Below, one piece after another: positions 1 through 64,000 of a stretch of DNA of 64,000 nt. The number at the start of each line of letters is the position of its first letter. Position 1 is the first letter of the stretch. The DNA comes from Selaginella moellendorffii. Taxonomy: Eukaryota > Plantae > Lycopodiophyta. The notes beneath the pieces are model-generated. The model had not been told where the DNA came from, did not search any database, and was given only the letters and a program-made list of their open reading frames with translations. A program made the translations under genes and the position numbers. Location of the stretch: NCBI RefSeq assembly GCF_000143415.4, contig NW_003314429.1, positions 124,001 through 188,000 on the forward strand, in the 5' to 3' direction.

Positions 1-2
1 CC

Positions 3-1205
3 TGGAACGCGATGATCGCCGCCGCCACTGCCCAGCTCCAGATCGCCGAGTCCCTCTTCCTCCATCTCCCCCAGTGCAACGTCGTCTCCTGGAACTCGAT
101 CATCGCGAGCTTCGTCCACAACGATCGCCTCGACCGAGCGCTGGAAGCGTTCGAGCGCCTCGCAGCTCGCGACGTGGTCACTTGGACGGTGCTGGTGACG
201 GGGCACTGCCAGCTCGGCAGCGTACGGGACGCCCACTCCACCTTCCGTGCAATGCCGTGCCGTACGGTCGTGGCCTGGAACTCTCTCCTCCAGGGCTATG
301 TCTCTTGCGGGCTTTTGGACGAGGCAAGCAAGAGCTTCGATCGAATGCCCGCCAGGAACTTGGTGTCCTGGACGGGGATCATCTCCGGGTATGCCCATCT
401 CGGCTATATCGATCGAGCAAAGGAGACCTTTGATCGAGCGCCGGAGAGGGACGTGATCTGCTGGAACGCCTTGATCACAGCCTACGCCATGAATGGCTAC
501 AGCATCACGGCGCTCAAGCTCCTGCCGGTGATGGATTCCGATGGAGTCGAGCCCAATGCCGTGACTTTCATGGTGCTCATTGATGCCTGCTCCACTCTCG
601 CGTCTCTGGCCGATAGCAAGATGGTTCACAGCTGCGTGAGGGACGATTCACGGCTGCTCGAGGGTGATGTTCTCCTGCAAACTTCGCTCGTCAACATGTA
701 TGGAAAGTGTGGCCACCTTGACGCTGCGAGGGAGATGTTTGATGATTTCCCGGACAAGTGCTTGGCGCTGTGGAACACGATGCTGTGCGTCTATGCCCAG
801 AACGGGCATACCGATCAAGCCATGGATTTGTTCCAGCTGCTGCTCGTCGAGGGAGTGGAGCCCGACAGGATAACTTACGTTGGCATTCTCTCGGCGTGGA
901 GCCATGCCGGGGTGGTGTGGTACGAGTTCCTGCGGTCACTAGAGCCTGACTTTGGTGTCACTCCCCCGCTGGATTTCTACGTGTGCGTGATTGATATCCT
1001 GGCACGCACGGGTCAGCTGGAACTTGCCGAGGATCTCATCTTCAACATGCCTTACGAGCCGAATGAAGTCGCGTGGACTTCGCTCCTCGGGGCATGTCGT
1101 AGCTACGTCGATCGCGATCGAGCAGCTCGGGTTGCCGAGAGGATGAACTCGTACAATCCGGCAACGTACTTGCTGCTCTCCAATCTCCACTCCCTTCCTC
1201 CTTGA
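3..1205 (+). CDS. PLS-class pentatricopeptide repeat protein with E domain (5' truncated by the window edge)
   Basis: The frame is open from base 3 (WNAMIAA...). It has repeated VVSWNS/DVVTWT/LVNMYGKCG motifs and a C-terminal MPYEPNEVAWTSLLGAC...YLLLSN E domain, with no DYW domain. Confidence 0.92.
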   Translation, partial: WNAMIAAATAQLQIAESLFLHLPQCNVVSWNSIIASFVHNDRLDRALEAFERLAARDVVTWTVLVTGHCQLGSVRDAHSTFRAMPCRTVVAWNSLLQGYVSCGLLDEASKSFDRMPARNLVSWTGIISGYAHLGYIDRAKETFDRAPERDVICWNALITAYAMNGYSITALKLLPVMDSDGVEPNAVTFMVLIDACSTLASLADSKMVHSCVRDDSRLLEGDVLLQTSLVNMYGKCGHLDAAREMFDDFPDKCLALWNTMLCVYAQNGHTDQAMDLFQLLLVEGVEPDRITYVGILSAWSHAGVVWYEFLRSLEPDFGVTPPLDFYVCVIDILARTGQLELAEDLIFNMPYEPNEVAWTSLLGACRSYVDRDRAARVAERMNSYNPATYLLLSNLHSLPP

Positions 1206-1269
1206 TCATCGAACCAAGGAAGGACGAAGAATGGAGGTGGAGGAACTTCGAAACTTTGATAGTAGCTCC

Positions 1270-3030
1270 TCAGCCAGCAGCAGCAGCCATCTCGTCAAGT
1301 TCTTCGCTCACGTAAACGTTGCACAGAACAACGTATGGCGACGAGTCGCCCGGAGTGAGCTCTATCGATCCTTGCGCCGCTCTCTCGGCGCGGTGGATGT
1401 CGCCATGGATCTTACACGAGCCGAGCAGCGTCATCCACTTCTTGTCATCGGGATAAAACGGCATCGTCCTCACGTACTCCTCGGCGAAGTCGAGCCATCC
1501 AACTCTGGCCAGCAGATCGAGGATGCATCCACAGTGCTGGAACCGACACTCGATGCCAAAGTCGAGGAGCATGGAGACGTAGAACTGGTGTCCGTCAGCC
1601 AGCATCCCGGCGGAGTTGCAAGCGAAGAGAACTCCCACGAAAGTTATCGCGTCGGGGTAGACACCCTCGAGCTGCATGGCGAAGAAGAGCTCCAGCGTCG
1701 ACGAGCTCTCGCTAAACTGCGAGAAAGATCCGATGAGCGAGTTCCAAGTCGCCTTGTCCTTCTCGAGCATCTGATCAAACACCGACTTGGCAACCGCGAG
1801 GTTCCCACAGGTGCCATACATGTCGACGAGCGCGTTTCCAACGTTGAGATTGATCTCCTGGAATCCACTCTGCGTGATCTTCTCGTGGATGAATCGCCCC
1901 TCTCGGAGATCCGTGAGGCTGGCGCAGGCGTTGAGACAGATCAAACAGGTGACGCAGTTGGGCTTCACTCCATCCAGTTGCATCATCCGGAAGAGCCGCA
2001 GCGCTTCTCGTGCTTGATCGCTCTTGACGTAGGCCGAGATCATCGCAGTCCAAGTGATCACGTCGGCGATGGCGCCCATGCCATCAAACACCGCTCTAGC
2101 TTCGTCCAGGCTCCCACACTTCGTGTACATGTCCACAAGGCACGTCGCCACCGAGACCTCCTTGTCCATCGCAGCGTCGATCAAGCTCCGGTGGATCGTT
2201 CTACCGATAACGAGCTCCCTCTCGCCGATGCAAGCGTCAAGAACAGCCAGGAAGGTGATCCGGTTGGGCTGGATCCCTTCGTGGTGCATCCGCTGAAGCG
2301 AAACGATCGCGAGATCCAAATGCCCGTGCTGGGAAAATGCCGAGACGAGCAGTGTCCACGACACAACGTTCTTCTCCACGATCTCGGCGAAGAGGGCGAT
2401 GGCGTCGGCGAGAGATCCAAGCTTGCAGTAGGTGTTGAGCAGCGCGTTGTGGAGATCGGCGCTACACACCGCTGCGAGGTGGGCGATGCTGGCGTAGATG
2501 CCCTTGGCGGTGGCGATGGAGCCGATTCGCGTGCAAGCATTGAAGACCGTGACGAAGGTGGATCGATTGGGCGCGGTTCCCTCGAGCTGCATCACGCGGA
2601 AGAGATGGATCGCCTGCTTGGATCGGCCATTGAGGATGAAAGCCGTGAGAAGCCCATTCCAGCAGGCCTGGTTGAGCTCCTTGATCTTGGCGAAGACGGC
2701 CAGCGCCGCGTCGGGATCGCCACACTTGGCGTACATGAAGATGAGGAAGGAGGAGAGGCTGCGCTCGCCCTCGAGCTTGAGCGCCACGATCCGGGAGTGC
2801 ACGAAGCGGCCATCGGGCAGGGATTTGCAATCGCTGCACAGGACGAGCGCGCTCTTGATCGTGTCGAAGTCGACGCGATTCCTCTCGTCTCTGAGGTAGT
2901 CGATCACGCCCGCTAGCTTCGCGCGGACTGCCGCGATCGGTGGCCTGTGCTCCGCGAGGAGTGAGATGCGCCTGATCGATCCCTTTGCCGGGCGGGGGCG
3001 GCCAGCGCGCGCAATTCGAACCCATCGCAT
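1270..3030 (-). CDS. PLS-class PPR protein with E domain (organellar RNA-editing factor-like)
   Basis: Intronless 586-aa ORF with MYAKCG/NVVSWT/PNRITF motifs and the E domain MPFYPDDKKWMTLLGSC...YVVLCNVY. It lies tail-to-tail with the first PPR gene, 64 bp apart. Confidence 0.93.
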   Translation of the reverse strand: MRWVRIARAGRPRPAKGSIRRISLLAEHRPPIAAVRAKLAGVIDYLRDERNRVDFDTIKSALVLCSDCKSLPDGRFVHSRIVALKLEGERSLSSFLIFMYAKCGDPDAALAVFAKIKELNQACWNGLLTAFILNGRSKQAIHLFRVMQLEGTAPNRSTFVTVFNACTRIGSIATAKGIYASIAHLAAVCSADLHNALLNTYCKLGSLADAIALFAEIVEKNVVSWTLLVSAFSQHGHLDLAIVSLQRMHHEGIQPNRITFLAVLDACIGERELVIGRTIHRSLIDAAMDKEVSVATCLVDMYTKCGSLDEARAVFDGMGAIADVITWTAMISAYVKSDQAREALRLFRMMQLDGVKPNCVTCLICLNACASLTDLREGRFIHEKITQSGFQEINLNVGNALVDMYGTCGNLAVAKSVFDQMLEKDKATWNSLIGSFSQFSESSSTLELFFAMQLEGVYPDAITFVGVLFACNSAGMLADGHQFYVSMLLDFGIECRFQHCGCILDLLARVGWLDFAEEYVRTMPFYPDDKKWMTLLGSCKIHGDIHRAERAAQGSIELTPGDSSPYVVLCNVYVSEELDEMAAAAG

Positions 3031-3318
3031 CTATAGATGCCCTTTCAATTTCTAGGGTTCTTGGAAGTCAAACACGACCGTTGCATTGACTGTCCAGGGC
3101 ATTGACTCTATCCGACGGCGGCAGCTCGCCGTCAAAGACAGGCTGTAGATTTTGACGGCGGCGATAAAATCCGGTCAGAAGATTAGGTCGGTTGTGATTG
3201 GCGGCTGGGTTAGGGTTCTAGCGAGTGTTAGGGTTTTACCTCGCGCGAGGCGCGTAGATTTCTCTGTTCGCATTCTCTTTCCCAAGAGCGCTCGATTCCT
3301 AGCGTGAGAGAGGAAGCG
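3031..3318. promoter_or_regulatory. Short shared region between the divergent PPR and cold-shock genes, with telo-box-like motifs
   Basis: 288 bp between divergent start codons. TAGGGTT occurs near 3053, 3211 and 3229. There is an inverted repeat CGCCGTCAAA...TTTGACGGCG at about 3127-3160. Confidence 0.45.
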
Positions 3319-3891
3319 ATGTCGGACGCGGCGGAGAAGAAGAGTGGCAAGGTCAAGTGGTTCAACAGCGCCAAGGGCTTCGGCTTCATCACTCCCGACG
3401 ATGGCGGCGAGGATCTCTTCGTCCACCAGTCGTCCATCCACGCCGATGGCTTCCGCTCACTCAAGGACGGCGAGGCGGTAGAGTTCACCATCGATCGCAG
3501 CGAAGATGGGCGCACGAAGGCGCTCGATGTCACTGGCCCCGAGGGCTCCTTCGTCCAGGGCGCCTCTAGGCGCGACGCCGGTGGCTTTGGCAGCGGCGGC
3601 GGCGGTGGCGGTGGCTTTGTCGGTGGTGGCGGCGGCGGCGGCTTTGGCGGAGGAAGGGGCGCGGACTCTGGCCGCGGCGGCGGAGGAAGATTTGGCGGTG
3701 GTGGTGGCCGCAGTGGTGGCGGTCGAGGCGATGGATGCTTCAAGTGCGGCCAGAGCGGCCATATCTCGCGCGATTGTCCCTCTGGCGGCGGCGGTGGCGG
3801 TGGAAGAGGCGGCGGCGGCGGTGGAAGGAACTGCTACAATTGCCAGCAGTCGGGCCACATAGCCAAGGACTGCCCCAATGCTCCCCAGTGA
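3319..3891 (+). CDS. Cold shock domain protein (CSD, Gly-rich linker, two CCHC zinc knuckles), CSP/GRP2 family
   Basis: [31 protein letters not shown] carries RNP1/RNP2, followed by [14 protein letters not shown] and [17 protein letters not shown] at 3319. Confidence 0.96.
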
Positions 3892-4535
3892 TGATCCGGC
3901 GCGGGCGTTTGGATGAATGATCATCGTTTGCAGTGGCAGCACTCGTCGATCGTGATCATCATCGCTGCTTCTTAGTTTTTCTCTCTGGTTTCCTTCTGGT
4001 TGTTTCTTCGTTTGGTTGATTGCTGCTGCTGCTACTCACTCACTACTATCAAGTCTCTTTGCGAGGGATTTAATCGACGTTTTTGTGGAAGGCTCGAGCT
4101 GTGGAGAGCTGTGGAGTCCTTCCTCCAACGCCTTGTAATCCATTGTCCCATTTTTGCCTTGATTGATGAATAGGAAAAAAATCTCTCCCCCAAAAGTTCC
4201 AAGAAAATGGAAGTGTTTAAGACAATGTTCTTCGTTTTTGCTGCCCACATAGCTCTCATCACTTTTAACGTCTCTACGACCAAAGCTCTTACGTAGCAAG
4301 TTGCGCGTCACTGTCCCACTGACAAGATCCGCGATGTAGATCTCGCCGTATTCCGGCCCGGAAGATGGGCATAATCGCCCACGGGATGGACGGCTGCGAT
4401 GCGCTACATTCTGGCCACAGAGCGCCGGGAATATTCACGCCTTGTCCAAACGGAATGTTCTCGTGAATATCCGGTGTGATTGTAAAGAGTTATCGTTTGT
4501 GTGGCTAGGCACAGCTTCTCCCTCGATCGGCAGCT

Positions 4536-6403
4536 ATGGCGGCCCTGGCGGCGGCATCGGTAGCGGCGATTCATTCATCACATTCCCTAGGGCAGTTGCC
4601 ACCGGTGGCGGAGCGGAGCGATCGAGTCGGATTTCCTGGCGCGAGCAAGGTGAGGGAAATTTGATTCGATTCCTGCCAGAGAGAGATTGCTCTGGCTTGC
4701 TTCTCCCGAGGATCCATAGATACTGCTGCTGCGCTGCATTGCGGTGCTGAGAATCCGTGCCTGTTGGAACGAGTGAAGAAATATTTTGCCATGAATTCTC
4801 GCGCTCGCGATTTGAATGCTTGCCTTGCAGTGCGATCCCGTCGTTTTCTACTTGTGACGCCATCTGCATCGAAAGCTCAGCTGCATTGTCTCATTCTTGC
4901 CCTGTCGATCGATTCTTTTCTTTTATTTTACGCCCTTCCTCCTTTGCAGTCCTTCTTTGGAGGGAAGATCTCATCGTCGGATCTAACGTACACCCACAGG
5001 CCATCTCCTTCGACTTGGAACTTTTCCGTGAGAGCAGCGGCGGTGTCCACTGAAACTGTGGAGAAAGTGAAGAAGAAAGACGAGGAAGGAGTTGTCACCA
5101 ACTTGTTTAGGCCGAAGGAACCTTACGTCGGGCGATGCCTCCTCAACACCAAAATTGTGGGAGATGATGCTCCTGGAGAGACTTGGCATATGGTTTTTAC
5201 GACCGAAGGTACGTGCGTTTCATGTGAAAAATCAAGTCCCTTGTGGATTCGATCACTTGTAACACTGGCTTGTCTCCAGGAAAAATTCCATACCGAGAAG
5301 GCCAGTCCATTGGAATTGTCCCGCCCGGATTGGATGCCAAGGGAAAACCTCAGAAACTTCGACTTTACTCCATTGCTAGCAGTGCTCCAGGGGACTTCGG
5401 CGATTACAAGACTGTAAGTTTCCTCTCTCTTTTTTTTTTGTTTGGAAATTCAACGAGTTCTCATCGAGCTTCAGTCTTATCTTCCTCGCAGGTGTCTTTG
5501 TGCGTGAAGCGCCTCGTGTACGTGAATGACAAGGGAGAGGAAGTCAAGGGCGTGTGTTCCAACTTTCTCTGTAAGCAAAGCTCTCCTTCCAACGACAGTT
5601 CACATCAACCAAACAAGTTTTGCAGGCGATCTCAAGCCAGGAGATGAAGTCAGCATAACTGGACCTGTTGGGAAGGAGATGCTCATGCCAGTCGATCCAA
5701 ACGCCACAATTATCATGGTACAACAAATCCATTTCCGAGGATTTCACGTCTGACACTCCTATTGCTTTTTTTCTTTTCATCAGCTTGGTACTGGTACTGG
5801 TATCGCACCCTTCAGAGGCTTTTTGTGGCGGATGTTTTTTGAGAAACACGACGACTATAAGGTGAGTTCTCTAGATAAAAGGTCTCTTCTCAAAAGTAAA
5901 CAAGAATGTTGGCTTTGGCAGTTTAACGGGCTAGCCTGGTTGTTCTTGGGAGTTCCAACTAGCAGCTCACTACTGTACAAAGAGGTGCGGCTTTGAGCTT
6001 TCGTGCTATCTATGCATAAACTTGCCATGTTTTTCAATCTCTCAGGAATTCGAGAAGATGAAAGAAAAGTTTCCAAACAATTTCAACCTCGACTTCGCAG
6101 TGAGCCGCGAGCAAACAAACGCCAAGGGCGAGAAGATGTACATCCAGACGCGAATGGCCGAGTATGCCGAGCAGCTTTGGGACCTCCTCAAGAAGGACAA
6201 CACCTACGTCTATATGTGCGGCTTGAAAGGAATGGAGAAAGGAATCGACGATATCATGACCAGCCTCGCAGCCAAAGAAGGTAACGATTGAGATTTCATT
6301 CATACATTTCTAGCTCTCAAAATTCGTGACCACAGGGATCGACTGGGCGGAGTATAAGAAGCAGCTCAAGAAAGGCGAGCAGTGGAACGTCGAAGTCTAC
6401 TAA
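4536..6403 (+). CDS. PETH: Ferredoxin-NADP+ reductase, leaf-type, chloroplast (9 exons: 4536-4649, 4950-5208, 5280-5413, 5492-5570, 5626-5717, 5784-5861, 5922-5984, 6046-6280, 6336-6403)
   Basis: GT-AG introns join in frame. The protein has a transit peptide, [50 protein letters not shown] and the leaf-type C-terminus QWNVEVY*. Confidence 0.96.
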
Positions 6404-6470
6404 ACAAAGCTTCGCTCGCGAAATCGCTTGATGCAATGCCGCAGCATTTGTCGAAAGCTCCTTGTAAAAG

Positions 6471-6575
6471 TGACACGTCATTTTGCCACGTCGCTTAAAC
6501 TAGACACGTCAATGGATACTTACGCGTTGGCAGCCACGGTGGCATAAAGTGTTGGAGATCTATTTCTAGGGTTTA
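6471..6575 (+). promoter_or_regulatory. ACGT-core (G-box/ABRE-like) cluster plus telo-box upstream of the complex I subunit gene
   Basis: TGACACGTCA, GCCACGTC and GACACGTCA lie within 45 bp, and CTAGGGTTT is near 6566, all in a 195-bp intergenic region. Confidence 0.4.
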
Positions 6576-6598
6576 TCCGCGCGAGAGAGAGAGGGACG

Positions 6599-7100
6599 AT
6601 GCCGCGGCGATGGGTGGAGCCTCCCGAGTATCCGGTGATTTACGAGTTCCCAAAGGTCAGCGCCGTCGTCTCCAATTTCAGCTTCCGCGACATGATGCAC
6701 ATTCTCACCTACACCTCCGCCTCGGTTCCATTCGGCTATCTCGCCGGTAAGTGCTTGAGAAATGTAGCTCTGGGGGATGATCTTGTGTGGGTCTTCGAGC
6801 GAAATCTTCGATTCGTGGACGTGATTTCTCGTTTTCCTGCCTATGTGCGTCTGGGATTTCTGTTTGGGCAGAAATTTGTTAAGTTTTCGTGTCTTTTCTA
6901 GGATGTGATTTTTTTCTTTCCTGGATGTTTTAGGAGCGAGCGCCAGGGTGAAAGGTCCAGCGATGGTGGTGGCGGCACTCACAGGACTCCAGGCCGGATA
7001 CATGGTGGCTTACATCTATTCCAAAGGCAGGCTCATGGGGATCTTTCCCAACGACGATGAAGTTGCGAGACTGGGAATGTCAACCATGAGCATATCGTGA
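6599..7100 (+). CDS. Mitochondrial complex I 20.9 kDa subunit (NUXM/MNLL family); exons 6599-6746 and 6934-7100
   Basis: The spliced product YPVIYEFPKVSAVVSNFS...GYLAG...KGPAMV...GYMVAY...GRLMGIFPNDDEVA matches the plant NUXM/MNLL pattern I recall. Confidence 0.85.
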
Positions 7101-10100
7101 TCCAAGCTCCACCTCTTTTGCTTGACGGTGTGATTCAAAACAAGAAACATAGAAGAACTTCTCGAAACCAATAACCATTCATTTTCAAGTAAGCATTTGC
7201 GTTTTTCATCTTTCTCTCGGTCGTATCAAATTTTGGATCATCATCCTCCAGTCACTCATGCGATAGGACCATTATCCACATCCTCCCTCACCTTCTTAGT
7301 GGTAGCACTTCAGCATCACTGCCTTCAACCCAGCAAGGCTTGAAGGATCCAAGATCCCATTCTGCCATGATCAAGAGTCTTGTGTCTAAGGATCATTGCC
7401 TTAATTTTTATTTTCAACCACATGGAGTCTCTCATTTTTGTTTTTTTTTTCTTTTAAGTGTGGACTTCAGTAGAAATTTTACTTCATTGAAAATGATCAG
7501 GGTAATTTAATTGGGTGATTTCATAATAGAATATTTATATTATGATTATGTACGTGAAAATAACATTGTTGACAACAAGTAAGAGTTGCTACACAATATT
7601 CAAAAATAAATATATATTAATTTTAAAAAATTAAATAAACTTTAATTGAAGTTTTTATTATAAGATAGTTATTCAATAACATAGTGTGGCATCATTCCTT
7701 ACATGCTCTAATATTTGATGATATGATGTATTATTGAAAAGCACATAAATTCCATCTATAGTAACAAAATAAAATGAAATTTAAACTTCAAACACTTAAA
7801 CATTGGATATATACTCATTTATAACATTACTAATAACAAAAAAATTAGAGAAAGATAAGAAGGAAAACATATAAATTAGAAAAGTTTCAAGTGTTATAAC
7901 CATAAATTTACAATAAAATAACCACATAGTGGAATTTAACCATTGGACACACATATCAAGGGTAATGGAGAAGAACTTAAATTTCAAGAACAATTCCTAA
8001 ACATACAACCAAAGAACAAAAGAAAAAAAGCATAAAGTAATTCCCAAGCATACATTCAATAAATAAAAAGATATAAATATGACAATGAAACAATTCTAGA
8101 GCATTTAACATTTTAATGCTAAAACCAACACACAAAACAGAGTTAGTTTATTTCAATATACCTAATATAAAATATGGGTACTCCACCATCTAATATAGTA
8201 TAAACCTTAAGTTTATAACCAAGTTGAATGCCTAGCAAGAAGCTAAACAATATATCAAGTTGGTCACCCATTCTTGACTTACACCCCTATAAAAGTATGC
8301 TTTAGGCTTTCACCTAGGAGTTAATCTCCAAAATAATTATAAAAACTTAATAAATATAGAATGGTGCTTTAGTATTCAAGACAATCTCTACATTCTTACT
8401 ATTAGATTAACATTTTTCATAAATAGCCAATGAGATTAAAATATAACTAACACATAGCAAAAGTGTCTTGGTGGACACAATAAAGTATTATGTAGTGGTA
8501 TTGAGGGATTAAAGTTCAATATGCAAGATTTTATCATTAGCAAATAAAAGACATAATGAGATGGGTACTTTTTACTAAGTTATGTTCACTTAGCTAATAA
8601 AATATAGGAATTCCATCTTTATGCTCGTCCAATTTAAGTATATAATGCCAATTAACTCCACTAGCAGAAGATGAAATAATAAAGGGTTTAGTATTATCAA
8701 TTTTTTATTGTTGTGACAATAAGAGAAGAATATTCAAAAGAATTCGCCAACAAGTAACTTATAATATTCATAGGGTTTTAAGATACATCTAACTAGTTTA
8801 CAATCACCTTCAAGAAATATAACAATGAATAAATAGTCAATCACTAATATGAGGACCACTATTGAATTAGGTATCAAGCTATAAACTTATCACAATATAG
8901 TCGAAAGGACCTTCAACTATTATAAGATAGGCATACACATTTGTTGTCATAGGTTACACTTATTTTACTATAAAAATTATAGAAGTACTTACCCAACAAT
9001 TTATATCAAAAGGAATAGCCTCTATAAGCTCTTACAAACTGCTTAAATAATGCTAACACACTACATAGTCAATTGCATAAAAAAGGCAAAGAAGCCTCAA
9101 ATTGATTGGTTCTACAAGACACTAGTGGATGGCACCTACAAGATTACTAAGAGATAGGTGACAGTACCTAGTCATGAGAAGACTACTCACCACAAGTTTG
9201 CTTCTAGTGCCAACACACTATAGATTCTCCGAGAGGCCACTAAGCAACACTAGGAGAGGGTGTCAAGAGCTGCAAGACCTTGTCGATAGCATCTATACAG
9301 GTGCCTGACTAGAAGAACAAAGATGTGTTGCTGAAACTTGCTCATATATAGACCCATTCACTTGCGATTGCTGACAAAGTGACTATGATTATAACCACAA
9401 GAAGAAAAAGTGACTAGGGTTTATGACCACGTGGCACAACACTATTGGATGTGCTTAAGTCACTTTAGTTCTCTTGATTGATTAATTCATTGGATAAAGA
9501 AATGAGTTGATTAATTATGTCAGTTATGTCAATTGTGACACCAAGAACACATCCTTACCTAGCCTACCTATACTTGGGAGACCATTATATGTGGCACGTG
9601 ATTCAGTCCCAAACTAGAAGCCACTAATTGATTGCCATGCTGCTGTATGCTTCAGAGTTTGCAAGGTCTATTATACTTTTAAGACCACAATTTTAAAAAA
9701 GTATATTAACTATTATTAATTTTATAAAAGCATATCCCAAGCAAACTATCATAATATTAAATTCTAGTAGTTTGTCCACATGACAGATGCCGTGCAAATA
9801 ATGTGCTATATTATAATTAAATATATTATTTTTAACGTTAGTTTATGAAATGAATGGTGTTTTTTTCTTCTTCTTTATATTATTTTAGTTGAGGTCTTCT
9901 TGATATGATTTGTGTTATCATGTAAAAATATAAGGCTGTGGTATAAAGCGGAATTATGGGCATTTTCCTCCTAACAAAAAATCAAGTTTCATAATTTTAA
10001 ATGATCATATCTCAAATGATAATGGACAATTGAAACCTGGGGCTGGTATTTTTTCTACATGTAGACTCTTCAGGCTAAAATGTAAACAACAGTAGTAGTA

Positions 10101-10243
10101 CTACTGACCCAAAACCAACAATAGGACTTGGAGCATATTGTAAGAATTTTAAGAAGAAAGAAGAGTGGTCAACTATAAATCTTGATTGAAAATAAAGTGG
10201 TGGTTACATAATATTTTAATTTGTTTTTTAAGTTTCTGGGAGA

Positions 10244-10516
10244 TTAGATGGTGGTGCATGCCAGAACGTTGGTGGAGTCTGTCTGCTGGCAGCAAACAGG
10301 AGTCCCTCCGCACTCGCTACCCACATTTACCGCACAATTTGCAGCATTGACAGTCACAAGTGTACCAGGAGGTGCAGCAGGGAAATTCGAGCAGCAGTAA
10401 GAAGTGGAATCATTTCCACAAGTTTGGTTGCCCTGTCCCAAGGCAGGATTGAGAAAGAGAGCAGCACTCAGGGCCAAGAATGTGGCAATAAGCTTAATTG
10501 AAGAAGAAGAAGCCAT
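10244..10516 (-). CDS. Small secreted 8-Cys protein, class I hydrophobin-like (gene A, copy 1)
   Basis: 90 aa from ATG 10516. Signal peptide MASSSSIKLIATFLALSAALFLNPALG, then C-X7-CC-X18-C-X7-C-X5-CC-X10-C-X3. Intronless. Confidence 0.8.
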   Translation of the reverse strand: MASSSSIKLIATFLALSAALFLNPALGQGNQTCGNDSTSYCCSNFPAAPPGTLVTVNAANCAVNVGSECGGTPVCCQQTDSTNVLACTTI

Positions 10517-10955
10517 GGTTGTAAGAGCAGCTGAATGAGAATGGGTTTGTCTCTTTGGACGCTTAGAATTTATTGAGTTAAGATTGTCCTTCTTCGAGGG
10601 TGTAAGTTGTATGATCGTCCTTTTGTTCATTCATGCAATTAACTAGAGATTCCCTAAACCCGATACACACGAAGCTCATGTGAGAGCTCCTAAAGTGGAC
10701 CTTATACTGCCAACTTAATTATCTTCCAAGAACATTTGTAACTAATACAGCTAGTTTTGAAGCTATAGAAAAGACTCAACTGATATTCAAGAAGGCCACA
10801 TCTACCAAAAAAAGTCAACAGGACACCACAGAGAACTTAACTTAAGAAGACAATGTCTTTAAATTACAGCTCTGGATTCCGAGACAATCCCAGCTCCTAG
10901 GGGAACCTAGAAAGAACAACCCAAACAACTCTAATCATAGAAGCAAAGGAGTGTA

Positions 10956-11036
<81 letters not shown>

Positions 11037-11089
11037 GTATATATATATGTATATATGTATATATATATATGTATATATATATGTATATG

Positions 11090-11124
<35 letters not shown>

Positions 11125-11147
11125 GTGTATGTATATATGTATGTATG

Positions 11148-11179
<32 letters not shown>

Positions 11180-11208
11180 TATGTATGTATATATATATGT
11201 ATGTATGT

Positions 11209-11249
<41 letters not shown>

Positions 11250-11551
11250 TATGTATGTATATATATATATATATGTATGTATATATATGTATATATATAT
11301 ATATATGTATGTATATATGTATATATATGTATGTATATGTATATATATATGTATGTATATGTATATATATATGTATATATATGTATATATATGTATATAT
11401 ATGTATATATATGTATATATATGTATATATATGTATATATATGTATATATATGTATATGTATATATATGTATGTATATGTATATATATGTATGTATATGT
11501 ATATGTATATGTATATATATGTATGTATATGTATGTATATGTATATATATG

Positions 11552-11628
<77 letters not shown>

Positions 11629-11663
11629 ATATATATATGTATGTATATATATATGTATGTATA

Positions 11664-11699
<36 letters not shown>

Positions 11700-11740
11700 T
11701 GTATGTGTATATGTATATATGTATATATGTATATATATGT
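10956..11740. repeat. Compound (TA)n/(TATG)n microsatellite
   Basis: About 785 bp of TA/TATG/TATATG repeats, with a remnant continuing at 16766-16788 beyond the LTR element. Confidence 0.98.
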
Positions 11741-11947
11741 TGTGAGTGCATGGAATATGGAAAGGGAATACAGAAATGTGCATATCAATTAGCCCAAAAA
11801 CCCTAGCTTATATACAGGAGCAAGTGGTCCGGATTGAAACCAATCCGACGGCTACCAAAATCCCACTACGCTAATATTAGTATACGGCATCGTAGCCGTA
11901 CACTTGGCCCTCACATCATCCCCTCCTCTCGGAATAATGCAAGGCCG

Positions 11948-14900
11948 TCAGGGTTCTCTTGTAGATGGGCCGGGATCTAGAAGAACGTCAAGAGGAGGCA
12001 TCGGTGGATCTGTAGACAGTATTAACTGCTCCTGATCCCTTTGTATGAAGCGTTTTAACCGCTGCACATGCACAATCTCCGGAGGATCGGCCTGCTGAAC
12101 GTCATGCCAAATGTCATGCCGAACCTCATAAACTTGTGGTCCAACTTGCCGCAACACTCGATACGGTCCTTTCCACTGCGCAAAGAGCCCCTTAGATAAA
12201 CCACGTACTGTAAGATGGGGAAAACGGACTAACACCAAATCATCCACTTTGTACTCTGCAGGTGGACGATGATGGGAATTTTAGCGCCGTTGTTGTCCCA
12301 CTTGTACACGGCCTAAGTGTTCAGCAGACTCTGCTCGGATAAGTGGAAGAATGCTTGTCAAATATTGATCCCATGACCTAGCATCAAGAGCTCATGGCAA
12401 TCGCGAAGGTAAACCCAACTTTGTTGGTAATATTGGATCATGACCATATAGAAGTTTATATGGTGAAGCACCAACAGAACTCTGCACCCCTGTGACATAT
12501 GCATACCGAAGAAACGGCAAATAACCATCCCAATCCGAATGCTGAAAGTTCACATACTTCGCAATCATCCCTTTGAATGTCCGAATGAGCCGTTCCACCA
12601 GACCGTCTGATTGTGGATGGTAAGCACTCGTAAAAGTGTGGCGTATCCCCAACCGAGATATCAAAACATGAAATACCTCAGCCATAAATGCAGGACCATT
12701 ATCCGAAAGAATCCGCTCTGGACAAGAATGCTGGAATACCACTCGATTGAGGAGGAAGTATCCAACAGCAGTTGCAGAGGCACTAGCAAGAGCACCAACT
12801 TCCACCCAACGAGTCAAGTAGTCAGAAGCAATAATAACATACTCATTGCTAGCAGTCGATCGTGGAAAAGGTCCCATAAGATCAAACGCCACCAACTCAA
12901 ACGGACAAGAAACTGCAATTGACTCTAACCGTCCTTCCGCAGCACAAGGGGGAGTATTACGAGCTTGGCACCAAACGCAGCTACGTACATACCAGATAAT
13001 ATCACGTCACATCTTTGGCCAATAGAAAGATCTGCGCAGCTTCTCGGTGACACGACGGTGTCCCATATGCCCACCTAGAATAGGAGAATCATGGTAGGCA
13101 TGGAGAAACCGCGGAATAAACACCGAAGGCACCACCAGCCGTAAATGATCATCAGGATCCGTCCCCACAAAATAAAGAAGGCCATCTTCAAGGCAATATT
13201 GAGAATGTAAATGCCGAAAAGGCAAGTCATCAGCAAGTGATGCAGGATTCTCAAACCCATCTCGAAGCCTTCGAATCCACGGCTCAATCTTTTGAGCCTC
13301 GCGAACCTCATCAAGAGAAGGTAGATCTTGCTCTGCGCCCTGTGGACACTGAACGTCAAGGACAACAACCGCCGATGGCACAGAATCCTCATCTAGAAAA
13401 TCCACAGATGCTGGAACAACAGGTTCGTCAGAAACATGAGAAGTGAGTGGAGAAGGAAGAGGAGCTCGAGAAAGGGCATCAGCATCAGCTATAGAACTCC
13501 CTGGGCGATGAACAACATCGAAATCATATATCTGAAGCTTCAAAGCCCATCGAGCCGTACGACCAACCAGGTTCTTCCGCTTCAATAATGAAGTAACAGC
13601 AGCATGGTCACCTTCAAGTAACGTCCGAGAACCATGTAGATATGCATGAAATTTCTCGAAACCCCAGACTGCTGCTAAACACTCCTTCTCTGTCGTGGAG
13701 TAGTTCATCTCTGCTGGTTGTAATGTACGGCTTATGTATGCAATGGGATGGCGCTGACCAGGCACACTCGAGCTCTCTTGCATCAACACACCTCCAAGAC
13801 CAATGTCAGAAGCATCCACGCGCAAAATAAAAGGTCGAGTGTAGTCAGGATATGCCAAAACCGGAGGAGTCGTCAATAGCTCTTTGAGATTCACGAACGC
13901 CCGCTCACAATCAGGAGACCAGATGAAAGATGACGTTGATGACTTCAACAACGCTCGCAATGGTGTAGTGCGATCAGAAAGATGATCCACAAAACGACCG
14001 AGATACTGCACCTTACCCAAAAAGCGCTGCACATCATTCACACACTTTGGAGTAGGGAACTTTAGAACAGCCACAAGTTTGTCAGGATCAACTTGCAAAC
14101 CCTCACGAGAAATACGGTACCCAAGATAAGTTGTGTCCTTGGACCCAAACACGCACTTCGACTGCTTCAGCTTTAAACCAACATCGCGTAGCCGATCCAA
14201 CACTTTACAAACATCATGAACGTGCTCCTCCCACGTCCCCTCCGAGTGGATCAAAACATCATCAATGAAGTCAGCCGTCACCTCCAGCATATCGCAAAGA
14301 ACCTCGTCCATCATCCGCTGAAAAGTTGCTGGAGCATTGTTCAAACCAAACGGCATCACCAAAAACTCGTACAAACCAAATGGTGTACGAAAAGCAGTCT
14401 TAGGAATATCTTCTTCGGCCATCGGTACTTGCCAATACCCAGAAGCAAGATCTAGCTTGGTGAACCAACGACTTCGCCCCAGATGATTCAAGAAATCAGC
14501 AGTGTGAGGAAGAGGGTACACGTCCGGGATCGTCACTTTATTTAACGGACGATAGTCGATGCAGAAATGAATACTCCCATCAGGCTTCGTCACAAGATGA
14601 GGTTCACATGCCCAAGGACTCCGCGACTTCCGAATAACACCCTTCTCCAACATCTCCTTAACGTTTGCACGTAAAATCTTGATCTCCTTGGGTGACCGAC
14701 GACGAACAGGAACCTTGATTGGACGAGCATCCCCGGTTGGAATGGGATGACGTGTGGCAACCTTGGCCCCAGACGATAGGTCAAATTCAAAGAGATCAGA
14801 ATACTCCTTCATGAGCTGGTCAACAGCTGCAACACAAAGATCATCGGAGGGATCGGAAAAGGGAAGAGCAGAACAAGATGGAAACACAAGAGGAAATAGT

Positions 14901-15424
14901 GGGGGAACAAAAGTAATGGAAGCAGAGGTAGAAGTAGAGGGACGAAGAGGTACGGAAGTGAGAGGAATGGATGAAACATAAGGAAGTATGAGACAAGGGG
15001 GAGAAGCCTCAAAGTCACACTTGGCATGATTGTGCTGCAACCAATCCATACCAAGAATGAGGTCAAAAGCTTGACTCGGCACCACCCGCAACGACTGCAA
15101 CTCAAGCTCGAGATCGCCCACACGCACAACCAGGTCCGCCTCATCTCGTGCACATGCATGTGTACGGCCGTTGCCATAAAGAATGAAAACTGGATCCGCC
15201 GCACGACGCAAGTGTAGACGACAACGTGTGGCAACAGGTCGAGCAATAGAAGATAAACTCGAACCTGTATCAACCAACACGGAGAGAAGAATAGGAGACC
15301 TCTTGTTATAAAAACGAGCTTGGAAAGTAAACACTGGATGAACTGGTGCCGAGTGAACCCCTTGATGATACTCCCGAAAGAAAGATGGAGGGGTCACCAA
15401 CTTATTCGCGCAAGGTTCCTCCAT
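11948..15424 (-). pseudogene. pol: pol of element 1 (protease, RT, RNase H, integrase), interrupted by in-frame stops
   Basis: ORFs 13007-15424, 12392-12895 and 11948-12247 are collinear. The stops at 13007, 12392 and about 12281 correspond to CGA, CGA and TAC in element 2. Confidence 0.92.
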
Positions 15425-16356
15425 TACTCGTGCGACTGCTCGTTTCCCAAATGCACCTCAGTATCCAAACCTTCCACCGCAGTAGCACCAACGGGACGTT
15501 GCTGACGCCAAGGTCTCCACCCAGGAAATGGAGGTCGCCAATCCAGAAAGCGCCGACAACGCCGATAAGTATGACCAACTTCATCACATGCCCAGCAACG
15601 AACGTCACGGCCACGACCACGTCCTCGCCCTTGTCCTTGGACTCGAGCAGCAGCAGCATCAACCTCCATGGGAACAGGACCATCACTCATAGGAAGTGGA
15701 GCTGAAGGACGTGTAGCAAGAAGTGGAAGAGGCGACGTCTCATAACGTTGTGCCAAGCGAAGAGCATCGTCAAGAGTGGCAGGAGCAAGTGCATGCACAA
15801 GTCCGACAAGATCTTGACGAAGTGCTGGCCACAACATTCCTAGCTTGATCCGCTCCGACATATTTGACTCCGCACGAAGCAAAAGACTTCGGAAACAAAC
15901 GCCAAATTGCATCACCGACTCAGATGGCCCTTGGCGAAGACGATGCAATTGTTGGAAGGCATCATCACAATCGTCGGCGTGTCCGAAGGCGCGTTTGAAG
16001 ACGTCCGGAAGAACACTCCAATCGCCACGAGTGGCTGCACTCAATCCATTATACCACTGCAATGCCGTCCCTTGGAGACATGTGGGGAACTCACGCAAAC
16101 ATCGAGCATCATCCCAAGAATGATATGCGGCAATCACCGTGAAGTGATCGAACCAATGGTACACATCATCCCTAGGATTCCCACGAAAGAACTCCGGCCG
16201 AACGCGAGGATTGGCACCAAGAGCAGGAGGAGTTGTACCATGTGCCGTGAACGCCGCTATCAACTGAGTTTGGTTGCTCAATTGCAAACGCATAGCATCA
16301 AGCAATTGAACCAACTACTGCTCTAGAGTCAAAGGAGGAGATTGTGGATCGGCCAT
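15424..16356 (-). CDS. gag: gag of element 1
   Basis: Contains FRGNPRDDVYHWF, LQGTALQWY, VPMEVD and the CWACDEVGHTYRRC knuckle. An in-frame TAG occurs at codon 14 after ATG 16356. Confidence 0.88.
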
Positions 16357-17144
16357 GAAGATGAATAAAAAAAGAAAGAGCAAAAGAAGAGAAATGACAA
16401 AAAGCTGGAAAGAAATGGTAGATCTAGACAATGCAAAAAGCTAGATCTAAACCAAAATCCTGAAAGGAAAGAACAAAAAAAAGGAAATGGAAAAAGCTAG
16501 ATCTAGACAATGCAAAAGTTAGATCTAAACTGAAATCCCAAATCTAGGCACTCCCCAGGGACAATCAAAGCTGCCCTTCATCTCCACCAATGTGAGTGCA
16601 TGGAATATAGAAAGGGAATACAGAAATGTGCATATCAATTAGCCCAAAAACCTTAGCTTATATATAGGAGCGAGTGGTCCGGATTGAAACCAATCCGGCG
16701 GCTACCAAAATCCCACTACGCTAATATTAGTATACGGCATCATAGCCATACACTTTGCCCTCACAATGTGTGTATATGTATATATATAAACATTTAGATA
16801 TTTATAATCATAAAAATTCTGAACACCAATTTTTTAAAACTTTTATTACTTTTCTTTTGGTAAAATTCTCTAGATCATGTAATATGCTTGTATTATATCT
16901 CAAATGATAACATACAAGTAGGTGGTTTTCTCTCTATGGTATTCCAAAACCAATACAACGTCATCAGATTTTTTAAAAGAAAGAAATGTGATCAAAGTAT
17001 AAATGTTGATGACTTCATTCAAAACGTTTTAAGTTGGGTAATATGCGTGTTTATAGGACTAGGGTTCCAGAGCCTTGGGCGATGCCGCGATGGAGAAAGG
17101 TATGGGATTAGCGGGCCTAGCTCCTGCACATTCCCTCCCATGTC

Positions 17145-19529
17145 ATGGCTGTGGTGCCGGCGGCTCGCAATTCGCCGTTTTTCTCGAGAGAAAGGAGAGG
17201 CTATGGCGCTTCCAGCACCAGCGACGAAGGAATGCAAGGAAGGACTTTCACAAAAACAAGCAGCAGTGGCTCAGAGGATAAAAGAATTCTCAGCTGGAAC
17301 AAGATCAAACAAGAGGAGGACAAGAGGAAAAAGGAGATGGTGCTGGAGCTCATTGCTGCATTGAAGGCGGCGAGCGGCTCAAAAGCGATCGAGAGGGGAA
17401 GGCAGCTCCATGCCGCAGCGGTTGAGAGTGGCAACGGTTCCAACTTCTACGTTGCGAGCTCTCTCGTGAGCATGTACGCGAGATGTGGCTGCATGGGCGA
17501 GGCTCGCTCGGTGTTTGATGCCATGGAGCACCACGATGTGGTTCTCTGGACAGTGCTCATGCTCGGCTACTCCAAGAACGGCCATGGAGAAGTGACTTTG
17601 GAGCTCTTCTCGCGGATGCTGCTCGTCGCAAGGCCGAATTCTCAGACGTTTCTGGCTGTGCTCAAGGGCCTTTCGAGCTTGGCTGCAAGGGAGGAAGGCA
17701 GGAGATTCGGTGGAAAGGTGGTGAAGACAAGGACTCTGGAAAGAGTCATGGCTGTCCACTTGCAAGCCGAGGGATTTGGATGCGAGCTGGATAACTTTGT
17801 GGCGAGCTCGCTGGTGGACATTTATGCCAGGTGTGGGAGCATGAGGGATGCTCGCAGAGTTTTCGATCGAATGCCGAGCCACAACTTGGTGGTCTGGACG
17901 GCATTGATCCTGGGCTATGCTACGAACGGGGAGAATGAGGTTGGCCTCAGGCTCTTCGCTCGGATGCTTGGCGAAGAAGAAGGACGCAGGACAGATTCGC
18001 AGGCTTTTGTTGCTGCGCTCAAAGCTTGCACGGGGCTGACGGACAGAGAGGTGGCAAACGACTCAGGTGTAAAGATCCAGTGCTTGGAGAAAGGCATGGC
18101 TGTGCATCGTGAAGCTGCCAAGAGTGGAGTTGCAACGGAGATATTCGTGGGAAGTGTCCTGGTGGATACATACGCGAAGTGCGGAAGCATGGAGGACTCC
18201 CGCATCGTGTTTGAGAAGATGGTGGCTCAGGACGTGGTCTCGTGGACCGCTCTCCTGTTTGGCTACGCACAGAATGGCGAGAGCGAGCTGACCCTTGGGA
18301 TGTTTGAGAGAATGAAAGCCTCGGGGTGTGCACCGAATGCTCAGACGTTCGTGGCAGTTCTTCACGCGTGCACGAACTTGGCTCTGCGAGAGGACGGCAT
18401 TGAAGAGGACGGCAAAGTCCTCAAGGTGAAAGCTCTGGAGAAAGGCATGGCTGTTCATCGGGAAGCTTTCAAGGCCGGGTTTGAGCCGGACATCTGTGTG
18501 AGCAGCACGCTGGTGGATATGTACTCCAAGTGCGGCAGCGTCCTTCAGGCTCGCCGGGTGTTTGACAGGATGAAGCGCCACGATGTGGTGTCATGGACAG
18601 CGCTCATACTCGGCTGTGCTCAAAACGACGAGGGAGATATGGCACTGGAGCTCTTCACAAAGATGAGGCTTGAAGAGAAACGTTGCCAGCCCGACGATCA
18701 GACGTTCGTTGCCGTGCTGAAGGCCTGCTCCACAGTTGCATCGCTCGAGTTTGGAAAGAAGATCCATGCAGATATATGCCGGTGTGGACTCGAGGCTGGC
18801 AGGCTTGTCACGAACTCGGTGGTGGATTTCTACGGCAAGTGCGGGAGCATGGTCGTGGCTCACCAGGTTTTCGATTCCGCTAGAACAAGAGCCCGGGATA
18901 TAGTCTCGTGGAACTCGCTCATCACAGGCTACAGCCGCCACGGTGAAACCGACGCCGTCCTCGAGCTCTTTGCAAGGATGGTGGAAGAAGGCTTCCAACC
19001 GGATGGCATCACCACACTGGCGGTCTTGAACGCGTGCTGCCATGCCGGGCTGGTTGAAAGAGGGAGGAAGCTCTTCCAGGAGATGTGCTCCCGGAACGTG
19101 ACGATGGAGCACTACCACGTCGTGGTGGACATGCTAGGCCGGGCAAACAAACTCCAGGAGGCGGTGGAGATGGCGAACTCGATGCCTTTCGCAGCGAATG
19201 TGGTGACATGGACCATCGTGCTGAGCTCGTGTCACAAGTGGAAGAGCTTGGAATTTGGAAGGCTGGCGTTTGAGGCACTGGTGAAGCTGGATGAGAAGCA
19301 GGCTGCTACTTACGTTCTCATGGCCAACATCTATGGAAGCTTGGGCATGGTTGAGGAGAAAGCTAGAGTTCATGCGATGAGCAGGAAGATTGGCGCGTGG
19401 AAGAAGCCTGGATCAGTGGTAGTCAATCTCGATTCGTTTGTCAGTTGTGGTGATCATCCTCAAAAGGAAGAGGAAAAGAACTATTATCAAACTTGTGACA
19501 GACATACTTGTAAAATAGAACTTCTATAA
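17145..19529 (+). CDS. PLS-class PPR protein with E/E+ domain (copy 1, intact)
   Basis: 794-aa intronless ORF with repeated P-L-S triplets, MPFAANVVTW...YVLMANIY and a KKPGS...HPQ tail. No DYW domain. Confidence 0.93.
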   Translation: MAVVPAARNSPFFSRERRGYGASSTSDEGMQGRTFTKTSSSGSEDKRILSWNKIKQEEDKRKKEMVLELIAALKAASGSKAIERGRQLHAAAVESGNGSNFYVASSLVSMYARCGCMGEARSVFDAMEHHDVVLWTVLMLGYSKNGHGEVTLELFSRMLLVARPNSQTFLAVLKGLSSLAAREEGRRFGGKVVKTRTLERVMAVHLQAEGFGCELDNFVASSLVDIYARCGSMRDARRVFDRMPSHNLVVWTALILGYATNGENEVGLRLFARMLGEEEGRRTDSQAFVAALKACTGLTDREVANDSGVKIQCLEKGMAVHREAAKSGVATEIFVGSVLVDTYAKCGSMEDSRIVFEKMVAQDVVSWTALLFGYAQNGESELTLGMFERMKASGCAPNAQTFVAVLHACTNLALREDGIEEDGKVLKVKALEKGMAVHREAFKAGFEPDICVSSTLVDMYSKCGSVLQARRVFDRMKRHDVVSWTALILGCAQNDEGDMALELFTKMRLEEKRCQPDDQTFVAVLKACSTVASLEFGKKIHADICRCGLEAGRLVTNSVVDFYGKCGSMVVAHQVFDSARTRARDIVSWNSLITGYSRHGETDAVLELFARMVEEGFQPDGITTLAVLNACCHAGLVERGRKLFQEMCSRNVTMEHYHVVVDMLGRANKLQEAVEMANSMPFAANVVTWTIVLSSCHKWKSLEFGRLAFEALVKLDEKQAATYVLMANIYGSLGMVEEKARVHAMSRKIGAWKKPGSVVVNLDSFVSCGDHPQKEEEKNYYQTCDRHTCKIELL

Positions 19530-19782
19530 ACTCACTCCATTTTGTATCAAACTTTCTTTTGGTAGGAAAGAGGTTAGAGTGAAGCTTTGGAAGTGAAAGA
19601 GAACAAACCTGGCGGATGGCATGACCCAATGACGTGCATCATGAATCAGCTAAACCTGTAAAGGTGACAATGTTAAACAAGTCATTTGATCATACAAACC
19701 ACGCAGGAGCCCCTATATAAAAGCCCCTGGTGATCAGGACTATGAATCAATCAGTGCTCCATATTTACAAAAGAGAGTGTCA

Positions 19783-20033
19783 ATGGCTTCCTCCACTCAG
19801 TTTGTTCTTGCATTCTTTCTAGTGGCAATAAGCCTTATCAACGTTGAATCCCAGGATTCAGAAAAATGTAGCGGGGGTACTACCGTCTGTTGCTCCAATA
19901 TCGATTCTTCTAAAGATCTTGTTGATATCGATCTAGTTGCTCTTTTGGGATTCAAAAACTTCGCCTGCATACTCAATCAGGTTAAGTGTGAAACACTGAA
20001 ATCTGCTGCAAGGAGAAATGCAAAGCTATTTAG
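19783..20033 (+). pseudogene. Hydrophobin-like gene B, copy 1, with a 1-nt frameshift
   Basis: TATATAAAA at 19714, a signal peptide, then C-X6-CC-X24-C-X6-C. Restoring one A at about 19991 gives C-ENTEI-CC-KEK-C-KAI*. The 3' UTR resembles that of the intact copy at 48907. Confidence 0.72.
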
Positions 20034-20289
20034 GCCAATCAAGCACCAAGAAACAAAAGCATAAATAAATTCCTCTTAAATCACTAAATCGACAAAGCTT
20101 TCTTTCTCAATGTTTTTGACCTAGTGCGTTGGTATTGATATCAGCTATTTTAAACTCTGTCAGGCAACACTTTTTCTTCCCAGGAGCATTTTGGATTTAA
20201 AAGCTGCATTTATCGTTCATTACATAATGAGTCTGAACTCGCAGATATCCAAACACTCTTAGCTTCTAGTCAATGATCATAATTTCCCT

Positions 20290-23232
20290 TCAGCTAGATA
20301 CTCCGCCACCGCCGCCACCGCCACCACAACCACCGCCGCCACCACCACCACCTCCTCCGCCACACCCGCCACCACCACCTCCGCCACACCCGCCACCACC
20401 ACCTCCGCCACCTCCTCCACAACCTCCGCCTCCGCCTCCGCCTCCGCCACCTCCTGCTCCACCACATCCCCCACCTCCACTGATGCCACACCCGCCTCCA
20501 CCAGCACCACCTCCGCCACAATACGAACCACCTCCATCATACCAGCACTGGCCATCACCGCCAAAACCATCACCACCACCAACATCATCGCCACCGTCAC
20601 CACCGTCGCCCCCGTGCTCTCCCCCGTGCTCTTCCCCGTGCTCTCCCCCGCCCTCTCCGCCTCCGTCCTTGCGGCGACGGCGATCAACTGTCACAGCACC
20701 TGGTCAAGCAGCAATGTTCTTAGAATTTGCGTGCAAAGAAACTTGTTTCTCACCCCAATGATCTTGTTCTTCTTCTGAGATGATCACTCGTTTCCTCGTA
20801 TTCGTCCACGAAGGAATGCCTTTGCCGAGCATATCCGACACGGACATGCTTATGGTTGCCAGCAAAAGAAGCACAAGCAGCACATCCTCATTGCGATCAA
20901 TCTGAGACAAATCAAATCACAAAATTGGAGCTAAACTTCGATTAAAGTCTACCTGCATGCCACCAGACCGCCAGTTGAAAAGAGCTGTCGCCTTGCCTTG
21001 AGGAGCGTCTCTTGTGNNNNNNNNNNNNNNNNNNNNNNNNNNNNNNNNNNNNNNNNNNNNNNNNNNNNNNNNNNNNNNNNNNNNNNNNNNNNNNNNNNNN
21101 NNNNNNNNNNNNNNNNNNNNNNNNNNNNNNNNNCACTATATCAGAGAATCTGTACCACTATATATGCAGACTAACTCACCGGACAGTCGTGGGATTTCAT
21201 TTCAACGCGGAGCTGTGGTTTCATGTTCCAGTGCTTATCCTTGACATCTCTGTTAACAGTTAAAATAGCCTTCCCGTTCATTAGAGACCATCTCCTAGAC
21301 ACTGAAGATGGTTTCTCTAGTTGCCATGCAGATCCTAGAATTCACCTGAGAAAACAAAGCAACACCATAAATCTTTTGCAAAACATGTCCAGAAGATGCT
21401 CATACCATTTACGGAGCCAGTGTTGTAAGAACCGTCGTATGTCCACCCTCCTTTGTGAACATGGATAACTTTATCGGTGTCGAGAATGCTCCTTAGCAAA
21501 AGCCCTCCACCCTTGTATCTAAAGCAAAAGTTGCCACATTAGTTCTAGAAAAAGTGGCTCAATTTGCAAACCTGCAACGGACGACGAAGGATTCGTTTCT
21601 GGTGTGGTCGAAAACATTCCTTGTTATCCACATGCCTTCTCTGTGACTGTGGAGGCTGTGAGTGGCACAGTCGTCTCCCGTGTCTCTCACTCTCACGCTT
21701 CTGAAGAGATAAGGCGCAGTGACTGGAGGAGTAACGGAGATGTAAACCAGCACCGACACTTCTCGGTCCTTCTTTGTCTCCAGCAATGGAAACCAGCCGC
21801 TGAGTGATTGCGTTTCCGAGCGGATGACAGTTTTCCATGGAATCAGGAGCAGGCCCACGGTTTTGGATATCAAAAAGCGCTTCTGTCGAACTGCGAGCAC
21901 CAGCCCTTCGGTGGAGAGCTCAGCTGTTATGGTTGAGACTACGCTCCGATGAGAGGAAGCCTTCATTCGTTGGCTCTCGAGATTCAGATACTTTTGATGG
22001 TTTAACGAGCTTATCACGTAGTAGATGGTCCTATCGTCTGGCAAACCTCTGGTACCTCTTACGGAGAGATGAACCTGCATAAATCGAATCAGATCAGACG
22101 AGATTGACAATAAATCTGCGAACTCCAATACCTGAATGGTCTTTCGCTCAGCCAAGTCATAGTCGTTTTCACTAGCGAGCCTGGCGAGCTTGGCTGGATC
22201 ATAAGCAGGTGTTCCGGGAATGGATGCTGGTGGCTCCCCTCTATACATGCACCCTGCTTTCTCGTATGGAAGGCCATACGTGTCTTCCCACATAGATCGA
22301 GTCTTTGTGAATCCATTGTCCAGTTTTCCTCCAGAATCTCGGTTGCTATCTGTGTCGTCATGCTCGAAGATCCTTCCCAGTACCTGTGTGAGATCGTTGT
22401 GGTAGCTCACAGGGTGAAGCTGATGTGTATGCCATATTAAATCGATGTCGTAAGTGGGAACGAAAAATGTTGATGTGCCAGACTTGCGTACGAGATGGAG
22501 AAACGCCTTGTAACGTGCAACAGCAGCTACCAAGAAGCTCTCGTCCAGGTAATGCGGCTCAGAAACCTGCGTACTCAAAGTTAATTTGCTTCCAAGGAAA
22601 GATCGTCACTTGCCTGATAGTAGAAACTTTTCTGCCTGAGAGCTGCTTCTGCCAAATCATAAAAGATATTGGTTGGTCTTTCGGTATATCGCCTTGTTGA
22701 GTCTCCACCGTAAATGTCAAGAGTGTATGGTTCGTCTGGAAAATTCGAAGCCCATGTACTGGCGCTTTGTTGGAGATCATTTCTGTGCCTCGCCAAAGAA
22801 GGTCCGTCCACAATTTTACCGAACAATCTCTTACAGTCGTCAGCATATTGAACCTAGTCAGACACGTAACTTTAGTAGATTGAAGTGGACAGACAATGAA
22901 TAGCCACACTTACAGGATTCAAGCGATGGCAATGCCATATCCAGCCGCAGTCGAGTGGCGGGACAAAAGTCCCAGAAGAATTTGCTAACAGCGGAAGGCA
23001 GCAGTACTGGTACCTAGAATCCAAGAAGAAATCAGCAAACTAGATCAAACAAGTAAATATCTTACCTCTCAATTGCCCTTTCCAGAACAGGCCTCTCAAA
23101 CAGCTTGAAATTGGCATGTACCAGCGAAAGGAACTCCAACTGTGATTTTGCAGCTGCTACCACATCCAGAGAGAGCGTAATTTCTTGAGCCTTGCGCCAT
23201 TCATTCACTTGATTCACGGAAAGCGAAGCCAT
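20290..23232 (-). CDS. Glycine-rich domain-containing protein (GRDP/DUF1399), copy 1; multi-exon, spans a gap, apparent 1-nt deletion near 21340
   Basis: Exons encode LDVVAAAKSQLEFL, PPLDCGWIWHCHRLNP, FYYQ|VS, ARYKAFL, VPTYDIDLIWHTHQLHP, HDDTDSNR and a C-terminal GGGCGG tail. Confidence 0.88.
21017..21133. other. Assembly gap (117 N)
   Basis: Run of N. Confidence 0.99.
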
Positions 23233-23598
23233 TGTTGTAGTCTGTGAGTCGAGCACACTGCTTGGTCTGCTTAAATAAGCGGGAAGAAGCTGCCTGCTTT
23301 GACTCTTTGAAGGATGCGTAGAGAGTTCGGAAATTCGATGTGTCTTAGAGCTTTTGGATGTTCAGGCTAGTTTACGGCGACGGCCAATGATCTCGCAATC
23401 CACGCGGGGCTCGTAGAGAGTTTCAAGGTCAGTGTGTATCATTGACTGGCGTCGCAGGATCGTCGAACTTGCTTTTTTCGTCAAGTCGTCTTTACCAAGA
23501 CTTTTTTTGTTACTGTGTCAAAGGATGTGCGTCCACGATAGCCTGAAACAAAACATAAAAAAAAAAAAAAATCAGTAGGAGAAGTTTCGACTGTACTT

Positions 23599-24430
23599 TC
23601 AAGGGAAATCCACGTCCTTTTGGGCCAAGAGAAGCTCAAAACGAGGAACGAGAAGTACTCTTCCATGTCCTTTAACACTCGCTACTTCGTGCCTGGGTTG
23701 AAAAAAAAACGGCACAAAATTAGAGAGACTGTCCTCAGCGAAGATCTTTCCTTCCCATGGAGGATGGATGGATACAACACATCCGACCTGTACATCGGGA
23801 GAAAGGCTGTCGAAAATAGCGGTGGCAGCTTCAAAGGTCTCCAAAACCTCGCACTTTGTGGATGTGAGATGTGCCTCAGGCGACGATTTCTCGAGCACTC
23901 GTAAAGTGAGAGAACCATCTAAAGCAAGGAACCATGATCATGTCGAAGAGAACAAAACAGGGAAAGACATACCAGCTGGTTTCATGTCTGAGCTCAAGTG
24001 ATTGTGGCGCCCTCCCAGTTGTGCCAAGAGCGCTTCAAACCTTTACGAATCAAAGAAACGTCAGATGTTAAGGACGGCATGGAAGAGCCACTGACTTAGA
24101 CTTTGACGAGGTTTCTGCCGGAAGATCACCGCCGTCGCTGCTAAACTCTTGAAGCTCTTGCACAGAAAGCTTGGTCAAGGATGCATCCTAGAAAAACAAT
24201 CAGTGAGAGGAGAAGAAAGAGAAGGGCCAGGCTATGTCTCGTTACCTCGGACGTGGTATCACTTTCGATCGGATCAAGGCTAGAATCCACCCTGGAAGAG
24301 AATGATCGCTAGAAATGAAGAATAGAATCACTGGAAATGCAGCTACCTCGTGCTTGCCTTGCGCCCAACATCGTCGTCGTCGTCGGCATCTGAGATTCCA
24401 TCCTCCAGCTCCAGTGGCCGTCGCGGGCTG
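23599..24430 (-). pseudogene. Unknown multi-exon gene, copy 1 (start codon lost to a 6-nt deletion relative to copy 2)
   Basis: Short exons with splice sites assemble to ...DDDDDVGRKASTRVDSS...VQVGCVVSIHPPW...HEVASVK. Copy 2 retains the ATG. Confidence 0.4.
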
Positions 24431-26504
24431 CCCCGGGTTTAAACGAGAATATGGCGTGGCTGTTGTTTAAGTAGTTCTGACATATCATGAACCGTTGGAT
24501 GAATTCTAGCACATAGACTTTTATAGGTCGGCATGTTGTCTTTGTTCAGGTACACAGAAAGCATCAGCTCGTAGATGAGATGACACAGTTTGCGACGATT
24601 TTTCCTTGGTTTGAATGGATGTCAGGACAATCTTGGTGACCACAACCATGGCAGGCCAAAAGCCATTTGACCTACATTCCCAGGAAGGGAGATGAAGTGA
24701 TTGTAATGGTTAAATATATATGAACATTCCCCAATGTCCCATAGGGATTGTTAGTGTTGTCATCAAGAAACTAATCTAATGATGCATACCTATTGCAGCC
24801 AACCACAACAAAAACATCAAGAGTGCAAACACCACTGCCCTCAACCTCCAGCCAAAGCTGACCATATGTAGGTGAGGTACTAGCCTTGGGGATATCCTTG
24901 CTGTGATGCTTTATTTCTTGATCATGGAATTCTTGTATAAGTTCCTCCCTCCAAAATCTATTTTAATCCCTGTTGAAGCATAGTCACTACCGTGACTTGT
25001 GAAAGCAAGGAGTATATAAGTATTGTATCCCTATACATGTGTGTGTCTACTGTATATTCTGTCCTAACATGGTCTTAGAGGATTAAGGGCAATTTGTAAG
25101 TGATGGGAAAGTATAGTGGATTTGAGGGATTTTTGTCTAATTGTTGAGAGGAAGCTGAAAAAGAAGAAGGTTCTTGGGTTACTCACTTGAAAGGAGCAGC
25201 CACCATCAAGGCTGAATGAAATAGATCATGGTTTAAGTAGGCTAAGTTGCCAAGTCATCCTAGACATATTCAAGCATCATCAGTCTTTGGAGGAATGGCC
25301 ATATAACTAATAAGCTTACTAGACTATACAAATTTATAATTCTATATAGACTTTGAATTTAGTGAGTGTAACACATGTTTAATCCCATTACAGATAGCCA
25401 AGGGTATCCATGACATACTAGTTTGTTATGTTAATGTTGAGAAGGGAGCCTCTCAACAGCGGGAAAAACACTCTATCATACTCTAAAATCCAATTCTCCA
25501 TTGTTTGAATATTCTAGGGTATGGGCACAGGGGTATATTCCCCATTTTTTAGGGCAGAGAGTTCACAAAGAGATATTTTTATATTTTAGAGAATCTTGCT
25601 CAACTCTAACCATCTAAAGAATGCATTAACTCTGTTGCACGTGAGAACGCAAGGCTTAAGTATTGGTGTAGACTCCAATATGATGTCCTGTGTTAACAAC
25701 TGTTGTGAGGAAAAAAGACTAAAGAAAAATGAAGAAAAAAGAAGATGAAGAAAAAAGAAAGTGTAGAGTTCTGGAGTTAAAAGGAAACCATATGGGAGAA
25801 GTTGACAAAAGAACTAGATACTAAAACAAAAAGAGATAAAATGGAGAAAAAACAAGTGAAAATAAGAGAAAACCTCTAAAAAAAACCTTAAACCTCTAAA
25901 AAAAACAGCATGGAAGAACAGAGTCATCAAGGATGCATCCTAGAAAAAGACCTCATTACCTCGCACTCGATTTTGTTACGGTTTAAGGTTTATTGGCAAT
26001 CACTAGAATTCATGGTCGATGAAGTGAGTGACAAGCGTGGCCGCTGTGCTGTTGTTTGTACCAACATTCTCCTACTCACTTACAAGCACAGGAGCCATAA
26101 ATCTTGGGATGTTGGCCAGGTTTTTAGCCTTCCAAACATTATTCTTTTATTGTATTTATGTTTTCGAAACATGAGAAAGTATAAATCAGCAGAGAAGGTT
26201 TGGATTTCGAGTCATGAGATGGTAGGCTTATCCCAGCCGAAAACTTCCGGGTAGTGGTTGCCTACATATATCCGATGCAAGTAAAAGTTTTTTTGAGTCT
26301 TCTTAGACAAACATATCTTTCTTTTTTAGTTTAGACTTTATTCTACTAAGGTTGAGTGGGGATTACAAATTTGAGTGGTTTCCAAAAACACAGGCAATGG
26401 GAAATTGCTACAACAAATAACGACGTACTATACTATTGGTTGATTTAACCGGTGAATTATCTCTTTTAGCCTTTTTCTTTCCCAACAGTATCAAAGAGGG
26501 TATT

Positions 26505-26663
26505 TGTAATGCATGTGATTATGGTACTGTCACCGTAGATCCTTGGAACCTTGGGGGATAAATAGGGATAAAATAGCCACTAAAGGCTCTCTCATTAAGC
26601 AATTACCCCTTTTTCAGTTGGTTTAAGGGGAGAGAGATAATGTGCGTTACATGGTATCAAAGC
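26505..26663 (+). mobile_element. Short LTR-like unit followed by a tRNA-iMet PBS (remnant); second copy at about 55457-55632
   Basis: TGTAATGCA...TGCGTTACA inverted termini (26505-26651) immediately followed by TGGTATCAAAGC. Confidence 0.55.
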
Positions 26664-26749
26664 AAATGGTATGGGTTCGATTCCCATTGATTAGTATTTA
26701 CATTGATTAGTGGTTACTTAAAAGTTTAATATACCCTTGAGCAAGGTAT

Positions 26750-27690
26750 TCCTACCCGAAATCATATGTATTGAGCATCCATGCATACGTCTTTCTTCTT
26801 GTGTGAAGTATCCACGGACAAAGGTATCCATCGTGTGCCGAAATCATATGTATTAAGCATCCATGTGTACATCTTTCCTTTTGTGTGAAGTATCTACGGA
26901 CGAAGGTATCCACCGCGTGACTACCACACACGGGTGTTACCTCACATGGAATAGCTAGTTTACACAATAGAAAGATTGGTGAAGTATCTATAGACGAAGG
27001 TATCCACCGTGTGACTACCACACACGGGTGTTACCTCATATGGAATAGCTAATTTATACAATAGAAAGATTGGTAGATTGGATTGAATTGGAGGTGTTAG
27101 TTTCCCTTGGCTCAATAGGGGTTATTAATCAAAAGTTACCAAGATACTGGATTGGTAGATTTAGTGCGGAAATGGAGTCAATAGTTACCCTCTTATGTGA
27201 AGTATCCATGGACGAAAGTATCCACCATGGGACTATGGTACATGTGACTACCACACACGAGTGTTGCCTATTGGATTGGATTGGAGGTGCTGGTTCCCCT
27301 TGGTTCAATAGAGGTTGTTAATCAAAAGTTACCAAGATACCGGATTGGTAGATTTAATGCAGAAATGGAGGTGTTAGCTTAGTAGAGGTTGTTAGTCAAT
27401 AGTTACCCTCTTGTGTGAATTATCCATGGATGAAGGTATCCACCGTGGGATTACAGTACATATGACTACCACACACGGGTGTTGCCTCACATGGAATAGC
27501 TTGTCTACACAATGGAAGGATTAGTAGATTGGATTGAATTAAAGGTGTTGGTTCTCCTTGGCTCAGTAAGGGTTGTTAATTAATAGTTACCAAGATACTA
27601 AATTCGTAGATTTAGTGTGGAAATGGAGGTGTTAATTCCCTTTAGCTCAGTAGAGGTTGTTAGTCAATAGTTACTAAAATACCAAAGAAC
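26750..27690. repeat. Degenerate modular tandem repeat (satellite-like)
   Basis: Recurring modules GACTACCACACACGGGTG, GAAGTATCCATGGACGAAAGTATCCAC and GATTGGTAGATTGGATTG. Confidence 0.85.
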
Positions 27691-28263
27691 CACAAAGGCC
27701 CTTGGATGCCCAAATGCTTGATTTTGCTTTGGGACAAGATCATGGCATACCTACCTCAAGTGAGCAGTCGGAGTGGGGCAGGGAATAAGAAAACTAAAAG
27801 ATAATGGGAGGATAGATAGAAAGCCCACCTCTTTGTGCATACATATATATAATGAAATCAAAAGTAACTTTGTCAAATTGTCCAGTCTCAAAAATTTCAA
27901 ATGGGGCTCTTCCATCCATTGGTTGTCCTTAGGAAAATGCACAGACACATTCAGTTTCCACAGCATCTTCAGCATTCACTGAGCAAAGCCACTCAGATGA
28001 GGTGCACAAAATTTGTCTAAGAATCAAGTACAATCACTTGATCACCTATTCCAAAAGAATAAAAAACAGAAAAAAGAATGAAACAAGTACAATTCGAGAC
28101 ATACTGCTCCAGTAAGTCTCTTAAGACATAAAGCATAAAGGATCATTCGTACTCTGCTGGGCACCTGGAGTATCTGAAGCCTGTCATGGGGAGAATAGTA
28201 TGCATGACCCAGTAGCAACCTCAAATCTCTATAAATTTGCAAGTTTAGGGTTGTCATTTTAGA

Positions 28264-29136
28264 ATGGGGCGCAAGGATTTGGCGGAGCCTGGCACCGGAT
28301 GGAAGCCCTTCCCGCCGCGTTTTGGGGAATGGATTGTGAACGTCGACAAGGTGAGGTCACACCTTGGTTTGAAGCATTCTTCTTCGTGGGTGAAGAAGCC
28401 TTTTGCGAGAATAGCAAAAGCTTGGTTGGGTTTGTCCGATTGGGATTTTGCTGTTGAGGAAGCTGCAGAGATTCTGGGAAGGGATGACCAGGGCAACAAG
28501 GCCGTCCTTATTGGGGAGGGCTTGTGTTGCCTCACAGTCGCAGAAGAAGAAGAAGTTCCCTCCACCAAGATTTACAAGGCTGGAGACAAGATCAGGCTTG
28601 TGTTTCCTTTCCTCAAGGAAGGAAGGAAGGAGGTGGAGGGGATCATCCTTTCACCCGCGTGCACCGAGGGCCCAGGGACGATGGTGGCAGACATGGCGGT
28701 CAAGGCTTTCCCATCTTACTGCGTGGGGTTTGGAGATTGGGAGCCCAAGTTGTATCGGTCCACGCGGCTGGAGGTCAACACCCTCCAGGTTCTACTCCAC
28801 TGCAATATGAGGGATGAGGTTGTGGCGAGGCTCGGCTACCCGGACAATGATCGTGTGAAGGCGTGGCCGGTGGATGTGAACGCTCCTGCCTCGCATGGAG
28901 ATGCTGTTATCGCGTTCTCCTGCAACGAGTTTGGGCTGAGTGGCACCAGCCTTGCAATTGGGTCGCAAGGCACGTATACCACTTTCCCCTGGTTCGGGGC
29001 CATCCATGACAGGCTTCAGATACTCCAGGTGCCTGAGACTAGGGAGGCGTTGAAGGCATCTGGTTATCCGATCCCAGCAGAGTACGAAGGGACCACATGG
29101 CGAGAGCCAGAAGTATTTGGTTTTGATAGTGACTAA
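28264..29136 (+). CDS. Hypothetical protein, 290 aa, no recognisable domain
   Basis: ATG-initiated intronless ORF that is GC-richer than its AT-rich flanks and has ordinary globular composition. Confidence 0.6.
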   Translation: MGRKDLAEPGTGWKPFPPRFGEWIVNVDKVRSHLGLKHSSSWVKKPFARIAKAWLGLSDWDFAVEEAAEILGRDDQGNKAVLIGEGLCCLTVAEEEEVPSTKIYKAGDKIRLVFPFLKEGRKEVEGIILSPACTEGPGTMVADMAVKAFPSYCVGFGDWEPKLYRSTRLEVNTLQVLLHCNMRDEVVARLGYPDNDRVKAWPVDVNAPASHGDAVIAFSCNEFGLSGTSLAIGSQGTYTTFPWFGAIHDRLQILQVPETREALKASGYPIPAEYEGTTWREPEVFGFDSD

Positions 29137-31440
29137 ATCACACTAGGGGGTATGTGCATTCCTGGTTTTTACAATAAAGAATTAATTTTTATGTACTTGG
29201 CGGGGAGCTGGCGGAGAAGCAGTGGCGGTTTCAACAGCAGCAGGATCAAGGTGTTAAGTTGCCAACAATTTCTCGGCAGGCACAAGACCAGGAGCTCTTG
29301 GGAGGAGCCTTCTTAGGTGGCGGAGCTTGTCAAGGTTCGCGGCAGCAAGTATCCAGGACTGCCAGATGTCCTTTCGTTCTTGTCATGTTGGTTGTGTTGT
29401 TTGAGCGGGTCAAGCTCACCATTCCCGGACGATCCGAGCATCACTGCCCACATAGCATGGGATTGATCGGTAGGTTTTTTCCTTCGCTTGGTAATCATCT
29501 CCGAATCGAAGCGTGGTTTTTCTCAATTGCAAACCTGGTGAGGACGACAATCCTTTTTTCCCCGCTGGCGTGTTTGCGTCCGGGAGTTTGCACCACATCT
29601 GGTGGTAGCTTTTTGCGTGTGTCCTCTATGGGTCCTCTCTCTGTCCATGAATTGCACAAGATCCTGCAAGTTTTCCGAGTCTCTAAAAAAACGTTTAAGT
29701 GGTGAATACTACCATATGCATCTTCTGGTGAATGGCGGGCAAGGACACAGTGAGGATAACCTTCGTCTTCTGGCAGGTATTCATGACGTGCAAACCTTCT
29801 TTCCTCATTGTAGATCTAAAACCAACAGCAAAGAGTGACGCCACAAATGATATCAAACATCAAACACCGATTGAGTGTTGTCTTAGTTCAGCCATTGAGG
29901 TGGATTAACCTGCTAATCTCCCACCATTCCCAAAATTAAGAGAAAATCCTTGAGAGGCGTTGCAGGCAGCTGGTTATCCAATCCCAGCAGAGTACGCTGA
30001 GAGGTTTTTGACCTCCTCAATAACCCATATTAGAATGTATATAAACAATACTGTAGCTTAAATTAATTTTCTATTTCTTTAACAGAAATTACTATTATTA
30101 ATATTATGGTTTGTTTGATCCGAGGGAGTTGGCTGAGAAGTGGCAGAACGATGCAGAAGAAGGAAGACCCCTGCTGGGCGGCTAGAGCAAGGTAGTCTCG
30201 GTTTTGCGTTATGAATTGCTTGCTTTGCTCCAGCAGAATGTCAAAAGCGTGGAGATTGAATATGTTCTAGACATATCTCCCTTCGGGCCATGGATTTGTG
30301 GAGTTCCAGCGGATTTTTGACAAATTCAATCGTCTAGAGGAAGAGGCAGGGACTTCCATTTTTAGAAGCTACAATTTTTGTGTTGCATTGGATGAGATGA
30401 TCTGCATTTCTCGGAACTCATAGGTAGTTTTTTCTCGGCTCTGAAATTATGCATGTCTCTGCAGGGAAAGCGGAAAAGTTGCCATTTCATTTGCTTCGAC
30501 GGGAATTCCAAATACTCTACTGCCTGAAACATGCAAGGTTTGTGGACGTTTTCCTGCTTCATTCGCTTTCCTTTTGAGTACTTCACAGGTTTGAAGAGTA
30601 GCAGCAGAAAAGCAACATGGTTGCTGCGGTAAATGAAAGAAACTTACATGTTTTTTTGCGAATTGCCTAAGCTTTTACATACGTTTCCGAAGAAACGAAA
30701 GCGCAGGCCGAGAAAGATTCTCGCACAAAGAAAGTCGACTTCAAGTTTTGATGGAAATAGAAACTTATAAAAAATGGTTTTGGGAAGATATGGAGCTCCT
30801 CTGTTGCATAGCCCTTTGTTTCTTTCCAGGCCAACGAACCAAAGCCACCTGCTGAACTGACCGTGAACATTGTGCTGCATTTTGGAGAACTACCTCCCAG
30901 GGCCTTGCAGCCATACACTGGCTTGGAGTTCATGATCCCTTTCTCAATCGAGGTTCCAGCTCCAGCTCCGGCTCCAGTCCCAAAGGAGGGTGTGGTACCG
31001 GTAAAGTGCCTAACTAAGCATTAGAGTACGTACGCAACTCGGACATTGATAGTGAGCAAACTGTGCAAGGATTGAAGCTTGCATGAAGTCCAGCGGCGGA
31101 GTATCAGCTTCACGACCCCAAAGAAGGTACTTGCCAGTTTCTTCTCGCTTTTGTGGTACTCGACTATTCCAGATGAGCTACTGGAGCTCCAAAACCAACC
31201 GAGAATTCTTAGTGCCAATTGCTTGGCAGTGTCTTGAGTTGCCAACAGTCACCGGCAAGGGAAAAAAAACTGAGAAAAGTGAGCCTCTAGCTGTAAACTC
31301 CCCAAGATTGGACTCCCGATACAACTGGAAGAATTCATATGGAAGTTTATGAGTGTCAAAAATCATAGATCATAAAGCTTACGAGTACGTTTTATATACT
31401 TTACAAAGTCTGGCTCGTTCTCTAATCCTTGTAATGTCTC

Positions 31441-31600
31441 CAGGACCCCAGCCGGTAATGAAACTCCCAATGCAATCAACCTTCAAAAGGCAAAACGTAG
31501 CGAACCAGATATCAGGCTATATCAGGACTCCAGCCGGTAATGAAACTCCCAATGCAATCAACCTTCAAAAGGCAAAACGTAGCGAACCAGATATCAGGCT
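31441..31600 (+). repeat. 82-bp tandem duplication
   Basis: CAGGAC.CCAGCCGGTAATGAAACTCC...GATATCAGGCT occurs at 31441 and 31523. Confidence 0.93.
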
Positions 31601-34220
31601 GTCATTGACCTTCTTATGTATGTATGCTTACTGTTTTGTCTTTTTACAGGTTTTAAAGGAAAAGAAAGAAAGTGCTCAAGCAGAAATTTTTGTGGGAAAT
31701 ACTGGGGGTTGGCAAAAAGAGAGCCAAGTCAACGCAGTTGACTAAAGAATATTCTGTTACACTTAAAGAGTACTTTTTGAATATGCTAAGAATATCCTTT
31801 TATAATGAAAATATTTCCTCATTATAATTATACTACAACTATAATTTATATTGTATATTATTTAATATCAGATATATTATTATAACTACAATAATTTATA
31901 TCTCAAATCTATACATATAGAAGAACTAATTTGCTTTCTTCTTCTCTCTCACCTTTTTTGTTTTTCTCTTTTCTTCTCTCATGCATGATTATCAATGAGT
32001 TTTGATATGAAAGCTAACTTTTACTTAATGTGCATGTTATAATGTTTTGGATGCCTCTTCATAAACTTAGTTACAACCTTCATGTGGGGTGGCATATCAT
32101 CAGGAACTTTCTTCATAATAATACACTAAATTATTGCATAATGCCAAGATCACAATCTAATCCAAAAGCATTATGACTATTGTGTCAAGCAACAAATAAA
32201 AAGCCTCTATGCCACTAAAGAAATCAAGGATACAACCACCTTCACGGCAAAAGTGTTGCATAACCATGTTTGCTAAAGTTTTTGACTTTTGTGAAAGAGG
32301 TTGCCTATAAAGAATATTAAAAGTATTTTCTTGTTAAAAAAAATGACTTACTAAGTTTTGCATTCAATGTGATCTATGGCAATATTGGCTGATTTATATT
32401 GGAAGAGAGTTGATGAAAAGTTCAAAAGCAAAGCCACTTTTTCTTTTGCTTTTATTGTCTTGGGGAATAATAACATTGAAATAACTTTGATCTATACTGC
32501 AAAATCAATTATTAATCAGGAAATAAAAGAACTTTAAACATACCTACTTCTTGCCTCTGAAGCCTGTTTGTGACTTTGGTATGTAGTCTTCAGTTAGGAT
32601 AAAATGAGCTTGAGAAAACACTTCTGCCATCTCAACTATCTATCCAAAAAGTTAAATACCAACTGAAAGTCCCATAAAATTCTTTTGCAAGAGTAACACC
32701 AGAATAAAACTAAGTTGAATTATTATCATCATATTTCTGGAAAACTTATTTTAAATCCTTCTTCCTAGCTTGGATTTGAAATTCAAGCACTCATGCTCAT
32801 ATCCCAATGGGAGAAATTTAGGTAAACTTCTTTATCTGAGGCTTATAGACTTTGCCTTGCAGCAGAGAATGGACATTAGATTCTTCTATCCAGCCTAACC
32901 CTAGTTATAATGCTTAAGAGAAGAAACAACTTATGCCTTTGCTTGAAGATTAACAATAGACAGAAATTTCATTTGTCCCATAGAGTTTACTCATTCCTAA
33001 TAGTAGCTAGCCTTTTGAGCTAGTCTTGGTAAAAAGTAGTATGAAATACTAGAGTGTTCCATCCATTGTAATTGTGGATGAAATCCCTAAAATGTACCCA
33101 AAGAATGGTAGAACCAGCAATAAGTGCATCCATTTGGAGTGAGAAAACAATAAAATGAAGAGAAATGGAAACTTTAGTATATTGTTCTTTTGCAAACTTC
33201 ATATCAGGATTTTTATTTCAGCAGGTATGCAACCCTCTGCTATTCTTGAATAAAGGCTCCCTATAGCCCTAGAAATGTGTGAAACAAAGAAAAAATTAAG
33301 ACATTGAATAAGAAAGAAAAGAAGGATTAAATGCACATGTGCGCGCATGCACACACACACACACATATGGCAATCATGATCTTTTGTATATGCACAATCC
33401 TCTTAAGTGCTTTAAAATCAAATTGAAGTTTCAATATCTAAAATCAGTTTGACATGTGGGTTGGTGTTTAGAAGTCTTTATGGTCCGATTATAAGCATAT
33501 TTGAAAATAATATTCTGAAAATGGAAATATATGATGCTGCCAATAGCACTTTTAAATGAAGAAGTACTAAAGAAAAAGCAATATAAATATTTAACTTTTG
33601 TTAAACTAGTAGCAAAACATAATAAAAATAATAATTATAGATATATATTTTAGCATGGAAGGAAGAGTCAAATTGAAAACATGGTTAAATATTATACACA
33701 AAATCATAAGTAAAAATAATGTTCATTCTTTATTAATAAGAAGTAAGTTTTTCACTAAATCTTATAGAGAACATAAATAATTTAGATGCAACAGCACTCT
33801 CAAGGGAAATTCACATCCTTTCAAGCTAAGAGAAGCTCAAAGACGAATAAAAAATACTCGTCCATGAGGATCATGAGGTGTCCTCCTAGCTGTCCCAAGA
33901 CATATTGTGCTCAAATTGGAGTTCCATGCACCTGAGGAGTATAGCAATGGATCATATCAAATATAAGCTCTTGGAAGATGAGGATAGAATCAACAAGGTT
34001 TAGTCTTAAGAGGGCATTTCAAACCTCTATAAAAAAGACAGCATGGAAGAGTCATTTACAGAGTCATACTTAGTTTTGTTAGGGTTTAGGGTTTATTGGC
34101 GGCCATTCTCACGATGGAATTCATGGTCAACAAAGTGAGTGACAAGCATGGCTGCTATGCTATCATCTGTACCAACATTCTCCTACTCACTAGCCATAGA
34201 TCTTAGGGGTGTTTAGCCTT

Positions 34221-34332
34221 CCAGGCAGGATACATGGTGGCTTACATCTATTCCAAAGGTAGGCTTATGGGGATCTTTCCCAATGACAATGAAGTTGCGA
34301 GACTGGGAATGTCAACCATGAGCATGTTGTGA
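34221..34332 (+). pseudogene. 3' fragment of the complex I NUXM/MNLL gene marking the duplication breakpoint
   Basis: Diverged copy of 6989-7100 (QAGYMVAYIYSKGRLMGIFPNDNEVARLG) that lacks the 5' part of the gene. Confidence 0.9.
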
Positions 34333-34647
34333 TCCAAGCTCGACCTTTTTTGCTTGACGGTATGATTTAAAACAAGAAAAAATAGAAGAACTTCTCGAAA
34401 CCAATAACCATTCATTTTCAAGTAAGCATTTACGTTTTTCATCTTTCTCTCAGTCGTATCAAATTTTGGATCATCATCTTCCAGTCACTCATGCAATAGG
34501 ACCATTATCCACATCTTTTCTCACCTTCTTAGTGGTAGTATTTCAGCATCACTACCTTCAACCTAACAAGGCTTGAAGGATCCAAGATCCCATTTTGCTA
34601 TGATGGATCAAGAGTCTTGTGTCCAAGGATCATTGCCTTAATTTCTT

Positions 34648-34747
34648 NNNNNNNNNNNNNNNNNNNNNNNNNNNNNNNNNNNNNNNNNNNNNNNNNNNNN
34701 NNNNNNNNNNNNNNNNNNNNNNNNNNNNNNNNNNNNNNNNNNNNNNN
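34648..34747. other. Assembly gap (100 N)
   Basis: Run of N. Confidence 0.99.
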
Positions 34748-37700
34748 GAAAATGACAGAGTAATTAAATTAGGTTGTTTCATAATAGACTATTTATATTA
34801 TAATTGTGTATGTGAGAATAACATTGTTGGCAACAAAGTGAGTTGTTACACAATATTCATAAATAAATATATAATAATTAAAAATATTTTTTAAAAATTA
34901 ATTGAAATTTTTATTACAAAATAGTCGTTCAATAACATAATATAATGTCTCATTCTTGACCTGTTTTAATTTTTGAGGATGCTATGTGTCATTAGAAACC
35001 CCATAAATTCCATCTATAATAACCAAATATTAAATAAAATTTACAAACCCAAACATATCCCCATTTATAATATCATTAATATAAAATAATTATTGAAAAA
35101 AAGTATAAATTAAAAAAGTTACAAGAAAAATTACTTATAAAATGACCTATAGGACAATTTTCTTTGCTAGATATATTTTAACTAATTTATTTATTTATAA
35201 AAGTTTTACAAATAATGTTCAATAATAAATTTATTAAGAAATATAATTATTGGTAGAATATATATATTATATATATAATATATATAACTATTATGGTTTA
35301 ATATAATTTTTTAAAAGTATTCTAGAAAATCTTCAATCATTTTTAAAATGTGTAACACTTATTAACTATAAGGAACATATAATACTCTTATACTTACTTT
35401 CTTAACACTATATTTAATTTATCTTCCCACTAGCATGAAACTAATTCTATATCTATTAATGTTGGGAAAACTAAGTTTTACATGTTTAATTATAAAAATA
35501 GAACTGAATATATTTAAATAAAATTCATTGTGAAATTTAGTTTTAATTGATTTCAATTTAGTTTTCCCAGAATTTTACATTTTATATATGAAATTAAATG
35601 GCACTTTTATACTTTAATTACATTGAAAAATTTACAATTAAAAACTTTTTAATATATTTAGATAAAAAATTTTATGAATAGTTGATTGAACAAAGTAAAT
35701 TAATAGTAAATATTTTGTGAATTTTTTTAATTAAATTTACTTTTAGTTATTTTATTAGTATAATTCTTCTTTTGTCAACTATTGGAAAAAAGATGAACTA
35801 AAAAGTACTTTCTAATTATGTTTTAAATATATTTTATATTTAGTTATTTTTGTAAAATTCTAATTCTTCAAAATCTTAGCTCTAGATCTAATAACAATGC
35901 AAGTACAATAAGTTAATTATCCTTTTGGAAAAGAACTAAGCTATATTAATTTAAATTATTATATCTTAAAAAATAACAAGTAATTAGCACTTTCTCTTTT
36001 TGACCCAAAATAAATAGAAATTTTAAAACATATTGTCAACATTCCAAGAAGAAGGAAATATGGTTATGAAAAAAAATGAAAAAAGGATAACTGAATTTAT
36101 CCTCTATTTTTTATGTGAAAAAAAAGTTTGCACTATATATGATATCAAAGTTAATAGATGGGTTTTATTTGAGAAAAAAAAACTCCCAAGCATACATCCA
36201 AGAAGTAAAAATATAGGAGCATGAAGTGACAATAAAATAATTCTAAAGCATCTAACATCCCACTAATATATAAACCAAAGTTAAATATAATTTAGTGCTA
36301 TTTCAACATACATAATGTAAATATATAAATATTCCACCAACTAATATGGTATGGAGGTTAGGTTTATACCTAAGCTGAATATAAAACAAATATAAACATC
36401 CCTAACAAGAAGCTAAACAATATTTCTAAACCCGATTTATCCCCTTATATGAAAGCATGCTTTGAGCCCAGTTCTAAGAGTGAGTCTCCAAGATAATTAT
36501 GAAATGTTACTAAATATAGATTGGTGTTAGATTATGAATCTAAAAATAATATCATCATGTTCAAAAAAATCTTTATATTCCATAGATATGCCTTATGAGT
36601 AAATTTAGACACTATCTATAAATATTCAATAGGATTAAAATAAGATTAGCATATAGCAAGAGTCTCTTAGTAGATATAGTAAGTTATTATGTAGTGATAT
36701 TAAGGTACTAAAGCTCAATATGCAAGAGTTTTTATCATTAATTAATGAAAGATATAACAAAATAGAAATTCTTTATTAGGTTATGTTTATTTACGTAATA
36801 ACACAAAAAAATTCTATCTATATACTCGTCCAGTTTAAATACACTTGAAATGCCAGTTAACTCCACTAGCACAAAAGGGATTAATAAAGGGTTTAACATT
36901 ACCAATCCCCTGCCTAAAGAAGAATATTTGGAATGACTTGTTAACAAAATTTTTTTGATACCCATAATTTTATTTACGACAATTAAAGTTTTTAAGATAT
37001 ATGTAAAGAGTTTACAATAGCCTTCAAAAAATATAACAATGAATAAGTAGTCAAGAAAATTTCTCACTAATATGAGAATCTATTTAAAGCACTATTGAAT
37101 TAGATATCACTTATCACAATATAGTCAAAAGGACCTTCAACTATTATAAATATACATTTGTTGTTAGAGAGAGTTACATGTATTTTACCACAAAAATTAT
37201 AAAAGTACTTACCCAACAAGATATATCACTAATTGATTGTCATGCTGCTGTATCCTTTAGAGTTGCAAGATCTATTATACTTTTAAGACCATAAATTTAA
37301 AACGTATATTAATTAATATTAATTATATTAAAGCATATCCAAAAAGTATAGCTTATCAAGCAAACCATCATAATATAAATTCTAGTAATTTCTCCACAAG
37401 ATAGATGCTGTGCAAATAATGTGCTATATTATAGTTAAATATATTATCTTTAAGGTTAGTTTATGAAATGATTATTGCAGTTGAGTTGGATTCAAGTGGT
37501 CATTTAGTTCATGCTTATCCATGAACCTTTATCTTATATCTGGGGTATTACATTCATATTGGATAAGTATATGACTCGATGGCATATTTGAGGTCTATCT
37601 GGTATGATTTGTGTTGTGCAATTTTCTAATTTTTCTTTTCCTTTTGCTTTTATGGTGAAGGGTGGACAATTCTCTGCATCATGTAAAAATGTAAGGCTGT

Positions 37701-38062
37701 GGTATAAAGCAGAATTATGGGCAGATTGTCCTCCTAGCAAAAAATCAAGTTTCATAATTTTAAATGATCATATCTCAAATGGTAATGGACAATTGAAACC
37801 TGGGGCTGGTTATTTTTTCTAGATGTAGACTCTTCAGGCTAATAGTAATGGATATCATTTTATCAAATGTAAAACAACAGTAGTAGTACTACTGACCCAA
37901 AATGAACAACAGGACTTGGAGCATACTGTGAGAATTTTAAGAAGAAAGAAGAGTGGTTAACTATAAATCTTGATGAGTTCATTGAAAATAATCAGGGTAA
38001 ATTAAAGTGGGTGGTTGTATAATTACATAATATTTTAATTTGTTTTTTATGTTTCTAGGAGA

Positions 38063-38335
38063 TTAGATGGTGGTGCATGCCAGAACGTTGGTGGAGTCTG
38101 TCTGCTGGCAGCAAACAGGAGTCCCTCCGCACTCGCTACCCACATTTACCGCACAATTTGCAGCATTGACAGTCACAAGTGTACCAGGAGGTGCAGCAGG
38201 GAAATTCGAGCAGCAGTAAGAAGTGGAATCATTTCCACAAGTTTGGTTGCCCTGTCCCAAGGCAGGATTGAGAAAGAGAGCAGCACTCAGGGCCAAGAAT
38301 GTGGCAATAAGCTTAATTGAAGAAGAAGAAGCCAT
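38063..38335 (-). CDS. Hydrophobin-like gene A, copy 2
   Basis: The protein is identical to that of 10244-10516. Confidence 0.8.
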   Translation of the reverse strand: MASSSSIKLIATFLALSAALFLNPALGQGNQTCGNDSTSYCCSNFPAAPPGTLVTVNAANCAVNVGSECGGTPVCCQQTDSTNVLACTTI

Positions 38336-38907
38336 GGTTGTAAGAGCAGCTGAATGAGAATGGGTTTGTCTCTTTGGACGCTTAGAATTTATTGAGTTAA
38401 GATTGTCCTTCTTCGAGGGTGTAAGTTGTATGATCGTCCTTTTGTTCATTCATGCAATTAACTAGAGATTCCCTAAACCTGATACACACGAAGCTCATGT
38501 GAGAGCTCCTAAAGTGGACCTTATACTGCCAACTTAATTATCTTCCAAGAACATTTGTAACTAATACAGCTAGTTTTGAAGCTTATAGAAAAGACTCAAC
38601 TGTCAGTCAAGAAGGCCACATCTACCAAAAAATGTCAACAGGACGCCACAAAGAACTTAACTGGCCTATAGGGGTCAGCAGGACAATGTCTTTAAATTAC
38701 AGCTCTGGATTCCGAGAGCTCAAAGCACCATCGAAACACAAGGTAACAATCCCAGCTCCTAGGGGAACCTAGAAAGAACAACCCAACAACTATCACCACC
38801 CAATCATAGGAGTCTTAATGGAATTTGAAGAGTCAGTGAAGGGAATTCAGCAATTTTGTGGTTTTCTTTTCTCATGGGAACCTCCTTCTGGTTTTTGTTT
38901 AGAGCAT

Positions 38908-40728
38908 TGGAGAAGGGAGAAAAGACAAGTTCGGGGACTCAAGCTTAGGAAAGTAAACTTGAGAGGTTCAAGGTTAGGACTGTATTCCTAACCTTGACGT
39001 GAGCAGTAGCGACTATAAAAGTAGGACTTAGAATGTTTTTAGATGGATCCCTAATACAAAATACATTGCAATACATCGTCATTCTACCTATCTCTTCGGC
39101 CCTTCACAACAATGACTTACTTACCCACCGCCTTCAAGGGATCAAAGGCGTGGGACTAGCACCTTCAAGCACGTTCATAGTCTCTACTTGGTTTGGCACA
39201 AGCAGGTAAGTGCACTCTTCTTGTAGTGTAGTTTTAGTTTTAGGGACTAGATTAGAATTGAATCTCCTAAGAAGATCTCGTGTGGACGTTTCCTCCCAGT
39301 CCAGAGATTCCAGGAGTTTTCACTGGTGACCACGGTGGGATACGGTGATGTGAAGAGCTCATGGAATAGAGCAGACCAAAACGCTCATTTTCCCCAAAAC
39401 TTCAAGGAAAACGGACCAGAGATTCCAGGAGTTTTCACTGGCGACCACGGTGGGATAAGATAATTCAAGCTGAATTGCAAGCACAAGATCCAGAAACAAT
39501 CAAAGAACACGACAAACAATCAAACAATCAAGAAACAAGAAGTTTTACCCAAGAGGAGCTGGCACCTGTTCAGCAGAAAGAAAAGTTTCATGTGGAAGAG
39601 CAAGCTGAAGCAAGGTTGAAGCAAAACCTGGTGGAAGATGAACAGCCTGATCAGATTGAGCAACCAGTAGAAGAAGACGAAGACCTACAGTGGATAAAGG
39701 AGTTTCAGACGCAGGAACTTGAGGTGGTGCTTCCGAAGTTTTATGAGCAGACGGAGCAGAAGAAAAATTCAGTGCCAAAGTTTGACGTGGAACAAGCAGC
39801 AGCTGGTCAAGCTGGCTTGGAGCAGAAAGCTGTTGTGAAGAAGAAAGAAGAAGATGTTAGACAACAAAGAGGTGTAGAAGTTCAGAACCTTGTGGAGCAG
39901 CCATCAAGAGGAGCCGTATACCCAGGCCAAAGTTTGAACTTGAAGGTGGCTGGTGTGAAGTTGGTGAAGAGACGAGGAAGTGTGTTTCTCAGGTTCTGGT
40001 GGGACAGAGGCAAGCTGGTTTCATCCTTTGTAGCTCTGTAGGAGTAGAGGAAGTAAGTAGTAAAGCAGCAAAACTGAAAGCCGTCCAGGAGAAGTCGTGG
40101 CTGTTTCAAGTCGGATGTTTAAAGTTTTGAGAAGAGGTGTTTGTGCAACTGATCTCGGGAAGAAGCTGGTCAAATTCAGATCACAAGACTTTGAGGAAGC
40201 AGCTCAGACTTATGACGAGGAGGAAGAGGAGGAAGAACCGCATGAGGGAACTACCCACGATGCAGCGATGGAGTAGTGACTGCGGGACGCAGCACAAGGC
40301 AGTCGTGGGAGAGTGGAGAAGGGAGAAAAGACAAGTTCGGGGACTCAAGCTTAGGAAAGTAAACTTGAGAGGTTCAAGGTTAGGACTGTATTCCTAACCT
40401 TGACGTGAGCAGTAGCGACTATAAAAGTAGGACTTAGAATGTTTTTAGATGGATCCCTAATACAAAATACATTGCAATACATCGTCTTTCTGCCTATCTC
40501 TTCGACTCTTCACAGCAATGTCTTACTTACCCACCGCCTTCAAGGGATCAAAGGCGTGGGACTAGCACCTTCAAGCACGTTCATAGTCTCTACTTGGTTT
40601 GGCACAAGCAGGTAAGTGCACTCTTCTTGTAGTGTAGTTTTAGTTTTAGGGACTAGATTAGAATTGAATCTCCTAGGAAGATCTCGTGTGGACGTTTCCT
40701 CCCAGTCCAGAGATTCCAGGAGTTTTCA
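38908..40728 (+). mobile_element. Non-autonomous LTR retroelement (large TRIM-like), 1.8 kb
   Basis: 415-bp TG...CA LTRs at 38908-39322 and 40314-40728, a 5-bp TSD AGCAT, a PBS TGG(T/C)GACCACGGTGGGA (tRNA-Arg-like) and a purine tract before the 3' LTR. The internal region has no pol. Confidence 0.92.
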
Positions 40729-40842
40729 AGCATGATCTCTAGAAAACGAGTGAAGTGCCAGCCAGCGAGAAATGCAGCTGGACACGAATCAACCTCCATT
40801 TTTGAGCCTGATATAATAGTATAGTGTTCTATATAATATTAG

Positions 40843-40908
40843 ACATACATACATACATACATACATATACATATATACATATACATATACATACATACAT
40901 ATATATAT
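40843..40908. repeat. (CATA)n/(TA)n microsatellite
   Basis: Direct reading of the sequence. Confidence 0.9.
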
Positions 40909-41044
40909 CATTTATATCAATATTATTTAAAATATTTATAAAACACTAATTAAATTTGTCCTATGTTTTAAAACTTTTATCAATGGGAATAAACTAGATT
41001 TTCCTATTCCATTTAAATTTCTAAAATTCTCTAATGTGGTTAAA

Positions 41045-44000
41045 GTGAGTGCATGGAATATGGAAAGGGAATACAGAAATGTGCATATCAATTAGCCCAA
41101 AAACCCTAGCTTATATACAAGAGCGAGTGGTCCGGATTGAAACCAATCCGACGGCTACCAAAATCCACTACGCTAATATTAGTATACGGCATCGTAGCCG
41201 TACACTTGGCCCTCACATCATCCCCTCCTCTCGGAATAATGGAAGGCCGTCAGGGTTCTCTTGTAGATGGGCCGGGATCTGGAGGAACGTCAGGAGGAGG
41301 CATTGGTGGATCTGTAGACGGTATTAACTGCTCCTGATCCCTTTGTATGAAGCGTTTTAACCGCTGCACATGCACAATCTCCGGAGGATCGGCCTGCTGA
41401 ACGTCATGCCGAACCTCATAAACTTGTGGTCCAACTTGCCGCAACACTCGATACGGTCCTTTCCACTGCGCAAGGAGCCCCTTAGATAAACCACGTACCG
41501 TAAGATGGGGAAAACGGACTAATACCAAATCATCCACTTTGTACTCCGCAGGTGGACGATGATGGGAATTGTAGCGCCGTTGTTGTCCCACTTGTACGCG
41601 GCCTAAGTGTTCAGCAGACTCTGCTCGGACAAGTGGAAGAATGCTTGTCAAATATTGATCCCATGACCTAGCATCAGGAGCTCGTGGCAATCGCGAAGGT
41701 AAACCCAGCTCTGTTGGTAATATTGGATCATGACCATATAGAAGTTTATATGGTGAAGCACCAACAGAACTCTGCACCCCTGTGACATAGGCATACCGAA
41801 GAGACGGCAAATAACCATCCCAATCCGAATGTTGAAAGTTCACATACTTCGCAATCATCCCTTTGAATGTCCGAACGAGCCGTTCCACCAGACCGTCTGA
41901 TTGTGGATGATAAGCACTCGTAAAAGTGTGGCGTATCCCCAACCGAGATGTCAAAACATGAAATACCTCAGCCATAAATGCAGGACCATTATCCGAAAGA
42001 ATCCGCTCTGGACAAGAATGCTGGAACACCACTCGATTGAGGAGGAAGTATCCAACAGCAGTTGCAGAGGCACTAGCAAGAGCACCAACTTCCACCCAAT
42101 GAGTCAAGTAGTCAAAAGCAATAATAACATACTCATTGCCAGCAGTCGATCGCGGAAAAGGTCCCATAAGATCAAACGCCACCAACTCAAACGGACGAGA
42201 AACTGCAATTGACTCCAACCGTCCTTCCGCAGCACAAGGGGGAGTATTACGAGCTTGGCACCAAACGCAGCTATGCACATACCGGATAATATCACGTCGC
42301 ATCTCTGGCCAATAGAAAGATCTGCGCAGCTTCTCGGTGACACGACGGTGTCCCATATGCCCACCTAGAATAGGAGAATCATGGTAGGCATGGAGAAACC
42401 GCGGAATAAACACCGAAGGCACCACCAGCCGTAAATGATCAGCAGGATCCGTCCCCACAAAATAAAGAAGGCCATCTTCAAGGCAATATTGAGAATGTAA
42501 ATGCCGAAAAGGCAAGTCATCAGCAAGTGATGCAGGATTCTCAAACCCATCTTGAAGCCTTCGAATCCACGGCTCAATCTTTTGAGCCTCGCGAACCTCA
42601 TCAAGAGAAGGTAGATCTTGCTCTACGCCCTGTGGACACTGAACGTCAAGGACAGCAACCGCCGACGGCACAGAATCCTCATCTAGAAAATCCACAGATG
42701 CTGGAACAACAGGTTCGTCAAAAACATGAGAAGTGAGTGGAGAAGGAAGAGGAGCTCGAGAAAGGGCATCAGCATCAGCCATAGAACTCCCTGGGCGATG
42801 AACAACATCGAAATCATATATCTGAAGCTTCAAAGCCCATCGAGCCGTACGACCAACCAGGTTCTTCCGCTTCAATAATGAAGTAACAGCAGCATGGTCA
42901 CCTTCAAGTAACGTCCGAGAACCATGTAGATATGCATGAAGTTTCTCGAAACCCCAGACTGCTGCTAAACACTCCTTCTCCGTCGTGGAGTAGTTCATCT
43001 CCGCTGGTTGTAATGTACGGCTGATGTATGCAATGGGATGGCGTTGACCAGGCACACTCGAGCTCTCTTGCATCAACACACCTCCAAGACCAATGTCAGA
43101 AGCATCCACGCGCAAAATAAAAAGGTCGAGTGTAGTTAGGATATGCCAAAATCGGAGGAGTCGTCAATAGCTCTTTGAGATTCACGAACGCCCGCTCACA
43201 ATCGGGAGACCAGATGAAAGATGACGTTGATGACTTCAGCAACGCTCGCAATGGTGTAGTGCGATCGGAAAGATGATCCACAAAACGACCGAGATACTGC
43301 ACCTTACCCAAAAAGCGCTGCACATCATTCACACACTTTGGAGTAGGGAACTTTAGAACAGCCACAAGTTTGTCAGGATCAACTTGCAAACCCTCACGAG
43401 AAATACGGTACCCAAGATAAGTTGTGTCCTTGGACCCAAACACGCACTTCGACTGCTTCAGCTTTAAACCAACGTCGCGTAGCCGATCCAACACTTTACA
43501 AACATCACGAACATGCTCCTCCCACGTCCCCTCCGAGTGGATCAAGACATCATCAATGAAGTTAGCCGTCACCTCCGGCATATCGCAAAGAACCTCGTCT
43601 ATCATCCGCTGAAAAGTTGCTGGAGCATTGTTCAAACCAAACGGCATCACCAAAAACTCGTACAAACCAAATGGTGTACGAAAAGCAGTCTTAGGAATAT
43701 CTTCGTCAGCCATCGGTACTTGCCAATACCCAGAAGCAAGATCTAGCTTGGTGAACCAACGACTTTGCCCCAGACGATCCAAGAGATCAGCAGTGTGAGG
43801 AAGAGGGTACACGTCCGGGATCGTCACTTCATTTAACGGACGATAGTCGATGCAGAAACGAATACTCCCATCAGGCTTCGTCACAAGATGAGGTTCACAT
43901 GCCCAAGGACTCCGCGACTTCCGAATAACACCCTTCTCCAACATCTCCTTGACGTTTGCACGTAAAATCTTGATCTCCTTGGGTGACCGACGACGAACAG

Positions 44001-46053
44001 GAACCTTGATTGGACGAGCATCCCCAGTTGGAACGGGATGACGTGTGGCAATCTTGGCCCCAGACGATAGGTCAAACTCAAAGAGATCAGAATACTCCTT
44101 CATGAGCTGGTCAACAGCTGCAACACAAAGATCATCGGAGGGATCGGAAAAGGGAAGAGCAGAACAAGATGGAAACACAAGAGGAAATAGTGGGGGAACA
44201 AAAGTAATGGAAGCAGAGGTAGAAGTAGAGGGACGAAGAGGTACGGAAGTGAGAGGAATGGATGAAACATAAGGAAGTATGAGACAAGGGGGAGAAGCCT
44301 CAAAGTCACACTTGGCATGATTGTGTTGCAACCAATCCATACCAAGAATGAGGTCAAAAGCTTGACTCGGCACCACCCGCAACGACTGCAACTCAAGCTC
44401 GAGATCGCCCACACGCACAACCAGGTCTGCCTCATCTCATGCACATGCATGTGTACGGCCGTTGCCATAAAGAATGAAAACTGGATCCGCCGCACGACGC
44501 AAGTGTAGACGACAATGTGTGGCAACAGGTCGAGCAATAGAAGATAAACTCAAACCTGTATCAACCAACATGGAGAGAAGAATAGAAGACCTCTTGTTAT
44601 AAAAACGAGCTTGGAAAGTAAACACTGGATGAACCGGTGCCGAGTGAACCCCTTGATGATACTCCCGAAAGAAAGATGGAGGGGTCACTAACTTATTCGC
44701 GCAAGGTCCCTCCATTACTCGCGCGACTCCTCGTTTCCCGAATGCACCTCGGGATCCAAACCTTCCACCGCAGCAGCACCAACGGGACGTTGCTGACGCC
44801 AAGGTCTCCACCCAGGAAATGGAGGTCGCCAATCCGGAAAGCGCCGACAACGCCGATAAGTATGACCAACTTCATCACACGCCCAGCAACGAACGTCACG
44901 GCCACGACCACGTCCTCGCCCTTGTCCTTGGACTCGAGTAGCAGCAGCATCAACCTCCATGGGAACAGGACCATCACTCATAGGAAGCGGAGCTGAAGGA
45001 CGTGTAGCAAGAAGTGGAAGAGGCGACGTCTCATAACGTTGTGCCAAGTGAAGAGCATCGTCAAGAGTGGCAGGAGCAAGTGCATGCACAAGTCCGACAA
45101 GATCTTGACGAAGTGCTGGCCACAGCATTCCTAGCTTGATCCGCTCTGACATATTTGGCTCCGCACGAAGCAAAAGACTTCGGAAACGAACGCCAAATTG
45201 CATCACCGACTCAGATGGCTCTTGGCGAAGACGATGCAATTGTTGGAAGGCATCATCACAATCGTCGGCGTGTCCGAAGGCGCGTTTGAAGACGTCCGGA
45301 AGAACACTCCAATCACCACGAGTAGCTGCGCTCAATCCATTGTACCACTGCAATGCCGTCCCTTGGAGACATGTGGGGAACTCACGCAAACGTCGAGTAT
45401 CATCCCAAGAATGATATGTGGCAATCACCGTGAAGTGATCGAATCAATGGTACACATCATCCCCAGGATTCCCACGAAAGAACTCCGGCCGAACGCGAGG
45501 ATTGGCACCAAAAGCAGGAGGAGTTGTACCATGTGCCGTGAACGCCGCCATCAACTGAGTTTGGTTGTTCAATTACAAGCGCATAGCATCAAGCAATTGA
45601 ACCAACTACTGCTCTAGAGTCAAAGGAGGAGATTGCGGATCGGCCATGAAAATGAATGAAAAAGAAAGAGCAAAAGAAGAGAAATGACAAAAAGCTGGAA
45701 AGAAATGGTAGATCTAGACAATGCAAAAAGCTAGATCTAAACCAAAATCCTAAAAGGAAAAAACAAAAGAAAGGAAATGGAAAAAGCTAGATCTAGACAA
45801 TGCAAAAGCTAGATCTAAACCGAAATCCCAAATCCAAGCACTCCCAGGGACAATCAAAGGTGCCCCTCACCTCCACCAATGTGAGTGCATGGAATATGGA
45901 AAGGGAATACAAAAATGTGCATATCAATTAGCCCAAAAACCCTAGCTTATATACAGAAGCGAGTGGTCCGGATTGAAACCAATCCGACGGCTACCAAAAT
46001 CCACTACGCTAATATTAGTATATGGCATCGTAGCTATACACTTGGCCCTCACA
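41045..46053 (-). mobile_element. Full-length Ty3/gypsy LTR retrotransposon (element 2), same family as element 1
   Basis: LTRs at 41045-41217 (terminal T missing) and 45880-46053, PBS at 45868-45878, gag at about 44715-45647. pol (41250-44715) has a stop at 44437 and a frameshift near 43115. Confidence 0.96.
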
Positions 46054-46241
46054 AATGGGAATAAACTAGATTTTCCTATTCCATTTAAATTTCTAAAATT
46101 CTCTAATGTGGTTAAAGTATAAATGTTGATGACTTCATTCAAAACGTTTTAACTATGCGTGTTTATAGGACTAGGGTTACAGAGCGATGGAGAAAGGTAT
46201 GGGATTAGCGGGCCTAGCTCTTGCACATTCCCTCCCATGTC

Positions 46242-48622
46242 ATGGCTGTGGTGCCGGCGGCTCGCAATTCGCCGTTTTTCTCGAGAGAAAGCCACCGGGC
46301 GAGAGGCTATGGCGCTTCGAGCACCAGCGACGAAGGAATGCACGGAAGGACTTTCACAAAAACAAGCAGCAGTGGCTCAGAGGATCAAAAAATTCTCAGC
46401 TGGAACAAGATCAAACAAGAGGAGGACAAGAGGAAAAAGGAGATGGTGCTGGAGCTCATTGCTGCATTGAAGGCGGCGAGCGGCTCAAGAGCGATCGAGA
46501 GGGGAAGGCAGCTCCATGCCGCAGCGGTTGAGAGTGGCAACGGTTCCAACTTCTACGTTGCGAGCTCTCTCGTGAGCATGTACGCGAGATGTGGCTGCAT
46601 GGGCGAGGCTCGCTCGGTGTTTGATGCCAACCACGATGTGGTTCTCTGGACAGCGCTCATGCTCGGCTACTCCAAGAACGGCCAGGGAGAAGTGACTTTG
46701 GAGCTCTTCTCGCGGATGCTGCTCGTCGCAGGCCGAATTCTCAGACGTTTCTGGCTGTGCTCAAGGGCCTTTCGCGCTTGGCTGCCAGGGAGGAAGGCAG
46801 GAGATTCGGTGGAAAGGTGGTGAAGACAAGGACTCTGGAAAGAGTCATGGCTGTCCACTTGCAAGCCGAGGGATTTGGATACGAGCTGGATAACTTTGTG
46901 GCGAGCTCGCTGGTGGACATTTATGCCAGGTGTGGGAGCATGAGGGATGCTCGCAGAGTTTTCGATCGAATGCCGAGCCACAACTTGGTGGTCTGGACGG
47001 CATTGATCCTGGGCTATGCTACGAACGGGGAGAATGAGGTTGGCCTCAGGCTCTTCGCTCGGATGCTTGGCGAAGAAGAAGGACGCAGGACAGATTCGCA
47101 GGCTTTTGTTGCTGCGCTCAAAGCTTGCACGGGGCTGACGGACAGAGAGGTGGCAAACGACTCAGGTGTAAAGATCCAGTGCTTGGAGAAAGGCATGGCT
47201 GTGCATCGTGAAGCTGCCAAGAGTGGAGTTGCAACGGAGATGTTCGTGGGAAGTGTCCTGGTGGATACATACGCGAAGTGCGGAAGCATGGAGGACTCCC
47301 GCATCGTGTTTGAGAAGATGGTGGCTCAGGACGTGGTCTCGTGGACCGCTCTCCTGTCACAGAATGGCGAGAGCGAGCTGACCCTTCGGATGTTTGAGAG
47401 AATGAAAGCCTCGGGATGTGCACCGAATGCTCAGACGTTCGTGGCAGTTCTTCACGCGTGCACGAACTTGGCTCTGCGAGAGGACAGCATTGAAGAGGAC
47501 GGCAAAGTTCTCAAGGTGAAAGCTCTGGAGAAAGGCATGGCTGTTCATCGGGAAGCGTTCAAGGCCGGGTTTGAGCCGGACATCTGTGTGAGCAGCACGC
47601 TGGTGGATATGTACTCCAAGTGCGGCAGCGTCCTCCAGGCTCGCCGGGTGTTTGACAGGATGAAGCGCCACGATGTGGTGTCATGGACAGCGCTCATACT
47701 CGGCTGTGCTCAAAACGACGAGGGAGATATGGCACTGGAGCTCTTCACAAAGATGAGGCTTGAAGAGAAACGTTGCCAGCCCGACGATCAGACGTTCGTT
47801 GCCGTGCTGAAGGCCTGCTCCACAGTTGCATCGCTCGAGTTTGGAAAGAAGATCCATGCAGATATATGCCGGTGTGGACTCGAGGCTGGCAGGCTTGTCA
47901 CGAACTCGGTGGTGGATTTCTACGGCAAGTGCGGGAGCATGGTCGTGGCTCACCAGGTTTTCGATTCCGCTAGAACAAGAGCCCGGGATATAATCTCGTG
48001 GAACTCGCTCATCACAGGCTACAGCCGCCACGGTGAAACCGACGCCGTCCTCGAGCTCTTTGCAAGGATGGTGGAAGAAGGCTTCCAACCGGATGGCATC
48101 ACCACACTGGCGGTCTTGAACGCGTGCTGCCATGCCGGGCTGGTTGAAAGAGGGAGGAAGCTCTTCCAGGAGATGTGCTCCCGGAAGGCTGCAAGCGTGA
48201 CTATGGAGCACTACCACGTCATGGTGGACATGCTAGGCCGGGCAAACAAACTCCAGGAGGCGGTGGAGATGGCGGACTCGATGCCTTTCGCAGCGAATGT
48301 GGTGACTTGGACCATCGTGCTGAGCTCGTGTCACAAGTGGAAGAGCTTGGAATTTGGAAGGCTGGCGTTTGAGGCACTGGTGAAGCTGGATGAGAAGCAG
48401 GCTGCTACTTACGTTCTCATGGCCAACATCTATGGAAGCTTGGGCATGGTTGAGGAGAAAGCTAGAGTTCATGCGATGAGCAGGAAGATTGGCGCGTGGA
48501 AGAAGCCCGGATCAAAGCTATCCAGTGGTCAAATCAGTCTCGATTCGTTTGTCAATTGTGGTGATCATCCTCAAAAGGAAGATTCCCAAGAAAAACTTAT
48601 GACTGACAGACTTGTAAATTAA
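46242..48622 (+). pseudogene. PLS-class PPR gene, copy 2, frameshifted
   Basis: Near-identical to 17145-19529, but a 1-nt deletion at about 46730 (GTCGCAGGCC vs GTCGCAAGGCC) splits it into two ORFs. Confidence 0.85.
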
Positions 48623-48906
48623 AAAGTCCTTGGCAACTGGCCATTTTGTGACACTCACACTCAAGCATCACCTTCAAACCTCTCATGCTTGCAGTGAAGC
48701 TTTGGAAGTAAACGATTGAAATGAGCTGGAACACTTCAACAAATGGAACACTGTCAGTCAAGTTGAGCTCGCGGATGGCATGACCAAATGGCGTGCATTC
48801 ATGAATCAGCTAAAGCTGCAAAGGTGACAATGTTGAAGAAGTCATCTGATCATACAAGCCAGCCCTTATTTAAAGACCCTCTTAACTCCAGGAAAGGAAC
48901 AGTGAA

Positions 48907-49170
48907 ATGGCTTCCTCTACTCAGCTTGTTCTTGCGTTCTTTGTCCTGGCAGCATGCCTTACGCACACTGCATCCGCAGAAACAGAAGTATGTAACAAGG
49001 GTACCACACTCTGTTGCAACGACATTGACGCTTCTGAAGGAATTCCTGTAGAGATTGACGCAGACATTCTCAAGTGCTTTAATGTTGTCGCTGTGAATCA
49101 GTGCTCCAACACTGTAGTCTGTTGCGAGGAGCAGAAAGCCGGGATCTTTGTTGGGTGTGTTGCTATATAG
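48907..49170 (+). CDS. Small secreted 8-Cys protein, class I hydrophobin-like (gene B, copy 2, intact)
   Basis: 87 aa. The signal peptide ends ...TASA, followed by C-X6-CC-X19-C-X8-C-X5-CC-X10-C-X3. TATTTAAA lies about 40 bp upstream. Confidence 0.85.
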   Translation: MASSTQLVLAFFVLAACLTHTASAETEVCNKGTTLCCNDIDASEGIPVEIDADILKCFNVVAVNQCSNTVVCCEEQKAGIFVGCVAI

Positions 49171-49263
49171 GCAAAAGCGGCAAGAAACAAAAGCATAAAA
49201 TCAATTTCTTTAAATAAATAAAGCTGTTTGTAATCAGGCAGAAAAAACACGATTTATAAACAT

Positions 49264-52158
49264 CTAAATACCCCCGCCGCCGCCGCCGCCGCCGGCCCCC
49301 CCGCCACCGCCACCACAACCACCGCCTCCACCACCTCCTCCTCCGCCACACCCACCACCTCCTCCTCCGCCACACCCACCACCACCGCCTCCGCCACCTC
49401 CTCCACAACCTCCTCCTCCCCCTCCGCCACCTCCTCCACAACCTCCTCCTCCCCCTCCGCCACCTCCTGCTCCACCACATCCCCCACCTCCGCTGATGCC
49501 ACACCCGCCTCCGCCACCACCACCTCCACCACCTCCGTCATACCAGCACTGGCCATCACCGCAAAAACAATCATCACCGCAAAAACAATCATCACCGCCA
49601 CCGTCCCCGTCCTCTCCGCCTCCGCCTCCGTCCTTGCGGCGATCAACTGTCACAGCACCTGGTCAAGCAGCAATGTTCTTAGAATTTGCGTGCAAAGAAA
49701 CTTGTTTCTCACCCCAATGATCTTCTTCTTCTTCTGAGACGATCACTCGTTTACTCGTCTTCGTCCACGAAGGAATGGCTTTGCCGAGCATATCCGACAC
49801 GGACATGCTTATGGTTGCCGATAAAAGAAGCACAAGCAGCACATCCTCATTGCGATCAATCTGAGACAAATCAAATCACAAAACTGGAAGTAAGTTTCGA
49901 TTAAAGTCTACCTGCATGCCACCAGATCGCCAGTTGAAAAGAGCTGTCGCCTTGCCTTGAGGAGCGTCTCTTGTGAATCTTACCATTGTCACAAACCACG
50001 CTTCCTGTCGCTCGGATGCACCAGGAACAGCAAATTCCAGGTGACGCCCCGAGAAGAGCATGATCTACAATCAAGTTTTCCAGAGAATCAGCCACTATAT
50101 CAGAGAATCTGTACCACTATATATGCAGACTAACTCACCGGACAGTCGTGGGATTTCATTTCAACGCGGAGCTGTGGTTTCATGTTCCAGTGCTTATCCT
50201 TGACATCTCTGCTAACAGTTAAAGTAGCCTTCCCGTTCATTAGAGACCATCTCCTAGACACTGAAGATGGTTTCTCTAGTTGCCACGCAGATCCTAGAAT
50301 TTCACCTGAGAAAACAAAGCAACACTATAAATCTTTTGCAAAACATGTCCAGAAGATGCTCATACCATTTACGGAGCCAGTGTTGTAAGAACCGTCGTAT
50401 GTCCACCCTCCTTTGTGAACATGGATAACTTTATCGGTGTCGAGAATGCTCCTTAGCAAAAGCCCCCCACCCTTGTATCTAAAGCAAAAGTTGCCACATT
50501 AGTTCTAGAAAAAGTGGCTCAATTTGCAAACCTGCAACGGTGTGGTCGAAAACATTCCTTGTTATCCACATGCCTTCTCTGTGACTGTGGAGGCTGTGAG
50601 TGGCACAGTCGTCTCCCGTGTCTCTCACTCTCACGCTTCTGAAGAGATAAGGCGCAGTGACTGGAGGAGTAACGGAGATGTAAACCAGCACCGACACTTC
50701 TCGGTCCTTCTTTGTCTCCAGCAATGGAAACCAGCCGCTGAGTGATTGCGTTTCCGAGCGGATGACAGTTTTCCATGGAATCAGGAGCAGGCCCACGGTT
50801 TTGGATATCAAAAAGCGCTTCTGTCGAACTGCGAGCACCAGCCCTTCGGTGGAGAGTTCAGCTGTTATGGTTGAGACTACGCTCAGATGAGAGGAAGCCT
50901 TCCCTCGTTGGCTCTCGAGATTCAGATACTTTTGATGGTTTAACGAGCTTATCACGTAGTAGATGGTCCTATCGTCTGGCAAACCTCTGGTACCTCTTAC
51001 GGAGAGATGAACCTGCATAAATCGAATAGAATCGGATCAGACGAGATTGACAATAAGACTGCGAACTCCAATACCTGAATGGTCTTTCGCTCAGCCAAGT
51101 CATAATCGTTTTTACTAGCGAGCCTGGCGAGCTTGGCTGGATCATAAGCACGTGTTCCGGGAATGGATGCTGGTGGCTCCCCTCTATACATGCACCCTGC
51201 TTTCTCGTATGGAAGGCCATACGTGTCTTCCCACATAGATCGAGTCTTTGTGAATCCATTGTCCAGTTTTCCTCCGGAATCTCGGTTGCTATCTGTGTCG
51301 TCATGCTCGAAGATCCTTCCCAGTACCTGTGTGAGATCGTTGTGGTAGCTCACAGGGTGAAGCTGATGTGTATGCCATATTAAATCGATGTCGTAAGTGG
51401 GAACGAAAAATGTTGATGTGCCAGACGTGCGTACGAGATGGAGAAACGCCTTGTAACGTGCAACAGCAGCTACCAAGAAGCTCTCGTCCAGGTAATGCGG
51501 CTCAGAAACCTGCGTACTCAAAGTTAATTTGCTTCCAAGGAAAGATCATCACTTGCCTGATAGTAGAAACTTTTCTGCCTGAGAGCTGCTTCTGCCAAGT
51601 CATAAAAGATATTGGTTGGTCTTTCGGTATATCGCGTAAATGTCAAGAGTGTATGGTTCGTCTGGAAAATTCGAAGCCCATGTACTGGCGCTTTGTTGGA
51701 GATCATTTGTGTGCCTCGCCAAAGAAGGTCCGTCCACAATTTTACCGAACAATCTCTTACAGTCGTCAGCATATTGAACCTAGTCAGACACGTAACTTTA
51801 GTAGATTGAAGTGGACAGATAATGAATAGCCACACTCACAGGATTCAAGCGATGGCAATGCCATATCCAGCCGCAGTCGAGTGGCGGGACAAAAGTCCCA
51901 GAAGAATTTGCTAGCAGCGGAAGGCAGCAGTACTGGTACCTAGAATCCAAGAAGAAATCAGCAAACTAGATCAAACAAGTAAATATCTCACCTCTCAATT
52001 GCCCTTTCCAGAACAGGCCTCTCAAACAGCTTGAAATTGGCATGTACCAGCGAAAGGAACTCCAACTGTGATTTTGCAGCTGCTACCACATCCAGAGAGA
52101 GCGTAATTTCTTGAGCCTTGAGCCAATCATTCACTTGATTCACGGAAAGCGAAGCCAT
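49264..52158 (-). pseudogene. GRDP/DUF1399 gene, copy 2, with frameshifting deletions
   Basis: Exonic deletions of 17 nt (about 51635) and 22 nt (about 50540) relative to copy 1. Confidence 0.85.
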
Positions 52159-52527
52159 TGTTGTAGTCTGTGAGTCGAGCACATTGCTTGGTCTGCTTAA
52201 ATAAGCGGGAAGAAGCTGCCTGCTTTGACTCTTCGAAGGATGCGTAGAGAGTTCGGAAATTCGATGTGTCTTAGAGCTTTTGGATGTTCAGGCTAGTTGA
52301 CGGCGACGGCCAATGATCTCGCAATCCGGCTCGTAGAGAGTTTCAAGGTCAGTGTGTATCATTGACTGGCGTGGCAGGATCGTCGAACTTGCTTTTTTCG
52401 TCAAGTCGTCTTTACCAAGACTTTTTTTGTTACTGTGTCAAAGGACGTGCGTTCACGTTAGCCTGAAACAAAACATAAAAAAAAAAATAAAAAAAAAAAA
52501 CCAGCAGGAGAAGTTTCGACTGTACTT

Positions 52528-53365
52528 TCAAGGGAAATCCACGTCCTTTTGGGCCAAGAGAAGCTCAAAACGAGGAACGAGAAGTTCTCTTCCATGTCCT
52601 TTAACACTCGCTACTTCGTGCCTGGGTTGAAAATAAAAACGGCACAAAATTAGAGAGACTGTCCTCAGCGAAGATCTTTCCTTCCCATGGAGGATGGATG
52701 GATACAACACATCCGACCTGTACATCGGGAGAAAGGCTGTCGAAAATAGCGGTGACAGCTTCGAAGGTCTCCAAAACCTCGCACTTTGTGGATGTGAGAT
52801 GTGCCTCAGGCGACGATTTCTCGAGCACTCGTACAGTGAGAGAACCATCTAAAGCAAGGAACCATGATCATGTCGAAGAGAACAAAACAGGGAAAGACAT
52901 ACCAGCTGGTTTCATGTCTGAGCTCAAGTGATTGTGGCGCCCTCCCAGTTGTGCCAAGAGTGCTTCAAACCTTTACGAATCAAAGAAACGTCAGATGTTA
53001 AGGACGGCATGGAAGAGCCACTGACTTAAACTTTGACGAGGTTTCTGCCGGAAGATCACCGCCGTCGCTGCTAAACTCTTGAAGCTCTTGCACAGAAAGC
53101 TTGGTCAAGGATGCATCCTAGAAAAACAATCAATGAGAGGAGAAGAAAGAGAAGGGCCAGGCTATGTCTCGTTACCTCGGACGTGGTATCACTATCGATC
53201 GGATCAAGGCTAGAATCCACCCTGGAAGAGAATGATCGCTAGAAATGAAGAATAGAATCACTGGAAATGCAGCTACCTCGTGCTTGCCTTGCGCCCAACA
53301 TCGTCGTCGTCGTCGGCATCTGAGATTCCATCCTCCAGCTCCAGTGGCCGTCGCGGGCGCTTCAT
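52528..53365 (-). CDS. Unknown multi-exon gene, copy 2
   Basis: ATG at 53365 (MKRPRRPLELEDGISDADDDDD...). Short introns join in frame to ...SIHPPW. The last donor site is non-canonical. Confidence 0.42.
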
Positions 53366-55734
53366 GCCCCGGGTTTAAACGAGAATATGGCGTGGCTGCT
53401 GTTTAAGTAGTTCTGACATATCATGAACCGTTGGATGAATTCTAGCACATAGACTTTTATAGGTCGGCATGTTGTCTTTGTTCAGGTACACAGAAAGCAT
53501 CAGCTCGTAGATGAGATGACACAGTTTGCGACGATTTTTCCTTGGTTTGAATGGATGTCAGGACAATCTTGGTGACCACAACCATGGCAGGCCAAAAGCC
53601 ATTTGACCTACATTCCCAGGAAGGGAAATGAAGGGATTGTAATGGTTAAATATATATGAACATTCCCCAATGTCCCATAGGGATTGTTAGTGTTGTCATC
53701 GGGAAACTAATCTAATGATGCATACCTATTGCAGCCAACCACAACAAAAACATCAAGAGTGCAAACACCACTGCCCTCAACCTCCAGCCAAAGCTGACCA
53801 TATGTAGGTGATGTACTAGCCTTGGGGATATCCTTGCTGTGATGCTTTATTTCTTGATCATGGAATTCTTGTATAAGTTCCTCCCTCCAAAATCTATTTG
53901 TCCTTATGAGAAATTGTTAATCCCTGTTGAAGCATAGTCACTACCGTGACTTGTGAAAGCAAGGAGTATATAAGTATTGTATCCCTATACATGTGTGTGT
54001 CTACTGTATATTCTGTCCCAACATGGTCTTAGAGGATTAAGGGCAATTTGTAAGTGATGGGAAAGTATAGTGGATTTGAGGGATTTTTGTCTAATTGTTG
54101 AGAGGAAGCTGAAAAAGAAGAAGGTTCTTGGGTTACTCACTTGAAAGGAGCAGCCACCATCAAGGCTAAATGAAATAGATCATGGTTTAAGTAGGCTAAA
54201 TTGCCAAGTCATCCTAGACATATTCAAGCATCATTAGTCTTTGGAGGAATGGCCATATAACCAATAAGCTTACTAGACTATACAAATTTATAATTCTATA
54301 TAGACTTTGAATTTAGCGAGTGTAACACATGTTTAATCCCATTACAGATAGCCAAGGGTATCCATGACATACTAGTTTGTTATGTTAATGTTGAGAAGGA
54401 AGCCTCTCAACAGCGGGAAAAACACTCTATCATACTCTAAAATCCAACTCTCTATTGTTTGAATATTCTAAGGGTATGGGCACAGGGGTATATTCCCCAT
54501 TTTTTAGGGCAGAGAGTTCACAAAGAGATATTTTTATATTTTAGAGAATCTTGCTCAACTCTAACCATCTAAAGAATGTGTTAACTCTGTTGCAGAGAAC
54601 ACAAGGCCTAAGTATTGGTGTAGACTCCAATATGATGCCTTGTGTTGACAACTGTTGTGAGGAAAAAAGACTAAAGAAAAACAAAGAAAAGAGAAGATGA
54701 AGAAAAAAGAAAGTGTAGAGTTCTAGAGTTAAAAGGAAACCATATGGGAGAAGTTGACAAAAGAACTAGATACTAAAACAAAAAGAGATAAAATGGAGAA
54801 AAAACAAGTGAAAATAAGAGAAAACCTCTAAAAAAAACCTTAAACCTCTAAAAAAAACAGCATGGAAGAACAGAGTCATCAAGGATGCATCCTAGAAAAA
54901 GACCTCATTACCTCGCACTCGATTTTGTTACGGTTTAAGGTTTATTGGCAATCACTAGAATTCATGGTCGATGAAGTGAGTGACAAGCGTGGCCGCTGTG
55001 CTGTTGTTTGTACCAACATTCTCCTACTCACTTACAAGCACAGGAGCCATAAATCTTGGGATGTTGGCCAGGTTTTTAGCCTTCCAAACATTATTCTTTT
55101 ATTGTATTTATGTTTTCGAAACATGAGAAAGTATAAATCAGCAGAGAAGGTTTGGATTTCGAGTCATGAGATGGTAGGCTTATCCCAGCCGAAAACTTCC
55201 GGGTAGTGGTTGCCTATATATATCTGATGCAAGTAAAAGTTTTTTTGAGTCTTCTTAGACAAACATATCTTTCTTTTTTAGCTTAGACTTTATTCTACTA
55301 AGGTTGAGTGGGGATTACAAATTCGAGTGGTTTCCAAAAACACAGGCAATGGGAAATTGCTACAGCAAATAGCGACATACTATATTATTGGTTAATCTAA
55401 CTGGTGAATTATCTCTTTTAGCCTTTTTCTTTCCCAGCAGTATCAAGGAGGGTATTTGTAGTGCATGTAATTATGGGATGAAATTTGGATATACTGTCAC
55501 CATGGATCCTTAGAACCTTGAGGGATAAATAGGGATAAAATAGGCACTAAGGGCTCTCTCATCAAGCAATCATCCCTTTTTCAGTTGGCTTAAGGGGAGA
55601 GAGATAAAGTGCATTACATGTGGTATCAAAGCAAATGGCATAGGTTCAATTCCCATTGATTAGTGGCTATTTATATTGATTAGTGGCTATTTAAAAGTAT
55701 AATATACCCTTGAGCAAGGTATTCCTACCTGAAA

Positions 55735-56364
55735 TCATATGTATTGAGCATCCATGCGTATGTCTTTCTTCACATCCACCGTATGACTACCACATACGGG
55801 TGTTTCCTCACATGGAATAGTTTGTCTACACAATCGAAAGATTGGTAGATTGGATTGGATTGGAGGTGTTGGTTCCCCTTGGCTCAATAGGGGTTGTGAA
55901 GTATCCATGGACGAAAGTATCCACTCTGTGACTACCACACACGGGTGTTTCCTCACATGGACAAACTACAATCGAAAGATTGGTAGATTGGATTGGATTG
56001 GAGGTGTTGGTTCCCCTTGGCTCAATAGGGGTTGTGAAGTATCCATGGACGAAAGTATCCACTCTGTGACTACCACACACGGGTGTTTCCTCACATGGAA
56101 TAGTTTGTCTACACAATGGAAAGATTGGTAGATTGGATTGGATTGAAGGTGCTGGTTCCCCTTGGCTCAATAGGGGTTGTGAAGTATCTATGGACAAAAG
56201 TATCCACTGTGTGACTACCACACACGGGTGTTACTTCACATGGAATAGCTTGTCTACACAATGGAAAGATTGGTAGATTGGAAAGATTGGTAGATTGGAT
56301 TGAATTGGAGGTGTTAATTCCCCTTGGCTCAATAGGAGTTGTTAATCAAAAGTTACCAAGATAC
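55735..56364. repeat. Degenerate modular tandem repeat, copy 2
   Basis: Same modules as 26750-27690, with units of about 120 bp. Confidence 0.85.
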
Positions 56365-59300
56365 TGTAAGCGACTAAATTTTCCATTCTACTTTAGTCAC
56401 TTAACCACACCTCCGACCACTTGGAGGAGTCTCATTCACAACCTCCATAAGTCCAATCCAGGACTTGGGACTTGCTAGCCCCGAGAATGGCATCCATGCC
56501 ACTCAACATTTGCACTTGGTCCAAGTGCTCCACGTGTCCGATCCCATGACCGACACTCAAAGGTACCACCGACATGCCAGCCCGTTACGCTAAGGCCATG
56601 CCCAATCACCTTTGCCACACTGGTAGTCCATTACCACTTGCATCACAGTCTTGGCTCTCCAAGACTAGGCAAACCATCCGTGAGTGGTCATCTGAGATCC
56701 ACTCCTTAGCACCCTTAGGATGCCCACCGACAAGGGGAATAGCCTTCCCCAATATCCCTCTGTCAGTCCCCACTAAGTCCCTTTCTGCCCCTGGCCGTGT
56801 TTGCCAATACTGCCACTTGATCGAGACCCACAGGCCCGACCACTAAGTCCCACGGTCCTCTGGGACTTCCTCACCACACGACTGTGTCCTTGGTCACTAC
56901 CCCAGAGGACTGCTCCTCTTCCTTTCCACAGTCTGGGCCTTTGGGGCAACATTTCGGAACACCGTGGCCTTACACGAGTCACCTGGGTACTCTCCTCGCC
57001 TTCTGCCCTTAGGTGCTCTAGCCATGGGCTTAGAGCGAGGTTCCGTTGAGCCACGCCTGGTATCCAAGTAGGTAGTGCCACCCACACTTGGACTGGGAGC
57101 ATCAGCCAGTCGATCTCCCGGGGGAACTAGAGCTGGCTCTTGAACACTTCACTAAGCTACCCCGCTTGTTGGTCCGTGTTCACTCTAGTCTTGGACTTCC
57201 CAATGGGCAGCTCATCACCCAACACTGGGTCCGGCCTTCCTGAGCCAAACTGGCCTTTCCTGGCCAAACTGGCTCCACTGCAGTCCTCCCCCTACTATAC
57301 TTTTGGAGCTCACCAAACCCCCCAGGGTCTGGGAGACGAACGCTTTGGGCTTTCACCCTCTCAGGCTCCGGACTCGGACTCGGACTCGGACTCGAACTCG
57401 GACTCGGACTCGGACTCGGACTCGGGCTCGGACTCGGTCTCGGCCTCGGCCTCGGTCTCGGTCTCGGTCTCGGTCCCGATCTCGGTCTCGGTCTCGGTCT
57501 CAGTCTCGGTCCCGGTCTCGGTCTCGGTCCCGGTCTCGGTCTCGACTTCGGACTCCATCTCGGACTCCATCTCGGACTCCATCTCAGACTCCATCTCGGA
57601 CTCCATTTCGGGTCCATCTCGGGTCCACCTCGGACTCCATCTTGGACTCCATCTCGGACTCCATCTCGGGTCCATCTCGGACTCCACTTCGGACTCCAAC
57701 TCGGGTCCATCTCGGGTCCACCTCGGACTCCACTTCGGACTCCTTCTCGGACTCCATCTCGGGTCCATCTCAGACTCCACTTCGGACTCCAACTCGGGTC
57801 CATCTCGGACTCCACTTCGGACTCCAACTCGGGTCCATCTCGGACTCCACTTCGGACTCCAACTCGGGTCCATCTCGGACTCCACCTCGGACTCCATCTC
57901 GGACTCCATCTCGGACTCCATCTCGGACTCCCACGTGTCATGTGTTGGCCCTTTTGGGTCCCTTTTTGGAGCCTCGCCTTTTGCTCGCTTCGTGCTTGTT
58001 CCTCGAGCCCTTCGTTAGGAGTTCCACTCCCGCTCTCGACCTTTCAAGGCGGAGCTTTTGGCCCAAACGTGTTACACTCGTTTGGCTTTCGCTTCAGCCG
58101 CTACCACGTGGCACCCTTCCGGCTCCACTTTGGGGCATAGGGATTCTGTGTCTCACAACTCCACCACCCATAGACGAAGTTCGATGTCCTCATCGAACGG
58201 TAAACCATTTTGTAAAGTAACACTCGCATGTGTTACCATTTCCATCCTTGACACCTAGCCAAGGTGTCAAACCATGCCTTCTCCATATTCGTCAATGGTT
58301 TGACATTGAAGGCTCACCATGCCTTTTGCATATGCCTCCATGGTTTGACACCAAAGGCTCACCATGCCTTGCCTATCCTCTAAGGAGGGTAGTCTCTCCA
58401 ACTTAGAGACTGATTGGACCACATGTAGTGGTTCTCTCCTTTTATTGGTTTAGTTCTCGCTAAATCTCTTAGAGACCCTTCTCTAAGTCAATCCCACTAC
58501 TCCTTCTCGAGTAGTCTCAATTTCCATCTATGGAACGTTTGCACCTTGGAACTTTTACTATTTGCCTTCTGGAAGTCAATTTCCTAGGTGTCTCCAACAC
58601 CTTGCATTGCACTTTTTGTGCAACTCCACTTCCCCATCTTAGGAAGTTCTTTACTTGAGGGCACCATCATCCTCTCTTCTATTTCGTGCCACCTTGGGCA
58701 CTAAGTTCCATTTATCATACTTTCTGCTAGGGCTGTCCATGGCCCTATCATTTGGCTACCTTACCGCTCCCTCCCTTGGAGCTTCCACTTTCGCCAAATC
58801 AGAGCAATTTGGAATCCATCCTTGGAAACACACTTCCTTTCCCGCAATTTGTTAGCGTCCAACACATTAGTGTTCCTCGCCTAACTTTGCCACTTGGATT
58901 CCTTCCAAGGGATTCCACGGCCCTATCTTGGCCACTCATTTTTTGCTCCTATCCGTTGATTGTTGCACCAAGCAACACCGAATCTCTACCTCCCTCCTTG
59001 AGGTATTCTTTTGATTCCATAGCAAAGGCTCTGCTTTGCCAATACTAGGGTGTTCACCCCTAGTAAGTCTCTTTAGCATCTTCTGCTGTGGGCTTTATCC
59101 ACGGCCCAACTTTGTGACCCTCCTATGGGTCTCTTTAGAGACTACTTTCCTTGGACACACTATGCCATCGCAATGACATAGCTCATTTCCCTAAGGTGCT
59201 TTACCCACTTGGTCACCTTGACCAAGCCACACCATCATCAATAGTTCAAATTAACACTTTGAACTAAGAACCTTATTCCTTAGCCCAAACAAGGACCTTG

Positions 59301-62300
59301 TCCTTATTTAGCCACAAGATTACCTAGTGATCTCACCTTGGCACCTTAATAGGTTTGCCAATAGGTACTAGGTCTTCAAGACCTTTAACTTGTTAACTAC
59401 GACCCCGAGGGCATCCCCCACACTTGGCGGTGCGCCCAAGCCAGCCCTTCCGGCCAAGGGTCCATAGCAACTGAGACTGGGTGTCCCCATCTCATTCACC
59501 ACGTCCTTGGTGCCACTTGCACCAAAGTGTTCAAGTTAGATATGCTGAGCCACACTAAGCAATCTAACCATGCATCACGACTCCGAGGCATCCCTCGCTT
59601 GGCGGTGTGCCCAAACCAGTCTCCCCATTGAGAGTCCATGACCACCGAAATATGAGTGTCCCCATATTCCAAACCATCACCACGCCCTAGTGATTTGGAA
59701 CTCGAACCCAAGCACTAGAGGGTCGGGACTCGAACCCAACCTCTGTATATGCATCTACGGACGGCATCACACTAGATGCCTGGCGTGACTCCCCACGCCG
59801 GTGCACCAACCTATCTTTAAAGCGCGCTACAGATCACAGCTTAGGAACCTAGTTCCTCCACACTACCAAGTCCTCTCACTTGACATGTCTGTGATCATGC
59901 ATGGACTCCTCCATGCTCGGCCCCATGGCCCACCCTTTTTGAAGTTATCACATTCAACTAGGGTCTTTGTTCCCCCGACGTGCCAATCTCACTTGGCAAG
60001 TCCTCCGACCATTGTAACATGGTTCCTGCATAAGCGTGAAAGTCCTTGACCATCGACTTTCGTTCAAAGCCCTCTCTTTGAACACTCGGGAACTACTTCC
60101 CTAACCTTGATAACCTTGCCTCATGGCAAACTTCAAGACCACGCTTCTGCTGCACCACTTTGATTTCGCGCGTTCCATGAACCATTTACACTTGGCCTTT
60201 TTAGGTACTACGCTACCTAGAATCGTCTTTGGGAACCTTGAAGGAACTCTGTCCCTCAGCTTGCTAAGGCCTCCCCTTTCGCAAGCTTTATAGTTGTCAT
60301 ATAGTCTAACATGGACAATTCCATATTTTAGACTCTCCATGGCATCACAGTTGCTAGCAACAACATCCTCGAGCACCCTCTTGATTCTCCACTCCCAACT
60401 TTCATAACCACTGTTGGATATGCCCTTTGATTTCTATGGTTCTGTTCCATCCCAATACTACTTACCTTTGGCTTCACACCTTTCCTTCGGTCATTCTCCT
60501 CCAGACCAGGAGGATAGCTTTGCACTTTCTATCATGCCTTAGCAAGTATTCTTAGGGATGAACCTACCCAATAGCCCAGGGAGTGGTTCCTCAATCCGGG
60601 TATGCTCACCTTATAATCCCACACACTAGGATTACATTGTTGCTTATGGGCCTTTACATGCCCATCACTAGCCTTGCCAAAATTCCATTTTTGGCTTTGT
60701 CCAACTGGGGTAGACAGTCCTCTCCTGTCTCCGCAACCTTGGACATTTGGATAGCACCTTCTATCCATCATTCGCTAGGGACTTAGTCCCTTGGGCTTTA
60801 TCCATTGCCCTCGCGACATCAAACACCACCTTCTGGTGTTCTAGAGTGTTCGGGTGTCCCCAAAAATGGCTTTCTTGACAATGAGTATTTCCTTTTATGA
60901 CATTGACTTACTATATCGCAACATAAGCAACTTATCCCCCGTAAGGGTATATCCGACTTCCCTATGCTAGAAGTCTTGGGTAGCTACCTTCTACCCGTTT
61001 AACCAATTATTTTGCACCTCTTGCTTAGTTGCCTCATAGTTGTCAAGTCCTACAACTCATTGCTTGGTGCTTGCACACCTCCATCATTATCTGGGTCACC
61101 GCACTCCAACTGCATGCTCTGCCGCTTAGGCTATGCCATTCCCATTTCCATTGGGATTCCTTTGGCAAGGGGTTCTCATGAACCCACCAACATAGCCTCA
61201 AGGTATCACACCTAAGCACATTTGGTGTCTCCACACCATCGGCTCCACAAGCCTACCTCTATGACACTTCCCCTTTGTGTCTAAGTCTTTGCCAAGACCA
61301 ACACCGCTCTTTCTCATGCCAACCATCCGTTAGCACTACACCATAGAGGTCACACACAACTTTGTGTCAAAGTTGTTTTCTTCTGGGAACACCTTTCCCA
61401 TAACTTTAGCATGGCACATTTTGCCATCGATGAGATACTCTCTGTTCTCATCCTTAGATCCTATGATCCCCCCCCATCCTTTGTGGGGTACAACGCACCT
61501 CAGTCCAAATGCTTCCATCAGTCCTTTTAGGACCATCCCTTGACTCTACTTGAGTCGTCTAGCAGTTTTGGACTTGGTTAATCCACAGACCCGTAAGGTC
61601 CTACTTGTGAGGCACTAGCTCACTGGAATACACTTCTTGCATTCCTATCCTACTCAAAAGGACTATTTTCACAAGTGTTACTCCGACACTTGATTTTGTT
61701 CTCTGGGGGCAACCTTTGCCCCTTAGGACTACTTGTCCATGTGATGAGAATACCAACTCATCCACTTAATACACCCCTAACTCCTTGGGTTCTTCTAGCA
61801 TTTATTAGAGGTAGCCCCGGCTACCATTTCGAGGACTCGTGTCCTCATCCATACTTGACCTCTCACGGTCATCCATTCCGGTCTCATCTTCATGAGCACC
61901 AGCCTCAACCATGTGAGGATAAACTTGTGACTCCTTTATTGTTTTTGGAGTCTCTATCTTCCCCGTGATCCCAACTATAGTTGTTTACCCCAACTACATT
62001 AGCCCGTTTGCTGAGTCAAACGCTCATCCGGATCACCTCCTCAACTCAATGAGGAAAACCTTGCACTGTTCCCAAGATCCCAAAGTCGTTCCATTATTGG
62101 CCCCTTTTTTATCCACCACCTTGTCTACAAGTTCACACATGAACTGTAATGGAGAGCCATGTCTTCCCGACCTGCTACTCCTCAAAGATAGGCCCACTTC
62201 TCGGACCTTCCGTTGCCAACACTAGTGGTGATATATTTGAGCACCAATAAAAGTCGGACTAAGGAATAGCTCCAATACCAAATTGTAAGCGACTAAATTT

Positions 62301-63403
62301 TCCATTCTACTTTAGTCACTTAACCACACCTCCGACCACTTGGAGGAGTCTCATTCACAACCTCCATAAGTCCAATCCAGGACTTGGGACTTGCTAGCCC
62401 CGAGAATGGCATCCATGCCACTCAACATTTGCACTTGGTCCAAGTGCTCCACGTGTCCGATCCCATGACCGACACTCAAAGGTACCACCGACATGCCAGC
62501 CCGTTACGCTAAGGCCATGCCCAATCACCTTTGCCACACTGGTAGTCCATTACCACTTGCATCACAGTCTTGGCTCTCCAAGACTAGGCAAACCATCCGT
62601 GAGTGGTCATCTGAGATCCACTCCTTAGCACCCTTAGGATGCCCACCGACAAGGGGAATAGCCTTCCCCAATATCCCTCTGTCAGTCCCCACTAAGTCCC
62701 TTTCTGCCCCTGGCCGTGTTTGCCAATACTGCCACTTGATCGAGACCCACAGGCCCGACCACTAAGTCCCACGGTCCTCTAGGACTTCCTCACCACACGA
62801 CTGTGTCCTTGGTCACTACCCCAGAGGACTGCTCCTCTTCCTTTCCACAGTCTGGGCCTTTGGGGCAACATTTCGGAACACCGTGGCCTTACACGAGTCA
62901 CCTGGGTACTCTCCTCGCCTTCTGCCCTTAGGTGCTCTAGCCATGGGCTTAGAGCGAGGTTCCGTTGAGCCACGCCTGGTATCCAAGTAGGTAGTGCCAC
63001 CCACACTTGGACTGGGAGCATCGGCCAGTCGATCTCCCGGGGGAACTAGAGCCGGCTCTTGAACACTTCACCAAGCTACCCCGCTTGTTGGTCCGTGTTC
63101 ACTCTAGTCTTGGACTTCCCAATGGGCAGCTCATCACCCAACACTGGGTCCGGCCTTCCTGGGCCAAACTGGCCTTTCCTGGCCAAATGGCTCCACTGCA
63201 ATCCTCCCCCTACTATACTTTTGGAGCTCACCAAACCCCCCAGGGTCTGGGAGACGAACGCTTTGGGCTTTCACCCTCTCAGGCTCCGGACTCGGACTCA
63301 GACTCAGACTCGGACTCGGACTCGGACTCGGACTCGGACTCGGACTCGGACTCGGGCTCGGACTCGGTCTCGGCCTCGGCCTCGGTCTCGGTCTCGGTCC
63401 CGA

Positions 63404-63435
<32 letters not shown>

Positions 63436-64000
63436 CCGGTCTCGGTCTCGACTTTGGACTCCATCTCGGACTCCATCTCGGACTCCATCTCGGACTCCAT
63501 CTCGGGTCCATCTCGGACTCCACCTCGGACTCCATCTCGGACTCCATCTCGGACTCCATCTCGGGTCCATCTCGGACTCCACTTCGGACTCCAACTCGGG
63601 TCCATCTCGGGTCCACCTCGGACTCCACTTCGGACTCCTTCTCGGACTCCATCTTGGGTCCATCTCGGACTCCACTTCGGACTCCAACTCGGGTCCATCT
63701 CGGACTCCACTTCGGACTCCAACTCGGGTCCATCTCGGACTCCACTTCGGACTCCAACTCGGGTCCATCTCGGACTCCACCTCGGACTCCATCTCGGACT
63801 CCATCTCGGACTCCCACGTGTCATGTGTTGGCCCTTTTGGGTCCCTTTTTGGAGCCTCGCCTTTTGCTCGCTTCGTGCTCGTTCCTCGAGCCCTTCGTTA
63901 GGAGTTCCACTCCCGCTCTCGACCTTTCAAGGCGGAGCTTTTGGCCCAAACGTGTTACACTCGTTTGGCTTTCGCTTCAGCCACTACCACGTGGCACCCT
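56365..64000 (-). mobile_element. Large-LTR non-autonomous/degenerate Ty3/gypsy-like element (runs off the window)
   Basis: LTRs at 56365-~58157 and 62284->64000 both begin TGTAAGCGAC and are nearly identical. An iMet-like PBS (minus strand TGGTATTGGAGC) is at 62269-62280 and a PPT-like GGGTGGTGGAGT is at 58158-58169. The internal region has only scattered RT-like remnants. Confidence 0.88.
57368..57931. repeat. Hexamer/dodecamer repeat array inside the LTR: (GACTCG)n, (GTCTCG)n, (GGACTCCATCTC)n
   Basis: Direct reading of the sequence. A second copy is at about 63287-63814 in the other LTR. Confidence 0.95.

Follow-up and report, generated by a model that had tools for sequence, protein, structure and literature searches.

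Does the genome of a land plant carry a hydrophobin gene of its own? Hydrophobins underlie aerial growth, the water-repellency of spores and attachment to hosts. In at least one account they are described as proteins of filamentous fungi (PMC3032640), and the searchable literature, whose coverage is incomplete, yielded no report of hydrophobins in land plants. The question is raised by a 64,000-nt stretch of Selaginella moellendorffii DNA (contig NW_003314429.1, positions 124,001 to 188,000; hereafter the window), in which the original prediction had placed a class I hydrophobin-like gene. This gene, here gene B, and its signals are arranged as follows:

48867-48874, plus strand: TATA-like box of gene B, TATTTAAA, 33-40 nt 5' of the ATG.
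48907-49170, plus strand: gene B coding sequence, intronless, 87 aa and stop (ORF list, regular expression, tblastn, and Pfam PF01185 with E 3.6e-4).
48907-48978, plus strand: signal peptide of gene B, predicted by inspection.
48979-49167, plus strand: predicted mature peptide of gene B, 63 aa with eight cysteines, the cleavage point being placed by inspection.
49213-49222, plus strand: two overlapping AATAAA poly(A) signals of gene B, 43-52 nt 3' of the stop.

The ORF list, a cysteine regular expression and tblastn agree on the 87-aa intronless frame that had been proposed, with its signal peptide and the mature spacing C-X6-CC-X19-C-X8-C-X5-CC-X10-C (no further cysteine in the mature region by regular expression and tblastn), and the upstream TATA-like box was found as announced. 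By inspection, the first 24 residues contain a hydrophobic core and end in T-A-S-A before E25, which corresponds to an AXA-type cleavage site. For a hydrophobin, the mature peptide has an unusual excess of acidic residues (10 D/E vs. 3 K), with a strongly acidic C3-C4 loop and a net charge of about -7, and the protein is hydrophobic overall (GRAVY 0.45).

When all six frames of the window were scanned with a broad class I/II cysteine expression, the only matches were gene B and, in two copies, a further gene, here gene A, which indicates that the pattern does not turn up by chance:

10244-10516, minus strand: gene A, copy 1, 90 aa, 31% identical to B.
38063-38335, minus strand: gene A, copy 2, 90 aa, coding sequence identical to copy 1.

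All eight cysteines of the A protein (C-X7-CC-X18-C-X7-C-X5-CC-X10-C) align with those of B, the signal peptides of the two are related, and the mature A peptide is likewise 63 aa long (AXA-type sites, by inspection), a length within the roughly 60-130 aa of mature class I hydrophobins. Rich in S, T, G, A and V and nearly devoid of charge, A resembles typical hydrophobins in composition; given the acidic C3-C4 loop of B, the two proteins may differ in behavior.

How far, then, does the likeness to hydrophobins go? Judged against the class I ranges used here (about X5-8, X17-39, X8-23, X5-6, and X6-18), all five loops of B (6, 19, 8, 5, and 10) lie within bounds, which bears out the class I spacing claimed for it, and the loops of A (7, 18, 7, 5, and 10) include one, C4-C5, that is a single residue below the usual range. 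The comparison of B with the Pfam profile Hydrophobin (PF01185), suggested along with the original prediction, turned out favorable in part: this was the sole family matched at E-values up to 10, and it was matched over its whole length (E 3.6e-4, profile positions 1-79 of 79), but the score of 21.6 bits falls 1.4 bits short of the curated gathering cut-off (23 bits). Protein A gave only two Pfam matches, both weak, to Eas (PF22354; 12 bits, cut-off 27) and to PF01185 (10.8 bits). Since A has approximately the same cysteine scaffold yet scores ~11 bits lower on PF01185, the score of B does not stem from the cysteines alone. In the ESM Atlas (a protein language model), the ten best named matches were hydrophobin clusters for B and A alike (B, 0.85 and 178 shared features; A, 0.83), as compared with 0.53-0.60 for plant LTP clusters in the search with B, and no plant family surfaced for either protein in Pfam or among the best Atlas matches.

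We also considered whether B could be a plant nsLTP/8CM protein and rejected this identity, as the original prediction had done: the cysteine order is different, no such family is matched in Pfam at E-values up to 10, and Atlas scores reach at most 0.60, vs. 0.85 for hydrophobins.

Cysteines dominate the scores of small disulfide-rich families, which evolve fast, and a Selaginella-specific family of cysteine-rich secreted proteins might have arrived independently at the hydrophobin scaffold and at an S/T/G/A/V-rich beta composition. Searched as a profile against 177,635 distinct PDB sequences, A and B together retrieved EAS first (E 0.0048) and MPG1 third. We then held the cysteines of the 57-residue EAS fragment (one fungal sequence) fixed and shuffled its other residues 2000 times. 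With the A+B profile the real fragment scored 21.3 bits, 19 bits over the shuffled mean (2.5 ± 3.3; 1 of 2000 shuffles reached the real score); with A alone it scored 18.4 bits, 17 bits over the mean (1.4 ± 2.2; none of 2000), and with B alone 10.5 bits (2.6 ± 2.6; 23 of 2000). As far as sequence can tell, the likeness of A and B to EAS thus extends past the cysteine scaffold, and the alignment of A with EAS has in common Y-CC, PA..PG.L, and C.V.V.GS.CG....CC, motifs that are found in the loops too and not just beside the cysteines. Convergence remains the main rival account and can point to profile scores that are all modest, to the lack of intermediate homologues in any search, to a fold known from low-confidence models alone, and to the acidic C3-C4 loop of B, which is unlike that of typical hydrophobins; the shuffles, the shared loop motifs, the five class I loop lengths of B, and the absence of any plant family from the Pfam and Atlas searches nevertheless make it unlikely.

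Hydrophobins have a small beta-barrel core held by disulfides C1-C6, C2-C5, C3-C4, and C7-C8, and those of class I assemble by themselves, where hydrophobic and hydrophilic phases meet, into amyloid-like rodlet films that SDS does not dissolve. AlphaFold models of B and A, built from two-sequence alignments, are of low confidence (pLDDT 57.9 and 55.5, respectively) and mostly beta, with almost no helix and with strands at the CC pairs, after C4 and after C8. Compared by Foldseek, these models retrieved MPG1 and EAS as the top two PDB entries, and hydrophobins accounted for all 30 of the top 30 Swiss-Prot models for B and for the top 19 for A, in every case with E-values of 0.04 or worse and TM-scores below 0.5; these rankings may largely mirror sequence. 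VIA-align of the same low-confidence models returned no match with a Z of 2 or more. Taken as low-confidence predictions, the models make a helical fold of the LTP type less likely, and they stop short of demonstrating a hydrophobin barrel.

Beyond the locus, no homologue was recovered by phmmer with B over 1.8 billion representatives (not even a self-match), by word-seeded searches that took B or the A+B alignment as query, or by two scans of metagenomes. Likewise, a look-up of protein B gave no exact match, and collections that comprise billions of protein sequences lack it. In databases of that size, an 87-aa query lets through only relatives of more than roughly 50% identity, so these empty searches say little about distant kin.

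To place gene B in its setting, the following features of the window are needed:

6988-26798, unstranded: tandem duplication, duplicate 1, ~96% identical to duplicate 2 except around B/B'.
17145-19529, plus strand: PPR gene, copy 1, with an intact frame of 794 aa whose product shares 97% identity with a protein of Selaginella moellendorffii.
19783-20033, plus strand: B', counterpart of gene B in duplicate 1, frame broken.
34220-55771, unstranded: tandem duplication, duplicate 2, with gene A, a Ty3-type LTR retrotransposon, PPR, gene B, and GRDP.
46105-48622, plus strand: PPR (PLS/E-motif) gene, copy 2, as two overlapping ORFs (46221-46823 and 46757-48622).
49264-52182, minus strand: GRDP gene, copy 2, with a glycine-rich last exon (49264-49653) and GRDP-like domain exons.

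The plant neighbors claimed for gene B are in place on both sides. The PPR ORF ends (48622) 284 nt before the ATG of gene B, and 93 nt separate gene B from the glycine-rich last exon of the GRDP gene, which ends at 49264 on the minus strand, so that the two genes stand tail to tail. Copy 2 of the PPR gene, divided into two overlapping ORFs, appears to be frameshifted, and the dozens of next-best matches to copy 1 are Selaginella moellendorffii paralogues. The GRDP introns are 51-62 nt long, have GT..AG ends on the minus strand, and are spliced out in contigs from RNA libraries. Within the GRDP last exon, positions 49277-49634 form a long imperfect CCN/GGN repeat, which, translated from the minus strand, reads as poly-Gly with scattered Cys.

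Gene B is also physically linked to these neighbors outside the assembly under study. In another study, an RNA library yielded a 2154-nt contig that extends without interruption from the PPR gene through gene B, and the second assembly compared (GCA_000143415.2, scaffold GL377596.1, an independent public assembly of 2011; locus L001) contains a locus with the PPR gene that is ~96% identical to both halves of the window, with matching gene order, A and B' included. The embedding in a plant chromosome, as originally proposed, is thus borne out by an RNA-library contig and by a separate assembly. The annotation of GL377596.1 calls cupin, PPR, and GRDP genes and has no gene model at A or B'. Its PPR model (L001 10001-19188) is 9 kb long, with the entire GRDP gene inside it on the opposite strand; this model probably joins, wrongly, parts of two PPR copies at the scaffold end. 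The L001 locus contains 771 N.

The unit of the tandem duplication is ~20 kb long, and both units share the order A (minus strand), Ty3-type LTR retrotransposon, PPR-E, B or B', and GRDP. The two coding sequences of gene A are identical (273/273 nt), whereas their flanks differ by ~4%. A third allele of gene A, in GL377596.1, is intact as well, with an in-frame 3-nt insertion, two replacements, and every cysteine kept. The Ty3/gypsy-type retrotransposons (11742-16766 and 41045-46054; ~97% identical) encode protease, RT, RNase H, and integrase, with a possible -1 frameshift site at 44676-44739 in copy 2. Upstream of gene A copy 1, by ~440 nt, lies a degenerate (TA)n/TATA microsatellite (10954-11738, 785 nt), which gives stop-free ORFs in six frames and is missing at the matching place of copy 2.

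B' has had a different history from its surroundings. Over the first 50 codons it is 53% identical to B (dS ~0.51, dN ~0.32). In the window, an A run that follows the fifth cysteine has lost 1 nt, which abolishes the frame, and the last loop is 21 nt shorter; read in pieces, the eight-cysteine pattern is still present, with a very short last loop. In GL377596.1 (L001 12654-12900), the A run is intact and a 10-nt loss leads instead to a TAG stop. The lesions differ between the two assemblies, which suggests that they are independent and hence young; B' is either a polymorphic young pseudogene or, as regards the window, the loss in the A run is a homopolymer error. The divergence is confined to an island (19472-20290 vs. 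48583-49260) inside otherwise near-identical duplicates, and the promoters of B and B' (~120 nt around the TATA-like box) are well conserved despite a dS of ~0.5 in the coding sequence. B and B' are far more diverged than what surrounds them, which suggests either old paralogues in a frame whose flanks gene conversion later homogenized, or the substitution of an older paralogue for one of the copies. Recent duplication of B and B' was considered and ruled out (dS ~0.5 vs. ~4% flank divergence). The duplicates decay reciprocally: unit 1 has an intact PPR gene and a broken B', and unit 2 a split PPR gene and an intact B.

Overall, the family is local to the duplicated block and consists of A (two copies), B, and the decaying B', all so far unannotated. 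Together with the PF01185 match, the retrieval of EAS by the A+B profile, and the cysteine-fixed shuffles, these paralogues uphold the original claim of a hydrophobin-like family in a plant.

Is this family still at work, or does it persist as a remnant? RNA runs from at least seven studies contain words of the gene B region, and those from several contain words of the gene A coding sequence. A second RNA run, whose organism is labeled differently, contains 48800-49180 with zero differences. The 2154-nt RNA contig ends at 49233, 11-16 nt past AATAAA, as would a plus-strand mRNA. Plus-strand transcription of B is thus likely, with the qualification that the RNA contigs are undirected and that the strongly expressed GRDP gene stands tail to tail with B. 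The RNA over B might instead be read-through or an antisense GRDP 3' UTR, and B a hydrophobin-derived relic without function, decaying or untranslated. Such a relic would fit the strandless contigs, an RNA depth over B equal to that over the neighboring PPR gene, the different lesions that break B' in the two assemblies, the lack of public gene models for A and B', and the absence of protein B from every collection. It would sit poorly with the retention of ORF, signal peptide, and eight cysteines in B and in three alleles or copies of A despite 31% identity between A and B, with 0 differences in 273 nt of gene A coding sequence vs. ~4% in the flanks, with a sole indel in gene A that is in frame, with the end of the RNA contig just past AATAAA, and with the gene A words in RNA runs of several studies. 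On balance, we consider a functionless relic improbable.

Several observations bear on the provenance of the DNA itself. A DNA run contains 48777-49158, i.e., 130 nt of promoter together with coding sequence, with one synonymous difference, and the GC and GC3 of A and B are close to those of the adjacent GRDP exon. DNA runs X18/X19 (organism C) yielded the B coding sequence (48919-49173) as a 255-nt contig with zero differences; the DNA runs of organism C also contain words from the gene A coding sequence (38063-38335), with the flanking 4 kb absent, a pattern that may reflect contigs breaking in polymorphic flanks around a conserved coding sequence. Words from the gene A coding sequence are also present in RNA runs of organisms D and E.

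A hydrophobin-like sequence in a plant assembly is a classic sign of fungal contamination, and the organism C runs carry A and B words without flanks, but the idea that a contaminant or endophyte gene was wrongly joined to plant DNA, or that the assembly is chimeric, is so improbable that we reject it: gene B is part of a 20-kb duplicated block and has PPR, GRDP, and a plant LTR retrotransposon to either side, three diverged paralogues share this block, the GC and GC3 of A and B are like those of the GRDP exon, an RNA contig of another study spans PPR and gene B, a DNA contig spans the promoter and coding sequence of B, and the B promoter is common to B', which both the window and the 2011 assembly show to be contiguous with PPR and GRDP.

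This leaves transfer from a fungus as the simplest account of the sequence likeness, and the shuffle test makes convergence less likely in comparison. We regard it as probable that gene B is a real Selaginella moellendorffii nuclear gene, homologous to class I hydrophobins through an old fungal transfer and encoding a secreted amphiphile. The lycophyte lineage would have received a hydrophobin gene from a fungus (Dikarya) once, long ago, and this event would have been followed by acquisition of a plant promoter and poly(A) signals, and by duplication and divergence (A/B 31% identical) in a birth-and-death course. The depth of this history is suggested by the genome itself (B/B' dS ~0.5; A and B only 31% identical), and constraint by the identity of the gene A coding sequences within flanks ~4% different. 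From these observations we infer homology over convergence as well as the direction and age of the transfer, and, from the likeness to known hydrophobins, the fold, the disulfide pairing, and surface activity. Fungal hydrophobin genes usually have introns. Counting against transfer, gene B has none, and the profile scores are low (B 1.4 bits below the PF01185 cut-off, A only 10.8-12 bits).

By analogy with hydrophobins, the B protein would act as a secreted amphiphile at an interface. Its signal peptide would direct it into the secretory pathway, and its small beta-rich core, fastened by four disulfides, would leave a hydrophobic patch exposed. Once in the apoplast or at the cell surface, the protein could coat the boundary between air and water or between wall and cuticle, examples being spores, stomatal or other aerial surfaces, and the surface of a contacting fungus. 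The fullest version of this account, in which true hydrophobins of fungal origin form a functional and expressed family, long kept, that coats plant surfaces or hinders hyphae, is one that we put forward only tentatively, its chances being close to balanced and tilted slightly against it.

If the account is true, the fungi-only rule would break, A and B being the first hydrophobins from a non-fungal organism, and a structural surface protein would be added to the few genes that have passed from fungi to plants. It would then have to be asked what use a plant makes of a protein amphiphile, given that plants normally depend on wax and cutin. For materials work, the family would offer unusually compact natural hydrophobins (63-aa mature peptides), an acidic variant included. 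Such genes escape annotation, as seen from GL377596.1, in which no copy was called, and from the protein collections of billions of sequences that lack B.

Compared with known systems, A and B share with the plant nsLTP/8CM proteins (PF00234, PF14368, PF14547) a small size, secretion, and eight cysteines. Those proteins have the motif C-C-CC-CXC-C-C and a helical fold; B differs in giving no Pfam signal for them, in its Atlas scores of 0.53-0.60, and in its low-confidence models, which are beta-rich. Class II hydrophobins (PF06766; HFBI/HFBII, cerato-ulmin) have the same cysteine order, and some appear among the lower-ranked matches, more so for A. Their spacing is about C-X9-10-CC-X11-C-X16-C-X6-9-CC-X10-C, into which the A and B loops C1-C2 (6-7), C3-C4 (18-19), and C4-C5 (7-8) do not fit, and PF06766 gave no match.

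As for gene acquisition, the microbial-type terpene synthase-like genes of Selaginella are a precedent for uptake from microbes. The fungal FB-lectin gene of bryophytes is a case of acquisition by a non-seed plant from fungi (PMC12513842). These precedents concern enzymes and lectins with clear phylogenies, whereas A and B would be structural amphiphiles, placed here by profile and shuffle comparisons; the likeness is that, here too, genes of microbial or fungal type would have been fixed and expanded in non-seed land plants.

The nearest systems are fungal. With the class I proteins of PF01185 (SC3, MPG1, and those of Pleurotus and Flammulina), B shares an alignment to the whole profile and class I loop lengths; basidiomycete hydrophobin clusters are its top language-model matches, and class I proteins nearly fill its top 30 in Foldseek. 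It differs in a score under the 23-bit cut-off, a mature peptide of only 63 aa, an acidic C3-C4 loop, and a plant host: hydrophobins are assigned to filamentous fungi, and A and B reside in Selaginella nuclear DNA. EAS of Neurospora crassa (PDB 2FMC; PF22354) differs from both in its C3-C4 loop (25 residues in the EAS fragment vs. 18-19 in A and B), and A and B, known here from sequence, lie in a lycophyte nuclear genome and score below curated cut-offs. EAS nonetheless shares with them the C-CC-C-C-CC-C order, a secretion signal, and small size; it is the top PDB match of the A+B profile, and the Eas family is the best lead for A in both Pfam and the Atlas.
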